Source of the DNA: Smithellaceae bacterium
Lineage (GTDB): Bacteria > Desulfobacterota > Syntrophia > Syntrophales > Smithellaceae
Direction: 5' to 3'
DNA: 64,000 bases
NCBI GenBank assembly: GCA_050008655.1
Contig: JBEKMF010000001.1
Coordinates: forward strand, 1,445 to 65,444
In this document: piece after piece, positions 1-64,000 of the stretch
Numbering within the stretch: the stretch's first letter is position 1
Layout: each line of letters begins with the position of its first letter
Program-made: the position numbers and the translations under genes
Notes under the pieces: generated by a model
What the model saw: the letters and a program-made list of their open reading frames with translations, nothing else
The model's database searches: none
Told to the model about the DNA's origin: nothing

Positions 1-1
1 T

Positions 2-286
2 CCGGAGACGTGGGCGGTGGCGATCGGCTACAGCGCTTTTTGCGTCTTCATCGAGTGCTTTTTAAATATCGGCGGCCTTCTCGTCTGGGAATATCCTTTC
101 TGGAACTTATCCTTTAAAGGCGTTTGGCTTATCTTTCTAATCGGCTACTTCCACTTCTTCTGCTGGGCTATCTTAGTGATCAGCTTAAAAAAGTTGAAAA
201 CTAAAATCATGGCCGTGAGCATCATTTACGCTGTGCCGATTTTGATGAATATAGTCGCTATCGGATTTCTGGGCTGGAAATACTAA
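2..286 (+). CDS. hypothetical integral membrane protein, C-terminal fragment (ORF open to window edge)
   Basis: The frame is open from nt 2 and the listed ORF starts at an internal GTG. The sequence is hydrophobic (W/F/I/L-rich) with 2-3 likely TM segments. No family recognised. Confidence 0.35.
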   Translation, partial: PETWAVAIGYSAFCVFIECFLNIGGLLVWEYPFWNLSFKGVWLIFLIGYFHFFCWAILVISLKKLKTKIMAVSIIYAVPILMNIVAIGFLGWKY

Positions 287-298
287 TTCCAGTTCTAT

Positions 299-318
299 AT
301 CAAAGCGCTATCTTTGAT
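299..318. terminator. hairpin between convergent genes (ATCAAAG-cgctat-CTTTGAT)
   Basis: Perfect 7-bp inverted repeat with a 6-nt loop, located between the + gene ending at 286 and the - gene ending at 335. The stem is AT-rich and the U-run is short. Confidence 0.35.
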
Positions 319-334
319 TTAGAACCGGAATAAA

Positions 335-877
335 CTACAGGCTGAGCCCGGAGTATTCTTCGACGACTTTATTGTATTTTTCGTGAATCATTTTGCGGTC
401 GAATTCCCAAAATTCGGCCAGCATCTTTTCCTGCTCGTTTTTGTCGAAGTATTCCTGGCAGGGATAAAAGAAATGCTTATCTTCCTTTTTGATATGCTTT
501 GGGTAAAAATCGCCTAACTGCCGCGCGAGATCTATTATCCCGGCAAGCTTTTCTTTGTCGCCTTGCAAGTATTTTTCTTTAGCCGCCACCAGCATTCCTG
601 TCGTCTTACGGGCCCATACATGCTCGTCGAGGAGCTCCTGCATTGTTTTCTTTAGTTCCGGGGTGAGATTTTTCCGGGCTAAATCCCGAAAGAGAATTTC
701 CTCTTCCTTCCCATGGTGGGTGCGGTCGGCGTAGGTACGGATAAAATCGACAGCTATATCTATTACCAGGGGATTAATTTTCCCGCTTTTTTCGGCTTGA
801 TCGATATGACGCATCACCGCACCGAGCATTTTTTCAATCAATCTATGTTCCCACATCAGCGGCCCAATTGGTTTCAT
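335..877 (-). CDS. hemerythrin-like (HHE cation-binding) domain protein
   Basis: 180 aa. Contains His/Glu-rich helical motifs (WEHRLIEK, TYADRTHHGKEEE, DEHVWAR, HIKKEDKHFF) typical of hemerythrin HHE domains. Confidence 0.7.
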   Translation of the reverse strand: MKPIGPLMWEHRLIEKMLGAVMRHIDQAEKSGKINPLVIDIAVDFIRTYADRTHHGKEEEILFRDLARKNLTPELKKTMQELLDEHVWARKTTGMLVAAKEKYLQGDKEKLAGIIDLARQLGDFYPKHIKKEDKHFFYPCQEYFDKNEQEKMLAEFWEFDRKMIHEKYNKVVEEYSGLSL

Positions 878-960
878 AAACTGTCCTCCTTTGCTGGCTG
901 ACTTATTATTTATGCAGTATTTGGCTGCTATTTATAGCACAAATCAGGTCGCTAGCCAAA

Positions 961-990
961 AATAATTGTTGCAACTCTGTTGCATTATTG
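961..990. promoter_or_regulatory. candidate Fur/Zur-type operator in the hemerythrin/zur divergent region
   Basis: The sequence is AATAAT-TGTTGCA-actc-TGTTGCA-TTATT. It has flanking inverted AATAAT/ATTATT arms, the 8-bp palindrome GTTGCAAC, and an 11-nt-spaced direct repeat TGTTGCA. It lies about 15-40 nt upstream of the zur start. Confidence 0.3.
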
Positions 991-1003
991 ATAAAGACCG
1001 GCC

Positions 1004-1468
1004 ATGAACATGAATAAGAAATATAAAGACGCCTTGTTTACTTTGCAAAATGCCGGCCTTTCCAAGACGCCGCAGCGTGTCGCTGTTTTGACTTTATTGC
1101 TCAAAGCAACAACTCCTTTAAGTGCACGCGAGATAAGTCGAGCGCTGGCAGACAACGCACGCATTGATAGAGTGACAATTTACCGTATTCTGTCGCTATT
1201 TAAACAGCATGGTATTGTCCGTGAAATAGCTTCGTCCGGCGGCACTAATTATTTTGAAATGGCTTCCTATGAAAATCCTGTGCATCCCCATTTTAACTGC
1301 CAGAGCTGTGGAGAGTTGAGCTGTATGGAACCTCTGACCTTTTCCCAGGCTCGTCAGCTAATTTCCGCCAAAGAAGATTACAGTGTTGACCATATCGAAA
1401 TCAATATATCCGGTCTTTGCGCCGCATGCAAAAATGCAACCAAGTTGCGAAAGCAATCGAACAAATGA
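1004..1468 (+). CDS. zur: Fur-family metalloregulator, probably Zur
   Basis: Winged-helix region (PQRVAVLTLL...LSAREI...DRVTIYRIL) plus HPHFNCQSCG and a C-terminal CAAC metal-site motif. It sits immediately upstream of znuACB-like genes; the Zur assignment rests on that context. Confidence 0.7.
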   Translation: MNMNKKYKDALFTLQNAGLSKTPQRVAVLTLLLKATTPLSAREISRALADNARIDRVTIYRILSLFKQHGIVREIASSGGTNYFEMASYENPVHPHFNCQSCGELSCMEPLTFSQARQLISAKEDYSVDHIEINISGLCAACKNATKLRKQSNK

Positions 1469-1479
1469 GGATGAAGATT

Positions 1480-2409
1480 ATGTCTTCAAAAAATATATTT
1501 GTTTTTCTCCTTCTCGTTTTATCAATTATTTTATCCTGTCAGCCCGCAAGAGAAACAGGCGCAGCAAATAATAAATTAAAGGTAATGGCCACGATTTTTC
1601 CTCTTTATGATTTTGCCCGGATTATCGGCGGGAACAAAATCGACGTAACCATGCTCTTGCCGCCGGCAACCGACGCTCACCATTACGAGCCGAAGCCTGA
1701 CGATATAGTTAAAGTATGCAAAAGCGACATTTTTCTTTTCACCAATTTCGAAATGGAACCCTGGGCTTATAAAATCATCCAGGGATCGGCGGAAAATACA
1801 AATATGTTGACGGTGGAAACCGGTGCAGGAGTTTTCTTGCTGCCGCTCAATGAAAAAGACCGGGAAAATAATGATTATAAATTCGATCCGCACATCTGGC
1901 TCGATCTAGATAATGCTCAAAAAATTGTGGATAATATTGCCAAGTCATTTGTCCACAAGGATCAACGCAACAGCGACTATTACTTAAAAAACGCCGCCCA
2001 ATACAAATTGAAATTGGCTGCTCTGGATCGAAGATATAACTTTGAACTGGCCAAATGCCGGAATAAAACAATTTTTCACGCCGGACATTGGGCTTTTGCC
2101 TATTTGGCCAAAAAATATAACTTAGAATATATTGCGGCTTATAATTCATCAACCGAATCCGAACCTCTGCCGCAAAATATTTTTACTCTAATCGAACAGA
2201 TAAAAAAGCAAAAGATACGTTACATCTATTACGAAGACCTGGCTGCTCCACGCCTGGCGCAAACGATTGCTAAAGAAACAAGGACTAATTTGCTCCAACT
2301 CCACAACGGCCACGATATAAGCAAGAATGATATCAAAAAAGGGGTATCCTTTCTTATGTTGATGGAGGAGAATTTGAAAAATTTAAAAAAGGGATTACTA
2401 TGTCCGTAA
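1480..2409 (+). CDS. znuA: metal (Zn/Mn) ABC transporter substrate-binding protein, ZnuA/TroA family
   Basis: Signal peptide (MSSKNIFVFLLLVLSIILSC), then KVMATIFPLYDF, DAHHYEP and DPHIWLD motifs. I prefer the start at ATG 1480, which follows GAGGA, over the track start at 1417, which overlaps zur. Confidence 0.8.
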   Translation: MSSKNIFVFLLLVLSIILSCQPARETGAANNKLKVMATIFPLYDFARIIGGNKIDVTMLLPPATDAHHYEPKPDDIVKVCKSDIFLFTNFEMEPWAYKIIQGSAENTNMLTVETGAGVFLLPLNEKDRENNDYKFDPHIWLDLDNAQKIVDNIAKSFVHKDQRNSDYYLKNAAQYKLKLAALDRRYNFELAKCRNKTIFHAGHWAFAYLAKKYNLEYIAAYNSSTESEPLPQNIFTLIEQIKKQKIRYIYYEDLAAPRLAQTIAKETRTNLLQLHNGHDISKNDIKKGVSFLMLMEENLKNLKKGLLCP

Positions 2410-3143
2410 ACTTGATCAGCACCGAAAATCTGACTTTCTGCTTCAACGGAGTGGAGGTCCTTAGCAATATTTCCTTTGCCGTAAAAAAAGGCGATTATAT
2501 GGGCATTGTGGGACCAAATGGCTCCGGAAAAAGTACTCTGATTAAAAACATTCTGGGCATCCTACAGCCGCAGAAAGGCTCTGTCAGTCTTTTCGGCCAA
2601 CCGCTTTCTTCTTTTCGCCAGTGGAATAAGATCGGTTATCTGCCCCAGAAGTTAAGTGCCTTAAACTCCCATTTTCCCGGCAATGTTGAAGAAATAGTCC
2701 AGCTGGGGCTGCGGAATAAAAACGCGCAGAATTTGGAACAGGTTCTTCAGCTCATGGGAATTAAGCATCTTTCTTCCCGCCTGATCGGCGAGCTCTCTTA
2801 CGGCGAACAGCAGCGGGCAATGCTGGCGCACGCACTGGTCAGCCGACCGGAACTGCTTGTCTTCGATGAGCCGACAACCGCTCTTGATCCCGAAACAAGG
2901 GATATTTTTTATTCGCTCACCCACGAATTGAATCGCGTTCACGGCACAACTATCGTTCTTATTACCCATGACATAGGGAGCATCGGTAAATATGCCCGAA
3001 ACCTTCTCTATCTCGATAAGAGAGTAATTTTTGCGGGAACATTTGAAGATTTTTGCACTTCACCGGACATGGCAGGACTTTTCGGGCCAATGAGTCAACA
3101 CATCATCTGCCACCAGCATGATGCATTGGGGACTAATCCATGA
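2400..3143 (+). CDS. znuC: metal ABC transporter ATP-binding protein
   Basis: Walker A (GPNGSGKST), signature LSYGEQQR and Walker B (LLVFDEP). The start overlaps the end of znuA. Confidence 0.85.
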   Translation: MSVNLISTENLTFCFNGVEVLSNISFAVKKGDYMGIVGPNGSGKSTLIKNILGILQPQKGSVSLFGQPLSSFRQWNKIGYLPQKLSALNSHFPGNVEEIVQLGLRNKNAQNLEQVLQLMGIKHLSSRLIGELSYGEQQRAMLAHALVSRPELLVFDEPTTALDPETRDIFYSLTHELNRVHGTTIVLITHDIGSIGKYARNLLYLDKRVIFAGTFEDFCTSPDMAGLFGPMSQHIICHQHDALGTNP

Positions 3144-3970
3144 TCGGGCTTGGGGAAATATTCAAATACGAATTCGTTCAGCGAGCTTTGCTTGCCGGTG
3201 TGCTCATTGCCGCCGTTTCTTCCGTGTTGGGAATATTTCTCGTCTTGCGCCGGCTGTCCTTGATCGGCGACGGACTCGCGCACATTACCTTTGGCAGTGT
3301 AGCGGTAGTATTATTGATTGGATTCAGCCCTCTTTATGTTACTGTGGCCGCTCTGCCTCTGGTTATGCTTTCATCTCTGGCCATACTTCAACTGACTCGC
3401 TATAAGCGCATTCACGGTGATGCGGCCATCGGTATCATCTCTTCCGTGGGAATCGCCGTGGGCATAATCCTGGCCAGTCTCTCAGGGGGCTATAATGTCG
3501 ATTTATTAAGCTACCTCTTCGGCAACATTCTCACGGTAACGCAAACGGAACTCTTGCTGTCTTTTATTGTTTTTATAGTTGTAGTTGGCACTGTTATTTT
3601 TTTCTATAATGATCTGTTTGCAGTTACTTTTGACGAAGAACTGGCCAAAAGCATGGGTATTAAGACAAAAAGAATCAATATCATTCTTTTATTATTGACT
3701 GCCGTGGCCGCTGTTTTAGCGATGAAAGTTACCGGTATAATGCTGGTTTCGGCATTGCTGATTATTCCCCCGCTTACGGCGTTGCAGCTTTCTTTCAGCT
3801 TTAAAACGACTATTATTATCTCGGCCGCTATTTCCATCTTCTCGGTAATTAATGGTATAATATTTTCTTTTTTATTGAACTTGCCGGCAGGAGGAACTAT
3901 AGTAATTTTCAATATAGCTTTCCTTTTGATTATTTTTGGAGCTAAAAAAATCTTGCATTTTCAGAGGTAA
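3140..3970 (+). CDS. znuB: metal ABC transporter permease
   Basis: 276 aa polytopic membrane protein of ABC-3 type (LLSYLFGNIL, DEELAKSMGI). Translationally coupled to znuC by an ATGA overlap. Confidence 0.85.
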   Translation: MIGLGEIFKYEFVQRALLAGVLIAAVSSVLGIFLVLRRLSLIGDGLAHITFGSVAVVLLIGFSPLYVTVAALPLVMLSSLAILQLTRYKRIHGDAAIGIISSVGIAVGIILASLSGGYNVDLLSYLFGNILTVTQTELLLSFIVFIVVVGTVIFFYNDLFAVTFDEELAKSMGIKTKRINIILLLLTAVAAVLAMKVTGIMLVSALLIIPPLTALQLSFSFKTTIIISAAISIFSVINGIIFSFLLNLPAGGTIVIFNIAFLLIIFGAKKILHFQR

Positions 3971-3974
3971 AAAA

Positions 3975-4952
3975 ATGGCTCGATTCAAATATCTTGTTTT
4001 TTCCCGCGCGGCATCTTTTCTTTCCCGCTTCGCATATCTTCCTTCCCGCTCTAACATACTTTTTCTTGCTTCTGTGCTTTGCGGTTTTGTTTTACCTCAG
4101 GCGAATGTAGTCGCCGCCGCCCTGACCTTGCCCGCGCTGACGGTCATTCTGACAATTACGCCGTTAAAAATACCGCCCGGCTTTTTCCGTCGATCTAAAA
4201 AACTCGCGTCTCCTGCTCTCCGGGGTAATGTAATTAACTATCTCCTTTGGGGAAATTTTATAATTCTGACCGGTATTTTTTTTATTCTTGACGAAAACTT
4301 TTGGATCGGCATGGTGTTGATCGCTGCCACACCACCGGCACTTGCCGTAATACCGTTGAGCAATTTATTTAAAGCTGACACAACTTCATCAATCGCCGGT
4401 CTCGCCGGCACTTATTTGGGTGCCCTGTTAATCGCTCCATTAATCGTTTTAGGTTTTATTAAAGATGCTCCCATTGATTATTGGACTTGTATTTTCCTCA
4501 CTGTCGAATTAATTGTATTGCCGCTCGTCGTTTCTCGAATTGCCGTAGAAAAAGACTGGGATAAACTTATTGACCCGTATGAAGGGATAATAATCGATTG
4601 CTGTTTCTTTATCGTATTTTACAGCATAAGTGCAAACGGCAGAGATGTAATTATGAATTGGCCACCCGACCTAATTTCTATTGTCTTAATAGCTTTTATA
4701 GGCATTTTTTTATTTGCTTTGGCAATTAAGAAAACTGGAGAGTTTTTTCATGTCGCTGAAAAGAAGATTACTTCTTTTCTTCTTCTGGGGACTACGAAAA
4801 ATTACGCGCTTTCCGGTGGTATAGCGCTAATTATCTTTAACCGGGAAGCCGCTCTTCCGTCATTAGTTTTCGCTATTATCACTTTCTTTTATATAAATTG
4901 GCTCAAATATAAAATGGGATATAACGCTACCGGTTCAAGTAAGCGGCATTGA
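3975..4952 (+). CDS. polytopic membrane protein, putative transporter (BASS/AEC-like, uncertain)
   Basis: About 10 hydrophobic segments. I prefer the start at ATG 3975 (after AGAGG) over 3936. No diagnostic motif recognised. Confidence 0.4.
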   Translation: MARFKYLVFSRAASFLSRFAYLPSRSNILFLASVLCGFVLPQANVVAAALTLPALTVILTITPLKIPPGFFRRSKKLASPALRGNVINYLLWGNFIILTGIFFILDENFWIGMVLIAATPPALAVIPLSNLFKADTTSSIAGLAGTYLGALLIAPLIVLGFIKDAPIDYWTCIFLTVELIVLPLVVSRIAVEKDWDKLIDPYEGIIIDCCFFIVFYSISANGRDVIMNWPPDLISIVLIAFIGIFLFALAIKKTGEFFHVAEKKITSFLLLGTTKNYALSGGIALIIFNREAALPSLVFAIITFFYINWLKYKMGYNATGSSKRH

Positions 4953-5191
4953 CCATCAGTGCAAGTTTTGAGTTTCCTCATCCCGCCACGCTTCGCTCAG
5001 GGGATCAATTCCACCTGTGGCTGGATTGATTCGGCTAGCAAATTTAAAGGCTCTCCTCAGTAATCTTTAAAGAACCTTTAAATTTGAGTCTCATTGACCA
5101 CGGGTATCTATGATTCCCTCCGCCTATGGCGGGATCAATTCCACTTACGCTTCAAACTACACTCCATTTGTTTTCAGCGAGTGTCATTGAC
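4947..5191 (+). repeat. family-1 modular intergenic repeat, locus 1
   Basis: Contains alpha hairpins (CCCGCCACGCTTCGCTCAGGGGATCAATTC and CTCCGCCTATGGCGGGATCAATTC), a stem AAATTTAAAGG...CCTTTAAATTTGA, and the GAGTCTCATTGA tail, plus degenerate tails (GAGTTTCCTCAT, GAGTGTCATTGA). Confidence 0.85.
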
Positions 5192-5242
5192 AAACCGCAA
5201 TTGCGCCTTATATTTAAAACAATAAAGAAAGGAGAACAAAAT

Positions 5243-5836
5243 ATGGCTATAAATTTACCAAACCTGCCTTACGGGAAAGACGCGCTAGCGCCCTATATCA
5301 GCTCCAATACCTTGGATTTCCACTATGGCAAACATCACAAAGCTTATGTGGATAACTTAGTGAAGCTGATTGCCGGCACCGACCTTCAAGAAAAACCACT
5401 GGAAGAAATTATTAAGATCGCGGCCAAAGATCCGGCCAAAGCCGGCATCTTCAACAATGCAGCCCAAGTTTGGAATCATTCTTTCTACTGGCAATGCCTG
5501 AAAAAATCAGGTGGGGGCACACCTACCGGAACAATTGGTAGCAAGATAAACGCTACCTGGGGAAACTATGATAAATTTGCCGAAGAATTGAAAAACGCCG
5601 GAGTCACTCAATTTGGCAGCGGCTGGGCCTGGCTGGTCTTGGAGGGAAAGCAGTTAAAAATAACAAAAACAGCTAATGCCGATACTCCCATTGCCCATGG
5701 CCAGAAACCGCTCCTGACTATCGATGTCTGGGAACATGCCTATTATCTCGATTATCAAAACAGAAGACCGGATTATCTTTCTGCTGTCATTCAAAATTTG
5801 ATTAATTGGGATTTTGTTAACGGAAACTTAGGCTAA
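5243..5836 (+). CDS. sodB: Fe-type superoxide dismutase
   Basis: Motifs LPYGKDALAPYIS, FHYGKHH, FNNAAQVWNHSFYW (Fe-type Gln position) and DVWEHAYYLDYQNRRPDY. ATG 5243 follows AAAGGAGA. The track start at 5126 lies inside the repeat. Confidence 0.9.
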   Translation: MAINLPNLPYGKDALAPYISSNTLDFHYGKHHKAYVDNLVKLIAGTDLQEKPLEEIIKIAAKDPAKAGIFNNAAQVWNHSFYWQCLKKSGGGTPTGTIGSKINATWGNYDKFAEELKNAGVTQFGSGWAWLVLEGKQLKITKTANADTPIAHGQKPLLTIDVWEHAYYLDYQNRRPDYLSAVIQNLINWDFVNGNLG

Positions 5837-5863
5837 TTTGATTGAACAATGGCAATTAATGAT

Positions 5864-5896
5864 AAAAAGGGGACTTTATTTACGTCCCCTTTTTTT
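5864..5896. terminator. bidirectional rho-independent terminator (sodB / ihfB)
   Basis: AAAAAGGGGAC-tttatttac-GTCCCCTTTTTTT. A GC-rich stem is flanked by an A-run and a T-run, between convergent genes. Confidence 0.75.
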
Positions 5897-5921
5897 ATTT
5901 TATATAAGCAGGCTAGGATTG

Positions 5922-6203
5922 CTATTTTTTCCTATCAACTCTATCTTTTAATTCTTTTCCCACTTTAAAGAAGGGTAATTTTTTGGGTTCAACTTGAATC
6001 TTAGCGCCCGTTTTAGGATTTCTTCCCGTGTAAGCGCCATACTTCTTCACCACAAAACTGCCGAACCCTCTGATTTCAATACGGCCGCCTTTTTTTAGCT
6101 CATCGGTAAAACCTTTGAAAACAAGATTGACAACGTCAATTGCTTTCTTTTCGGTTAAATTGAGCTTAGTACTCAAAGATTCGATTAGATCGGATTTGTT
6201 CAT
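5922..6203 (-). CDS. ihfB: integration host factor beta-like (HU/IHF family) DNA-binding protein
   Basis: 93 aa. IEIRGFGSF...GRNPKTG...FKVGKELKDRV is the IHF-beta-like pattern. Confidence 0.65.
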   Translation of the reverse strand: MNKSDLIESLSTKLNLTEKKAIDVVNLVFKGFTDELKKGGRIEIRGFGSFVVKKYGAYTGRNPKTGAKIQVEPKKLPFFKVGKELKDRVDRKK

Positions 6204-6319
6204 AAGCCCTCCTTAAATCTGTTTACAATCCCGCATCACCTGACGATATTATGTTTATTTCTACACGCTTATACGTGCTTAAACTTATTATTTATTTTAT
6301 GGCGAATGTCAAGAAAATT

Positions 6320-7051
6320 TTACTCATTCTTATTTAGCGCATAATTAAGCAGACGGGTTATTTCTTTTTTCGTCAAATACCGCCAGGAACCTTCCTTCAG
6401 GCTTCCCAGTTTAATGTCGCCTACGGCTTCCCGCGCCAGACGCGTTACCCGATAAGAACTCGCTTCAAAACCTCTTCTTATTATTCTATTTTTCCCTTCT
6501 TTCAGCGTCAGCCGCAACCAACAACTACGGTCATTGATTTTTTCCATTTGGATATTTTCCGGTTTAAAGACGCCGTCAGACAATTTAATACCTCTGCTTA
6601 ACTTTTTTAATTCTTCTTTCGATAAATGTCCTTGAATCTTAACCCGGTAAACTTTAGGTATCTGAAAACGGGGATGCTGAATTTTTTGTGCGAAATCACC
6701 GTCATTAGTCAAAAGCAAAAGTCCCGCGGAATCGTAATCAAGTCTCCCTACCGGATAAACCCTTTCCGGCACTGTGCTTAGCAAATCCATAACTGTCGGC
6801 CGCTTTTGCGGATCGCTCATGGTAGTAATAAATCCGGCCGGTTTATTTAAAGCAATATATAAATTTGTTTTTTCGACGGAAATAATTTTCCCGTCAATCC
6901 GGATAATATTTCTTTGGGCGTCAGCTTTTACCCCCAGCTCTTTCACGACGGCGCCGTCGATGCTGACGCGCCCGGCAGTTATCAGTTTTTCCGCGTGACG
7001 CCGTGACGCAATCCCGGCGGCGGAAATAATCTTTTGCAAACGTTCTTTCAT
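6320..7051 (-). CDS. rluB: 23S rRNA pseudouridine synthase, RluB/RsuA family
   Basis: N-terminal S4 domain (ERLQKIISAAGIASRRHAEKLI..GRVSIDG) and catalytic motif VGRLDYDSAGLLLLTNDG. Confidence 0.85.
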   Translation of the reverse strand: MKERLQKIISAAGIASRRHAEKLITAGRVSIDGAVVKELGVKADAQRNIIRIDGKIISVEKTNLYIALNKPAGFITTMSDPQKRPTVMDLLSTVPERVYPVGRLDYDSAGLLLLTNDGDFAQKIQHPRFQIPKVYRVKIQGHLSKEELKKLSRGIKLSDGVFKPENIQMEKINDRSCWLRLTLKEGKNRIIRRGFEASSYRVTRLAREAVGDIKLGSLKEGSWRYLTKKEITRLLNYALNKNE

Positions 7052-7602
7052 GTGTCGGAATGATCTTCGAGGGGTTCCTGCTGTTCGTGAAGCTCTTTCA
7101 ATTCCCGCAAAGTGGGCAGCTCCGAGAGATCTTTCAGGTTAAAAACCTCTAAAAATCTTTTTGTGCTTCCATAAATGATGGGCTTGCCGGGCACATCTTT
7201 TCGCCCGACAATGCGCACGAGCTTCTTTTCCAAAAGACTCTTAAGTTGATAACCTACATCCACACCGCGAATACTTTCGATTTCCGATTTGACTATCGGC
7301 TGCCTGTAAGCAATAATCGCCAACGTCTCCAGAGCAGCGGGCGATAACGAAGCCGGTTTTGTGCTTTTTAACCTTTTTACCCAATCGCCAAATTCCGGTC
7401 TCGTCCGAAATTGCAGACCGCCGGCAACTTCCTGTAGACAAATCCCACCCTGTCTTTCTTTATATTCCTCAATTAGCTCACCGACGGCTTCATCGATCAG
7501 CGTTTTTTCTGTTTCCGGAAGAACCGCATAAATCTTTTGCAATACCAACGGAGCTTCGGAAGCTAAAATAAGGGCTTCAATTATAGATTTAATATTTTCC
7601 AT
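7048..7602 (-). CDS. scpB: segregation and condensation protein B
   Basis: Motifs IIEALILASEAPL, LSPAALETLAIIAYRQPI and IRGV. Coupled to scpA and rluB. Confidence 0.85.
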   Translation of the reverse strand: MENIKSIIEALILASEAPLVLQKIYAVLPETEKTLIDEAVGELIEEYKERQGGICLQEVAGGLQFRTRPEFGDWVKRLKSTKPASLSPAALETLAIIAYRQPIVKSEIESIRGVDVGYQLKSLLEKKLVRIVGRKDVPGKPIIYGSTKRFLEVFNLKDLSELPTLRELKELHEQQEPLEDHSDT

Positions 7603-8346
7603 TTAGGACTCCACAGCCGGAAATATCCGGATCACGCCAAAAGCCGAGGTTTGATAAGCTTTCACGATTCTGAGTTTAACTAATTCGAGTAAAGCTAAAA
7701 AAGTGTAAATAATGCGCCAGCGCTCTTTTTTTTCTCCAAGCAGTTCATCGAAAGTCAGGTTTTTTTCATTAGACAGCCGTTCCATTATATCGTTAATTAT
7801 ATCCGTAAGCGACATCTTTTCCAGATCGATTTCCAAAAGGGCTTTTTTATCGATGCGCGAAACAATACGATGGAAAGCTTCTATAAGTTCAAAAATACTT
7901 ACCTCAATAAGTTCTTCTTCGGCCGTAGCCGACTTTTCAGACTCTTCCGGCAAGAAGGCTGCCCGGGTAAACACGTCTCTTTCCAAAATCGGCCTTTCTC
8001 CCAAATTAGTCGCAGCTTCTTTAAACGCTTGATATTCTAAAAGCTGTCTGACCAATTCCGCTCGGGGATCTTCTTCCTCTTCTTCTTCCGTCTCTTCCGG
8101 CTCAGGTAAAAGCATCTTGGATTTTATGTGAATGAGTGTCGAGGCCATGACCAAATACTCACCGGCTAAATCGAGGTTGAGTGATTTGATCATTTTGAGG
8201 TACTGAAGATACTGTTCCGTAATCAAGGCTACCGGGATGTTATAGATATCAATTTCATTTTTTTTAATTAAATACAAAAGCAGGTCGAGCGGACCTTCGA
8301 AAATATCAAGTTTAATGGCATAACCTGTCGTCTGTTCTTCATTCAT
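7603..8346 (-). CDS. scpA: segregation and condensation protein A
   Basis: FEGPLDLLLYLIKKNEIDIYNIPV is the ScpA N-terminal signature. Also has an acidic linker and a C-terminal winged helix. Confidence 0.85.
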   Translation of the reverse strand: MNEEQTTGYAIKLDIFEGPLDLLLYLIKKNEIDIYNIPVALITEQYLQYLKMIKSLNLDLAGEYLVMASTLIHIKSKMLLPEPEETEEEEEEDPRAELVRQLLEYQAFKEAATNLGERPILERDVFTRAAFLPEESEKSATAEEELIEVSIFELIEAFHRIVSRIDKKALLEIDLEKMSLTDIINDIMERLSNEKNLTFDELLGEKKERWRIIYTFLALLELVKLRIVKAYQTSAFGVIRIFPAVES

Positions 8347-8361
8347 AAATATTGAGCCGGG

Positions 8362-9351
8362 TCAGATTTTAACCGCGGCGCGGACTTCTTCCATTGTTAG
8401 ACGCGCTATCTTTGTCGCCTTTTCGTTGCCTTCTTCAATAACCGACTTAATTTCATCCGGATGATTCATATAATAGTCCATCCGCTCGTGAATGGGGTGC
8501 ATAGCATCGGCAATTCGCCCTGCGAGCATTTTTTTACAATCAGTGCAGCCGATGGCCGCCTTCCTGCAGCTTACATCTATTTCTTTTACGGTCCCCGCAT
8601 CCGAATACAAACCATGAAAGGTAAAGACGTTGCATATTTCAGGATTTCCCGGATCTGTTTTTTTCACGCGCTGAGGATCAGTGAACATGGACGAAATCTT
8701 CTGCTGCAATTCTTTACCGCGGTCGCTGATATAAATTGAATTCTCGTAGGACTTGCTCATTTTTCTTCCGTCAATACCTAGAAGCTTAGGCACACTGGTT
8801 AATAAAGGCTCCGGAATCGGAAAGATTTCCTTGTAAAGAAAATTAAAACGACGCGCGATCTCGCGGGTAAGTTCTACGTGGGGCAGTTGGTCAACCCCGA
8901 CAGGAACGCCGTAAGCCTTATACATGATAATATCGGCAGCTTGCAGCACCGGATAGCCCAGGAAACCAAAAGTGGATAGATCCTTGTTGGCCAGTTCCGC
9001 TTTCATCTCCTTATAGGTGGGATTGCGCTCGAGCCAAGCGAGCGGAGTGATCATCGAAAGCAGAAGGAAAAGCTCGGCATGTTCTTTAATCGCCGATTGC
9101 ACAAAGAGCGTGCTTTTCTGAGGATCAAGCCCGACGCTGAGCCAGTCAATGACCATGCTGATTATGTTATCCTTGATTTCCTCTGTGGAGCTGTATTCGC
9201 TGGTAAAGGCATGCCAATCGGCGACAAAATAAAAGCAATCGTATTTGCCGTTATTCTGCAATTCGATCCAGTTTCTCAATGCCCCGTGTAAATTGCCTAA
9301 ATGCAGTTTTCCCGTAGGCCGCATCCCGCTCAAGATTCTTTTGAGTGCCAA
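8362..9351 (-). CDS. trpS: tryptophan--tRNA ligase
   Basis: Class I HIGH-type motif (SGMRPTGKLHLGNLHG), KMSKS motif and 329 aa length. Confidence 0.95.
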   Translation of the reverse strand: MALKRILSGMRPTGKLHLGNLHGALRNWIELQNNGKYDCFYFVADWHAFTSEYSSTEEIKDNIISMVIDWLSVGLDPQKSTLFVQSAIKEHAELFLLLSMITPLAWLERNPTYKEMKAELANKDLSTFGFLGYPVLQAADIIMYKAYGVPVGVDQLPHVELTREIARRFNFLYKEIFPIPEPLLTSVPKLLGIDGRKMSKSYENSIYISDRGKELQQKISSMFTDPQRVKKTDPGNPEICNVFTFHGLYSDAGTVKEIDVSCRKAAIGCTDCKKMLAGRIADAMHPIHERMDYYMNHPDEIKSVIEEGNEKATKIARLTMEEVRAAVKI

Positions 9352-9380
9352 AACAAAAACTCCTTATGATTATTATCCTC

Positions 9381-9758
9381 CATCACAGGTATTCGATACC
9401 CGCTTTGCGGAACAGTCCCGCTGAGCTTCGCTCGCGGGATCAACCCCACCTCTGGTGGGATCAATTCGGCTAACATGTTGTAGTTCACTACATTCCTAAA
9501 ACATGAGTCTCATTGATTCAACTACCGTTCCAAACTTCACTGCGTTCGTTTCACCACAGCGCTACGCGCCTGGTATAATTTGTCCAGCAAACTTCAGCGC
9601 ACTTTGTTTCTGAAGCTTGGGTCTCATTATCAGCGAGCGTCATTGATTCGGCTTACAATATAGTCCCACATGACTTCGCATGTGGGATAATTCGGCTTGC
9701 AAATTTCGCTGCACTGCGCTTGTGAAATTTGAGTCTCATTAAAATTTGAGCCTCATTA
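9381..9758 (+). repeat. family-1 modular intergenic repeat, locus 2 (about 4-5 concatenated units)
   Basis: Alpha hairpins are CCCGCTGAGCTTCGCTCGCGGGATCAAC, CCACCTCTGGTGGGATCAATTCGGCT and CCCACATGACTTCGCATGTGGGATAATTCGGCT. Stems are AACTTCAG...CTGAAGCTTG and CAAATTTC...GAAATTTG. Five GAG(T/C)(C/G)TCATT tails. Confidence 0.85.
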
Positions 9759-9767
9759 TAAATGCAG

Positions 9768-9808
9768 TGAGGCCTCCGATTGTTTCTCTGAAAAATGCGG
9801 AGGCCTCA
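9768..9808 (-). terminator. strong hairpin downstream of hup (possible terminator)
   Basis: Perfect 11-bp inverted repeat TGAGGCCTCCG / CGGAGGCCTCA with a 19-nt loop, 25 nt past the hup stop. There is no clear U-run, so it may be a stabiliser rather than a terminator. Confidence 0.4.
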
Positions 9809-9832
9809 GTTGAATAATGACTTAAAAATTTA

Positions 9833-10105
9833 TTACTTACATTTGTCAGCCAGTTCCTTACCGGCCTTGAATTTTACGACTTTCTTCGCAGGAATCTTAA
9901 TGGCCTTACCGGTTTGAGGGTTCCTGCCATCCCTCGCCTTCCTTTTAGCCACAGAAAACGTACCAAATCCTACCAGGCCAATCTTGCCGCCCTTCTTCAG
10001 TTCTTTCGTGACTGCATCAACGTATGCGTCCAGTGCCAATGCTGCTGCTGCCTTGGTAATATCTGCTTCTTTTGCCATAGCATCGACCAAATCTGCTTTT
10101 GTCAT
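9833..10105 (-). CDS. hup: HU family DNA-binding protein
   Basis: 90 aa. Pattern MTKADLVDAMA...GFGTFSV..R.AR.GRNPQTG..I.IPA...V.FKAGKEL. Confidence 0.9.
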   Translation of the reverse strand: MTKADLVDAMAKEADITKAAAALALDAYVDAVTKELKKGGKIGLVGFGTFSVAKRKARDGRNPQTGKAIKIPAKKVVKFKAGKELADKCK

Positions 10106-10544
10106 TCTTGAAATGCCTCCTTTCCTAAGATTAGATATATGAGATTATAATCAACCGCTTTTGCGGCTACAGCTAAGTTTCCGGCACTAAACCTCTATTG
10201 AATCTGTGTTCCCCCTGATAATAACCGGCGTTAAACCTCAAAGTCAGCTTTAAATTCATCGCGCATCTGTCAAATCTGAAATGTTTAACTTTTTCTCAGC
10301 CTGCATGATTACTCATTCGAGAAGGTGTCTTCCCTGCAAACTTGCGCTACGCCTAACACAAAAAAAATCAACAAGCAAGAAAAAAGTAATTCTTTCTCCG
10401 CAACCTCGTACCTCCGATTTTTACCGCTAACTTTTCATGGCTATATTGATCCTACGCACACAATATCGCCGGAAAAATACTGTAGAGCCCTTTGACAAAG
10501 ACGACCCTTTATGTTAGTAAACCGCCGCACAACATCGGCAGCTT

Positions 10545-11465
10545 ATGCAATATTCAGTAAAACAAATACTAGGGGGATGGTTTAGCCTTTCCCGGCCTCC
10601 CTTTCATACAGTAGGAATACTGCCTTTTATATTAGGAACCGTACTTGCTTATAAATTCACGTCCTCAGTCAGTATTACAGTTTTCTTTCTTGGTGTTTTA
10701 GCGGTAATCCTGATCATGCTTTCCACTTACCATGCCGGAGAGTACTTCGATTACCAAGAAGACGAAATATCGCATCGTTTTTATAAGAGTAATTTTGCCG
10801 GCGGATCCGGAGTTATTCAAAAAGGAGTATTGCCCCGTTCGGTTCCATTTTGGACCAGCATTATTTCTTTTCTCCTTGCCGGATTCATCGGGCTGACTTT
10901 GCAGTTCTACTTCCAAACAGGCACATATACGCTCGCCCTCGGTTGCCTCGGGGCTTTCCCGGGTTTTTTTTATTCCGCTAAACCGATACGCTTTGTCCAG
11001 CGCGGTTTCGGTGAATTATTTATCGGTTTCTGTTATGGCTGGCTGCCCATCGCCTCCGCCTATTATATTCAAACCGCTACCATTGATCCGATCATTCACT
11101 GGCTGGGCATACCTATAGGATTTACCGTCTTCAATGTAATTTTACTCAACGAATTCCCCGATTATATAGCCGATAATTCCGCGGGAAAAAGAAATTTGCT
11201 CAACCGTCTGGGCAAAAAAGCCAGCATGATCATTTATGTAACTTTATCCTTATTAGCATCACTGGCCGTACTTGCCTCACCACTTCGGGGCATTCCTTTC
11301 CGAGTTTTATATTTTTATTTGCCCATACTGATCATTTCCTTATTTATCGTTCTGATGATGCTACGCGGCAAATATGAAGACAGAAAAACGCTGGAAATTT
11401 TATGCGCATTGAATATCGTCGTCAATCTGGGAACATCTCTGACGTACATTGTGACGTACATATAA
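10545..11465 (+). CDS. UbiA-family (MenA-like) aromatic prenyltransferase
   Basis: 306 aa with about 8-9 TM segments. It has two Asp-rich motif regions (GEYFDYQEDE and NEFPDYIADNSAGKRNL). Confidence 0.8.
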   Translation: MQYSVKQILGGWFSLSRPPFHTVGILPFILGTVLAYKFTSSVSITVFFLGVLAVILIMLSTYHAGEYFDYQEDEISHRFYKSNFAGGSGVIQKGVLPRSVPFWTSIISFLLAGFIGLTLQFYFQTGTYTLALGCLGAFPGFFYSAKPIRFVQRGFGELFIGFCYGWLPIASAYYIQTATIDPIIHWLGIPIGFTVFNVILLNEFPDYIADNSAGKRNLLNRLGKKASMIIYVTLSLLASLAVLASPLRGIPFRVLYFYLPILIISLFIVLMMLRGKYEDRKTLEILCALNIVVNLGTSLTYIVTYI

Positions 11466-11474
11466 AACTTCATC

Positions 11475-12734
11475 ATGCAGAAAAAAAAGAAAACAAAATC
11501 ATTTTATAACTCTCCTTCCCTTTTATTCAGACAAATGGGCAGTGTTTTACTCATGGGATATTTAAACCGCTGGCGGCACTTCCCCGGATGGCTTGTCCAT
11601 CACGGATTTAAGTCTATACTGGTTGCCAACGGTTCTTTAGGCATGGGCTGCATCGGCTATCCCGGTCATCCGGTCTGGGAAGTAACCGGCGCTTGTAATT
11701 TAAAATGCATTCACTGTCATGCGGTAAGCGGTAAAGCCGCCCCCGACGAGCTGACTACAAATGAAGGGAAGAAACTTATCGACATGCTGGCGGATAGAAG
11801 CGAATTCCGCACCTTGATCTTTACCGGCGGCGAACCACTGGTTAGACCGGATATTTTCACTCTGCTTAGACATTCGCAACAGGCCGGGCTGGCCAATATC
11901 ATTGCCACCAACGGAACATTGATCGACGAAGAGATGGCCTTCAAGCTGAAGGACCACGGTGTTGTCTGCAATGCCATCAGCATTGACGCCGCCAATGCCG
12001 AAATTCATGATTTGGTAAGAAACCAGCCCGGTGCTTTCGATCAGACACTCAGGGCAATTGAAGCCACAAAGAAAGCGGGAATACTTTTGCAAATCAACAC
12101 AACGGCCATGGAATACAATATGGCTCATTTACCCGATCTCATTGATTTTGCCGACGGATGCGGCGCAGGTATTATGCTGATGTATCAGCTTGTCGCCGTC
12201 GGCCGGGGAGAGAAAATAGAAAAAGCCACTTTAAAGAAAAGCGCCAATAAATATTTAAGCGAACTTATTGCCGCTAAACAAAAAATCGCCAAAACCATTA
12301 TCGAACCGGTTGCCGGACCGCAATATTGGCCCTATATTCTGGAAAAAAACGGTATCCGGGGCGGTTCGCTGTTAAAACTAGCAGGCAATTTTTTCCACGG
12401 CTGCGCTGCTGGCAGGAGTTTTGTTTACATCAAGGCCAACGGCGATGTCTGGCCCTGTCCCTTCGTCGAGATCAATGCGGGAAATATCAGGAATGCAAGT
12501 TTCCGGCAAATATATACCGAAGCGCCGGTATTCCAAAATTTGCGGTGGCGTGAAGAAAAACTCAAAGGCATCTGCGGCGAATGCAATTACAGAACTGTTT
12601 GCGGCGGCTGCCGCGGACGCGCCCTAGCTTATAGCGGAGACTACCTGGCGGAAGATCCCCGCTGTTTTATTCGTGAGACTACAATTTCAAAAAAGAAGTG
12701 CATTGAAATTGTTAAGTCGAACAATCCCGCCTGA
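11475..12734 (+). CDS. radical SAM / SPASM-domain protein, NirJ/AhbC/AhbD-like
   Basis: CNLKCIHCH radical SAM cluster motif, GGEPL, and a C-terminal Cys-rich SPASM-like region (CPF...CGECNYRTVCGGCRGRALAYSGDYLAEDPRC). Confidence 0.8.
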   Translation: MQKKKKTKSFYNSPSLLFRQMGSVLLMGYLNRWRHFPGWLVHHGFKSILVANGSLGMGCIGYPGHPVWEVTGACNLKCIHCHAVSGKAAPDELTTNEGKKLIDMLADRSEFRTLIFTGGEPLVRPDIFTLLRHSQQAGLANIIATNGTLIDEEMAFKLKDHGVVCNAISIDAANAEIHDLVRNQPGAFDQTLRAIEATKKAGILLQINTTAMEYNMAHLPDLIDFADGCGAGIMLMYQLVAVGRGEKIEKATLKKSANKYLSELIAAKQKIAKTIIEPVAGPQYWPYILEKNGIRGGSLLKLAGNFFHGCAAGRSFVYIKANGDVWPCPFVEINAGNIRNASFRQIYTEAPVFQNLRWREEKLKGICGECNYRTVCGGCRGRALAYSGDYLAEDPRCFIRETTISKKKCIEIVKSNNPA

Positions 12735-12890
12735 GGCGAACTGAAGGCGGATGGTATCGCAGACACCCGTGGTAAGAGAAAAAATAAAGAACCAATAGAG
12801 TTGTCTTTCCCTGAAATAATAACTACCGATTTTTTTAGACAGATCACAAAAAAAGCGTGTAATACCATTTCGCTTTCAAAAGATTCCAGC

Positions 12891-14918
12891 CTATCCAATC
12901 CTGACCCACCGGGAGGCGGCAAGGGATGTCAAATTCGATATCGTTCCCAGAATGCGGCGTTGTTCCGGAAGCAGGTTCTTAAACTCATATTTTATGCCGA
13001 CTACACCGATCGTCTCCTCCTGGGATTTGATGGGCAGAAAACTATAGGGGATACTCGGCAGAGTCTCAGTTCCGGCACCGGAAATTTCTCCGTGAGAAAA
13101 CGACCAATGGGCAACGGCCAGATCATTTTGATTAATTTCCAAATCCGGACTGCTTCTTGACCATAGCTGCAGATCGCCTCCCTTTGCCTTGAACAGGACA
13201 AAACAAGGAACGTTGATAACCTTCTGAACATATTTGACGGTAAGATTGCTTATGTCGTTAAGAATCGTTGTTCGTAAAAAGGCCAGCGTGTTCATCGTTT
13301 CCTGAGAAAAAGTAGCCAGTCCTTCCACCAGCTGTTCGAGAGGGGGAAGAATCAAAAATTCCTTGCTCATCTCTTCGATCAGGACAACCCTCTCCAGCCT
13401 TAGTTGCAGGGCGACATTCTGTTTTTTCACAACCTTTACCAACTGCCCGACAATAATTGCAGTAAAAAGAAAAACCAGTAGGTTGATTATTTCCTTGGGA
13501 TCATTCATCGAAAAGCTGTATTTGGGCGCGGTAAAGAAAAAATCAAAAGTTAAAAGACTAAAGATCGAAGTAAATATTGACGGCCATACACCAAACAACA
13601 AGGCACTAACAATTGTAGCAATTAAATAGATATAAACTAACGAAGACGGATCAACAAAGTTCTGAAGAACAGCGTTAACCATAGTGATAATTGCAATCAT
13701 ACCCAGTGTCATTAAGTAATCGGATAACTTAAACGCTACTTGCCGATGAGGAGGACTGGGTTCTTTTTCTTTTTTTCCCACTGTCGGAGTAATGAGATGA
13801 AGTTCAAAATCACTCGAGGCATAAAGGAGACGGGAAGCAGGTGATCTTTTAAAAAATTCAATAATAGGCGAACGCAGCGGCTTACCGATCACGATCTGTG
13901 TAATATTGTTCTCCCGGGCAAAACGAATAATTTCATCGGCAATATCGTCGCCGGTAAGCGTCATGATTTTTGCTCCCAGCTCTTCCGCGAGATTCAGCGC
14001 TTCCGTTAAATAAACTTTTGCCTTACCCGAGGGCTCCGTTAAGCCACTGGATAAAACATAGACTGCATACCATTCGGCGTGCGCATCCTTAGCGATCGAA
14101 TAGGCTTTGCGTATTAATTGTTTGGCATAGGGGCTGGCAGCAATGCAGACAACAACTTTTTCCGCGGTAGGCCAGGGGCCGGGAATTGCTTTTGCCCTCA
14201 TATAATTGATCAGCTCGCTATCCATCTTGCGAGCTACAAGGGTTAACATTAGTTCGCGCAGGGCAAATAAATTGCCCCGCTGGAAAAAGTTATCTATAGC
14301 ATGGAGAGCCTGCTCGGGAATATAAACCTTGCCCTCCTTTAACCTCTGCGTCAGCTCTTCCCACGGAATGTCGATTACCTGGACCTCGTTGGCCAGGTCA
14401 AAAAACGTGTCCGGCAATGTTTCCAGCATACGGACAGAGGTGATTTTAGCAACGGCGTCGTTCATGCTTTCAAAGTGCTGGATATTGACCGTGGTGTGAA
14501 CATCAATTCCTTGTTCCAGTAATTCCTCAATATCCTGATAACGCTTCGGATGGCGGCTACCCTCGACATTAGTGTGGGCAAGTTCATCCACCAGAACAAC
14601 GGCGGGATGCCTCGTAAGAACGGCATCCAGATCCATTTCTCCGATGGAAATACCCTTATAATTAATCATCTTCCGGGGTATTACTTCCAGGCCGGCAAGA
14701 AGCAATTCCGTATCGGCGCGCTTGTGTGTTTCGACAATACCCACGACGACATCTATCCCGCGTTTCTTCAACACATGGGCATCATTGAGCATCGCATAGG
14801 TTTTACCGACACCAGGAGCGTAGCCGAGAAATATTTTTAATCTTCCCTTCCGAACATCTTCTTTTTCGACTTCTTTCAAAAGGGCATCGGGATCAGGTCT
14901 TAATTTTTTCTCTTCCAT
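12891..14918 (-). CDS. kdpD: KdpD-like sensor lacking the histidine kinase (DHp/CA) domains
   Basis: KdpD N-terminal domain with Walker A (GYAPGVGKTYAM), a USP-like domain, four TM segments and a GAF-like C-terminal region. The protein ends at 675 aa with no H-box or N/G1/G2 boxes. Confidence 0.85.
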   Translation of the reverse strand: MEEKKLRPDPDALLKEVEKEDVRKGRLKIFLGYAPGVGKTYAMLNDAHVLKKRGIDVVVGIVETHKRADTELLLAGLEVIPRKMINYKGISIGEMDLDAVLTRHPAVVLVDELAHTNVEGSRHPKRYQDIEELLEQGIDVHTTVNIQHFESMNDAVAKITSVRMLETLPDTFFDLANEVQVIDIPWEELTQRLKEGKVYIPEQALHAIDNFFQRGNLFALRELMLTLVARKMDSELINYMRAKAIPGPWPTAEKVVVCIAASPYAKQLIRKAYSIAKDAHAEWYAVYVLSSGLTEPSGKAKVYLTEALNLAEELGAKIMTLTGDDIADEIIRFARENNITQIVIGKPLRSPIIEFFKRSPASRLLYASSDFELHLITPTVGKKEKEPSPPHRQVAFKLSDYLMTLGMIAIITMVNAVLQNFVDPSSLVYIYLIATIVSALLFGVWPSIFTSIFSLLTFDFFFTAPKYSFSMNDPKEIINLLVFLFTAIIVGQLVKVVKKQNVALQLRLERVVLIEEMSKEFLILPPLEQLVEGLATFSQETMNTLAFLRTTILNDISNLTVKYVQKVINVPCFVLFKAKGGDLQLWSRSSPDLEINQNDLAVAHWSFSHGEISGAGTETLPSIPYSFLPIKSQEETIGVVGIKYEFKNLLPEQRRILGTISNLTSLAASRWVRIG

Positions 14919-14946
14919 GCCGGCCGCCTTTTACCGATTAAACGGA

Positions 14947-15525
14947 TTACTGCTTAGTTTTAAAGTTATCAAGCGCAATGTTTAGATTCAGCACATGCAC
15001 CCTCTCTTTTCCCCAAATTCCCCAAAAAGGTTTTTCCGTGTTTTGCTGAACGATTTTCTCAATTACGGATTGGGAAATGTTCCTTTCCCTGGCAATACGC
15101 GGCACCTGAAGCAGGGCAGCTTCCGTGCTGATATGCGGATCAAGCCCGGAGGCCGATGCTAAAACCAGATCGGCGGGAATCGATGCATTCTCAGGCAATC
15201 TATTTTCTCGGCGAACCTGCTCAATGCGCGTCCGGACTTGCTCTAACAGCTTGGCGCTGGAAGGCGCCAGATTACTACCGCCGGTATTGCTCGCATCATA
15301 GGGAGGGTCTGTGGCCGACGGGCGGCCGTGAAAGTACTCGGGGCGAGTGAATAATTGTCCGATAAGCTGCGATCCGATGATGACATCGCCGTTTTTAATT
15401 ATGTTGGCATTGGATTGCCGGGGGAATATGGCTTGTGATGCCACCGTAATCACGAGCGGATAAACCAAGCCGCAAATAAGAGATAATCCTGCAAATACCA
15501 AAACAGCACGTTTTAGCTGCTTCAT
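14947..15525 (-). CDS. kdpC: K+-transporting ATPase subunit C
   Basis: 192 aa with an N-terminal TM segment and motifs FHGRPSA and SGLDPHIS. Confidence 0.9.
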   Translation of the reverse strand: MKQLKRAVLVFAGLSLICGLVYPLVITVASQAIFPRQSNANIIKNGDVIIGSQLIGQLFTRPEYFHGRPSATDPPYDASNTGGSNLAPSSAKLLEQVRTRIEQVRRENRLPENASIPADLVLASASGLDPHISTEAALLQVPRIARERNISQSVIEKIVQQNTEKPFWGIWGKERVHVLNLNIALDNFKTKQ

Positions 15526-15536
15526 TGGCGCCTCCT

Positions 15537-17573
15537 TTACACTAGCCTCAATACCGATAATAACATATCGATAAGTTTTATGCCGATAAAAGGCAAGATC
15601 AATCCCCCTATTCCGTAAATCAATAGATTTCGGCGCAGTAAAGCCGATGCGCTGGAAGGATTGTAATGAACACCGCGCAGTGCCAGAGGAATCAAGAGCG
15701 GAATGATGATAGCGTTAAAAATCACCGCCGACAGAACCGCGCTCTGAGGACTGGCCAGATGCATGATATCGAGTATCCGTAACTGAGGATACCCCAGAAT
15801 AAAGATCGCCGGAATGATGGCAAAATATTTAGCGACATCATTAGCAACACTGAAAGTCGTCAACGCCCCGCGGGTAATGAGAATCTGTTTGCCGATTTCA
15901 ACAAGGTCGAGAAGCTTGGTCGGGTTGGAATCGAGATCAACGATGTTGGCCGCTTCTCGGGCTGCCTGCGTGCCGGCATTCATCGCCACGGCCACATCGG
16001 CCTGAGCCAAGGCCGGCGCATCGTTGGTTCCGTCACCGATCATCGCCACCAGATGTCCCATCCCTTGATATCTACGAATGAGTTCCAATTTTGTTACCGG
16101 TCTGGCCTGGGCAACAAAATCATCCACTCCGGCCTCAGCGGCAATGGTAGCCGCCGTTAAGGGATTGTCTCCGGTAATCATAATCGACTTAATCCCCATC
16201 TGCCGCAGTTTGGCAATACGGCCGCTGATGCCTTCTTTGAGAACGTCCTTGAGCCGGATTACGCCGAGGATTTCCCCGTCCTCGGCAACCAAAAGAGGCG
16301 TCGAACCTTCAGTGGAAATATTGGTTACTATTTTTTCAACATCCTCTGCTATGGGCACCCCTTTGACCGCTACAAAATCTTTGATAGCATCCAGAGCTCC
16401 TTTTCTTATCCGGTGGCCGCTCCAGTCAATACCGCTCATCCGCGTCTCCGCACTAAAAGGGGAAAAAACAGCTCCCTCCGGGGCGCGAATATCACTGCCG
16501 CGTATTCCCAGTTTTTCTTTAGCCAAAACAACAATGCTTCTGCCTTCGGGTGTATCGTCGGCAAGCGATGATAAAAGCGCTGCATTGATCAGGTCGGTTT
16601 CTTTTTTCTTATCCAGAGGAACAAATTCTGTCGCCATCCTATTGCCCAGCGTTATCGTGCCGGTTTTATCCATGAGCACAATATCAACATCTCCGGAAGC
16701 TTCCACGGCACGGCCGCTCATCGCTATAAAATTATACTGGAGCAACCTATCCATGCCCGCAATTCCTATGGCCGGCAATAATCCTCCGATAGTGGTGGGC
16801 ATCAGACACACCAGCAGAGCAATCAGCGTCGCCACGGCAACACTAACGCCCATGTAAGCGGCAAAATATTTTAAGGTCACGACAACAACAATGAAGAGGA
16901 CCGTGAGCGCAATTAAAAGCATATTCAGCGCCCGCTCATTGGGAGTCTTCTGTCTTTTGGCGCCCTCGACCATATGAATCATTTGATCGAGGAAGCTTTC
17001 GCCGGGATTGGCGGTAATGCGAACTTTTATTTTCCCCGAAAGCACTCGCGTTCCTCCGGTCACGCCGCTGCGGTCGCCGCCGCATTCTCTGATGACGGGT
17101 GCGGATTCTCCGGTTATGGCCGATTCATCAATAAGCGCGGTCCCCACGGCGACCTCACCGTCTCCGGGAATAGTGTCGCCGTCTTCCAGAAGGACCATGT
17201 CATCTTTTTTCAACTGCAAAGCGGATATTGTTTCCGTGCTGCCGTCATTCAATAATCGTTTAGCTACAGCTTCCGAACGGTTCTTTTTGAGAGAATCGGC
17301 TTGCGCCCGTCCCTGGCCTTCGGCCAGGGCTTCAGCAAAATTGGCAAATATTACAGTAAACCACAACCAGAGAGTGATCTGCAAATCAAAGGCGATACTG
17401 CTGCCGGTAAATATATCATGCAGAACTATGAACGAAGTTACGATGGTAACCATCTCTACAATGAACATCACCGGACTTTGAATCATTCTCACCGGATTTA
17501 GTTTTATGAGCGAATCTTTCAGCGCCGGTAAAATAAACTTCGTCTGCCAGATATTAATTTTTTTCGATTTCAT
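15537..17573 (-). CDS. kdpB: K+-transporting P-type ATPase subunit B
   Basis: DKTGTIT phosphorylation motif, TGDN and [10 protein letters not shown]; 678 aa. Confidence 0.95.
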
Positions 17574-17584
17574 TTTCCTTTACC

Positions 17585-19291
17585 TCAAAACGTTTTGCCG
17601 ATCGCCAGGAGCAGATGTTCCAGAAACGGCCCCAAAGTGAACACCGGGAAATATGTCAGCGCGCCGACAACAATGATTACACTGACCAGCATGACAATAA
17701 AAAGAATACTTGTCGTGGGAAAAGTCGCTACACTTGTCGGAACAATTTTCTTGCCCGCCAGAGCGCCGGCAATCGCCAAAGCCGGAATGATTGTGGAAAA
17801 CCTGCCGACCAGCATGGCCAAAGAAGTAGTAAGATTGTAGAAAATTGTGTTGGCATTTAGTCCGGCAAAGGCAGAGCCGTTATTGCCGGTGGTAGAGGCA
17901 TAAGCATAAATAATTTCGGATAACCCATGCGGCCCGGCATTCCCGAGGCTCGCAAGGCCTAGCGCCGTAGAAATGGCGAGGCTCGATAAGATGAGCAGTA
18001 AAATAGCCGGCGAAAGAATAATCACTACCGCCATAACCATTTCAAAGAGTTCCAGCTTTTTGCCGATTAGCTCCGGAGTCCGGCCGATCATCAATCCGGC
18101 GAGAAACATAGTGATAATGGCATAACCGAGCATGCCGATGAGACCGGTGCCCACGCCGCCGAAGATGACTTCACCAATGGCCATGTTAAACATGAGAACC
18201 AGCCCGCCGAGCGGCATCATACTATCGTGCATGCTGTTGACGGCTCCGCAGGAGGTAACAGTTGTGGACTGAGCAAATAAAACAGAATTGACCACTCCGA
18301 ATCTTACTTCCTTACCTTCCATGTTTATCCCGCTGGCAACTCCTGCTTTTTCCAGTAAGGGATTCCCCCGCGTTTCCGCCCAGGCAAAAAGGCTAAGGCC
18401 CGCAAGATAGAGAATCATCATCGCGGCAAATATTGCCAATCCCTGACGCCGTTTTTTCAACATCGCTCCCAGAGTAAAAGGCAAAGCCGCCGCAATTAAA
18501 AGAAGCCCCAGCACTTCCAAAAAATCAGTCAGCGGTGTCGGGCTCTCGAAGGGATGGGCGGAATTGGCGTTAAAGAATCCGCCTCCATTGGTGCCGATCT
18601 GCTTGATTGCTACCTGGGAAGCCACAGGACCGACAGCAATAACCTGTTTACTTCCTTCCAATGTCTGCGCCTGGACAGAGGGACTCAAAGTTTGAACTGC
18701 TCCCTGCGAAACCAGAAGAATTGACCATATAATCACCAGCGGCAGCAACACATATAAAACACAGCGGGTGAGATCAACCCAGAAGTTGCCGATCGCTGCT
18801 GCTGATTTACGGATGAACCCTCTGATTAAGGCAATGACGGCAACAATGCCAATGGCCGCGGAAGAAAAGTTTTGGAAAGTAAGGCCTAACATCTGGGTCA
18901 AGTAACTCATGGTTTGTTCTCCGCTGTAGGCCTGCCAGTTGGTGTTGGTACCGAAAGAGATAGCGGTATTGAGAGCAGTATCCCAGCGCACAGCGCCGAA
19001 TTTCTGCGGATTGAATGGAAGTATTCCCTGAATAAGCTGCAGAAAGAATAATGCCGCTATGCCGATTACATTAAATACAACCAGAGAGAGGGCATAAGTT
19101 TTCCAGGACATTTCTTCTCCCACATCAACTCTGAACAGCCGATAAAGAAGTCTTTCCACAGGAGCAACAATAGGCGCGAGAAATGAACGCTCGCCGCTGA
19201 ACACCCGAGCCATGTATTCTCCCAAAGGAAAAGCCAATAGCGTTAAGATTAACGGAAATAACGTAATGCATAACCAGTCATTCGTTGTCAT
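17585..19291 (-). CDS. kdpA: K+-transporting ATPase subunit A
   Basis: 568 aa polytopic protein with KdpA selectivity-filter-like motifs (NTNWQAYSGE, GTNGGGFF, TSCGAVNSMHDS, NNGSAFAG). Confidence 0.95.
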   Translation of the reverse strand: MTTNDWLCITLFPLILTLLAFPLGEYMARVFSGERSFLAPIVAPVERLLYRLFRVDVGEEMSWKTYALSLVVFNVIGIAALFFLQLIQGILPFNPQKFGAVRWDTALNTAISFGTNTNWQAYSGEQTMSYLTQMLGLTFQNFSSAAIGIVAVIALIRGFIRKSAAAIGNFWVDLTRCVLYVLLPLVIIWSILLVSQGAVQTLSPSVQAQTLEGSKQVIAVGPVASQVAIKQIGTNGGGFFNANSAHPFESPTPLTDFLEVLGLLLIAAALPFTLGAMLKKRRQGLAIFAAMMILYLAGLSLFAWAETRGNPLLEKAGVASGINMEGKEVRFGVVNSVLFAQSTTVTSCGAVNSMHDSMMPLGGLVLMFNMAIGEVIFGGVGTGLIGMLGYAIITMFLAGLMIGRTPELIGKKLELFEMVMAVVIILSPAILLLILSSLAISTALGLASLGNAGPHGLSEIIYAYASTTGNNGSAFAGLNANTIFYNLTTSLAMLVGRFSTIIPALAIAGALAGKKIVPTSVATFPTTSILFIVMLVSVIIVVGALTYFPVFTLGPFLEHLLLAIGKTF

Positions 19292-19530
19292 TTCAACCTC
19301 CTTTTGTTTTCCCCATTCTCCAACGTATCAAAAAATAACGAAACAACACGGCCAATCAAGCCCTGGAGTGCCATGGATAAAAATTAAAACAATCATGAAG
19401 CGTTTGATAAGAAGACAAATCAATAAAAATCATTGGAAAGCTAAAGACAAGCGGGCACAGTGATTCCCCATTTTCAGCAAAAGACAATCGCCGTAGAAGA
19501 ATTGATGAAAAAAGAACAGTCATTTTTTTA

Positions 19531-19660
19531 TCCTCCCATACGCCGACGAGGTTAGCTGACGGGCTCGGACATGGAAGTGTCCTCTTCTTCACTCGCTAAG
19601 AAATTCGCCCCAAACTACCCGGTTCCCCCGTATCCACACTATATATGGATTTAGGCATTG
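19531..19660 (-). promoter_or_regulatory. c-di-AMP riboswitch-like leader (ydaO/kimA class) upstream of the kdp operon
   Basis: The minus strand reads CCUAAAUCC...GGAUACGGGGGAACCGGGUAGUUUGGGGCGAAUU...CCGAGCCCGUCAGCUAACCUCGUCGGCGUAUGGGAGG. This matches, from memory, the pseudo-twofold ydaO core blocks (ACGGxGGAACC, UUGGGGUxAAUC, ACCCGxCAGCUAACxxCGxxGGC). An SD (GGGAGG) follows directly. Confidence 0.65.
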
Positions 19661-19958
19661 TTAAAAAACATTGTCGAGCTAGCTATGCCCTTTTTAAATG
19701 ACTGTCAAGCAATATTTGCCATACATTTTTGTATTATTTCTTCATCCTTTTTGAGTAAAAGGGAGGAATTCAATCCGTAATAAACACAATTGAAGTTCTT
19801 CGCGTCAAGCCACTGAGAATCTTCGATTCTTAGGGGGCCATATTAGTCGGTATTCACTCGCTTACCCGCAGCAAGCTACAGGGAATGCGCTTGCTGTCGA
19901 ATTCACACCCGGCAACAAACATCGACACTACACCCCATATTTTGCGGTCAATATTCCA

Positions 19959-19987
19959 TTGACACACAAGATTGCTCTTAGTATACT
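19959..19987 (+). promoter_or_regulatory. sigma-70-type promoter for the 20045 gene
   Basis: TTGACA (19959-19964), a 17-nt spacer, then TATACT (19982-19987), about 58 nt upstream of the start codon. Confidence 0.45.
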
Positions 19988-20044
19988 TCTAAACCGAAAA
20001 AGAAAATTCTTATCAATCAATTTAGTCTTCAATAGGAATTTCTG

Positions 20045-20980
20045 ATGATTAAGCCCGACAAAGAAGACGTTGCTTGGATGGCTGTCGGAGCAGTAATACT
20101 GCTGCTGATCCTCCTGGTTGTGTTTCATTTCTACCAAAAACAGAATCCCGCCGAACAATTGGCCTTCAAAGCGAGCCGAGTTGACTTAGTAAATCGGATG
20201 CGCTTAGCCTTGGCTTCAGCTTCAGAAGCGGAAAAGAGCACAGTCCTTGCCATCACCGACCAAGACTCGCGATCATTTGCGGGCCAGAGCAGAACGGCCA
20301 CGGCAGAAGTCGAACAGGAACGTCGGGAGTTGAGTGAACTCCTGAAAGCTGGCGGCACCCAAGACGAGAAGGAGTTATTTAACCAATTCTCTGAACTTTT
20401 CGCTGAGTTCCAGCACATCGATACCAATTTACTAAATCTGGCAGTCAAGAACACCAACATCAAGGCGTATAGTCTGGCGTTTGGACCGGCCGCTGCTACA
20501 CTCAATGAAATGGACGCCGCGCTATCCCGCTTAATTGCATCAAATATTGGCTCTCCAGAGGATAGACAGGTGATGTTCCTTGCTTACCGCACAGAGATCA
20601 GCGCCCTGCGCCTTCAAACTTTGATTCCACCACACATTGCGGAGGAAAGCGATCAGAAAATGGATGAATTGGAAGCCCTAATGTCCAAGGAAGACAAGCA
20701 GATTCGTAAGAATCTGGATGAACTGACTGCGCTTCCAAAATTAAACCACAATGCCGATCTGACAGAGGCGGTATCAAGCTATGCCAGGTTCAACAAAATC
20801 AAAACCAAAATTCTGGCACTTTCGCGGGAAAACACCAACGTGAAGTCGCTGTCCATTTCCCTTAATCAGAAGCGCAAGATGATGCTCCTGTGTCAGGATA
20901 CCTTGAACAAGCTGCAACAAGCTATCTTAGAGGAACCCATTGCGGGAGTCACCTATGGCCGTCCGGCCAGACCCCGCTAG
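20045..20980 (+). CDS. membrane-anchored helical protein, 4HB_MCP-like sensory module without an output domain (hypothetical)
   Basis: One N-terminal TM segment, then about 280 aa of Ala/Leu/Glu-rich helices resembling the periplasmic four-helix-bundle of chemoreceptors. No HAMP or signalling domain. Confidence 0.35.
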   Translation: MIKPDKEDVAWMAVGAVILLLILLVVFHFYQKQNPAEQLAFKASRVDLVNRMRLALASASEAEKSTVLAITDQDSRSFAGQSRTATAEVEQERRELSELLKAGGTQDEKELFNQFSELFAEFQHIDTNLLNLAVKNTNIKAYSLAFGPAAATLNEMDAALSRLIASNIGSPEDRQVMFLAYRTEISALRLQTLIPPHIAEESDQKMDELEALMSKEDKQIRKNLDELTALPKLNHNADLTEAVSSYARFNKIKTKILALSRENTNVKSLSISLNQKRKMMLLCQDTLNKLQQAILEEPIAGVTYGRPARPR

Positions 20981-21079
20981 CTTCCTGAAGAGACCTTGAA
21001 TCACTTCTTAATTCATCTGCGCTATGATCATTTTGAATGATAATCAACAATAAATCCCGACCATGATTTTAAAAGAATT

Positions 21080-21150
21080 GTACATACGTTGAGGAAGCCG
21101 ACGACGATGCCAACAAAGATAGCATTTTGATTTAGAATTGGAATAAAGCA
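21080..21150 (+). repeat. family-2 repeat, copy a (degenerate)
   Basis: ACGTTGAGGAAGCCGACGACGATGCCAACAAAGATAGC, nearly identical to copies at 30367-30450 and 62314-62407. It lies 14 nt beyond the mltA stop. Confidence 0.8.
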
Positions 21151-21163
21151 AAGCGATTTCCTG

Positions 21164-22342
21164 TTATTTTTTGATTAACAAATACAGTTCGCCCTTTTCT
21201 TTGAGAGTGCCAGCGGTGGCCTCCGCCTTTCCTCCAAACCCGCAGAAAAGGTCAACCCGTCCGGGGCCTTTGATTGCCGAGCCCTTATCCTGGCTCAACA
21301 CAAACCGAGAAAAGCTAATCCTTTGCGAAATATTGCCTGCGGCATCGAAAACAGGCTTCTTCAGGCGGATAAACGCCAGGGCTCCTTCCGGAAAGTAGTC
21401 CGGATCCGTGGCAATCGATCTCCCTTCTGTTACCGGCACGCCCAGAGAACCCAGAGGATCTTTATCCACAAAACGAAAGAAGATATAACTCTCGTTGTAA
21501 CTTAAAATTTCATAGAGCTCCTGCTCCTGCTTTCCTTTCAGAAGGGCTTTTACGTTGCGATAGGAAGTCTCCCCGCTCTTTATTTTGCCGTGGTCCAGCA
21601 TGAATCTTGTTACACTGCGGAAAGGCCGGCCATTGGTTTGGGCAAAACTGACCGTCAATAAAGTTTCGTCGGGAAGTTTAATCTTCCCAGAGCCCTGCAC
21701 ATGCAGAAAAAACAAATCCACCGGATCGGTCACCCAAACAAGCTCCAGATTTTTCCCCCGCAATACTCCATCAACATCAATTTCCTCGCGGTTATAGTAA
21801 GGAACAAACTCACCGCCTTCACTCCGGCCAATCCTGTTTTCATTTTTAATCAAATCGCCCGGCACTCGATAAAGCGGATATTTGTATTTTTCGCTCTTCG
21901 TCAATGAGCCTTCAAGGAGCGGTTCGTAATAACCGGTAAAAAGCGTTCTCCTGTCCGCGTCAGCGCCCGCCACCATATAGATATCAAAGTCAACCGCGAT
22001 GTTTCTGTTTAAATCATCCTGCTTTTCGGAGTGACGCAGAACTTCACCAAACGCGATAAGCGTTTCCTTCAACTTCGCCGCGTCAACCGGTGGTCTATCC
22101 GCGATCAGATAGACTTTATCCCGGCCGTTAGTTTCATAATATTGGATGCTGCGATCGATCGCTAATTGCAAAGAGTCTAAATCGAGATCATCCGTAAAAT
22201 TAATATCGGAGGCGGAAACAAGAAAAAGAGGCACCAGATGTTTTTCCGGTGGTCCGGACGGAATTTTTGGCAGGGCCTTTACGCACCCGGCAAAGCAAAC
22301 GGCAATCAATAGCAATCGTATAATATTGCGCCAGTGTTTCAT
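21164..22342 (-). CDS. mltA: murein transglycosylase A
   Basis: Lipoprotein-like signal (LLIAVCFAGC), MltA domain and a C-terminal 3D domain motif (QDKGSAIKGPGRVDLFCGFG). Confidence 0.85.
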   Translation of the reverse strand: MKHWRNIIRLLLIAVCFAGCVKALPKIPSGPPEKHLVPLFLVSASDINFTDDLDLDSLQLAIDRSIQYYETNGRDKVYLIADRPPVDAAKLKETLIAFGEVLRHSEKQDDLNRNIAVDFDIYMVAGADADRRTLFTGYYEPLLEGSLTKSEKYKYPLYRVPGDLIKNENRIGRSEGGEFVPYYNREEIDVDGVLRGKNLELVWVTDPVDLFFLHVQGSGKIKLPDETLLTVSFAQTNGRPFRSVTRFMLDHGKIKSGETSYRNVKALLKGKQEQELYEILSYNESYIFFRFVDKDPLGSLGVPVTEGRSIATDPDYFPEGALAFIRLKKPVFDAAGNISQRISFSRFVLSQDKGSAIKGPGRVDLFCGFGGKAEATAGTLKEKGELYLLIKK

Positions 22343-22797
22343 AGCTCCATAATCATCGCCGTCTCATCGCAGTAGTCGGGATACTTGGAACAGCGCAGAC
22401 AATCCGACCAAATCTTTTCCGGCAGAGTTGCCCTATCAACTTCTTTAAAACCCAGCTTGGCAAATAAATCGCTTTTGTAGGTAAGCGTGAATATCTTAAA
22501 GAGTCTCAGTGTAATAGCTTCGGAAATGCAGGCTTCCACAAGTTCCTTGCCGACGCCTTTTCCCCGATGATTTTCGTCAACATAGAGAGAGCGGATTTCC
22601 GCGAGATTTTCCCAAATAATATTCATCGCGCAAATGCCGGCCACCGACGATTCATCCTCATCATAATAAACAAAAAAATCGCGCAAAGAATTGTAAATAT
22701 CCATCAGCGAACGCGGCAGCATTTCGCCCTTGCCCGCCGATGAATTTATCAGACGGTGAATCGTTTTTACGTCATCAATGCGCGCCTTCCTTAACAT
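22339..22797 (-). CDS. GNAT family N-acetyltransferase (short ArgA-like)
   Basis: 152 aa with acetyl-CoA binding motif HRGKGVGKELV. Overlaps both neighbours and so lies within the operon. Confidence 0.75.
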   Translation of the reverse strand: MLRKARIDDVKTIHRLINSSAGKGEMLPRSLMDIYNSLRDFFVYYDEDESSVAGICAMNIIWENLAEIRSLYVDENHRGKGVGKELVEACISEAITLRLFKIFTLTYKSDLFAKLGFKEVDRATLPEKIWSDCLRCSKYPDYCDETAMIMEL

Positions 22798-24509
22798 TTT
22801 CCTCTCCCGCCCGAATTACTGGAATTTGATATTTTGGAACCATCGAGCATCTCGCGGGCGTGCTTACGTGTAGTCTGGGTTACATCCACTCCGCCCAGCA
22901 TCCGGCTTATTTCTTCAATCTTTTGTTCCTCATCGAGTTTGGTGACGGCGGTGGTTGTCCGGCCCTTTATGATCTTTTTGGAAACATACAAATGATCTTC
23001 GCCAAAACAAGCAATTTGCGGCAAATGGGTGATACAAATAATCTGATGATTGGCGGACACCTCTTTTAATTTGCGGCCGACAATTTCCGCCGTTGCTCCG
23101 CCGATGCCGTTATCCACTTCATCAAAAATAATCGTCGCCACGGAGCCGGTGCGCGACAAAACATTTTTCAGCGCCAGAACTATACGCGATAATTCACCGC
23201 CGGAGGCAATCTTGTTTAGGGGCTTGGGCTCTTCTCCGGCATTAGCCGTCAGATAAAACTCTATTTCATCGCCGCCTTTTGGTCCGAAAGATTCGACATT
23301 TTTATCAGCGGCGTTTTTTTTAAAGTTAGCCTCAAAGGAGGCATGGGGCATATTTAACTCATGAATTTCCTTATCCACGGCATCTTTCAGCTTCGCCGCT
23401 GCCTGGCCTCTGAGTTGAGAAAGATCGAGCGCTTTTTGGCGCAAATTATTTTTTGCGGCTGTTTCTTCTCTACTCAGATTTTCCAACTCTTCTTCCACGG
23501 AAAAAACCCGGCGCAATTCTTCTTCTATTTCTTGTTTTTTGTTAAGAACACTTTCGAGAGATCCGCCGTGTTTGCGTTTAAGCCGGCCCAGCATTTCGAG
23601 ACGTTCGTCAATAGTCGCCAGCCTCTCCGGATCGAAGAAAAGATTTTTACTGTAATCGCGCAGAACCAAAGCCGCTTCCTGGAGTGTAATAAAACTGCCT
23701 TCAATATCCGCAGGGACAAGCTTCAAATTCGCATCAATATTTTTGATTTCTTTTACCTGATTTTGAACTTCTTTCAACTTAACGACGGCGGAATCCTTCT
23801 CGCCGTAGAGCAAATCATAAGCGTGGTTGGCCCAGTCCATGAGCTTTTGCGCGTTAACGAGAACTTTTTTTTCATCGGAGAGTGTTGTGTCTTCCTTCGG
23901 CTGTGGATTAATATCCTGAATTTCCTTTAGCTGAAATTTGAACAAATCTGCTTTTTCTTCGCGGCTGCGGCGCAAATTTTCCATTTTTTCTATTTTAGTT
24001 CTGATTTGCGTATATTGATTATACGCCTCGGCATAGGAAGTCCGGAGAGGAAGACAGCCACCGAATTCATCCAGTATATCTATATGATTTTCGGCATTGA
24101 GAATTATCTGATGTTCATGCTGGCCGCAGATATTAATCAGCGATTCGCTGATGGCGGACAAATTAGCCAAAGTTGCCATTTGACCGTTGATGAGCGCCTT
24201 ATTTTTGCCGGTACGCGAAATAATCCTACGGATTATCAGCTCTTCACTGTCGGCAAAACCCATGGCTGCGATTTTCTCCCTGAGCTCACTATTCCCGGCA
24301 ACTTTAAAGAGCGCTTCCACTGTTGCCGCATCCGCCTGCGATCTGATCAAATCCGCTGTCGCTCTATCGCCTAAGAGTAAACTTACCGCGCCGATAATAA
24401 TCGACTTTCCGGCACCGGTTTCTCCGGAGATAACATTCAGCCCTTCACCAAAGGAAACGTGGAGTTCATCAATGATGGCGAAGTTTTTAATGCTCAGGTC
24501 ATTAAGCAT
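22791..24509 (-). CDS. recN: DNA repair protein RecN
   Basis: N-terminal Walker A (GETGAGKSIII), a long coiled coil, and C-terminal SGGELSRI and IFDEVD motifs. Confidence 0.95.
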   Translation of the reverse strand: MLNDLSIKNFAIIDELHVSFGEGLNVISGETGAGKSIIIGAVSLLLGDRATADLIRSQADAATVEALFKVAGNSELREKIAAMGFADSEELIIRRIISRTGKNKALINGQMATLANLSAISESLINICGQHEHQIILNAENHIDILDEFGGCLPLRTSYAEAYNQYTQIRTKIEKMENLRRSREEKADLFKFQLKEIQDINPQPKEDTTLSDEKKVLVNAQKLMDWANHAYDLLYGEKDSAVVKLKEVQNQVKEIKNIDANLKLVPADIEGSFITLQEAALVLRDYSKNLFFDPERLATIDERLEMLGRLKRKHGGSLESVLNKKQEIEEELRRVFSVEEELENLSREETAAKNNLRQKALDLSQLRGQAAAKLKDAVDKEIHELNMPHASFEANFKKNAADKNVESFGPKGGDEIEFYLTANAGEEPKPLNKIASGGELSRIVLALKNVLSRTGSVATIIFDEVDNGIGGATAEIVGRKLKEVSANHQIICITHLPQIACFGEDHLYVSKKIIKGRTTTAVTKLDEEQKIEEISRMLGGVDVTQTTRKHAREMLDGSKISNSSNSGGRGKC

Positions 24510-25443
24510 TTTCCCTTTTCCCAGCTCCTGAAGGTAAACCGCCCCAGCCTAGTTTGGAACGTAATATTTCCCAGTAACTGCGATGTGGCGAAAGAACCAA
24601 CTTAGTCACATATTTTGATTTTTTTATAGTCACAACATCTCCGGACTCGATTTGGTAGGATTCCTGTCCGTCCAAAGTCAAAGTGGCACCCCTTCCTTTG
24701 GACCATAGTGTTATTTTCAAATTCGAATCCTGCGGAAAAATAATCGGGCGGTTAGTCAAAGTGTGAGGGCAGATGGGATTAATAATTATCAAGTCTTTTG
24801 CGGGAAAGACAATCGGGCCACCCGCCGAAAGCGAATAGGCCGTGGAACCGGTAGGCGTCGAAATAATCAGACCGTCTCCCTTGTAAGTCGTCAGGTACTC
24901 ATCATTAACCGATGTTTCCAGTTCAGTAATGCGGGATAGATTGCCGCGATTGATGACCACATCATTCAACACGTCGCCTACATCAGCGATAGTGTTGCCG
25001 TGCTTGACGGCTACGGTGAGCATCATTCTTTTTTCCGCTGCAAATTTGCCGCCCAGAATCACTTCCAGCGCCGAATGCATTTCGTTTAAATTGACTTCGG
25101 TGAGATAGCCGAAACTACCCATATTGATTCCCAGAATAGGAACACCATATCTCGCCACAGCGCGCGCTGCACGGAGCATCGTTCCATCACCGCCTAAAAC
25201 AATAAGCAGTTGAGATTTTCGCGCCAGCTCATCCCATTTAAGTCCGCCACCGATGCCGGCTTTAGCGGCTATTTGAGCTTCCAGGAAAACTTCATTGTCT
25301 TTTTCTTCCAGCCACTCCTTTAGAGATTTGGCGTGCCGGGCTATTTTTACTTTTTCTATATTGGCAACAATACCGACTTTCTTGATTTTCAGTGGAGCCA
25401 CCTCCAACAGGAGCCTGAAGCTCCTTATAATAATGAGACCCAA
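24502..25443 (-). CDS. nadK: NAD kinase
   Basis: Motifs GGDGTML, NxGxLGFL-like (NMGSFGYL) and TPTGSTAYSLSAGGPI. The listed TTG start at 25443 lies inside repeat locus 3. The true start is probably further in (TTG 25407, or later near LKIKKVGIVAN). Confidence 0.85.
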   Translation of the reverse strand: MGLIIIRSFRLLLEVAPLKIKKVGIVANIEKVKIARHAKSLKEWLEEKDNEVFLEAQIAAKAGIGGGLKWDELARKSQLLIVLGGDGTMLRAARAVARYGVPILGINMGSFGYLTEVNLNEMHSALEVILGGKFAAEKRMMLTVAVKHGNTIADVGDVLNDVVINRGNLSRITELETSVNDEYLTTYKGDGLIISTPTGSTAYSLSAGGPIVFPAKDLIIINPICPHTLTNRPIIFPQDSNLKITLWSKGRGATLTLDGQESYQIESGDVVTIKKSKYVTKLVLSPHRSYWEILRSKLGWGGLPSGAGKRENA

Positions 25444-25672
25444 ACTTCAGAAATAAAGTGCATAACCTAATAACCTGAGGGTCACAAGAGGTCACGTCAC
25501 CACTCAAGCTTGCAGGTCGAATGAATGAAACTCAAATATTACAAACGCAGTGCAGTAATATTTGTAAGTTGAATGCATCCCGCAAAGCAGATGATAAAGC
25601 GACCTCCCGCGGATTACCGCGCATTTCTACTTTGGCCAGAGCCGGGGAATTCCAAATCGCGGGATCGATTGC
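25410..25672 (-). repeat. family-1 modular intergenic repeat, locus 3 (mostly reverse orientation)
   Basis: The reverse complement of 25431-25525 aligns base-for-base with the long unit at 27683-27775 (ATTCGACCTGCAAGCTT...GTGACGTGACCTCTTGTGACCCTCAGGTTATTAGGTTATGCAC...CTGAAGTTTGGGTCTCATTA). Additional alpha-like hairpins occur at 25640-25672. Confidence 0.85.
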
Positions 25673-25840
25673 AACCTCGAAATATGAAGCTCACTAACAT
25701 AAAAAAAAGCCGCTGTCTACGCATAAATATTTTACTGATACATTTACAAAGCAATTAATTTTTTAGGATAATTACCGAGGATAAAGTCTTGACAGATTCA
25801 GGGCGTTTAATATACCGTGCACGCAGGTTTGGTGCTAATT

Positions 25841-26911
25841 ATGGGTTTGCTCAAAGGCAATTTTACTTTTATGAGATTTCATGTGGAAGGTCGGCTGCCG
25901 CAAGAATTTTTGAATTTCGTCAATGACCGCATTAAAGCCAATGCTTTTCGCGAGACGTCCAAGTCAACCCAAGAAAAACAATTAGGCTGGGTTTCTCTTA
26001 CCGATGTGTTGGATGCTGACTTCGAAAAGGCTGATTATACATTGGGTGATTATCTTATTTTTTGCCTGCGCATTGACCGTAAGCTGGTCCCGCCCAAATT
26101 GATGAAGCTAAAATTGATGACTCAAGAGAGAAACTATCTTACTCAAAGCGCAGGCACCGGCCGGATTAATAAAGAAACCGCAACAGCGATCAAAGATAAG
26201 GTCAAACTAGAATTGGTGACCAAACTTGATCCCGTGCCTTCTTTTTATGATGTCTGCTGGTCCATAGGACAAAACAAGATTTATTTTTCCTCACTTGCCG
26301 ATACGGTAGCAGATGATTTTGTTGATTTGTTCCAGAAAACTTTTTCTTTAAATCTTAAACGCTTTTTGCCGCAAGAAAATCCGCAGATAGCAAAAAATGA
26401 TGGACCCGCAGAGGCCATCTCTCTTATCGGCCGTGAATTTTTAACCTGGCTCTGGTTTAAATCGGAAGAGCGCAACGGCAGGATAACGCTTACGGACAGT
26501 GAAGAAGTCGAACTTCATTTCTTAAAAAGAATTGTATTGGAATCCGGCGAAGGCGAGTATTCCCAGGGTGTTGTTTGTCATGGAATCCACACTGAGCTTA
26601 AAGAAGGCAAGGAAGCTATCCGCCAGGGAAAAAAAGTTAAGGAAACGGGAATCAAGCTAAGTCATAATCAAAATGAATGGGAATTCACTTTTAAAGCCGA
26701 TTCTTTTAATTTTCATTCATTGAGCCTGCCGGCAATATCCCCTCGGGAAACTCCAGAAGACCCTGTGGGAAACCTGTTGGAAAGAATTTATCTTGTGGAA
26801 AACGCGGTAAAAACAATGGATAACCTTTTCGAATCTTTTTTACGTATCCGTTATTTACCCCAGTGGGAAGAACGTGAGTTGAAGCTTGTAGCCAAGTGGC
26901 TGGAACGTTAA
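25841..26911 (+). CDS. RdgC-like recombination-associated protein (putative)
   Basis: The N-terminus MGLLKGNFTFMRF...LGWVSL...FCLRIDRKLVPPKL parallels the RdgC pattern (MxFKNxxxYRL...MGWVPP...ICxRxEEKxLPxxV). I prefer ATG 25841 over GTG 25817. Confidence 0.5.
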   Translation: MGLLKGNFTFMRFHVEGRLPQEFLNFVNDRIKANAFRETSKSTQEKQLGWVSLTDVLDADFEKADYTLGDYLIFCLRIDRKLVPPKLMKLKLMTQERNYLTQSAGTGRINKETATAIKDKVKLELVTKLDPVPSFYDVCWSIGQNKIYFSSLADTVADDFVDLFQKTFSLNLKRFLPQENPQIAKNDGPAEAISLIGREFLTWLWFKSEERNGRITLTDSEEVELHFLKRIVLESGEGEYSQGVVCHGIHTELKEGKEAIRQGKKVKETGIKLSHNQNEWEFTFKADSFNFHSLSLPAISPRETPEDPVGNLLERIYLVENAVKTMDNLFESFLRIRYLPQWEERELKLVAKWLER

Positions 26912-26918
26912 TATTAAT

Positions 26919-27581
26919 TTATGGGCGGAGATGTAAGTAAGGCCGCATGGCATTTTCCAGAATTTGTCTTTGGTTTTCCAAATCCGCTTTATCTTTTGCC
27001 GGTGGGAGCTTAATCATTTCACAGAAAACAATGGTTACGCGGGAAAATGGCTTAGGAATCATAAATTTATCCCAGCTACTTAAATACCAAGCATTTTCGG
27101 CCTGGACATATCCCGGCAGGATAACCGCGTCCGCCGCATGAGCAAGGCTGATCACGCCAGGCTTTGCCACACCTGCCGGGCCACGCGGCCCATCCGGAAA
27201 AAGAATTGCCAGACCGTGTTTTTTCAGCCTATTGGTCATCTCTCTGAGAGCGGGACCACCATCGCGGGAAGAAGAGCCACGAACCGGATACCAGCCTACC
27301 TCTCTGGCCACCCCTGCAGTAATCTCTCCATCCAGGCTTTTCGAAGCCATAATACTGGGATTATATTTTCGAAATTTTTTACCATAATAAAATGCGGAAA
27401 ATAATTGCTGATGCCACGCACAAATTAAAACACGGCCGCCTTGATCCAAATAATTCAGCAAAGGTTCTTCATTCACTACCTGGAAACGGAAAGTCACGCA
27501 ATATAAACGAACCAGCCAGTATATAATCTTACTGGCTGGTTTTGTCGTTGCTAACTTACGTAACGGCTTAAACATTTCCAC
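26919..27581 (-). CDS. lysophospholipid acyltransferase family protein (DUF374-type)
   Basis: 220 aa with motifs RVLICAWHQQLF, SxSxDGE, and LFPDGPRGP-like. Confidence 0.65.
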   Translation of the reverse strand: MEMFKPLRKLATTKPASKIIYWLVRLYCVTFRFQVVNEEPLLNYLDQGGRVLICAWHQQLFSAFYYGKKFRKYNPSIMASKSLDGEITAGVAREVGWYPVRGSSSRDGGPALREMTNRLKKHGLAILFPDGPRGPAGVAKPGVISLAHAADAVILPGYVQAENAWYLSSWDKFMIPKPFSRVTIVFCEMIKLPPAKDKADLENQRQILENAMRPYLHLRP

Positions 27582-27647
27582 ATCCTAAGAATCAATTTTC
27601 CGACCGGCAAAAATATACATGGCAGGCAAACTGACTAAGTATCTTTC

Positions 27648-28048
27648 AATCACGGGTATCTACGATACTCTCCGCCTTCGCGGGATAATTCGACTGCAAG
27701 CTTCAGCATGTGTGACCTCTTGTGACCTTCAGGTTATTAGGTTATGCACTCTGCTTCCGAAGCCTGTGTCTCATTACAACTTACTAATTTTCCCACATTC
27801 GTTATGAAAATTGGAGTTTCACGAACCACGGGTATGAATCCCAAAGCAAGCTGGGGATATTAGTATTGCCCCGCTAAGCTTCGCACGCGGGATAACCCCA
27901 GTAGCCTTTGCTATAGGATTAATTCAGCTAACAGATATTACAAGCGCAGCGCAGTAATATCTGAGTTTCATAAATTCGACTTGCAAGCTTCGGCGGTGAC
28001 GTGACCTCTAGGTTATGCACTCTGTTTCTGAAGCTTGAGTCTCATTAC
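27648..28048 (+). repeat. family-1 modular intergenic repeat, locus 4 (about 4 units, best-preserved copies)
   Basis: It starts CACGGGTATCTACGATACTCTCCGCCTTCGCGGGATAATTCGACTGCAAGCTTCAG, followed by the nested stem GTGACCT..GTGACCT..AGGTTAT..AGGTTAT and then CCGAAGCCTGTGTCTCATTA. A second full unit spans 27975-28048 and ends in GAGTCTCATTA. Confidence 0.9.
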
Positions 28049-28833
28049 GGCTGGATATTATTTTTTGCGGTTCTGCTTTTTTCTTGCCGGGCTTTTTTTA
28101 ATTTTTCTTCCTCAGCCTTTTTCAACTTCTCTTCTTCGGCAATTTTCGCTTTGGTTTCATTAATAAAATATTCTACCTTATAATCAAGTCCGACGTTCGC
28201 ATAATCTCGCACTATTGTTTCAAAACGCGCAAGAGCGGCCTGATATTTTTTCTGCTTGAAATAAAAATGCCCCACATAAAATTCTGCTTCTGCCAGTTTC
28301 TGCTTGCAGTCGTAAATCAACTTCTCGGCCATTATGGCAAATTTACTATCAGGGTGACGGGAGACAAGCTTTTCGAATTCTTTTTTTGCTTTAATTGCCG
28401 ATGTCTGATCGCGATCGATTGCATCTATTTGGTTGTAATGACACATACCTATTTGGTAGATGGCATAAGGAACATTCTCGTTAGTAGGATGAAGAGTGAT
28501 AAAATCGTTGTACGCATTTTCCGCTTCCATGTATTCCTTGTCACTATAATGGCAATCGGCTATTCCTATTTCCGCTAAAATAGCCAGATTATGCAGGGGA
28601 TATTCTTCTTTAACCCTCATAAAATATTCCCGGGCTTTTTTATAATCGTTATAATAATTGCTTTTCTGAAATTCGGCAGCTCCGCGCGAGTAAAGCCATT
28701 CCGGAGTATTCTTGGCCGTTTCTTTCTTGCTAAATATATCCAATAAAGAACAACCGCTAATGGAACATAATATCAATAAAATAATTATAAATATTTTCCA
28801 ATTCAATGTTTCCCGCAATCTTTTTAAATACAT
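28045..28833 (-). CDS. bamD: outer membrane protein assembly factor BamD (TPR lipoprotein)
   Basis: Lipoprotein signal (ILCSISGCS), TPR-like repeats and a Lys/Glu-rich C-terminal tail (EEEKLKKA x2). The stop codon is the TTA of the repeat tail CTCATTA. Confidence 0.8.
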   Translation of the reverse strand: MYLKRLRETLNWKIFIIILLILCSISGCSLLDIFSKKETAKNTPEWLYSRGAAEFQKSNYYNDYKKAREYFMRVKEEYPLHNLAILAEIGIADCHYSDKEYMEAENAYNDFITLHPTNENVPYAIYQIGMCHYNQIDAIDRDQTSAIKAKKEFEKLVSRHPDSKFAIMAEKLIYDCKQKLAEAEFYVGHFYFKQKKYQAALARFETIVRDYANVGLDYKVEYFINETKAKIAEEEKLKKAEEEKLKKARQEKSRTAKNNIQP

Positions 28834-28866
28834 GCCTTCACTACCTTTCAGCGGTACATTCTTAAT

Positions 28867-29232
28867 TTATAAACTTTTTTTAACGAATTCTTCCAGTTTT
28901 GCCTTGGGAACAAGGCCGATGAGAGTATCGAGTACTTTGCCTTCCTTAAAAAGGATAAGGGTCGGTATGCTCCTAACACCGAAACTAAGCGCTGTTTTCT
29001 GATTTTCGTCAACATTTAATTTCATTATTTTGACGCTATCTTGAAATTGCCCGGCAAGCTCTTCAACTATAGGGCCGATAGCTTTACATGGCCCGCACCA
29101 CGGCGCCCAAAAATCAATGAGCACCGGCTTGGCGCTTTTCAGAACTTCGGCTTCGAAGTTATCGTCGGTGGCGACGCCTAAAAATTCACTGCTCACCAAT
29201 TGCGCTCTCCTTAACTCTTGTTTTGATTGCAC
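28867..29232 (-). CDS. trxA: thioredoxin
   Basis: WAPWCGPCK active site and thioredoxin-fold length. Confidence 0.95.
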   Translation of the reverse strand: MQSKQELRRAQLVSSEFLGVATDDNFEAEVLKSAKPVLIDFWAPWCGPCKAIGPIVEELAGQFQDSVKIMKLNVDENQKTALSFGVRSIPTLILFKEGKVLDTLIGLVPKAKLEEFVKKSL

Positions 29233-29400
29233 GCCTATATGTCATAAAGGAACCTCAAAAGTCAAATGCTATTTGGCAATAGTTTTTGGTTGCTAAATGA
29301 CAATTTGTTTTATATTAAAAAGCCTAAATTAATGCCCCTTTGCAGTCAAAAGAGGACATCGGCTGCAAGGAACAGGCGACACTGCATGCGCCGGGCAGGC

Positions 29401-29475
29401 AGCAGGCGTATTTCTTATATGTTGAGGAACCGATGGCTCAACACACGCCGGACAGGCTTTGGCCAACAAAGATAA
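29401..29475 (+). repeat. family-2 repeat, copy d (diverged, with internal insertion)
   Basis: AGCAGGCGTAT..TATATGTTGAGGAACCGATGGCTCAAC...GGCCAACAAAGATA shares the GCAGGCGTAT, GTTGAGGAA and GCCAACAAAGATA blocks with copies a-c. Confidence 0.6.
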
Positions 29476-29505
29476 AATAATGGATGCGAATTGGAGGAGG
29501 TTTTT

Positions 29506-30219
29506 ATGGCTCTCATAGGCGTTATTTCCACCAGCTTAGTCATGGAAAAAAGCGATTTATTGAAAAAGGGCAAAGCCAGACCGATGAAAAACGAATTCGG
29601 CCGAACAGAAGTATTTCTTACCGATAAAACAGCCTTGATTTTGCGCCACGGCAATAACCCTAATAATCATATTTTGCCTCATTTGATCAACCATCGCGCC
29701 AATATGCAAGCCCTGAAAGATACCGGCGTAACCGAAATAGTCGGCATTAATTCCACCGGCTCTTTAAAAAAGAATTTATGCCCGGGAATAATCGTTGTTC
29801 CCGATGATTTTATCACGCTTACCGCCACCCCTACCATTTATCAAAATAGCACCGTTCATATCACTCCTTTATTAAACGAAAAAGTGCGACAAAAGATTAT
29901 CCAAGCGGCGCGAAACTGCGGAATTAATTTTGTCGATAGGGGAACTTATTGGCAAACGCAGGGTCCGCGACTGGAGACAAAAGCGGAAATTAAAATGATG
30001 GCTAATTTTGCCGATATTGTCGGCATGACTATGGCTAATGAAGCTGTAATCGCTCTGGAGATGGACTTGCCTTACGCGTCTGCCTGTTCCATTGATAATT
30101 TCGGTAATGGCTTACTTACTGAACCTTTAAGTATGGAAGAAATACTCGCCGGTATTAGTAAAAACGCCGATTTAATGATTCGCTTGCTGCAAAGTTATTT
30201 GAAAATTTCCTATCCGTAA
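29506..30219 (+). CDS. MTAP-family purine nucleoside / methylthioadenosine phosphorylase
   Basis: Motifs NHRANMQALKDTGV, YWQTQGPRLETKAE and ADIVGMTMANEAV. ATG 29506 follows GGAGGAGG. Confidence 0.65.
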   Translation: MALIGVISTSLVMEKSDLLKKGKARPMKNEFGRTEVFLTDKTALILRHGNNPNNHILPHLINHRANMQALKDTGVTEIVGINSTGSLKKNLCPGIIVVPDDFITLTATPTIYQNSTVHITPLLNEKVRQKIIQAARNCGINFVDRGTYWQTQGPRLETKAEIKMMANFADIVGMTMANEAVIALEMDLPYASACSIDNFGNGLLTEPLSMEEILAGISKNADLMIRLLQSYLKISYP

Positions 30220-30366
30220 AAACGACTTTGAATTATCAAGCGGTAATCCACAGGAAATTATACTAATGCCAAGTCGCCTTCAAGAGGATATCGCGACGGC
30301 AGTGAAACTCGAATTACAGTCACGCAGAAACTGGAATTCGTTAGTTGAACTGTCCCGCTTCAGTGG

Positions 30367-30450
30367 GGCAAGGAAGAGGCGACGCAGGCGTATAGTAAGG
30401 AGCCGATGACGATGCCAACAAAGATAGCCGAAGGAGGGCGGATTGGTATC
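30367..30450 (+). repeat. family-2 repeat, copy b
   Basis: GGCAAGGAAGAGGCGACGCAGGCGTATAGTAAGGAGCCGATGACGATGCCAACAAAGATAGCCGAAGGAGGGCGGATTGGTATC. Its last bases overlap the stop codon of the 30449 gene. Confidence 0.85.
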
Positions 30451-30883
30451 AAAAAGCTCCCAGTTGACAAGGCTTAATCTTTATTTGCATTGCTTCGCAG
30501 GCGGCGGAAACCTTCATGCGGGGAATATTAAACTTCTCGGCAATTTCCCAAGCGATGCTACAGGGAAGACAACCGTTTTTCAAGGCCGCTAAAATATTTT
30601 TTTTCAGAACCGGCGCGATTTCTTTGACGGGCTGCACAATTTTTTTATGCGGGCTATGACCAAAAAGACCCAATTGACATTCGATAATCTTGATATTTAA
30701 AATGTCAATGGTAATACCGATATTGTTTTGAGCTATTCCTTTTCGTCGGGCAATTTCTTCCGCGGCCGCGCAGGAAATATCATTCGCCTCGACATTCTGC
30801 AGAATCTCCTGTTTTAAAGAATCATCAACTTTGGCCTTACCAGGGTGTTTTTGAAAATATTTGTCTTGATCCAAGTGGGTCAT
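30449..30883 (-). CDS. hypothetical protein with two tandem about 60-aa repeats each ending in CQLG(L/A)F
   Basis: The internal duplication is ISCAAAEEIARRKGI...IKIIECQLGLFG versus LPCSIAWEIAEKFNI...IKIKPCQLGAF. It is the last gene of the paaK-ACT operon. Confidence 0.5.
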   Translation of the reverse strand: MTHLDQDKYFQKHPGKAKVDDSLKQEILQNVEANDISCAAAEEIARRKGIAQNNIGITIDILNIKIIECQLGLFGHSPHKKIVQPVKEIAPVLKKNILAALKNGCLPCSIAWEIAEKFNIPRMKVSAACEAMQIKIKPCQLGAF

Positions 30884-30907
30884 AATCCTTTCCCCGCAAT
30901 CTCGGGC

Positions 30908-31360
30908 TTATTTTACATAAAGCGTCGGTTCGATCGCCGAAAGCTTTTCTGTGTTAAGAGTTTCAAATCCTTTTTCCTCCAGAAGCTTTTCCGTTTTTTG
31001 AATCTGGTCGACATCGACTACAAACACCGCCTTTTTAGAGCCTTCCAGAACAAAGCCATACGCATTATTAATGTTAATGCCTTCCTGAAGGAGCAATTGG
31101 GTAAGGTTATCCAAACCACCGGGTTTGTCCCGAATAAGAATCGCCAACACTTCCCGCAAATGCACGGTCATTCCTGCTTTGGCCAGAGCGGTTTCCGCGC
31201 GCTTCGGGTCGTCAACAATCAGGTTGATTACCCCAAATGTATCGGCCGTTGATATTGTTGTAGCCCGGATATTTATTTTTTCCTTAGCCAGAACTCCGGT
31301 TACCAGAGCAAGTTTTCCGGGCTTATTTTCCGCGAAAATTGAAAGCTGATAAGCAATCAT
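30908..31360 (-). CDS. ACT domain-containing protein (two ACT domains)
   Basis: 150 aa. Two beta-alpha-beta-beta-alpha-beta units (LSIFAENKPGKLA and LAILIRDKPGGLD). This is the typical partner of PaaK-like ligases. Confidence 0.8.
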   Translation of the reverse strand: MIAYQLSIFAENKPGKLALVTGVLAKEKINIRATTISTADTFGVINLIVDDPKRAETALAKAGMTVHLREVLAILIRDKPGGLDNLTQLLLQEGININNAYGFVLEGSKKAVFVVDVDQIQKTEKLLEEKGFETLNTEKLSAIEPTLYVK

Positions 31361-31612
31361 AATTTTCTCCTTTGTTTATTTTCAAGTGACACAATTTTTT
31401 ATCCACAAATAATACATTTACACCACTTTGCTATCCAAAGTACAACGCGCCGGTGAATGAAATCATCGCTGCTATTCCTAGTTTATTTTTGATGATGAAT
31501 AAAAAGCTCCAGATGCAAGGCGCGCGATGAATCGCAATCCGGCATGCGCCGGATAAACTCCGCATATGCGCAACCCGGCGAATGGCGGGAACTTTTCACT
31601 GTATCATCCATG

Positions 31613-32911
31613 TTAATCTTTGCGGTTGTCAATGACGCGCACCGCCTTCCCCTCTCCTTTGGGAATGCTATCCGGCTCCACCAAATCAACTTTGGGCGTG
31701 ACCAGAATTTCGCTTTTCAGTTCTTCGACGATTTTCTTTCTTAATGCATCCAACTGTTTTATATCGCCCACAAAATATTTTTTGTTTACCTCGACCTTCA
31801 CCGTCATATCATCGTTAAATCCTTCGCGTTCCAGAATAATCAAAAAGTTAGTACCGACACCTTCTATCTCCATTAGCTTCTTTTCAATCTGCATGGGATA
31901 GATATTGACCCCCTTAAGAATAAGCATATCGTCCGTTCTTCCCTTGATACGCTCAATCCGCCGGTGGGTGCGCCCGCAGGCGCAAGCTTCAGGAATAATC
32001 CGCGTTAAATCTTTGGTGCGGTAGCGAATGAGTGGCATGCCTTCTCTTTGCAGTGTGGTCATGACCAGTTCGCCTTCCACGCCGTCGGCCACTGGCCGCA
32101 GAGTGTCAGGATCAATAATTTCCACCAGAAAACTATCTTCCCAGATATGCATGCCCTCCTGATAAGGGCATTCAAAGGCCACGCCCGGCCCGTTCATTTC
32201 GGAGAGTCCATAGGAGTTGAAGGCCTTATAACCATATATTTCTTCAATTTTTTTGCGCATTATTTCCGTATGCGGCTCCGCGCCTAAGAAAGCGATTTTT
32301 ACTTCAGTATCTTTGCGCGGATCAATTTTCAGTTCAGCAAAGACAGTGGACAAATGCAGGGCGTAACTAGGGATGACATGGATGGTGGTTGTCGCAAAAT
32401 CCATCATCAGTTGAATCTGGCGTTTGGAATTGCCCGCGCCGGCGGGAATTACCAGCGCGCCTATTTTTTCCGCACCGTAATGGAAACCAAGGCCGCCCGT
32501 AAAAAGGCCATAAGTCATCATGTTTTGAAAAACATCGCTTTTGCGCATACCGGCCATATACATGCACCGCGCCAGGAGATTCGACCAGACGGCAATATCG
32601 TTAGCTGTATGGAAAACTACCGTTGCTCTGCCCGTGGTTCCCGAAGACGAATGCATCCGGACAAGTTCCTCCTTCGGCACGGCAATAAATCCGTAAGGCC
32701 AGTGTTCACGCAAATCATCTTTAGTCGTAAAAGGAAATTTATTAATATCGTTCAGGGACCTGAGCGATATTACATTCAATCTTTTTCCTTTTAATGTTTT
32801 GCCGTAATAAAAAGACTTCTGAGCGCTCCTGATGGTATCCTTTAGTCGTGCCAATTGCATTTTTTCCAGCCTGGCGCGGCTCAGTGTCTCTATACTCTTT
32901 TCCCAATACAT
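31613..32911 (-). CDS. paaK: phenylacetate--CoA ligase family protein
   Basis: 432 aa with adenylate-forming motifs SSGTTGRATV, GLSEMNGPGV and YRTKD. Confidence 0.9.
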   Translation of the reverse strand: MYWEKSIETLSRARLEKMQLARLKDTIRSAQKSFYYGKTLKGKRLNVISLRSLNDINKFPFTTKDDLREHWPYGFIAVPKEELVRMHSSSGTTGRATVVFHTANDIAVWSNLLARCMYMAGMRKSDVFQNMMTYGLFTGGLGFHYGAEKIGALVIPAGAGNSKRQIQLMMDFATTTIHVIPSYALHLSTVFAELKIDPRKDTEVKIAFLGAEPHTEIMRKKIEEIYGYKAFNSYGLSEMNGPGVAFECPYQEGMHIWEDSFLVEIIDPDTLRPVADGVEGELVMTTLQREGMPLIRYRTKDLTRIIPEACACGRTHRRIERIKGRTDDMLILKGVNIYPMQIEKKLMEIEGVGTNFLIILEREGFNDDMTVKVEVNKKYFVGDIKQLDALRKKIVEELKSEILVTPKVDLVEPDSIPKGEGKAVRVIDNRKD

Positions 32912-33013
32912 TTATAATTCCTCCAACTACTATTAATAGAGGTTTTTACAACCCGGCCGATTTTTTATCAAGTCAAATTAAATTTTTTGGATAATTACTA
33001 GAATGAGAAATAT

Positions 33014-33904
33014 TTATGTTCTCCGGTATTGATTCTTATCACGGACAATTTGCCCTTGCGTCTCCAAACGTTCCAGATGCTTATTCACGAGAACGCGCTC
33101 ATTAAATTCAAAGAACTCCAGAGGTTTTCGGGGCTTGCCATAAATCAGCCACGCGGCGGCAATTTCTTCCAGTGTGTGCGGTTTTTTTAAAAATTCCAGA
33201 ATTTTCCTTTCGCGTTCATAGATAATATTTTCGTAGTTATCCCAGAGCTTCCCCGGATTTTCCTCAAACAAGCCGTCTTCATGACAGACAATCCACTTTT
33301 TTGCCGGTATTTTTTTCAATCGCCGGATTGATTTGATGGTTTCATCAATACTGGATTGCACATCGCCATACCAGGGACCGAATGCGGTCAAATCGTAATC
33401 TCCTAAAAAAAGAAGTTCTTCTGCGGGAAAAAAGAAAGACAGGTGGCCGGGGGTATGTCCCGGGGTAGCAATCGCCTGCACCTTAACTTGCCCCAGATCA
33501 ATTTCTTCTTCATTTCCGATAAAACGTGCCTGAGACTGAGGCTGAAAATTGAATACATCTCTCATCACTTGTTTCCAGTAAGTGCGGCTACGTTCATCGG
33601 AAATGCCGTACCAATCCAGAAAAATCTCGATGTCCGTGAGCGGCGGGAAATCCCGCTCGGAAACCCACAAAGGTGAGTCCCCAAAAAGATATACGTAATG
33701 GAAATGATCTTCATGCCAGTGGGAAAGCCAGACCATATCCACGCCTTCCTTATCGCGCAGGCGAGATAGCTTTTCCGAACTGCAGGCCGGATCGATGATA
33801 ACGCGAGCTTCATTACTTTCCACATAAAGTGAATGATTAAACGGATATTTGCCGCGGTTTTCTCCGCCAATAAAACGCAGGCGGCCAAACTGACGATCTT
33901 TCAT
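33014..33904 (-). CDS. MBL-fold metallo-hydrolase
   Basis: HWHEDH metal-binding motif, TPGHTPGH, and a C-terminal winged-helix-like tail. Confidence 0.8.
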   Translation of the reverse strand: MKDRQFGRLRFIGGENRGKYPFNHSLYVESNEARVIIDPACSSEKLSRLRDKEGVDMVWLSHWHEDHFHYVYLFGDSPLWVSERDFPPLTDIEIFLDWYGISDERSRTYWKQVMRDVFNFQPQSQARFIGNEEEIDLGQVKVQAIATPGHTPGHLSFFFPAEELLFLGDYDLTAFGPWYGDVQSSIDETIKSIRRLKKIPAKKWIVCHEDGLFEENPGKLWDNYENIIYERERKILEFLKKPHTLEEIAAAWLIYGKPRKPLEFFEFNERVLVNKHLERLETQGQIVRDKNQYRRT

Positions 33905-34184
33905 AAAAACCTCTTTAAATTATAGCCGCAGAATATATGAAATAATTAGAACAATTTCCATTATTAATTATCGGAAGTCTTACCAAATATTGCGCTTTTG
34001 AGTGAAACACATTCCCTGCTTTCGAACACTAGTATCGGACAAAAATGTAATGAAATCATTAACAATATTAGGATTGACTTTCAGTAATTCAGGAGTAAAA
34101 TTGATGTATAATTAAAGCGAAGTCAGGCTTTTTACTAAACATCATATTTACTGACCACCAAGTTTAAAATAAACGGGGAGGAAT

Positions 34185-34370
34185 ATGATCCATATCAAAG
34201 CCAGAGCGCTTTTACGTTTTACTATCCTTGTGCTTACCGCCCTTGCGGTCACCGCACTGACCGTCACCGGCTGCCAGCCGCAGAAGCAGGCAGGCCCACC
34301 GGAAAAAATCACCATAGCATATACGACCTTGATTAATACCGTTCTCGTCCATATCGCCATTGCTATACTC
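34185..34370 (+). pseudogene. possible remnant: lipoprotein signal plus first strand of an NMT1/SsuA-like substrate-binding protein
   Basis: LTALAVTALTVTGCQPQKQAGPPEKITIAYTT..NTVLVHIAIA looks like the start of a periplasmic binding protein and then degenerates. It lies at the left edge of the GC-rich segment. Confidence 0.3.
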
Positions 34371-34465
34371 ATCAATTCAACCTTTATCGGCAGAACCGCT
34401 ATGATACGCGTAACAGCGCTTCATGAAGGGTTCGAAATCATCGGAGGTGAGAGGGAAGCAATACT

Positions 34466-36838
34466 ATGAACGACGCAAACCGCACCCGCTCTTCCAAGGG
34501 GCTTCTGTTCGGTCTGTTCGCCATCGCCACGGGCGCCGTGGTACTTGTAGGTTGGCTGTTTGACATCCCCAGCCTGAAGAGTGTACTGCCGGGGTTCGTG
34601 ACCATGAAGGCCAACACCGCCGTGGGCTTCGTACTCGCGGGGTTGTCGCTGGCGCTGTTGGGATGCGCGGCCCGCTTTGTGTGGGTGCGGCAGTTGTCGC
34701 GAGTGTGCGCGTGCGCCACGGCGCTGCTGGGCCTCCTCACCCTCAGTCAGTATCTCTTCGGCGTGGACTTCGGCATTGACCAACTGCTCTTCCGAGAAGC
34801 GGCTGGCGCCGTGGGTACGCTGTCCTCAGGCCGCATGGCCCCCGTGACAGCGGTCAATTTCCTCCTGTTGGGTTGCGCGCTCTTCCCCGCAGGCTTCCGC
34901 CGTACCATCCCCGCCGCGCAACGTCTGGTCCTAGTTACGGGACTCATGGGTATGCTGTCTCTGATGGGGTACGCATACGGCGCAACTGAGCTTTTTGGCA
35001 TCGGCACCTACACGCAGATGGCCATCCACACGGCCGTGCTCTTTATCCTCCTGAGCCTGGGGGTGCTGTTACTGCATCCGGCGGACGGCTTTATGCGAAC
35101 AGTCACCAGCGATACCGTTGGCGGCTGGCTACTGCGGCGTTTGGCGCCGTTCGTAGTGGGGATTCCGCTGGTCCTCGGGTGGTTGAGGGTGCAGGGCGAA
35201 CAGAGGGGCATCTTCAATGGTCCATTTGGCGTGGCCTTAATGATGATGGTCATGATGCTCATTCTGACGGGCCTGATCTGGTGGACAGCCCATGCACTGA
35301 ACCGGCTCGGCACCGTCCGCCGGCAAGAAGATGCAGCCCGCGAATACGCCGAGAGCATCATCAACACCGTACGTGAACCCTTAATTGCTCTGGATCAAGA
35401 TTTAAGGGTAGTCACGGTCAGCCGCTCCTTCTATGAAGTCTTTAAGGTTAAACCTGAAGAGACCGTGGGACAGCTTATTTATGACCTGGGCAATAAACAG
35501 TGGGATATTCCCAAGCTGCGCGAACTGCTGGAAACCGTCCTTCCCCAAAAGGCGACTTTTGATAATTATGAGGTGGAACACGATTTTGCGACCATCGGCA
35601 GGCGCATAATGCTTTTGAATGCCCGGCAAATTAAAAGAGTATTGGGAAAAGAACGGATCATCCTCCTGGCCATCGAGGATATAACCGAGCGCAGGGAGAT
35701 AGAAATTGGGCTAGAAAAGACCCGAAAAGAACTGGAGATTATTAAAAAAACCGCAGATGAAGCCAGTGAATTCGCCGAGAGCATCATCAACACCGTGCGT
35801 GAACCTTTAATTTCTTTGGATCAAGACCTCAGGGTGGTCACGGTCAGTCGCTCCTTCTATGAAGTCTTTAAGGTAAAACCTGAAGAGACCGTGGGACAAC
35901 TTATTTATGACCTGGGCAATAAACAGTGGGATATCCCCAAGCTGCGGGAACTGCTGGAAACCATCCTTCCCCAAAAGGCAACCTTTGATAACTATGAAGT
36001 GGAACACGATTTTGCAACCATTGGCAGGCGCATAATGCTTTTGAATGCCCGGCAAATTCAAAGAGTATTGGGAAAAGAACGGATCATCCTTCTGGCCATC
36101 GAGGACATCACCGAGAAAAAGATGCTGGAAAGAGGGGTGGTGAAGGCAAGGGATGTTGCTGAAGCTGCCAACAAGGAACTGGAGACATTCAGCTATTCTG
36201 TTTCCCATGATTTACGGGCGCCGCTGCGGGGCATAGACGGATTCAGCCAGGCGCTCCTGGATGATTATAGCGACAAACTTGATGCCACGGGGAAAAATTA
36301 CCTGGAGCGCATCCGCGCGGGTACACAGCGCATGGGATTGCTGATCGATGATATGCTGAAACTTTCGCGGATAACCCGGGCTGAATTTAACTATGAATCC
36401 ATCGACTTGAGTAAAATGGTCCGGACAATTGCAGATGCATTTCAGAAAAATAATCCTGATAAGACCCGCAAGGTGACCATCCAGAAGGGTCTCATCATCC
36501 AAGGTGACTCTCACTCCATGCAGATTGCTTTGATGAACCTGATAGATAATGCCTGGAAGTTCACCGGCAAACAAAAACATGCCCGGATTGAATTCGGCAC
36601 GACTCTCCAGGAGGGGAAAATGGTCTTTTTTGTTCGAGATAACGGCGTCGGATTTGACATGTCCTATGTGGGCAAACTATTCGGCGCGTTCCAGCGTCTT
36701 CATACGATGGATGAATTTGCGGGAACGGGAATAGGCCTGGCAACTGTACAGCGAATCATCCACCGTCACGGGGGGAAAATCTGGGCGGAGGGCGAAGTTG
36801 GGAAAGGGGCAACCTTCTTCTTCACGCTGCCAGCGTGA
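34466..36838 (+). CDS. sensor histidine kinase: multi-TM N-domain, 2 x PAS, HisKA, HATPase_c
   Basis: About 290 aa of hydrophobic N-domain, two near-identical PAS modules, H-box (SYSVSHDLRAPLR), N box (DNAWKF), G1 (DNGVGF) and G2 (GTGIGLA). Confidence 0.9.
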   Translation: MNDANRTRSSKGLLFGLFAIATGAVVLVGWLFDIPSLKSVLPGFVTMKANTAVGFVLAGLSLALLGCAARFVWVRQLSRVCACATALLGLLTLSQYLFGVDFGIDQLLFREAAGAVGTLSSGRMAPVTAVNFLLLGCALFPAGFRRTIPAAQRLVLVTGLMGMLSLMGYAYGATELFGIGTYTQMAIHTAVLFILLSLGVLLLHPADGFMRTVTSDTVGGWLLRRLAPFVVGIPLVLGWLRVQGEQRGIFNGPFGVALMMMVMMLILTGLIWWTAHALNRLGTVRRQEDAAREYAESIINTVREPLIALDQDLRVVTVSRSFYEVFKVKPEETVGQLIYDLGNKQWDIPKLRELLETVLPQKATFDNYEVEHDFATIGRRIMLLNARQIKRVLGKERIILLAIEDITERREIEIGLEKTRKELEIIKKTADEASEFAESIINTVREPLISLDQDLRVVTVSRSFYEVFKVKPEETVGQLIYDLGNKQWDIPKLRELLETILPQKATFDNYEVEHDFATIGRRIMLLNARQIQRVLGKERIILLAIEDITEKKMLERGVVKARDVAEAANKELETFSYSVSHDLRAPLRGIDGFSQALLDDYSDKLDATGKNYLERIRAGTQRMGLLIDDMLKLSRITRAEFNYESIDLSKMVRTIADAFQKNNPDKTRKVTIQKGLIIQGDSHSMQIALMNLIDNAWKFTGKQKHARIEFGTTLQEGKMVFFVRDNGVGFDMSYVGKLFGAFQRLHTMDEFAGTGIGLATVQRIIHRHGGKIWAEGEVGKGATFFFTLPA
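35348..36115 (+). repeat. in-frame tandem duplication of a PAS module (2 x 342 nt, period 426 nt)
   Basis: 35348-35689 and 35774-36115 differ at about 24 of 342 positions by hand alignment. Most differences are third-codon-position changes, with only 4 amino-acid changes. Confidence 0.9.
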
Positions 36839-36895
36839 AGAAGCGTATCTCGTAATTCGTGAATGGTATCTCGCATATAGAGAAGCGATTGAATT
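36820..36895 (+). promoter_or_regulatory. structured junction element J1 (CTTCACGCT/AGCGTGAAG hairpin spanning the kinase stop codon, plus 2 x CGTGAA..GTATCTCG)
   Basis: A 9-bp perfect hairpin at 36820-36840 includes the kinase TGA. It is followed by AAGCGTATCTCG-taatt-CGTGAATGGTATCTCGC. Confidence 0.7.
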
Positions 36896-37270
36896 ATGGA
36901 AAAGGAAAACGGTAAGATAAAAAATTTCAGAGATCTGGATGTGCGGAAACTAGGTATGGAAATAGTCTTCGATTTTTATAAATATACAAAATCATTCCCC
37001 AAAGAAGAAGTATACGGTTTGGTAAGTCAAATGAGAAGAGCGGCTTTGTCGATTGCTTCCAATATCGCCGAAGGATTCAACCGTTACCATAATAAAGAGT
37101 ATCGTCAATTTTTATATGTTGCTCTCGGATCATGCGCCGAACTGGAAACGCAAATCGAGGTTAGTTTGCTTTTGGGATATATTACGCAATCCGCAAGATA
37201 TAAAATAATTGAGAAACTCGATTATGAATCGCGGATGTTGAGAAACTTGATAAAGCGCCTGAATGCGTAA
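36896..37270 (+). CDS. four-helix-bundle protein (23S rRNA intervening-sequence protein / Avd family)
   Basis: 124 aa with the family pattern F.DL.V...........Y....FPKEE.YGL.SQ.RRAA.SI.SNIAEG..R....E...FL..A.GS..E..T. Confidence 0.85.
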   Translation: MEKENGKIKNFRDLDVRKLGMEIVFDFYKYTKSFPKEEVYGLVSQMRRAALSIASNIAEGFNRYHNKEYRQFLYVALGSCAELETQIEVSLLLGYITQSARYKIIEKLDYESRMLRNLIKRLNA

Positions 37271-37333
37271 AGTGCGCCTCGTAGCTCGCGCTTCACGTTT
37301 CACGCTTCACGAAACACGAAAGGAGTTTTTATC
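37271..37333 (+). promoter_or_regulatory. structured junction element J2 (heptad array CTTCACG-TTTCACG-CTTCACG-AAACACG plus RBS)
   Basis: Only the right-arm polarity of the CGTGAAGCG/CGCTTCACG element is present. The 3' end (ACGAAAGGAGTTTTTATCATG) parallels J3 and J4 (ACAAAAGGAATTTATAATG). Confidence 0.7.
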
Positions 37334-37777
37334 ATGGATAACAGAATTATTTTGCTGGTGGAGGATAATCCCGATGATGTCGAGTTGACTCTAAGGGCAT
37401 TCAAGAAAAACGATATCTCCAATAAGGTGATCGTGGCCAAAGACGGTGTGGAAGCATTAGATTACCTTTTTGGAAAGGGAATGTATGCAGGACGGGAAAT
37501 AAATGATCTGCCCGTAGTTACCCTGCTGGATTTGAAACTCCCCAAAATAAGCGGCCTGGAGGTGCTGAAGGCCATCCGCCAAAATGAGTTCACCAAACTA
37601 CTGCCGGTGGTCATCCTCACGTCTTCAATGCATGAACGGGACGTGGTCAACGGGTATAAACTGGGCGTTAATAGTTATGTCCGCAAACCGGTTGACTTTA
37701 AAGAGTTTGTGGAAGCTATCAAATTTCTAGGCCTGTACTGGCTGGTCTGGAATCAACCTCCTCCTTTGGGAAAGTAA
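37334..37777 (+). CDS. single-domain response regulator (CheY-like receiver)
   Basis: Motifs ILLVEDNPDD, LLDLKLPK (phospho-acceptor Asp), ILTSS and KPV. Confidence 0.9.
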   Translation: MDNRIILLVEDNPDDVELTLRAFKKNDISNKVIVAKDGVEALDYLFGKGMYAGREINDLPVVTLLDLKLPKISGLEVLKAIRQNEFTKLLPVVILTSSMHERDVVNGYKLGVNSYVRKPVDFKEFVEAIKFLGLYWLVWNQPPPLGK

Positions 37778-37852
37778 TTCGTGAAGCGTTGTTCGTGAAG
37801 CGTATCTCGCTCTTCACGCTTCACGAGATGCGAGATACAAAAGGAATTTATA
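37778..37852 (+). promoter_or_regulatory. structured leader element J3
   Basis: 2 x CGTGAAGCG, GTATCTCGC, CTTCACGCTTCACG, CGAGAT-GCGAGATAC, then AAAAGGAATTTATAATG. There are several mutually exclusive 6-9 bp pairings. Confidence 0.75.
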
Positions 37853-40099
37853 ATGGCAAAAAAAGTTTTATCTGCACCAAGCAAGCTGAAACCTAAAATT
37901 AGCAAGCCGCAATTACTCCGGGTATTGGTAGTTGAAGATTCGGAAGACGATGCTCTGCTGATAATTCGTGAACTGAAAAAAGGCGGTTACAATCCGGTGT
38001 ATGAACGGATGGAAACAGCACCAGCGATGAAAAAAGCCCTCAGCCAGAAGCCCTGGGACATCATCCTTTGCGATTATAAACTGCCGAAATTCAATGCGCC
38101 CTCAGCCATTACCGTATTAAAAGAAACAAATATCGACATCCCTCTCATCATTGTATCCGGCACTATCGGTGAAGAGACGGCTGTAGAGTGTATGCGCTCG
38201 GGCGCCAAAGATTATGTCATGAAGAGTAACTTATCGCGTCTGTGCCCCGCCATTAAAAGAGAATTAGAAGAGGCAAAAACAAGAGTCCAACGCAAGCGGG
38301 CAGAAGAGGCGCTGCAGGTGAGCGAGGAGAAATATCGTGCCATTATTGAGAACATGCAGGAGGGTTATTTTGAACTTGACCTTGCCGGTAATTTTACCTT
38401 CGTTAATGACGCTGAGTGTATAAATCTGAGATATCCTCGAGAAGAACTGATCGGAATGAACAACAGGCAGTATCAAGATGAAACAAACGCTCAAAAAATG
38501 TATCAACTCTTCAGAGAGCTTTACAGAACAGGTGAACCGGTTAAGGCATTAGATGTTGAAATTATCAGAAAAAACGGGACGAAAGGTTTTAACGAAATTT
38601 CTGTATCTCTTGTCCGGGATGCAGAAGGTAAACCGATCGGATTTTGGGGTGTTTCTCGGGATGTCACCGAGCGCAAGCAGGCCGAGCAGGCGCTACGAGA
38701 GAGCGAAGCCCAGTATCGGCTGCTGGCCGACAACATGCAAGACCAAGTATGGCTCATGGACCTGAACTTAAAACCGACATACATCAGCCCATCTGTTGAG
38801 AAGATACGGGGATACACATTTGAAGAGATTGCGCAACTTCCGCTGGATAAGCAACTCACGGCAACATCCTTACAGTCGGCGATGGAGTTTTTCTCCATTG
38901 AGATGCCCAAGGCGCTGGCAGATCCAACCTATTTCGCGCTTCCACTGGAACTAGAGTTCTACTGTAAAGACGGCTCAACTCTATGGGTGGAAAGCACGTT
39001 TAGTCAAGTCCGGGACGAAAATGGTAAGCCGTTATCCCTACTGGGCGTCGGTAGAGACATCACCGAGCGCAAGCGAACGGAGGAAGCACTGCATAAAAGC
39101 GAACATCTACATAGAGTTATCACAAATAACATTCGGGACACCGTAGCGCTGCTGGACATTAATTTTCGCGCAACATGGATCAATCCGTCAGTAACCAAAA
39201 CACTAGGATTTACTCTGGACGAACTTGCCCAAGTCCCTCTGGAGCGGCAAGTAACGCCGGATTCTATGCAGCGTATGCAGGATCTCATGCTGGAGCATCT
39301 TACAGCAGAAAATTTGACCGATAAAAACAAGGAACTTAATGTCACCGGCGAGTTTGAATTTTACCGGAAAAACGGCGATATTTTCTGGGATGAGATGAAT
39401 ATATCGCTTCTGCGGGATACAGATGGAAAGCCCACCGGCTTTCTGACGGTAGGCCGCGACATCACCGAACGCAAACGAGCGGAGGAAGAACGTAAGCAGA
39501 GCTTTGAGCGGATGAGAAAAGCTCTGAGAGCCACGGTTCAAGCCATCTCTCTGACTGTGGAAATGAAAGATCCCTATACTTCGGGTCATCAACGGCGAGT
39601 ATCCGATCTGGCCCGGGCGATAGCGACAGAAATGGGCTTATCGGCAGACCGGCGGGACTTTATCCGCACTGCCGCCACTATTCATGACATCGGTAAAATA
39701 GCCATTCCATCGGAGATACTCAGTAAACCGACAAAACTGACTGATCTGGAATTCAGTTTGATTAAAACACACGCCCAGGCAGGCTATGATATCCTGAAAG
39801 ATATCGAATTTCCCTGGCCCGTGGCCGATGTCGTCCTTCAGCATCATGAACGGATGGATGGATCCGGCTATCCTCAGGGCCTCAAGGGAGCTAATATTCT
39901 TCTGGAGGCACGGATTCTGGCCATCGCCGACGTTGTGGAAGCCATCGCTTCCCACCGTCCCTATCGTCCGGCATTTGGAATTGATATTGCCTTGAAGGAG
40001 ATTTCCGATAATAAGGGTATCCTTTATGATGCAGTTGCCGTGGATGCCTGTCTGAAATTATTTCGAGAGAAAGGCTACGGCTTGGTTTTAAAAAAGTAG
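37853..40099 (+). CDS. response regulator with REC, about 4 PAS domains and an HD-GYP (c-di-GMP phosphodiesterase-type) domain
   Basis: REC (VVEDSEDD, LCDYKLPK), repeated PAS-end signatures (GVSRDVTERK, GVGRDITERK), and HD-GYP motifs (HDIGKI, HHERMDGSGYPQGL). Confidence 0.9.
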   Translation: MAKKVLSAPSKLKPKISKPQLLRVLVVEDSEDDALLIIRELKKGGYNPVYERMETAPAMKKALSQKPWDIILCDYKLPKFNAPSAITVLKETNIDIPLIIVSGTIGEETAVECMRSGAKDYVMKSNLSRLCPAIKRELEEAKTRVQRKRAEEALQVSEEKYRAIIENMQEGYFELDLAGNFTFVNDAECINLRYPREELIGMNNRQYQDETNAQKMYQLFRELYRTGEPVKALDVEIIRKNGTKGFNEISVSLVRDAEGKPIGFWGVSRDVTERKQAEQALRESEAQYRLLADNMQDQVWLMDLNLKPTYISPSVEKIRGYTFEEIAQLPLDKQLTATSLQSAMEFFSIEMPKALADPTYFALPLELEFYCKDGSTLWVESTFSQVRDENGKPLSLLGVGRDITERKRTEEALHKSEHLHRVITNNIRDTVALLDINFRATWINPSVTKTLGFTLDELAQVPLERQVTPDSMQRMQDLMLEHLTAENLTDKNKELNVTGEFEFYRKNGDIFWDEMNISLLRDTDGKPTGFLTVGRDITERKRAEEERKQSFERMRKALRATVQAISLTVEMKDPYTSGHQRRVSDLARAIATEMGLSADRRDFIRTAATIHDIGKIAIPSEILSKPTKLTDLEFSLIKTHAQAGYDILKDIEFPWPVADVVLQHHERMDGSGYPQGLKGANILLEARILAIADVVEAIASHRPYRPAFGIDIALKEISDNKGILYDAVAVDACLKLFREKGYGLVLKK

Positions 40100-40184
40100 C
40101 TGACGGTGGCCGGTGAAGCGTCGTTCGTGAAGCGTATCTTGTGCTTCACGCTTTACAAGATGTTAGATACAAAAGGAATTTATA
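40100..40184 (+). promoter_or_regulatory. structured leader element J4 (paralogous to J3)
   Basis: GGTGAAGCG-tcgtt-CGTGAAGCG-TATCTTG-tg-CTTCACG-cttta-CAAGAT-GTTAGATAC-AAAAGGAATTTATAATG. It carries a compensatory change relative to J3 (TCTCG/CGAGA becomes TCTTG/CAAGA). Confidence 0.75.
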
Positions 40185-43100
40185 ATGACAAAAAGAACTG
40201 AATCTACCGCAAGCAAGCCGCAATCACTTCGGGTATTGATGGTTGAAGACTCGGAAGACGATGTGCTGCTGATAATCCGTGAGCTGAAAAAAGGCGGCTA
40301 CAATCCGGTGTATGAATGGGTGGAAACCGCCACCGCCATGAAAAAAGCCCTTAAGGAAAAGCAATGGGACATTATTCTTTGCGATTATAAACTGCCGAAA
40401 TTCAATGCTCCCTCCGCCATTGCCCTGTTAAAGGAAGCAAATATCGACATCCCTCTCATCATTGTATCCGGAACTATCGGTGAAGAGACTGCTGTGGAGT
40501 GCATGCGTCTGGGCGCCCATGATTATATAATGAAGAACAACTTATCCCGTCTCTGCCAAGCTATAACCAGAGAATTAGAAGGGGCAGATTCAAGAAGCAG
40601 ACGGAAACAGGCGGAAAAGTCACTCCGGGAGTCCGAAGAGAGATTCCGCAGTCTGTTCGAAAATTCCTTAATGGGAATATCTGCGGCAACGCCTAACGGA
40701 CATCTGATTCACGCCAATCCAGCGTATGCCCTGATGTACGGCTATGACAACCCGGTACAGATGATCGCTGCGATAACCGATATTGGGCATCAGCTTTATG
40801 CAAACCCGGAGGAACGGAAGGAAGTGCTACGGCTTCTAAGCAAGAAGGGCTTCATGGAACCAAGGGAAGTGGAAGTGATTAAACGCGATGGAACGCGGTT
40901 TTCTGTTCTCGTTTCAGCGCGGGAAATCAGAGATGCCGGCGGCAAACTGCTTTACTACCAAGCCGCGCACCTGGACATTACCGACCGGAAGAAATTAGAA
41001 GAAATTCTGGTAAAAGAGCGGGAGGACCTTAAACTCATTATCGATGCTTCGCCGATCAGAGTTTTCTTCAAAGACAAAGAGGGGAAATTTATACGCGTCA
41101 ATAGGATATATGCCAAGACGCTCAACATGCCGGAAGAAAATATCATAGGAAAAACGGTCTTTGACCTTTATTCCCCGCAGATTGCTCAAAGCATGACTGG
41201 CGATGACCAGGAGGTTTTCCAATCACGACGTCCTAAACTTAACATAATAGAACAATATGAATCTGCCAGCGGCATACGATGGGTGCAGACAGATAAGATT
41301 CCGATCTTTGATAAAGATGGCGTTCCAGTCGGTCTCATAGGTTTTGCACAGGACATCACCGACCGGGAGAAATTGCAGGAAATTCTGGTAAAAGAGCGGG
41401 AGGACCTTAAACTCATTATCGATGCTTCGCCGATCATAGTCTTTTATAAAGATAAGGAAGGCAGATTTATACGCGTCAATAAGATATTTGCCGACGCTCT
41501 TAATATACGTGAAGAATCTTTCGTGGGAAAAACAGTCTTCGACTTTTATTCCCCGCAGATTGCTCAAAACATGACTGACGATGACCAGGAGGTTCTCCAA
41601 TCACGGCGCCCCAAACTTAACATAATAGAACAATATGAATCGGCAAGCGGCCTACGATGGGTGCAGACAGATAAGATCCCGATTTGTGACAAAGATGGTA
41701 TCCCACTCGCTCTTATAGGCTTTGCACAGGACATCACCGACCGTAAGCAGACAGAGAGGGCTTTACGCGAGAGCGAAGAAAACTTCCATATTTCTTTGGA
41801 TAATTCCCCGCTGGGAGTCCGCATTGCGACCGCAGAAGGCGAGACACTTTATGCCAATCAGGCGGTTCTGGATATGTTCGGCTACACAAGTATTGACGAG
41901 CTGAGAAAAACACCCCTGAAAGATCGTTATACACCGGAGAGTTATGCCGATTTCCAGATAAGAAAGAAAAAAAGAGGGCGGGGTGAGTTTGCCCCATCTG
42001 AATATGAAATAAGCATCGTGAGAAAAAACGGTGAGATCCGTCATCTTCGGGTTTTCCGCAAAGAAGTCATTTGGAACGGCGCAAAACAGTTTCAGATCAT
42101 CTACCAGGACATTACCGAACGCAAACAAGCCGAGGAGACGTTGCGTGAGAGCGAGGAGAAATATCGTAATATTCTGGAAAGCATCGAAGACGGTTATTAC
42201 GAAGTTGATCTTGCCGGCAACTTAACTTTTTTCAACGATTCGCTATGCCGTATAAACGGGTATCCGCGGGAAGAATTGATGGGGATGAATAACCGGCAAT
42301 ATACAGATGAATATAACGCGAAACAAATATTTCAAGCTTTTAATGAAGTTTATAGAACGGAAAAGCCCGCTACCGGATATGAATATGAGGTTATCAGGAA
42401 AGACGGCGCCAAAGCCTATATTGCCGCCTCTATATCGTTGCGCAAAGATGCAGCGGGTAAAAAAATCGGTTTCAGAGGGATTATACATGATATCACCGAG
42501 GCCAAGAGAACGGAGGAGGCGCTAAAGAAGAGCGAAGAAAAATACCGGCTAACTTTTGCGAGCACCTCTGACATCATTTTTACGGTTGATCCAGAATTAA
42601 AAGTTTCCAATATTACTCCCAGTGTCGAGAAAGTATTGGGCTATAGCCCTGAGGAATTGATCAACAAACACTTCTCGGATTTGAATCTTATGACGCCGGA
42701 ATCACTGGAAAGAGCAATCTTCAATGTGCAGCAAGTTTTCTCCGGTCTCGATGTCCCAAACGCTATTTACGAATTTATAACAAAGGATGGAGTAAAAGGA
42801 ATAGGCGAAGTTACCGGTTCGCCAATCATTCAAGAAAATAAAATCATTGGTGTCACCTGCGTGGCCAGAGATATTACCGAACGCAAGCTGGCGGAGACGG
42901 CGCTAACCAAGAGTGAAGAAAAATACCGCAGCCTCGTGGAAAACGCGCAGGAAGGTATCTACCAGTCAGCCGTCGGATATCTTACCTTAAACCCAGCACT
43001 CGCGCATATGCTGGGCTATGATTCCCCCGAAGAAGTCATGGCAACCGTCACCGACATTGCCCGGCAGCTTTATGTCAACCCGGATGACCGCAAGAAATTG

Positions 43101-43883
43101 CTGGAAATAGTAAATGAAAAAGGTTCTATAACGAATTTTGAAACAGAGTATTATAAAAAAGACGGCAGCCGTATCTGGGTATCCATCAACATGCACGCTG
43201 TCCGGGATGATCAGGGACACATTCTCTATTACCAGGGAATTAATCAGGACATTACGGAGAAAAAGAAAATAGAAGCGGAACGGCAGGAAAATATCGCACG
43301 CTTAAGAAAATCTCTGGGCGCCACAATTAATGCCATGGCTGTAACTGTCGAAACAAGAGACCCCTACACGGCAGGCCATCAACGAAGAGTGGCTGATCTG
43401 GCGCGCGCTATTGCCACGGAGATGAATCTCACCGGCGATCAAATCGACGGCGTGCGCATGGCCAGCATGATTCATGATATCGGCAAGATATCCATTCCTT
43501 CCGAGATTCTCACCAAACCGACTAAGCTTACCAACCTGGAATTTAATTTAATTAAAACGCACCCGGCATCCGGATATAATATCCTCAAAGACATTGAGTT
43601 CCCCTGGCCCATCGCCCAGATTGTTCTGGAGCATCACGAACGTATAGATGGCTCCGGTTATCCGAACGGCCTTAAGGGAGAGCAAATCCTCCTGGAATCG
43701 AAGATTATAGCCATAGCCGATGTAGTGGAAGCCATTTCTTCGCACCGGCCCTATCGCGCCGCCTTCGGCATTGATGCGGCATTGGATGAGATCACTAAAA
43801 ACAGGGGTATTCTCTTTGATCCTGATCTTGTGGATGCCTGTCTGCGGCTTTTCCGGGAAAAGAATTATAATCTGGCCGCTTGA
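40185..43883 (+). CDS. response regulator with REC, about 8-9 PAS domains and an HD-GYP domain
   Basis: 1232 aa. The REC domain is about 85% identical to that of the upstream paralog. It has many PAS-end signatures (DITDRK, DITERK, DITEAK, DITEKK) and HD-GYP motifs (HDIGKI, HHERIDGSGYPNGL). Confidence 0.9.
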   Translation: MTKRTESTASKPQSLRVLMVEDSEDDVLLIIRELKKGGYNPVYEWVETATAMKKALKEKQWDIILCDYKLPKFNAPSAIALLKEANIDIPLIIVSGTIGEETAVECMRLGAHDYIMKNNLSRLCQAITRELEGADSRSRRKQAEKSLRESEERFRSLFENSLMGISAATPNGHLIHANPAYALMYGYDNPVQMIAAITDIGHQLYANPEERKEVLRLLSKKGFMEPREVEVIKRDGTRFSVLVSAREIRDAGGKLLYYQAAHLDITDRKKLEEILVKEREDLKLIIDASPIRVFFKDKEGKFIRVNRIYAKTLNMPEENIIGKTVFDLYSPQIAQSMTGDDQEVFQSRRPKLNIIEQYESASGIRWVQTDKIPIFDKDGVPVGLIGFAQDITDREKLQEILVKEREDLKLIIDASPIIVFYKDKEGRFIRVNKIFADALNIREESFVGKTVFDFYSPQIAQNMTDDDQEVLQSRRPKLNIIEQYESASGLRWVQTDKIPICDKDGIPLALIGFAQDITDRKQTERALRESEENFHISLDNSPLGVRIATAEGETLYANQAVLDMFGYTSIDELRKTPLKDRYTPESYADFQIRKKKRGRGEFAPSEYEISIVRKNGEIRHLRVFRKEVIWNGAKQFQIIYQDITERKQAEETLRESEEKYRNILESIEDGYYEVDLAGNLTFFNDSLCRINGYPREELMGMNNRQYTDEYNAKQIFQAFNEVYRTEKPATGYEYEVIRKDGAKAYIAASISLRKDAAGKKIGFRGIIHDITEAKRTEEALKKSEEKYRLTFASTSDIIFTVDPELKVSNITPSVEKVLGYSPEELINKHFSDLNLMTPESLERAIFNVQQVFSGLDVPNAIYEFITKDGVKGIGEVTGSPIIQENKIIGVTCVARDITERKLAETALTKSEEKYRSLVENAQEGIYQSAVGYLTLNPALAHMLGYDSPEEVMATVTDIARQLYVNPDDRKKLLEIVNEKGSITNFETEYYKKDGSRIWVSINMHAVRDDQGHILYYQGINQDITEKKKIEAERQENIARLRKSLGATINAMAVTVETRDPYTAGHQRRVADLARAIATEMNLTGDQIDGVRMASMIHDIGKISIPSEILTKPTKLTNLEFNLIKTHPASGYNILKDIEFPWPIAQIVLEHHERIDGSGYPNGLKGEQILLESKIIAIADVVEAISSHRPYRAAFGIDAALDEITKNRGILFDPDLVDACLRLFREKNYNLAA
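40976..41731 (+). repeat. in-frame tandem duplication of a PAS module (2 x 378 nt)
   Basis: The protein repeat runs ITDR(K/E)KL(E/Q)EILVKEREDLKLIIDASPI...GFAQDITDR. A run of about 58 nt (GAAATTCTGGTAAAAGAGCGGGAGGACCTTAAACTCATTATCGATGCTTCGCCGATCA) is identical in both copies; the remainder is about 85% identical. Confidence 0.85.
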
Positions 43884-43894
43884 TGATATTTTAT

Positions 43895-44479
43895 TTATCT
43901 TGCAGTTTTTATAAACAGAGCTGATTTACTTAAGGAAATATGCGGACTATAGCCAAGAGTAAATCCTGTTTTTAAGGCTAAATGAACAGTCTGGGCGAAT
44001 TTTGCTTTTGTAACATGGATTTTCGGTTCCGCCATTAAAAATCTACCGTCATCTTTTAACAAAGAATGTAACTCGGCAAAAAACCGCACTTTGTCGGGAA
44101 CCTCGTGTACCATCCAGAAAGCCAAAATAAAATCCAGCTTCGTTTTAACTCCTAACGAATCTGAAGATGCCAACTGAAGCTCAATGCGCTGTAATACGTT
44201 AGCGCGTTGCGCCCTCTTTCTTATGGCGTTAAGCATTTCTTGTTGAATATCGGCGGCAATCACCCGCCCGCTATCATCAACCAGTTCCGCCAGAGGTATC
44301 GTAAAATAACCGATCCCGGGGCCGACATCCAGAACGGTGTCTCCTTCTTTTACGTAAGGCCGAAGAATTTCATACGGATCTTGCAGTAATTTACGAAATA
44401 CATTGTCAAAGGTAAAACACAGCCAACGCGGACAAACGTGTTTAAATCTAAAAAAGAATAAGTCGGAAATTTTGTTCAT
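43895..44479 (-). CDS. class I SAM-dependent methyltransferase
   Basis: Motif I (VLDVGPGIGYFT), post-I acidic residue (AADI) and 194 aa length. Confidence 0.8.
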   Translation of the reverse strand: MNKISDLFFFRFKHVCPRWLCFTFDNVFRKLLQDPYEILRPYVKEGDTVLDVGPGIGYFTIPLAELVDDSGRVIAADIQQEMLNAIRKRAQRANVLQRIELQLASSDSLGVKTKLDFILAFWMVHEVPDKVRFFAELHSLLKDDGRFLMAEPKIHVTKAKFAQTVHLALKTGFTLGYSPHISLSKSALFIKTAR

Positions 44480-44502
44480 ATTACTTCTTGGGTCGTTTCC
44501 GT

Positions 44503-46677
44503 TTAAAAAATGTTTTTTAAAAACTCTAAAACTTTAGCGTTTACCTGCTCGGCTTCTTTTCCCCGCAATATCCCGTGATGATTGGCCTCGATTCGGATAA
44601 GTTCCTTTTTGGGAGCACCAAGTTTTTCCAATATTTCCCGCCCGCTTACCGGATTCACTACCGGATCTTCCGACCCTTGTATGACCAGTGTCGGGTCTTT
44701 GATGTATTTAAGTCGCTCTTCAACGGTATTCATAAGTTTTTCGAGTTCATTCACCCCGCTGACAGGATTGCGCAGGTAATTTATATCTGGATTTTCCGGG
44801 TCGTTGGCAATGAATTCCATTTTCCCTTTGTTTGTGTTCATTTTCGAAAGGAATTTGTTCCAGGCGACAACCACGGATGAAAGCCTGGAGGAAATATTTT
44901 GAAGCTTTAAAGGAGCATTAATCGATATTACTTCCACAAATCTGCCGGGCTTATTCGAAGCCTGCAATAAGGCTATTCCCGCGCCTGTGGAAAAGCCGCC
45001 AATGGCAAAAGATTTCAGGGAATTTTTCATGATGATGTATGCCCTGCTTACAGAATCATACCATTTTTGCCACTTGCAGCCTGCCAAATCTTCCGGGGAC
45101 GTACCATGCCCCCGCAGACGCGCGCCATATACGTTGTAGCCCTTCTTATAGAGGTAATCCGCCAGCGGCCTAATCTCTTCAGGGGCCGCCAAGTATCCGT
45201 GAACTAGGATCACCCCTTTATTACAGAAGAAATGCTTCAGAAAAAAAGGAGCTCCGATATTTTTGGGCTTGCTCTCGCCTTTTATATAATACTGTTGATA
45301 GTCTTGGTCAAAAAGACGCTTATCCAGTTCGATAAAGTGATTCCTTATCTTCATGCGGATAAAACCATCAGGCAGGAGCATTAGACGATCCAAGGACTTG
45401 GTGAGCTCCTGAAGAGGCTCTATCTCATTTTTGAGAACCTCAATGATATTATCCTTCCGGATAGTTTGGAAATCATATTTTTTGCTGAAAAGTTTTCGAT
45501 TTTTGATAATCATCCCGTCTTTTATAGTAATAAAATTATCGGCTGTCGCGGCCTTTATAAAACTTTCGTATTCTTCATGATAATCATCCGTGAGAAGATA
45601 GAACTGCTTTTTATTCAGAGACGTATGATAGTTCGTCAAACCGCTGGCGCGTAAATGTTCGATCGCCAGAAAAACGCGGTTTTTAAAATCGTTTTCACTA
45701 ATTTTGTTTCTACTGTATTTTGTCAAGATATAAGAAAAAAGATGATCATGATTAACGGTCGTCATGGAGTATATGGCATCCATATAATCATACATAATTT
45801 CGATATAGAGCTTTTTAAATGGAGAAACATACTTCAATTCTCCGGGATGCAAATAAAGATTATTATCCGCCAGCATCTTTTTCACTCCCACGCTCGCCGT
45901 GATATATGTTTTCATTGGTATCGGCTGGCCGAAATTAATATCGATATCCACACCGTCCATAATCATGGAGCCTTCGACTTGCATCTCTTCTTCAAACCGC
46001 GCTGAAACCTTATCGACAAATATATTAACAAGCTTGTTGATAGCGTTATTCCTCGCCCGGATCGGGTAATAGGTAATATTTACCGGCACAATATATGTTT
46101 CTTTCTGGAGAATTCGGTCTAAATCCGCGGTATCAAAACCGAAGTGTTTCGCGATTTGAGTAATAGACGAATCATCGCCTCTGTCGCGCAGGAGGCGTAA
46201 TTCTTCGCGAATGAACTGGGAGCGCAGAGCGATCCGCCCCGCGCCGGTATGGGGAGGCCGCCTGATTCCGGTATTGTAGACCATATACTTGCCCTTCTCG
46301 ATAATCTTCTTGTCCTTTATCATCTGGCCTTCCGGGTAAATAATGACCGGGTTAGAATCGGTAAGAAGCGCGTTGATAAGCAGTGTATCCCTGTTGGGGT
46401 CCTCAGTGGAAATTCCACCTAATCTGTCCATAAGCTCGCCCATTTTCCCGCCAAAAAAAGAGCTGTCCGCCAGAGAAATGGGATATTTTTTTATGCTCTT
46501 TTTGATTATGTAGGGCATCAAAATTGTTTCCATCCGCGTAAAGTGATTGATGACATAGAGAACAGGCTGGTCAGGCACTCCTTCAGTTCCATGCAGGCGT
46601 ATATCCGTGCCCGATGCTTTAAATACGACATCGAGTGTGACTATAATGGTTTTAATCAGAGTATTTGATATATTCAT
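44503..46677 (-). CDS. fusion protein: N-terminal PlsC-like acyltransferase plus C-terminal alpha/beta hydrolase (lysophospholipase/esterase-like)
   Basis: N-terminal NHFTRME (an HX4D-type variant) and YPEGQ-type motifs. C-terminal VHGYLAAPEE, nucleophile elbow GFSTGAG, GSEDPVV and a C-terminal His. About 220 aa in the middle are unassigned. Confidence 0.65.
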   Translation of the reverse strand: MNISNTLIKTIIVTLDVVFKASGTDIRLHGTEGVPDQPVLYVINHFTRMETILMPYIIKKSIKKYPISLADSSFFGGKMGELMDRLGGISTEDPNRDTLLINALLTDSNPVIIYPEGQMIKDKKIIEKGKYMVYNTGIRRPPHTGAGRIALRSQFIREELRLLRDRGDDSSITQIAKHFGFDTADLDRILQKETYIVPVNITYYPIRARNNAINKLVNIFVDKVSARFEEEMQVEGSMIMDGVDIDINFGQPIPMKTYITASVGVKKMLADNNLYLHPGELKYVSPFKKLYIEIMYDYMDAIYSMTTVNHDHLFSYILTKYSRNKISENDFKNRVFLAIEHLRASGLTNYHTSLNKKQFYLLTDDYHEEYESFIKAATADNFITIKDGMIIKNRKLFSKKYDFQTIRKDNIIEVLKNEIEPLQELTKSLDRLMLLPDGFIRMKIRNHFIELDKRLFDQDYQQYYIKGESKPKNIGAPFFLKHFFCNKGVILVHGYLAAPEEIRPLADYLYKKGYNVYGARLRGHGTSPEDLAGCKWQKWYDSVSRAYIIMKNSLKSFAIGGFSTGAGIALLQASNKPGRFVEVISINAPLKLQNISSRLSSVVVAWNKFLSKMNTNKGKMEFIANDPENPDINYLRNPVSGVNELEKLMNTVEERLKYIKDPTLVIQGSEDPVVNPVSGREILEKLGAPKKELIRIEANHHGILRGKEAEQVNAKVLEFLKNIF

Positions 46678-47513
46678 AAGTTTTTACCTTCGCTTTTTTG
46701 AGTTTGTTTTATATCTGCCAATACTGCCTTTAATATGTCCGGTTTATTAGTAAAAATCCCGCTGACACCCGACTTGATAAAACGATGCATGTTTTTTTTA
46801 TCGTTTACTGTATAGATATTTACCGGAATATTATTTAATTTAAGATTCATAAGCCATTTCTTGCTAAGCTCATTTTTGGAGCAGTTGAAGGCATCGGCTC
46901 CGAGTAATTCAATTATCTCCGAAGGCAACTTTGATCCATAATATTCTTTTTCAAACAACACTGCAGCAGCCATTTTGACGGCAGCCGCTACAGTGCGATC
47001 TATTTCCTTGAGATGTTTAATGGCCCGCGGATCAAAGCTGGAGAACACTACGTGCTCCCGCATCCCTTTCATCTCAACAATGTTCATGCTCTTTTCCTCA
47101 ATGCCGTTCCGGATTTTTTCATCAACTGCTTCGGTCTTGATTTCAATGTTTACTGCAATTTTATTACGGCAAAGGTTTAACACCTCCTCCAGAGTTGGTA
47201 TCGTTGTACCTTTATACTCTTCGCCAAACCAGCTTCCCGCATCCAGTTTTTTTAGCTCGGAAAGGGCGTATTCGGCAATCCTGCCTTTACCATTCGTGCA
47301 GCGCGTTAGTTTTTCATCGTGAAATACCACCACTTCTCCGTCCCTGGTCAGTTGAACATCGAGTTCGATCATATCGGCACCCATCGAGATCGCCCCCTGA
47401 AATGATTCAATGGTGTTCTCCGGGTAATAGGCGGAAGCGCCGCGGTGGGCGATGGCTGTAAATTCGTCACCTTTAATATAGTTGTATTTAAATAAATAAT
47501 ACGGTTTTCCCAT
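46674..47513 (-). CDS. glycerophosphodiester phosphodiesterase
   Basis: Motifs IAHRGAS..YPENT, ELDV and FHD. The stop overlaps the start of the downstream fusion gene. Confidence 0.9.
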   Translation of the reverse strand: MGKPYYLFKYNYIKGDEFTAIAHRGASAYYPENTIESFQGAISMGADMIELDVQLTRDGEVVVFHDEKLTRCTNGKGRIAEYALSELKKLDAGSWFGEEYKGTTIPTLEEVLNLCRNKIAVNIEIKTEAVDEKIRNGIEEKSMNIVEMKGMREHVVFSSFDPRAIKHLKEIDRTVAAAVKMAAAVLFEKEYYGSKLPSEIIELLGADAFNCSKNELSKKWLMNLKLNNIPVNIYTVNDKKNMHRFIKSGVSGIFTNKPDILKAVLADIKQTQKSEGKNL

Positions 47514-47774
47514 TACTATATCATCCGATAAGTTTAATATGAATAATTTTACCTATTTATTTTATCATTAAACACCAGACAAGTTCATTAAAAATATTTA
47601 GATGAGGCATCCTGATTCCAGAAAGATATTTTTACAAACCGTGGATTTGGAGGTCTCTTTTTTTGCTATAAATAAGCGCAATTGTTTCGGTTTATGGTGA
47701 CAAACATAAAAATTTATGCAACATTATATAGCCGCGTACATTTGTGGTAAAAAATTGTGCTGGTTTAAAGGTAA

Positions 47775-48419
47775 ATGTTCAACTTGGAAAAATATTCTTT
47801 GCTGCAAAACATACTTCTGGGACTTTCGCTGGCCGCGCCGATTGGACCGGTAAACCTGGAAATAATCAGACGTGGCTTGCAATCAGGCTTTAAGCAGGCG
47901 TTTCTTACCGGTGCCGGTGCGATGAGTGCCGATACTACTTATTTGGCGCTTATTTTTTTCGGCCTTACTTCTTTTTTGAATATCGCTTTCATGAAAATTA
48001 TTTTAGTCATCACCGGAAGCATTATTTTGATTTATCTCGGTTTAATCAGCGCCAATGAGTTTTTCCATAAAGCTGCTGTTGCGAAAAATCCGCCGCGACG
48101 GCTGTTCAATAATTCCTTTATCACCGGCTATGTTTTGGCTATTTCCAGCCCGATGACAATTGTCTGGTGGACAGGAGTTTTTGGCGCACTACTGGCATCA
48201 CAAACTCATACGCAAACAAACTTATCCGCCTTTTTATCATGTCTTTCTATTTTGCTGGGTTGTTTTCTTTGGGTGGTTTCTTTTACCCTTGCTCTGCATT
48301 GGGGTAGAAAAATCATCAATGAAAAAATAACCGGGTATATTTCTCTGATCGCCGGAATATTTCTTATTGGATTTGGTTTTTATTTTTTACACCAAGCCTG
48401 TAAATTAATAATTTATTAG
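47775..48419 (+). CDS. LysE/RhtB family amino-acid exporter
   Basis: 214 aa with about 6 TM segments and N-terminal motif APIGPVNLEIIRRGL. Confidence 0.8.
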   Translation: MFNLEKYSLLQNILLGLSLAAPIGPVNLEIIRRGLQSGFKQAFLTGAGAMSADTTYLALIFFGLTSFLNIAFMKIILVITGSIILIYLGLISANEFFHKAAVAKNPPRRLFNNSFITGYVLAISSPMTIVWWTGVFGALLASQTHTQTNLSAFLSCLSILLGCFLWVVSFTLALHWGRKIINEKITGYISLIAGIFLIGFGFYFLHQACKLIIY

Positions 48420-48589
48420 CAGTTCCCCAGGAAATAAATTACCGTGACGCTCTTTTCACTGACAGCTGTATAAGCCTGTTACTTACTGTCGAAACGGCAA
48501 TATGTAATGTTTCTGGATTCCACCGGATTTCACCGCCGTTGCTTGCTTCCTGCATGTATTCGGCGCACTCTGCATGCTTGACATTTAGA

Positions 48590-50014
48590 TTATTTTTTGG
48601 ACAGATACTCATGAATCGCTTTGGCTGCTTTGCGTCCCGCACCCATCGCCAAAATTACTGTTGCCGAGCCCGTGACAATATCGCCGCCGGCATAAATACC
48701 CTCGCGGCTGGTGAGTCCCGATTCGTCTTTAGTAATAATATAGCCGCGCTTGTTTGTTGTGAGTCCCGGTGTAGTTGCCGGCACGATGGGATTGGCCATC
48801 GTCCCTACGGCCACAACAACGGTATCGACATCTATCACAAATTCCGATCCTTTGATGGGTATGGGGCTTCTTCTTCCTGAAGCATCCGGCTCGCCCAATT
48901 CCATCTTGATACATTTGACGCCGGTGACCCAACCCGCGGCATTACCGATATATTCCACAGGGGCGGTCAGCATCAAAAACTCCACACCTTCTTCCCGGGC
49001 ATGATGAACTTCTTCTTTACGTGCGGGCATTTCCACTTCGGTACGGCGATAAATTATCATGGCTTTCTCGGCGCCTAAGCGTAGCGCCGTGCGCACCGAA
49101 TCCATAGCCACATTACCGCCGCCAATTACTGCCACACGCCTACCTCGAACAATCGGGGTATCATATTCGGGAAAGCGATATGCTTTCATTAAATTCGATC
49201 TGGTTAGATATTCGTTAGCGGAATAAATGCCGCTTAAGTTTTCACCGGGGATATTCATAAAAACAGGCGCTCCTGCGCCTACGCCGATAAATACCGCGTC
49301 ATAACCCTCGGCAAAAAGTTCATCAATGGTTTTAGTGCGACCAATGACAAAGTTAGTCTCGATTTTTACGCCCAGCTTCTTTAAATATTCCACTTCTGCT
49401 TCGACGATGGCTTTGGGCAGACGAAATTCCGGAATACCGTAGACAAGCACGCCGCCGGCCTTATGTAAGGCCTCAAATATTGTCACATCATAACCCAATT
49501 TGACTAGATCGCCCGCAATAGTAAGGCCTGCAGGGCCCGCGCCCGCAATAGCTATCTTCTTGCCATTGGTTTTAACTTTGGGAGGAATTGTTACCTTGCC
49601 GGCACTGCGTTCATAATCGGCGGCAAAGCGCTCCAGGCGGCCAATGGCCACCGGTTCGCCCTTTTTACCCAGAATACATTGTTTTTCGCATTGATCTTCC
49701 TGCGGACAAACCCGGCCGCAAACCGCCGGAAGACTATTCGTTTCTTTTAACTTTTTGGCAGCTTCGACGAATTTCCTTTCGGCGATATCTTTGACAAATT
49801 CAGGAATTTTAACATCGACAGGACAGCCGCCGATGCAGCCCGGCTTTTTGCATTGGATGCAGCGTTTGGCCTCGGCTATCGCTTCTTCCTCGGAATAGCC
49901 CAGAGGCACTTCTTCGAAATTGGCGACCCTCTTTCGCGGATCCTGCTCGGGCATCTTTTGCCGCGGCACTTTTTCCTTCTTTTCCTTAGGTTCCTTAGTT
50001 TCCATCGCACCCAC
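48590..50014 (-). CDS. nfnB: NfnB / SudA-type NADPH-dependent oxidoreductase (GltD-like, homotetrameric glutamate synthase family)
   Basis: N-terminal Fe-S motifs (CIQCKKPGCIGGCP, CGRVCPQEDQCEKQC), two dinucleotide folds (GAGPAGL, GGGNVAMD) and GGDIVTG. An alternative start at 50005 is possible. Confidence 0.8.
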   Translation of the reverse strand: MGAMETKEPKEKKEKVPRQKMPEQDPRKRVANFEEVPLGYSEEEAIAEAKRCIQCKKPGCIGGCPVDVKIPEFVKDIAERKFVEAAKKLKETNSLPAVCGRVCPQEDQCEKQCILGKKGEPVAIGRLERFAADYERSAGKVTIPPKVKTNGKKIAIAGAGPAGLTIAGDLVKLGYDVTIFEALHKAGGVLVYGIPEFRLPKAIVEAEVEYLKKLGVKIETNFVIGRTKTIDELFAEGYDAVFIGVGAGAPVFMNIPGENLSGIYSANEYLTRSNLMKAYRFPEYDTPIVRGRRVAVIGGGNVAMDSVRTALRLGAEKAMIIYRRTEVEMPARKEEVHHAREEGVEFLMLTAPVEYIGNAAGWVTGVKCIKMELGEPDASGRRSPIPIKGSEFVIDVDTVVVAVGTMANPIVPATTPGLTTNKRGYIITKDESGLTSREGIYAGGDIVTGSATVILAMGAGRKAAKAIHEYLSKK

Positions 50015-50831
50015 ACTTATGCAGCTCGTAAGCCTGACGTTCGGAATCGCAATACATCTTCAGCCGGTCGGCAAGCAGCTTATAATCAACTTCGTGGCCG
50101 TCGAATTCCGGGCCGTCCACACAAGTAAATTTAGTTTTCCCCCCAACAACAACGCGGCAAGCGCCGCACATTCCCGTCGCATCGACCATAATGGAATTAA
50201 GGCTTACGATTGTCTTGATGCCCCGCGGCCGGGTAACATCGCTTACCACCTTCATCATCGGCACCGGACCAATGGCAAAAACTCGGTCGATTTTCTCGCC
50301 CTTATTGATCAAATCTTCTAGCACCTGGCTCACAAATCCATGGAAACCGTAACTGCCGTCATCCGTGGCTACAATTAGTTTATCAGATATTACGCCCATC
50401 TCCTTTTCCAAAATGAGCAAATCCTTTGTTCGCGAACCAATGATCGACATTACCTCGTTGCCCGCTTTCTTCAGGGCAACGGCTAACGGATAAACAACGC
50501 CTACGCCTACGCCGCCGCCAATGCAGACCACGCGTCCGTAATTTTTGATCTCCGTGGGATTACCGAGCGGCCCCTGCACATCCTGAATCGTGTCGCCAAC
50601 TTTCATCTTCGCGAGCATTGCCGTCGTTTTACCGACGACCTGAAAGATAGCCGTGATGGTTCCGGACTGAGCATCGGAATCGACGATGGTCAGCGGTATG
50701 CGTTCACCTTTTTCATCGATTTTCAAAATGATGAACTGGCCGGCCTTTCTCTTCTCGGCGATAACCGGTGCTGTGAGCACCATCTGAACGACATTTTCGG
50801 ATAAATTCTTTTTTTCGACGATCTTATTCAA
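49995..50831 (-). CDS. nfnA: NfnA / SudB-type ferredoxin-NADP reductase-like subunit (PyrK family)
   Basis: FAD/NAD-binding barrel (GQFIILKI, GERIPLTI, IGGGVGV) and a C-terminal 2Fe-2S motif (MVDATGMCGACRV...CVDGPEF). Confidence 0.8.
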   Translation of the reverse strand: MNKIVEKKNLSENVVQMVLTAPVIAEKRKAGQFIILKIDEKGERIPLTIVDSDAQSGTITAIFQVVGKTTAMLAKMKVGDTIQDVQGPLGNPTEIKNYGRVVCIGGGVGVGVVYPLAVALKKAGNEVMSIIGSRTKDLLILEKEMGVISDKLIVATDDGSYGFHGFVSQVLEDLINKGEKIDRVFAIGPVPMMKVVSDVTRPRGIKTIVSLNSIMVDATGMCGACRVVVGGKTKFTCVDGPEFDGHEVDYKLLADRLKMYCDSERQAYELHKCGCDGN

Positions 50832-50852
50832 AGTTTCTCTCCGTAATTATAC

Positions 50853-50877
50853 AAAAAAAGGGAGTCCAACGGCTCCC
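50853..50877 (-). terminator. rho-independent terminator after the flxA-like gene
   Basis: The minus strand reads GGGAGCCGTTGGACTCCC followed by TTTTTTT. It separates the flx/hdr transcription unit from nfnAB. Confidence 0.7.
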
Positions 50878-50932
50878 TCTATATATGCAAATCTCCGATT
50901 CATCAAGTCCCTAACCGAAACATTAATGAATA

Positions 50933-51772
50933 TTAGTACTCTTTGGTCAGCTTATCCAACTCCGCCAGAGAAAAGACAGGGCCATCTTTACAAACATATT
51001 TGCTGCCTACATTACAGCGGCCGCACTTACCAATGCCGCACTTCATCCTCATTTCCAGGGAGGTGATGATATTCTCCTTCGAAAAGCCAAGATCGAAAAA
51101 CACCGGCAGTGTAAAACGGATCATCACCGGCGGTCCACAGATTACAGCCACAGCGTTTTCCTTGCTGGGAGCAACTTCCTTACATACTGCAGGAACAAAA
51201 CCTTCCCTGCCCTTCCAGTCGGCATCTCCCTTATCTACCGTTACATTAAGATTTAAGTCGCTTCTTTTACCCCATTCGGCCAATTCACCTTTGTAAAGCA
51301 AAAGCCCGGGAGTTCTGGCGCCGTAAATAATCGTGATCTTGCCGAAACGTTTTCGGTTATCTTCGTGAATCATGTAATTAATCAGAGACCGCAACGTCGT
51401 AAAAGCGAATCCGCCGCCGACAATCACAATGTTTTTACCCTCCAGATATTTGAGGGGCCAGGAATTACCCAATGGTCCGCGGATACCCATTAATGCGCCT
51501 TCTTCCATCTCATGCAACGCCGTGGTTACAACTCCGGCTTTCTGGACGGTGAATTCCACATATCCCTTTTGGGTCGGCGATGATGCTATCCCTATGGGCG
51601 ATTCGCCCTTGCCGTAGATGGAGAGTTCGCCGAATTGTCCCGGAATATACTTATATTTTTCTTCATCTTCCGGGTTTACGAATGTAAAACGAAATGTCTT
51701 GATGTCTTTCGTATCCACTTCTGTGATTATTTTGTCTACCTTTACAGGAATCGGTACATACTGATTTTGCAT
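50933..51772 (-). CDS. FAD/NAD(P)-binding oxidoreductase with C-terminal 2Fe-2S, FlxA/HydG/AsrB-like
   Basis: Motifs PGQFGELS, RGPLGN, VGGGFAF and MKCGIGKCGRCNV...CKDGPVF. Confidence 0.7.
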   Translation of the reverse strand: MQNQYVPIPVKVDKIITEVDTKDIKTFRFTFVNPEDEEKYKYIPGQFGELSIYGKGESPIGIASSPTQKGYVEFTVQKAGVVTTALHEMEEGALMGIRGPLGNSWPLKYLEGKNIVIVGGGFAFTTLRSLINYMIHEDNRKRFGKITIIYGARTPGLLLYKGELAEWGKRSDLNLNVTVDKGDADWKGREGFVPAVCKEVAPSKENAVAVICGPPVMIRFTLPVFFDLGFSKENIITSLEMRMKCGIGKCGRCNVGSKYVCKDGPVFSLAELDKLTKEY

Positions 51773-51786
51773 TACTAACTCCCTAA

Positions 51787-52809
51787 TTATAATTTTGAAA
51801 TATCTTCAACAATTTTTCTAATATCTATATTAACGGGACAATACATGACGCAGCGACCACAACCGACGCAGGAAATTGCTTTAAAATTATCGACGTAATA
51901 CTTGAATTTATGCATGGTGCGTTGACGCCATCTTTCCTTCTGCGAAGGACGCGGATTGTGACCTGACGTTTCCTTGGTAAACAAGGGGAACATACAGGAA
52001 TCCCACGACCTAATGCGAACACCGTCGCTGCCTTTCACTTCATCGCTGATATCAAAACAATGACAGGTGGGACATAGATATGTACAAGTACCGCAAGCCA
52101 AACATTTAGAGTGAATTGTGTTCCAGAAAGGATGTTCAAAGTTATTATCCAAAATAGGCTTTATTTCATGAGCCGGAATTTTCGATGTAATGGCTGCTTT
52201 GGCCTTAGTGACAATTTCATTTTTCTTTGTTTCGGCTGCTGCATCCGCTTTGGTTTCACCAAAGTATTTAGCTAATTTTTCACCTTTTGGAGTGATAAAC
52301 TCGACAAGGTAGTCACTGCCGATATCTGTGAGAAGAATGTCTGCGCCTTCTGCGGATACGGGCTCACCATCAACCGATGTACAGAAGCAGGTAGTATAAG
52401 GAGGTTGCGAACAAGCTAGGGAAATAACCGTCGTGCTCTGTCTTTTGGCTACATAATAGCCGTCTTGATATTTTTCCTGATTAAAAAGTTTATCGAGCAG
52501 AAGAAAACTGTGGGCATCGCAAGGGCGAACACCAAACAATACCGATTCTTGTGTCTTGTTTTCGTCTGAGGAAAAAACCATGCCCTTTCCTGTACGGGTA
52601 TATTTCATCATAGTTTCCGTATGTGGGAAGAAAACATTTTTCGGCGCGTTCTTGGAATTCAAATAAGCAAAGAAAGGCTCGGCACCTTTTTGCAAGGGCT
52701 CAAAAAGAACATTATCTTCTTTTTTTACCGGCGCCCAAACCAGGAAGTCCCCGGCCATTTTCTTGGCAATGCCCGCTAGGGCATCTTTTTTAATTAAACG
52801 TTTTTCCAT
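51787..52809 (-). CDS. iron-sulfur protein, FlxB/HydB/AsrA-like
   Basis: CLACGTCTYLCPTCHCFD and CVGCGRCVMYCP motifs. Paired with the FlxA-like gene. Confidence 0.65.
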   Translation of the reverse strand: MEKRLIKKDALAGIAKKMAGDFLVWAPVKKEDNVLFEPLQKGAEPFFAYLNSKNAPKNVFFPHTETMMKYTRTGKGMVFSSDENKTQESVLFGVRPCDAHSFLLLDKLFNQEKYQDGYYVAKRQSTTVISLACSQPPYTTCFCTSVDGEPVSAEGADILLTDIGSDYLVEFITPKGEKLAKYFGETKADAAAETKKNEIVTKAKAAITSKIPAHEIKPILDNNFEHPFWNTIHSKCLACGTCTYLCPTCHCFDISDEVKGSDGVRIRSWDSCMFPLFTKETSGHNPRPSQKERWRQRTMHKFKYYVDNFKAISCVGCGRCVMYCPVNIDIRKIVEDISKL

Positions 52810-52830
52810 AATTTTCCCTAATTAAGAATT

Positions 52831-52932
52831 TAATGAGACCCAAGCTTCAGAAGCGAAGCACATAACCTAAAGGTCATCTGCGACTGAGCTTGCAGGTCGA
52901 ATTATCCCCGAAGCGAAGCGGAGTGGGATAAT
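52831..52932 (-). repeat. family-1 repeat, locus 5: single complete unit inside the hdr/flx operon
   Basis: The minus strand reads ATTATCCCACTCCGCTTCGCTTCGGGGATAATTCGACCTGCAAGCTCAG...GATGACCTTTAGGTTATGTGC...CTGAAGCTTGGGTCTCATTA. It lies between the hdrB stop (52956) and the flxB-like start (52809). Confidence 0.9.
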
Positions 52933-52955
52933 ATCAATATTCCTCCATAAATATA

Positions 52956-53804
52956 TCAAATCAACTGCAATTTTTTCAAAAGCGGTTGTGGATTAAACAT
53001 ATGGGATTTAAACGTATCCTTTGATCCGTCCAAACCCATCGCCAGAGCAATTAATTCCGTGAAATAAAACACCGGAAGTTTTAATTTGCTACTGGGGCGC
53101 ATATCCAGATTGGCCATACAAAGAGGACAGGCGGTGACCACGCAATTGGCGCCGGCTTCTCTCGCCGCGCTCATCAATTTATCGCACATATCGACGACAA
53201 TTTTTGTCTTGCTGATGGCTAATGACCCGCCACAGCAATCTGTTTTGTAAGACCATTTTTTTACATCGGCGCCGATTGTGCCCAATATTTTATCGAGCAT
53301 AAAAGGATTTTCATAGTTTTCAAACTCGCAAACATCAGGTGGTCTTAAAAGCAGACAACCATAATACGAAACCGGTTTCAATCCGATCAAGGGTTTGACT
53401 ACCTTTGCCGTCAGTGTGTCAATGCCAATCTCATTAAAAATGATATCAATAGGATTGCGGATAGCAATGCCTCCCTGATACTTGGCGCCAACCGCATCTT
53501 CAATCTTTGTTTTTAATTTCTTATCGGTCTTCAAATGATGTTCGGCCATTTTGAAGCGATTGAAGCAGGCGGCACAGGGAACCATTACATCCAGAGCGTT
53601 TTTTTCCGCGGAAATCAGGTTACGCGCCGAAAGAGCAATGGCTAAGTCAAAATTTGTGCTGTGCGCAGAGGAAGCTCCGCAGCAAGACCAGTCATCAACT
53701 TCTTTCAGTTCTATGCCCAGAGCGGAACTTACCGACTTCATGGACTGATCATATTCTTTTCCCGTCGCATGCAGCGAGCAGCCCGGATAGTATGAAACTT
53801 TCAA
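52956..53804 (-). CDS. hdrB: heterodisulfide reductase subunit B-like (two CCG domains)
   Basis: Motifs YYPGCS, WSCCGAS, VPCAACF, YYGC, TDCCGGS and TACPLCMANL. Confidence 0.85.
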   Translation of the reverse strand: MKVSYYPGCSLHATGKEYDQSMKSVSSALGIELKEVDDWSCCGASSAHSTNFDLAIALSARNLISAEKNALDVMVPCAACFNRFKMAEHHLKTDKKLKTKIEDAVGAKYQGGIAIRNPIDIIFNEIGIDTLTAKVVKPLIGLKPVSYYGCLLLRPPDVCEFENYENPFMLDKILGTIGADVKKWSYKTDCCGGSLAISKTKIVVDMCDKLMSAAREAGANCVVTACPLCMANLDMRPSSKLKLPVFYFTELIALAMGLDGSKDTFKSHMFNPQPLLKKLQLI

Positions 53805-53825
53805 CTCTAGCCTCCTTAGCCTTCT

Positions 53826-54353
53826 TTACAAATGCTTTGTTTTCTCAAATATATCTTTTACCGACTTCATATCCTTCGTACGCGGAGATAGAAGCGACAA
53901 CTTGCCCTTCATAAACATACCCGGAGCCATTAAAACGTCCGAGAACAGGTCCAGAGATTTTAATTTGTACTGGGCCATCATCATTGGCTCATTGATACGT
54001 CCACCTCGTTTAATTCCGGCAAGGAACGCTTCATGGAATTTCAATATATTCTTTTCGCGAGCACCGATACCTTCTTCAATAGCCATCTGCCTTAGCACAT
54101 CCATCATTCGGGCGATATCGATCTGATTGGGACACCGCGTAATGCATGTTTCACAAGACAAGCAAATCCAGATTGTCGAACTGTTCAGCACCTCATCGCG
54201 CTTGCCATTCTGTATCATTCTTACAACCTTGTTCAGGTTATATTCCATATGCGCTGCCACGGGGCAGCCGGCTGTGCATTTACGACACTGATAACATCGC
54301 TGTAGAGGCACACCGTTGATCTTCTTGTTTACTTCTTCCAGAAAAGTTTCCAT
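53826..54353 (-). CDS. hdrC: heterodisulfide reductase subunit C-like (2 x [4Fe-4S])
   Basis: CYQCRKCTAGCP and CLSCETCITRCP motifs; 175 aa. Confidence 0.85.
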   Translation of the reverse strand: METFLEEVNKKINGVPLQRCYQCRKCTAGCPVAAHMEYNLNKVVRMIQNGKRDEVLNSSTIWICLSCETCITRCPNQIDIARMMDVLRQMAIEEGIGAREKNILKFHEAFLAGIKRGGRINEPMMMAQYKLKSLDLFSDVLMAPGMFMKGKLSLLSPRTKDMKSVKDIFEKTKHL

Positions 54354-54377
54354 ACTGGCTCCATTACCTCGAACTAA

Positions 54378-55388
54378 TTATGGGTTGAAGATAAATTCTT
54401 CTTTATCATGATGTTCATCATATTTACCGAGCGGTGGCATATCTTCCATCGAAGAGCCGGCACGGTTACTGAAAAGCTCCCAGCAATCTTTGTCGATCTT
54501 TTTCAGGAATTTGCGCAAGTCAACGCCCATGGGACAAACGGCAACGCAAGAACCGCAATCGACACAGCGTCCGACCATATGATAGAGGCGCATCAACTGA
54601 AATACCTGCGTATCTGTTTTATCTTCACCGATGCCCACCCACTGCGGCTGGCTCTGCTCAACAAAACAAGTGGGGCAGTAGCAGGAAGGACAGGCCTGAC
54701 GGCAGGCATTGCAGCGTATGCACTTTTCCATCTCCTTGGTAAAATAGGCAAAACGTTCTTCTATTGATTTGGCTTCAAATTCCTTCACGTCATTATATTC
54801 GGCATCGGGATTCATGGCGGGAGCATTTTGGCCGACCATGACATCGGAAATTATCGGATTATTGAAACGGCAGGTGCGGCAGCTGTCAGCCAGCACGTCT
54901 TTTAATGCGACTGCCTTTTCCCCATCCGGGGTTTTCATCTTGATCTGCCCGTTTTCTATCGATCCTTCCACTATATCTGCGCCATTGATAGCCGCTTTCA
55001 ATTTCTTCCCATCCAGATAACCTGTGCAGGGCACGCCGATGATATAGACTTCATCGCGGCCATATTGTCTTTCCTGCAAATGGATGATCAGCGAACGAGT
55101 AGTACAGCCACGGGCAACAACACCGATAACTTTTTTCTTCCGGTCTTCCGGTTTAACCCGCTTTTGTGAGTTTTTGTGCGCCGTTATCAGATCATGCACG
55201 AATTTAGCCAAATTCTGCGTACAGAGATTATTCCATACGAGTTTGTCGGCTTCTTCCGGCGTGGTGATAAAACAAGGTGTTGCCGTGAGTGGAAGCGTGC
55301 CTTTTTCATAGCCGATAATCACGTCGGCCTTTTTTTCCAAAAGCAGCCTTTTTGCTTCTTCCCGCAATTTTGTCTCGATGTTTTCCAC
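54378..55388 (-). CDS. iron-sulfur oxidoreductase subunit, FlxC/HydB-like (uncertain)
   Basis: CIRCNACRQACPSCYCPTCF and CVDCGSCVAVCP motifs. The N-terminal Cys-containing domain (ARGCTTRS, GVPCTGY) is unassigned. Confidence 0.5.
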   Translation of the reverse strand: MENIETKLREEAKRLLLEKKADVIIGYEKGTLPLTATPCFITTPEEADKLVWNNLCTQNLAKFVHDLITAHKNSQKRVKPEDRKKKVIGVVARGCTTRSLIIHLQERQYGRDEVYIIGVPCTGYLDGKKLKAAINGADIVEGSIENGQIKMKTPDGEKAVALKDVLADSCRTCRFNNPIISDVMVGQNAPAMNPDAEYNDVKEFEAKSIEERFAYFTKEMEKCIRCNACRQACPSCYCPTCFVEQSQPQWVGIGEDKTDTQVFQLMRLYHMVGRCVDCGSCVAVCPMGVDLRKFLKKIDKDCWELFSNRAGSSMEDMPPLGKYDEHHDKEEFIFNP

Positions 55389-55425
55389 AGTAATTGTTTC
55401 CCCGTTTAATTTTTATTCCTGAAGT

Positions 55426-55866
55426 TTAACCAATTTTCTTTACTAATTTTTTGGCCGGCCCTAAAGCTTTAACTTTGGCAGTAACGCCTCTAATCACTTG
55501 AGCAAAACGGTCACCTTCGGATGCAGAAACCCAAGTAAACATGGTTCTATCACCCTCCATACCGATATACGACAAAAAGCTCTTTAAAGCGGCAAACTTC
55601 CGGCGCGCCACTAAATTTCCGGAGATGTAATGACACTCACCCGGATGACAACCGGAAACCAGAACGCCATCCGCTCCGCCTTGCAAGGCTTTGACGATAT
55701 AGAAAGGATTAATTCTTCCGGTGCAGGGAACACGGATAATTCTTACATTCGGTGGATACTGAATTCTGCTGATACCGGCCAGATCGGCTCCGGCATAAGT
55801 GCACCAGTTACAGACAATAGCAACAATTTTCGGCTCCCAATCTTTCTTTGCCACATTCTCAGCCAT
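55426..55866 (-). CDS. mvhD: MvhD/FlxD-type hydrogenase iron-sulfur subunit D
   Basis: Motifs IVAIVCNWCTYAGADLAG, IRVPCTGR and GADGVLVSGCHPGECHY. Confidence 0.9.
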   Translation of the reverse strand: MAENVAKKDWEPKIVAIVCNWCTYAGADLAGISRIQYPPNVRIIRVPCTGRINPFYIVKALQGGADGVLVSGCHPGECHYISGNLVARRKFAALKSFLSYIGMEGDRTMFTWVSASEGDRFAQVIRGVTAKVKALGPAKKLVKKIG

Positions 55867-55905
55867 ATATTCTCCGTCTCACGACTCACTTATGAGCCGT
55901 TTGCC

Positions 55906-58900
55906 TTAGTTTAAATTTTCCATCTGTGCCAATACTTCTTCGTTATTGAAACCGTTGAGATCAACTGCATTCATACGGCAGGATGCCGTACAGACACCGC
56001 ATCCTTTACATAAAACGGTATTGACGACCGCGCAGCCTTCCTTAAGATCTACCTGGATCGCGCTATATGGACAATTGATTTCACAAAGACCGCAAGCCGA
56101 ACATCTATCCTTATTGACATAAGCCGTCTTACCTTCCGCCTCTATGAAATCAAGAGTGAGGATTGTGCAAGCGCGTGACACTGCGGCATTCGCCTGAGTT
56201 ATTGATTCGTCACTGAACTTGGGCGAATGCGCCATGCCGCACATAAACACACCATCTGTCTGGAAATCAACCGGACGTAATTTCACGTGCGCTTCGAGGA
56301 AGAAACCGTCTTGATTGGTGGGTACCTTCAGCATTTGACCGATGGCCGCATTTTCGGGATTCGGCACAACGCCGACACTCAGAGCCACAATATCTGCCGG
56401 CAAAACAATCGCTTCATTAAGAATCGGATCAAATACTTTTACTTCGACTTTGTTGCCTTTGGCTATCACTTCCGGTTTCCTATCCTCTTCGAAAGATATA
56501 AATTTGATATTGGCTTCACGCGCTTTTTTGTAATAGTCCTCTTTAAAGGCAAAAGTGCGAATGTCACGGTAAAGAATTGTGATATCGCGGGAGGGATCGG
56601 CAGCTTTAAGTTCCAGTGCATTTTTAACTGCCTCGGAGCAGCAATAACGGCTGCAATAAGGTCTCTCTTTATCGCGCGAACCTACACATTGGATCATTAC
56701 GACATTTTTCACCGCGGCCAGTTTCGGATCTTTTTCGTAAACCAGAGTTTCCAGCTCTCTTTGCGTCTTCACTTTGGCATTTTGGCCGTAGAGATATTCT
56801 TTGGGTTTGTTCTCATTAGCACCGGTGGCTACGATCACCACGCCATGCTCGAAAACTTTTTCGCCTTCTTTAACCTTAACCGTGGTTTTGTAATTGCCGA
56901 TAAACCCTTCGATCTTTTCAATCCTGGCGCCGGTGGCTACTTGGATTAAAGGATTCTTGTAAACTTTTTCCAAAAGACTCTTCAAGTGAGAGCGAGTATC
57001 CAAACCTTCCAGAGTTTTATAGAGGTGATTGTAATTGCCGCCCAGACGTTCTTCTTTTTCCACAATGAACGAAGCAAAACCCTGATCGGCCAGTGACAGG
57101 GCAGCAGTCATGCCGGCCAAACCGCCGCCGATGATCAAAGCCTGATGATTCACAGAAAGCTGACCTGGTTTCAAGGGTTTCAGATATTGCGCCTTGGCCA
57201 CAGCCATGCGTATCAAATCTTTAGCTTTTTCCGTCGCCGCCTGAGGTTCATTCATATGCACCCAGGAATCCTGATCGCGAATATTGGCCATCTCGAACAA
57301 ATATCTGTTTAAACCGGCCTTCTCGCAGTTTTCCTGGAACAAACCTTCATGTGTGCGCGGTGAACAGGAGGCCACAACAACTCTCGTGAGATTTTTTTCT
57401 TTGATGACTTCGGCCATCTTCACGGCCGTATCCTGCGAACAGGTGAACAGATTGTCAGCGGAATAAACTACTGTGGGCAATGTCGCGGCATAATCTCTGA
57501 CGGCGGGTACATCTACTACACCGCCAATGTTGATGCCGCAATGGCAGACAAATACGCCGGTACGCACTCCCGTGCCACGTAAATCTTTTTCTTCCGGATT
57601 TTCCACCGCGGTGATCAGCGTGCCGCGCTGTGAAGCCAGAAGTCCTTCCGCACAGGCAGCGGCGGCACTGGCTTCCATAACCGTTTCGGGAATATCCTTC
57701 GGACCACCGAAAGCGCCGCAAACAAAAACGCCCGGACGAGAAGTCTGCACCGGATTTTCCAACTGTGTTTTGCAGAATCCATGCTCTTCCAACTCTATCC
57801 CCAGACTGCCCGCAAGCTTCTTGGCCTCTTTAGGCGGCATCAGACCGACGGAGAGAACAACCATGTCGAATTCTTCTTCGGTGAATGTTCCGTCCTGATT
57901 GACATATTTAATCAGCAGATTATTCCTCTGCTGTAGTTCTTTGATTGCTGACGGCATCGAACGGATGTAACGAATGCCGTATTCTTCTTTGGCACGATTG
58001 ACAAAACGGTCAAAATCCTTGCCATGGGCGCGAATGTCCATGTAGAAAATTGTCGGTTCCAGACCCTTGGCATGTTCTTTACCGATGATGGCTTCTTTGG
58101 TCGCATACATACAGCAAACCGACGAACACCAGCTGTTGTCGCAGGAGACGTCGCGGGAACCTACGCATTGAATGAACGCGATTTTCTTTGGTTCTTTGCC
58201 ATCGGAAATTCTCTGTACATGGCCGAAGAACGGCCCGGATGCGGATAGAATTCGTTCAAACTGAATGGCGGAAACAACATTTTTATAAATACCGTATCCA
58301 TATTCGCCGCGGATACGGGCATCAAATATTTCAAAACCGGGCGAGGCAATGACGGCGCCTACTTCGATGATTTCTTCTTCAACTTTCATGTCGTGGTCAA
58401 CAGCTTTGGCAATACAAGCTTCCACACACTGATAACATTCGGAGCATATGCCGCAATTCAAACAACGCAGTGCCTCGGCCACAGCTTGAGCTTCATCAAA
58501 GCCAATGCCGACTTCCTTGAAATTGGTTCGGCGATCTTGCGGTTTCATGAGGGGATATTTCACGCGGGGACTCTTGGGCACATCAGAAACATCGGCCTTG
58601 TCCGCCAGGTCTTTGGTCCAATCTTTTTCGCGTCCGGCCTTAATATCTTCACCCAAGAGATAACGATTGATGGACTTGGCTGCTTCTTTACCTGAATAAA
58701 CAGCCTTAACGACCGTCTGAGGACCGGTGACCACGTCACCACCGGAAAATACGCCAGCAATGTTTGTCGCGTAAGTAATCTTATCGTAATCGATATTGTT
58801 CCATTTGTTGATGGAAACGCCGCTTTCTTTGGTAATGAAAGAGAGGTCGGCTTCCTGGCCGATAGCGGGAACGATGGCATCGCATTGGACCATAAATTCC

Positions 58901-60333
58901 GATCCTTTGATTTCAATGGGTCGGCGGCGACCACTCGCATCCGGTTCGCCAAGCTCCATGCGCGTGCATTCGATACCCGTAACTTTCCCGTTCTTGCCGA
59001 GAACCCGCTTCGGGGCAACGAGGAATTTCATCTCGATTCCTTCTTCCATGGCTTCTTCGATTTCCTCCGGTGATGCGGGCATTTCCGCGCGGGTCCGGCG
59101 ATAGAGAATGAAAACATTCTTGGAGCCGGTGCGCACAGCCACGCGGACGGCATCCATGGCTACGTTACCGCCGCCAATAACAGCTACTCTGTCACCCAGA
59201 GAAACTTTTTTACCAAGATTGATCTGCATCAGATAATCAACGCCATGAACCACTCCCTGCATATCCTCGCCGGGAATGTTGAGCTTACTACTCTTCATCG
59301 TACCGCAGCCGATGAAGATCGCGCTGTAATCTTTCCGGAGCTGATCAAAGGAAATATCTTTGCCGATTTTTGTATTGAGGTGAATCTTCACACCCAGGTC
59401 TTGAATGACTTTGATTTCCGCATTGAGAATATTCTTGGGAAGACGGTATTCGGGAATGCCAACAGCCATCCAGCCGCCTGCGACCGGCAGGGCTTCAAAA
59501 ACTTCTACATCATAGCCTTCGATGGCCAGGTAGTAAGCACAGGTCAGACCCGAGGGACCGGCGCCGACAACAGCTACCTTCTTCCCTTTGCTTTCTTTCT
59601 TTTCGGGCAGGTAACGCGTATCGCCACTTAGATCGAGATCCGCAACAAAACGCTTCAGGTGCATAATATCGATGGGATCGTCCACTTTGCCCCGCATACA
59701 GGCCGTCTCGCAGGGATGGTTGCAAACGCGTCCGCAAACAATGGGAAAAGGGTTATCCTGTTTGATAAGTTTGAGTGCTTCTTTAAACTTGCCCTGACCA
59801 ATCAAGGCCACATAACCCTGAACACTGATATGAGTAGGACAATTGGCTTTACAGGGAGAGGTTCCCAGTTTATCGATGGCAAAACCGCTGGGAATAGCCT
59901 GAGGGAAATGGCGGAAGATAGCTTTTCTTTCACTCAAATTACCATTAAATTCAGCTTTTATAGAAACCGGGCAAACATTAGCGCAATCACCGCAACCTGT
60001 ACATTTATCCAGATTAACAAAACGCGGCGCTCTGGTTAATTTAACTTTAAATTTTCCCGGTTCACCTTCGACCGACTCCACAGTCCGTAGTGTTTTAATT
60101 TCGACATTGGGATGGCGCCCTACTTCCACCAGTTTCGGCGACAATATGCAGGCGGAACAGTCATTTGTGGGAAAAGTCTTGTCCAGTTGCGCCATGACGC
60201 CGCCGATACTGATCCCGTTTTCGACCAGATATACTTTCATTCCGGAATTGGCTAAATCGAGAGAGGCCTGAATGCCGGCGATTCCCGCACCAACAACCAT
60301 TACTGCACCAACTTTTTCGTTATCTTTTAGCAC
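55906..60333 (-). CDS. giant HdrA-like flavoprotein (HdrL-type): HdrA module interrupted by a GltD/NfnB-like module, fused to a second complete HdrA module
   Basis: 1475 aa. Four dinucleotide folds (GAGIAG aa 15-20, GAGPSG about 257, GGGNVA about 387, GGGLAG about 1069). Two CVGSRD motifs. Fe-S motifs at about 111, 161-211, 624-640, 1411-1452. The GltD-like block (aa about 155-570) aligns with the NfnB encoded at 48590. Confidence 0.85.
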   Translation of the reverse strand: MLKDNEKVGAVMVVGAGIAGIQASLDLANSGMKVYLVENGISIGGVMAQLDKTFPTNDCSACILSPKLVEVGRHPNVEIKTLRTVESVEGEPGKFKVKLTRAPRFVNLDKCTGCGDCANVCPVSIKAEFNGNLSERKAIFRHFPQAIPSGFAIDKLGTSPCKANCPTHISVQGYVALIGQGKFKEALKLIKQDNPFPIVCGRVCNHPCETACMRGKVDDPIDIMHLKRFVADLDLSGDTRYLPEKKESKGKKVAVVGAGPSGLTCAYYLAIEGYDVEVFEALPVAGGWMAVGIPEYRLPKNILNAEIKVIQDLGVKIHLNTKIGKDISFDQLRKDYSAIFIGCGTMKSSKLNIPGEDMQGVVHGVDYLMQINLGKKVSLGDRVAVIGGGNVAMDAVRVAVRTGSKNVFILYRRTRAEMPASPEEIEEAMEEGIEMKFLVAPKRVLGKNGKVTGIECTRMELGEPDASGRRRPIEIKGSEFMVQCDAIVPAIGQEADLSFITKESGVSINKWNNIDYDKITYATNIAGVFSGGDVVTGPQTVVKAVYSGKEAAKSINRYLLGEDIKAGREKDWTKDLADKADVSDVPKSPRVKYPLMKPQDRRTNFKEVGIGFDEAQAVAEALRCLNCGICSECYQCVEACIAKAVDHDMKVEEEIIEVGAVIASPGFEIFDARIRGEYGYGIYKNVVSAIQFERILSASGPFFGHVQRISDGKEPKKIAFIQCVGSRDVSCDNSWCSSVCCMYATKEAIIGKEHAKGLEPTIFYMDIRAHGKDFDRFVNRAKEEYGIRYIRSMPSAIKELQQRNNLLIKYVNQDGTFTEEEFDMVVLSVGLMPPKEAKKLAGSLGIELEEHGFCKTQLENPVQTSRPGVFVCGAFGGPKDIPETVMEASAAAACAEGLLASQRGTLITAVENPEEKDLRGTGVRTGVFVCHCGINIGGVVDVPAVRDYAATLPTVVYSADNLFTCSQDTAVKMAEVIKEKNLTRVVVASCSPRTHEGLFQENCEKAGLNRYLFEMANIRDQDSWVHMNEPQAATEKAKDLIRMAVAKAQYLKPLKPGQLSVNHQALIIGGGLAGMTAALSLADQGFASFIVEKEERLGGNYNHLYKTLEGLDTRSHLKSLLEKVYKNPLIQVATGARIEKIEGFIGNYKTTVKVKEGEKVFEHGVVIVATGANENKPKEYLYGQNAKVKTQRELETLVYEKDPKLAAVKNVVMIQCVGSRDKERPYCSRYCCSEAVKNALELKAADPSRDITILYRDIRTFAFKEDYYKKAREANIKFISFEEDRKPEVIAKGNKVEVKVFDPILNEAIVLPADIVALSVGVVPNPENAAIGQMLKVPTNQDGFFLEAHVKLRPVDFQTDGVFMCGMAHSPKFSDESITQANAAVSRACTILTLDFIEAEGKTAYVNKDRCSACGLCEINCPYSAIQVDLKEGCAVVNTVLCKGCGVCTASCRMNAVDLNGFNNEEVLAQMENLN

Positions 60334-60491
60334 CTGATACTCCTCATATATTCTCTATAGGCAAAACCTTTTAAAATATTATTTAATACAAGGCCGGACA
60401 AACTGGCGTCGGCTAACATAATTTAATCATCCTGTCAAGGCTAGCAGCTTTCTTATATCTACTTTTTTAATAATTATTGTATAAGAAATTT

Positions 60492-60506
60492 TTGACCATC
60501 GGTCAA
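60492..60506. promoter_or_regulatory. perfect palindrome TTGACC-atc-GGTCAA upstream of the hdrL-like gene
   Basis: 15-bp dyad 160 nt upstream of the 60333 start codon, nested between a 10-bp inverted repeat (GCCGGACAAA 60393-60402 / TTTGTCCGGC 60516-60525). The cognate regulator is unknown. Confidence 0.3.
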
Positions 60507-60688
60507 GAAAAATATTTTGTCCGGCTCACTTTAAATGTTATGGTAAAAAAATCAGTATTAAATCAATGGCTTTAACTGAAAAAAGCTTGTCTGATATCAT
60601 TTATTACCTTAACTATAACCTTAATATAACTATTTCTTTACAAATATCAAATTCAGGAACTTGGCCCTCTTCCGGATTTCACTGACAA

Positions 60689-61288
60689 CTAGCAATTCTT
60701 CTGTGAACGCAAATGATCTTCCAATGACTGCCAAATTTCTTCTTTGCCTTTCTGAGTTTTTGCAGAAAATAAAATAGTTTTTATTCCCGCCGACACCTGC
60801 AAATTGCGTTCAATTGCGTGACGGCGCCTGAGAGTTTGGCTGTACGGTATCTTATCCGTTTTAGTTAAAATGTAAAGATAAGGTATCCGGTAATGCGTAA
60901 GCCAATCTCGCAGTGATAAATCGTCTTCACTGGGATCGCGACGGATATCTAAAATAAATACTACCAAGGTAAGGCTTTGCCGTTCTTTTAAGTACGCCTC
61001 CACCATTTCTCCCCAATTCTTTTTAACCGACTGGGAAACTTTGGCAAAACCATAGCCGGGGAGATCAACAAACGATATTTTTTCATTGATAGTAAAAAAG
61101 TTAATTAGTTGTGTTCTGCCAGGAGTATTGCTGGTCTTGGCCAGATTTTTGCGTCCGACAAGCGTGTTGACCAAAGATGATTTGCCGACATTGGAACGCC
61201 CGACGAAAGCAATCTCCGGCAGTGTCGCCGGTGGGTACTGAGGCGGCCAAACCGCGCTTTTTACAAATTCCGCTTTCGTAATTTTCAT
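60689..61288 (-). CDS. engB: ribosome biogenesis GTP-binding protein YsxC/EngB
   Basis: G1 (GRSNVGKSS), G3 (DLPGYG), G4 (TKTDK) and 199 aa length. Confidence 0.9.
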   Translation of the reverse strand: MKITKAEFVKSAVWPPQYPPATLPEIAFVGRSNVGKSSLVNTLVGRKNLAKTSNTPGRTQLINFFTINEKISFVDLPGYGFAKVSQSVKKNWGEMVEAYLKERQSLTLVVFILDIRRDPSEDDLSLRDWLTHYRIPYLYILTKTDKIPYSQTLRRRHAIERNLQVSAGIKTILFSAKTQKGKEEIWQSLEDHLRSQKNC

Positions 61289-61357
61289 GGTTTAAATATT
61301 AGGGCGCTGTTGTCCCTAATTTCACAATGAACGAGATATAAAAAACAATAACTATTC

Positions 61358-61885
61358 TTATAAACGAATGAACAAGTAATAAAGAATTTCAACTATAAAC
61401 ACTATCGAAAATATGGAGATAATACCTGATATCAAAGAAGGTTTATAGTCGTTGTAAAAATTACGAAAATAATTCCTTATCCAGAAGTAAAGGATCAACA
61501 TTATAACGAAACCTAAAAGTTCAATTATAATTGTATGTAAGTTATCATCTCTTTTCAACTTCCCGTAATATGAACTATACATGAATAATAAGACAACCCA
61601 TCCCCATCCCCACTTACGTCTTTTTTTGTCTTTCTCATCCCTCAAAAATGTTTCCAATATTGTATCATCTTCTAACGTCTTTTCAGTATTTGATGTGTAT
61701 AAGGGGTCATTGTCTTTTTTATCATTAGTATTTTCCTCCTTCATATCGGAAATTATTGGTTTGTCAATATTATCAGAAGGAAGTGATGACACATCCGTCT
61801 TTTCAACATTTAAAATTATCGAACCACAAGAATAACAAAAGATTGAGTCATCACTGATTTCTTTTCCACATTTTGAACAAAACAT
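61358..61885 (-). CDS. zinc-ribbon domain membrane protein (hypothetical)
   Basis: N-terminal CSKCG...CYSCG zinc ribbon, an acidic/Lys-rich linker and 2-3 C-terminal TM segments. Confidence 0.55.
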   Translation of the reverse strand: MFCSKCGKEISDDSIFCYSCGSIILNVEKTDVSSLPSDNIDKPIISDMKEENTNDKKDNDPLYTSNTEKTLEDDTILETFLRDEKDKKRRKWGWGWVVLLFMYSSYYGKLKRDDNLHTIIIELLGFVIMLILYFWIRNYFRNFYNDYKPSLISGIISIFSIVFIVEILYYLFIRL

Positions 61886-62313
61886 TTTCTATTCTCCATT
61901 TATAGAAGATTAAAAAATAAAAAACCCCAAATCCTTTCGGGACTGGAGTTTCATGTTATCTGAAATCGTTCATCTGTTACCCTCGCATTATTAAAGGGAA
62001 TGACTGAACCAATTAAAATTAATTAATTTTTAAAATACCAAATTTCTAATAATTTACAAGATATAAATTCCTCTTGTTCAACTTTTCAACTCAATACTGA
62101 ACAAATTTTCTAAATTTTCTCTGTTATTAGGAACAGCAGGTCTTGAAATATCAGTTCTATTTCCATTTCCCATCCGCTATTTTGCATTTGTTTCCCGGAT
62201 TCACCCTAAAGGTTACTTCGCCCGCCTACGCGGGAATGACTACTTTTGTAGCTTTTAGTAATATCCACTTCGCCATTATTTTATATCATTTCGATTTCAA
62301 AGGATAACCAGGC

Positions 62314-62407
62314 GGCAAGGAGGAGGCTCCGCAGGCGTATATGAATATACGTTGAGGAAGCTGACGACGAAGCCAACAAAGTTAGCCAAAGAAAGCGGAA
62401 TGGTATC
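62314..62407 (+). repeat. family-2 repeat, copy c
   Basis: GGCAAGGAGGAGGCTCCGCAGGCGTATATGAATATACGTTGAGGAAGCTGACGACGAAGCCAACAAAGTTAGCCAAAGAAAGCGGAATGGTATC. It ends 8 nt before the stop codon of the ntrC-type gene. Confidence 0.85.
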
Positions 62408-62414
62408 GGGCACA

Positions 62415-63797
62415 CTATTCCCGCTCAAAGGCTATCCCATACTTTTCCAGCTTCCGTTCAAAGGTCGGCCGGGAAATTCCCAATATCTCGCAAATTTCCC
62501 CTTTATTTTTATTCGTTTCTTTAATGACCTTTCGAATGTAGCGCTCTTCCACTTCATCCAGGGTCAGAAATTTGCCCAACTCGGCAGACGTAAATACATC
62601 TGTTGTTGCCTCCTTTGGCTGCTGGGCTGTCTCATCCTTACCGAGCTCGGGAAAATCATTTTTGCCCAAGACCTGCCCCTTAGCCACAACACAGGCCCGG
62701 ACCAATAAATTCTCCAACTCGCGGATATTGCCAGGCCAGCCATAGTTCATGAATATTTCCATCATTTCGTCCGAGATGCCGATAATTTTCTTGTGCAAAT
62801 CCAAATTAATTTTTGCCAGCAAATAATCAAGCAGGGGAGGAATATCTTGACGGCGCGTGCGCAACGGCGGAATATTTATCGATACAATATTCAAGCGATA
62901 ATACAGATCATCGCGGAATTTTCCTTCTTTCACCAGAGCCTTTAAATCCTTATTGGTCGCGGCCATAATCCGGGCGTTAACCTTGACTTTATCTTTACCC
63001 CCTACCCGATCAAATTCCATTTCCTGCAAAACACGCAAAAGCTTTGCCTGCAGGTTCACGGACATTTCGCTGATTTCATCCAGAAAGACCGTGCCGTAAC
63101 GGGCCAGCTCAAACTTGCCCAGTTTGCGGGCAACTGCACCGGTAAACGAACCCTTTTCATGACCGAATAATTCCGACTCCAGAAGTGTCTCGACAATCGC
63201 CGAACAATTAACGGCAATAAATGGTTCGTCGGGCGACGTATTATGATGGATGACTTTGGCGATTAATTCTTTGCCCGTACCGCTTTCCCCCTGAATGAGA
63301 ACGGTAGTCCGGCTTTGTGAAACTACTCCTATCGTTTTAAATATTTCCCGCATTTCATTGCCGGTGCCGACAATATCGCCGACCCGGAAATTGCGCGAAG
63401 GCTCCATCAAAAGCCCGTCAATCTTTTTTTCCATTTCCAGGGATTTCAGGGCCTTTTTAATCGCGATATCCAGTTCATCAACATTGACCGGTTTATGAAT
63501 ATAATCGAAGGCTCCGCTTTTCATGGCGTTAATCGTTGTTTCCATGTCATGATAAGCGGTAATCATAATCACTTTTATGTTTTCATTTTCTTCCTTCAGG
63601 TCTTCCAGCACGGAGAAGCCATCGACATCCGGCAGTCGAATATCTAAAATCACAACGTCTGCCGGATTTTGCACATACTTATTCAGGCCTTCCGTGCCGC
63701 TTTGAGCGGTTTCCACAGTGTAGCCTTCCTCAGTCAGGTACAAATCTAGAGTTTCCCTGATCGAAGCATCATCATCAATAACCAGAATTTTGGACAT
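62415..63797 (-). CDS. sigma-54-dependent response regulator (NtrC/AtoC family)
   Basis: REC (ILVIDDD, ILDIRLPD), AAA+ sigma-54 activator motifs (GESGTGKE, GAFTGA-like GSFTGA, ESELFGH) and a C-terminal Fis-type HTH. Confidence 0.9.
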   Translation of the reverse strand: MSKILVIDDDASIRETLDLYLTEEGYTVETAQSGTEGLNKYVQNPADVVILDIRLPDVDGFSVLEDLKEENENIKVIMITAYHDMETTINAMKSGAFDYIHKPVNVDELDIAIKKALKSLEMEKKIDGLLMEPSRNFRVGDIVGTGNEMREIFKTIGVVSQSRTTVLIQGESGTGKELIAKVIHHNTSPDEPFIAVNCSAIVETLLESELFGHEKGSFTGAVARKLGKFELARYGTVFLDEISEMSVNLQAKLLRVLQEMEFDRVGGKDKVKVNARIMAATNKDLKALVKEGKFRDDLYYRLNIVSINIPPLRTRRQDIPPLLDYLLAKINLDLHKKIIGISDEMMEIFMNYGWPGNIRELENLLVRACVVAKGQVLGKNDFPELGKDETAQQPKEATTDVFTSAELGKFLTLDEVEERYIRKVIKETNKNKGEICEILGISRPTFERKLEKYGIAFERE

Positions 63798-63808
63798 AAT
63801 GAGCGACC

Positions 63809-64000
63809 TTAATTATTGAGCGGACTAACTAAACGTTGATCATCAATTTCCAGCGGTAAAACAATACTAACCACCGTACCTTCATTCTTTTTGCTTAAAA
63901 CATCAATAGTCCCCCGATGAAGATCAATTATTTTCTTTACCTGAGACAGTCCTAAACCTGTACCATATTTTTTCACCGTAAAGAAAGGATTAAATATATG
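63809..64000 (-). CDS. sensor histidine kinase, C-terminal fragment (continues beyond window)
   Basis: The reverse-strand translation is ...IFNPFFTVKKYGTGLGLSQVKKIIDLHRGTIDVLSKKNEGTVVSIVLPLEIDDQRLVSPLNN-stop. This contains the G2 box of HATPase_c. It sits 11 nt upstream of the ntrC-type gene. Confidence 0.8.
   Translation of the reverse strand, partial: HIFNPFFTVKKYGTGLGLSQVKKIIDLHRGTIDVLSKKNEGTVVSIVLPLEIDDQRLVSPLNN

Follow-up and report, generated by a model that had tools for sequence, protein, structure and literature searches.

A probable ~123-bp MITE of Smithella-type Deltaproteobacteria that duplicates a TNA target and is often found at stop codons

A repeat element of ~123 bp, found in the DNA of a Smithellaceae bacterium, is with a probability of roughly 85% a non-autonomous DNA transposon (MITE) of Smithella/Smithellaceae-type Deltaproteobacteria. 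All the MITE properties that were tested are found in it apart from a parent IS, none of which was detected in the 0.94 Mb searched. Among these properties are terminal inverted repeats, a target-site duplication, presence/absence polymorphism between related genomes, and dispersal in multiple copies; five copies and one end remnant are present in the 64-kb window, which is the whole stretch of DNA analysed here. The repeat apparently represents a MITE family without an earlier description, although of a known kind. A literature search for papers connecting MITEs with Smithella or Syntrophus found none.

The repeat unit and its copies in the window

When the copies are lined up, the repeat unit is an imperfect palindrome of ~123 nt, ATACCAnTTCGCTTTC…GAAAGCGAAnTGGTAT, which on either strand folds into a single long hairpin. 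The left part of the consensus is ATACCAnTTCGCTTTCTTTGGCTAACTTTGTTGGCWTCGTCGTCGGCTTCCTCAACGTAT, which is followed by the loop; the right part after the loop is ATACGCCTGCGGAGCCTCCTCCTTGCCGCCKCGTTATCCTTTGAAAGCGAAnTGGTAT. The ends of the unit pair with each other as inverted repeats, and the element proper is TACC…GGTA. Full-length copies are 113–163 nt in length around the 123-nt consensus. They do not carry a transposase gene, and the open reading frames inside them are short and incidental.

A reading of the same DNA from its letters alone (the sequence-only reading) had described four copies of a repeat of 70–95 nt. The four copies are present at the positions that it gave, as read directly from the sequence and as supported by core counts far above expectation: a 24-nt core, GACGACGAWGCCAACAAAGWTAGC, occurs three times in the window (0.00 expected), and a 13-nt core, GCCAACAAAGWTA, four times (0.23 expected). 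A repeat finder places the window copies in families D10 and D12. The length of the unit, on the other hand, is not 70–95 nt; nhmmer searches, alignment and covariation all point to the ~123-nt unit with pairing ends. A 16-nt fragment that had been proposed at positions 12744–12759 falls below significance in both nhmmer and covariance-model searches, and two features absent from that reading, copy e and a right-end remnant, are added. The window thus contains a single intact copy along with three damaged ones, a stem-only derivative and an end fragment, listed here together with a foreign repeat nested in one of them.

62283–62406, minus strand: copy c, the sole intact full-length element of the window, 124 nt
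30266–30449, minus strand: copy b, a full element split by a nested foreign repeat
30300–30366, minus strand: the nested repeat in the right arm of copy b, an unrelated hairpin of 67 nt
21077–21144, minus strand: copy a, left half only, ending at the apical loop
about 29332–29497, minus strand: copy d, full-length but degenerate, with small palindromic insertions
286–331, matched on both strands: copy e, a stem-only derivative with 83 model positions deleted
about 12862–12886, minus strand: right-end-only remnant (…TCTTTTGAAAGCGAAATGGTAT)

Copy c aligns to positions 2–122 of the nhmmer model (E 2.6e-35) and to positions 1–123 of covariance model R1 (129 bits). The gene upstream of it (62415..63797), which ends in a TAG stop, encodes an NtrC-type sigma-54 activator according to precomputed Pfam hits for the matching contig. 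Copy b covers nhmmer positions 12–92, and its right end (30266–30295) was detected separately by an end-specific nhmmer search. Copy b begins with the A of the TGA (30449–30451) that terminates a 144-aa gene, whose protein has no match in a Pfam scan. Copy a covers nhmmer positions 8–67 (E 6e-13) and follows the TAA stop of an MltA gene (21164..22342; MltA by Pfam). The sequence-only reading had placed three copies within 0–14 nt of minus-strand stop codons. The location beside such stops holds for copies a, b and c, but the distances are 19, 0 and 8 nt downstream, respectively.

The 67-nt repeat nested in copy b lies at a CCTTGCC^ site, is flanked by TGCC and occurs once in the window. Among the 15 copies of this repeat detected in the loci, 13 occupy the same position in the MITE, which constitutes a recurrent site.

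The remaining copies are more strongly altered. Copy d spans nhmmer positions 11–122 across 155 nt (E 4.5e-08) and is situated in the divergent region from a thioredoxin gene to a PNP_UDP_1 gene. With identical insertions it is also present in a related metagenome contig, L137, where the site of copy b is empty; copy d is therefore the older of the two. Copy e is found by covariance model R1 with an E of about 0.007; both of its ends are aligned and the interior is missing. It is flanked by TAA (284–286) and TAA (331–333), the first of which is the stop codon of a plus-strand gene ending at 286. The right-end remnant (end-specific nhmmer E 0.0026) lies a few nucleotides past the TAG that ends the minus-strand gene 12891..14918. 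Copies of the family probably decay by truncation, by internal deletion down to the stem and by nested insertion of other small repeats.

Copy number and host range

A 22-mer of the repeat, TAWCTTTGTTGGCWTCGTCRTC (given in the orientation of the upstream genes), was scanned for exact matches in one genome per species. It occurs in at least 117 stretches, compared with about 0.5 expected by chance. The matches listed are spread over about 46 genomes, one per species, which have several matches each. By label, and with the single exception of a MAG assigned to Nitrospinota, these listed genomes are Smithella, Smithellaceae, Syntrophaceae, Syntrophus or delta-/Deltaproteobacteria MAGs.

Copies were also gathered with an nhmmer profile, a check that the sequence-only reading had proposed. 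The profile detects 155 copies in 0.94 Mb of loci plus the window, of which 72 are full length. Most are intergenic in the sense that 139 of the 155 do not overlap any open reading frame of ≥90 aa by >30 nt; the other 16 are inside genes. Separately, a MITE-derived in-frame insert was observed in a quinone-oxidoreductase-like gene in two genomes (L043 and L116).

Target-site duplication and filled and empty sites

The flanks of the element follow the pattern T-N-[A TACC…GGTA T]-N-A, i.e., a direct repeat of 3 bp with the sequence TNA. Among 69 full copies, de-duplicated for orthology, TNA flanks both ends in 34. The middle base N is identical on the two sides in 23 of these 34 (permutation mean 9.5, with a maximum of 19 in 10,000 permutations) and complementary in only three. 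It is the identity of N, and not its complementarity, that indicates a direct duplication of the target and not an extension of the inverted repeat. The pattern is incomplete in about half of the copies, and N differs in a third of those flanked by TNA. The two flanks are under equal constraint.

Comparisons of filled and empty sites were made at orthologous loci from metagenomes, anchored on proteins; the contigs compared are only 60–85% identical, and not all junctions are clean. At the stop of the 144-aa gene, the site is filled in the window by copy b and in L122 by a copy of a different subfamily. The same site is empty in six contigs (L121, L123–L126 and L137), where unique sequence follows the stop directly (TAA/TGA TCTTT…). 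The filled site of L122 reads TGA/TACC…GGTA/TCA TCTCTT, compared with TGA TCTTT when empty. A second case concerns the neighbouring ACT-domain gene, whose stop is occupied in L123 by a full MITE between perfectly duplicated triplets (TAA/TAA) and in L124, at the same place, by a stem-only derivative analogous to copy e; the site is empty in the window and in L121, L122, L125 and L137. A junction BLAST among the loci gave four further filled/empty candidates, at 76–86% identity and with duplications that are not cleanly readable. A search for strain variants of the window genes by exact protein match returned only contigs of the same sample.

Stop codons and orientation

In 14 of the 69 full copies, an open reading frame of at least 80 codons has the left duplication as its stop codon; copies b (TGA) and e (TAA) are the examples in the window. 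An open reading frame ends ≤12 nt from the left end in 27 of the 69. The right side behaves differently. A convergent gene has its stop at the right duplication in only two copies, and no more than seven have an open reading frame ending ≤12 nt from the right end (27 vs 7, binomial p 0.0008). Relative to co-directional neighbours overall, the orientation ratio is only 39:28. The proximity of start codons to the element was dropped as evidence, as longest-ORF calling over-extends starts.

The proposed mechanism is that the element inserts at a TNA target and duplicates 3 bp. Both TAA and TGA are TNA targets, and an insertion exactly on either would regenerate the stop by the duplication and leave the protein intact; the copies hug the 3′ ends of genes for this reason. 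Such insertions are probably tolerated because the protein is unchanged. Symmetric insertion at TNA does not by itself predict the 14:2 bias in orientation, and the bias at stops may reflect selection after insertion. The hairpin, once transcribed in a 3′ UTR, may affect the fate of the mRNA in a manner that depends on orientation, and an effect of this type would explain the excess of stop-abutting copies in one orientation.

Hairpin structure and covariation

The secondary structure was drawn by hand from single-sequence folds, and the pair counts were checked on 40 distinct copies. In these copies, standard pairs occupy 89% of the cells, compared with 35–44% when the partners are slid by 1–3 columns. 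Double-sided changes are present at 18 of 41 pairs, compared with 7.9±1.6 in shuffles, and none of the 500 shuffles reaches the observed number. The terminal 16 bp are paired in 86% of cells, and 12 of these 16 pairs covary. Stem variants of the subfamilies also differ coherently, as in …CAATTCGCTTTC/GAAAGCGAAATG…, …CAAGTCGCATTC/GAATGCAACTTG… and …CAATTCTAAATCAAAG/CTTTGATTTAGAAATG…, and the subfamily termini differ as well (TAAC…GTTA vs TATC…GATA). Past the first 5–6 nt, the terminal repeats are free to vary provided that complementarity is kept. This is unusual for a transposase-binding site and may reflect either a structure-dependent mechanism or selection on an RNA.

Two other structural analyses gave weaker signals, for technical reasons. 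RNAalifold, applied to a MAFFT alignment of 61 copies, shows only a trivial 6-bp helix because the ends of the subfamilies are out of register, and folds of the shorter intervals used in the sequence-only reading have weak z-scores because one arm is cut off.

Full copies have a mean minimum free energy of −37 kcal/mol when the gene strand is folded and −46 for the opposite strand, compared with −24 for shuffles. In 59 of 61 copies, the better fold belongs to the strand that is antisense to the gene usually found upstream. Among the transition mismatches of the terminal stems, 72 form wobble pairs on the antisense strand vs 27 on the gene strand; both sets of counts come from copies that are not phylogenetically independent. 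G·T pairs stabilise DNA hairpins too. The strand asymmetry is taken as an observation and not as proof of an RNA function.

With respect to known RNA motifs, a search of Rfam has no match over copy c at E≤1; at the gathering score, the window has a single match, to a c-di-AMP riboswitch away from the element. A scan for promoters and terminators around copy c shows no match and no terminator-like T tract.

The element might also be read as primarily a structured RNA module with a host function in 3′ UTRs, one that multiplied as a repeat and is kept by RNA selection. This reading is unlikely but deserves the most weight among the alternatives, and it is compatible with an origin as a MITE followed by domestication. 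The module would act as an mRNA stabiliser, an RNase processing site or a modulator of termination/recycling. In its favour are the compensatory changes along the entire hairpin, the better fold and the wobble excess of one strand and the orientation bias of copies that abut stops (14:2 at the stop and 27:7 within 12 nt). The gene strand displays CCTCCTCC, which is anti-Shine-Dalgarno-like, and the other strand AAGGAGGAGG. There is also precedent, in that ERIC sequences at 3′ ends of Yersinia genes change transcript levels via an RNase E site and Correia elements are cut by RNase III (PMC10969869). The strand that folds better, however, would not be co-transcribed with the upstream gene, which is a misfit to a simple role in the 3′ UTR. 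Truncation, internal deletion or interruption affects many copies, and others occupy the promoter regions of divergent genes (copy d) or lie within a gene (16/155). The overall ratio of orientations to co-directional neighbours is no higher than 39:28, the asymmetry counts carry the phylogenetic dependence given above, and copy c has neither a T tract nor a promoter match. Arm-to-arm correction in a DNA palindrome could in addition keep complementarity without RNA selection.

A related pair of possibilities, rather improbable when taken together, is a hairpin module that is targeted to stops or kept there in one orientation, or a structure-dependent mobilisation that makes the TNA duplication. 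If the first were true, the module would act on the 3′ end of the mRNA or on termination/ribosome recycling, and its stem would be under compensatory evolution. If the second were true, only the terminal TACC and the hairpin would be recognised, which would represent a new mode of mobilisation for bacterial MITEs.

Mobilisation

For the MITE, mobilisation in trans by a TNA-specific DDE transposase of the IS1031-group type (IS5 family) is proposed as a possible mechanism. Members of the IS1031 group prefer 5′-TNA-3′ as target and have exclusively a 3-bp direct repeat (PMC12016507). The element termini, TACCA…, are unlike the inverted repeat of ISLrh, GAACCTGTCTAGTATCT (GAACCTG…), the one IS1031-group member compared. 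The link to this group is offered as the best mechanistic analogy and not as shown descent.

A parent IS was looked for in the 0.94 Mb by an end-pair search and by end-specific nhmmer, and no matching pair of ends was found around a transposase. The end-pair search took TACC…GGTA ends with at least 16/20 complementary bases at a distance of 300–4000 bp. The sole perfect end pair, in L101, consists of a solo 20-nt end and an ordinary MITE around normal genes and was rejected. In the window, no transposase is present among the Pfam-scanned genes beside copies a, b, d and e.

Mobilisation of a hairpin-dependent repeat as a single strand, after the manner of REP/RAYT or of palindromes derived from IS200/IS605, and not as a DDE-type MITE, is quite improbable. 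It would fit with termini in which only the first 5–6 nucleotides are fixed and the rest is free if paired, with the strand asymmetry of the wobble pairs and with the orientation bias relative to genes; the nested 67-nt repeat uses one fixed site, as single-strand transposons do. The TNA duplication, which is supported by both the flanks and the filled/empty comparisons, argues against it, and so does the equal constraint on the two flanks. Single-strand-mobilised elements of the REP/RAYT or IS200/IS605 kind are not known to make target-site duplications. No Y1 transposase was found among the Pfam-scanned genes beside the window copies. REPs are palindromes of 20–40 nt, one end of which bears a GTAG or CGTC tag (PMC3733652). 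The element is much longer, at 123 nt, and its ends, ATACC…GGTAT, are without such tags; the unit length and the ends also speak against an identity with REP/BIME (RAYT-associated) sequences.

The hydrophobic open reading frame

The left arm can be read as protein, and the sequence-only reading had offered, as one of two possibilities, that the repeat encodes a short hydrophobic peptide. The mini-ORFs that it quoted are present in the sequence. The one at copy c is the following.

62297–62413, minus strand: 38-aa mini-ORF with a GTG start at copy c, probably a by-product of the T-rich left arm

The frame of the left arm translates as …A(N/I)FVG(I/F)VVGFLNV…, which is hydrophobic, and in copies b and c the mini-ORF opens at or beside the upstream stop codon. 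The gene calls of the source assembly (a JGI contig) contain none for the mini-ORF at copy c.

Conservation of the reading frame was examined in 114 distinct copies. Some start codon (ATG/GTG/TTG) is present upstream in the proposed frame in 71 copies and absent in 43. Starts are scattered over >30 offsets, and the largest class among them (19) uses the TTG in CTTTGG, which belongs to the repeat itself; stops are spread across about 40 offsets. Another reading frame is open to nearly the same extent. The length of the loop varies by indels of 1–2 nt, with a 1-nt indel in 8 of 40 copies, and these shift the downstream frame; the 'peptides' that follow the loop are accordingly in three unrelated frames (…YTPAEPPPCRLVIL, …IRLRSLLLAASLSFE… and …KIRLVASSLPPRYP…).

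The substitutions have the same character. That reading had suggested looking for changes that preserve frame and hydrophobicity; in place of these, variation in the core falls on the first two positions of the codon and brings radical changes from Ile/Phe to Cys/Ser/Arg/Gly/Thr, side by side with the frame-shifting indels. In copies that were detected without use of the 22-mer, for example, the codon after GGC is ATC/TTC/TGC/AGC/GTC/CGC/GGC/ACC/TCC. The variable 'N-terminal' residues change together with the other arm: the left-arm 'peptide' variants IPLSLAN, TKSHSLAN and LLNQSAI are compensated in the right arm and are not conservative amino-acid changes. The element supplies no Shine-Dalgarno sequence on the mini-ORF strand.

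Frame, start and stop are therefore unconserved across the 114 copies, a pattern that the sequence-only reading had itself named as speaking against a peptide. The hydrophobic character results from T at the second codon positions of the T-rich arm, and the mini-ORFs probably arise from this arm and are not genes. A peptide of either proposed kind, type I toxin or micropeptide with coupling to the preceding stop, suggested by the hydrophobic frame, by its available starts and by its opening at the stop in copies b and c, is extremely improbable, and a candidate type I toxin or small hydrophobic protein was rejected as neither a fixed start and stop nor a synonymous bias is found. The alternative that had been put beside it, a non-coding repeat or 3′ UTR structure, was correct in that the repeat is non-coding but was incomplete, since the repeat is in all probability a mobile MITE with a TNA duplication.

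Significance

The analysis removes a false lead in that these repeats hold no toxin or micropeptide family. Smithella/Smithellaceae are key syntrophic degraders of alkanes and fatty acids and are known almost only from MAGs. Annotators of these genomes gain a maskable repeat that is defined by its consensus, structure and TNA duplication; the repeat explains spurious small open reading frames and probably some contig breaks. The family also provides a clear natural case of a TNA-targeting element that can settle on stop codons without harm, as the stop is rebuilt by the duplication. The one-sided orientation at stops and the freely covarying stems together pose a modest puzzle in the relation between MITE and host.

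Comparison with known systems

The repeat resembles type I toxin-antitoxin loci (Hok/Ldr/Ibs/TisB-like) in being multi-copy, conserved at the nucleotide level and readable as a hydrophobic open reading frame of 30–40 aa. It differs from them in that the open reading frame is unconserved and without synonymous bias, and conservation follows base pairing. In-frame carriage within protein genes, known from Rickettsia palindromic elements (RPEs) and intragenic ERICs, is exceptional for this element. By analogy, the element can be likened to the eukaryotic PIF/Harbinger-Tourist MITEs. With the IS1031 group it has in common the TNA target and the 3-bp direct repeat (PMC12016507), whereas the termini differ.

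Correia elements, the MITEs of Neisseria, duplicate TA, whereas the Smithella-type element duplicates TNA. The likeness between the two is architectural and functional only: Correia elements are also about 100–200 bp in length, have long terminal inverted repeats and are transposase orphans (PMC10969869). They are present in hundreds of copies, and their transcribed hairpins are processed by RNase III (PMC10969869). Correia elements carry promoters and an IHF site (PMC10969869), whereas copy c has no promoter match.

ERIC/IRU sequences are about 125 nt in size and include variants with internal insertions. Those of Enterobacteriaceae and Vibrionaceae are, like the present element, imperfect palindromes that are multi-copy, mostly intergenic and occasionally intragenic. 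They are also often found in transcribed 3′ regions, display incidental open reading frames and have no known cognate transposase (PMC10969869). Their effects on transcripts depend on orientation (PMC10969869). The likeness is again functional and architectural only; the host lineage is another one, and there is no apparent sequence relationship. What sets the Smithella-type element apart from ERIC/IRU is the TNA duplication, the frequent location exactly on stop codons, and terminal stems that are compensated between subfamilies.

Repeats nested within the MITE

A hairpin repeat of ~67 nt (CCCCRCTGAAGCGGGACAGTTCAACTAACGAATTCCAGTT…AATTCGAGTTTCACTG), distinct from the MITE, is nested inside copy b of the MITE at window positions 30300-30366. 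The same nested arrangement is found in other loci (L004, L008, L020, L040, L042, L048, L070, L084, L090, L093 and L096). The position of the repeat is identical in 13 of 15 cases: it lies in the right arm of the MITE palindrome, at CCTTGCC^, with TGCC flanks. As insertion into the MITE is site-specific, the 67-nt repeat appears to be mobilised by a mechanism different from that of its host element, possibly a single-strand one.

The left arm of the MITE also receives insertions: there, a third small repeat (…GTAAGTTACCGCCTGACAGGCGGTAATTACCGGTAAGGTAAA…TTATTATGCGCTCCCCTGCGGGATGCGYTTCCGG), about 85 nt long, separates the terminal ~13 nt from TCTTTGG. At least 11 MITE copies, from different genomes, are interrupted in this way (L122, positions 1633-1720; also L003, L010, L012, L031, L035, L038, L081, L085, L098 and L118). 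Small G+C-rich palindromes (CCCGGCGYATGCCGGG-like) form a further layer of nested micro-repeats; these are present within some MITE copies, namely copy d, the degenerate full-length MITE (palindromes in window 29401-29475), its orthologue in L137, and L049.

Among the matches listed, only L100 (JAHJSF010000170.1), a contig from a MAG labelled Nitrospinota, carries a label outside the Smithella-type/deltaproteobacterial set. This contig may have been mis-binned, or it may reflect a rare transfer.

Other repeats and features of the window

A separate repeat family, presumably the first one of the sequence-only reading, is found on both strands:

9484-9741, hairpin repeat family
25431-25574, hairpin repeat family
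27712-28048, hairpin repeat family
52831-52934, hairpin repeat family

In each unit, GAGTCTCAT(TA) comes directly after a hairpin, and some units are in tandem with a spacing of 112-114 nt. Inverted copies bound a 2.2-kb segment (25431-27776). Because the nested 67-nt repeat ends in a related motif, GAGTTTCAC, it and this family may belong to one superfamily.

Features of other kinds are as follows:

19526-19667 (-), c-di-AMP riboswitch of the ydaO/yuaA type (Rfam RF00379, 89.5 bits, E 1.3e-19), upstream of minus-strand ORF 17585..19291
37853-43883, two large ORFs of 748 and 1232 aa that look like candidate multi-PAS sensor kinases; they contain numerous diverged units, each ~380 nt long, of repeat families D1-D7

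MITE ends and possible expression signals

Within window 29487-29508, the PNP_UDP_1 gene (ATG at 29506) has the Shine-Dalgarno sequence GGAGGAGG, which occupies the expected place of the terminal GGTAT of copy d (…GCGAATTGGAGGAGG). The related contig L137 displays the same arrangement, and the end of copy d may have been reshaped into the PNP_UDP_1 ribosome-binding site. At the right end of many MITE copies, the terminus and the TAA duplication together read TGGTATAAn (TGATATAAA in window 62283-62292, at copy c, the intact MITE). This resembles a putative outward-facing extended -10 promoter element; a promoter scan around copy c that also scored a -35 hexamer gave no match.

Fusion within a protein gene

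In L043 and L116, a MITE-derived segment is found in frame within a Zn-ADH/quinone-oxidoreductase-like open reading frame, the gene being antisense to the element. The segment in L116 contains …VALGENISGKEEATQSCSTIRRGADDDANKDNRMNAPWQIGDVV…, and the L043 version is shorter. These fusions recall the Rickettsia palindromic elements, which are carried in frame.
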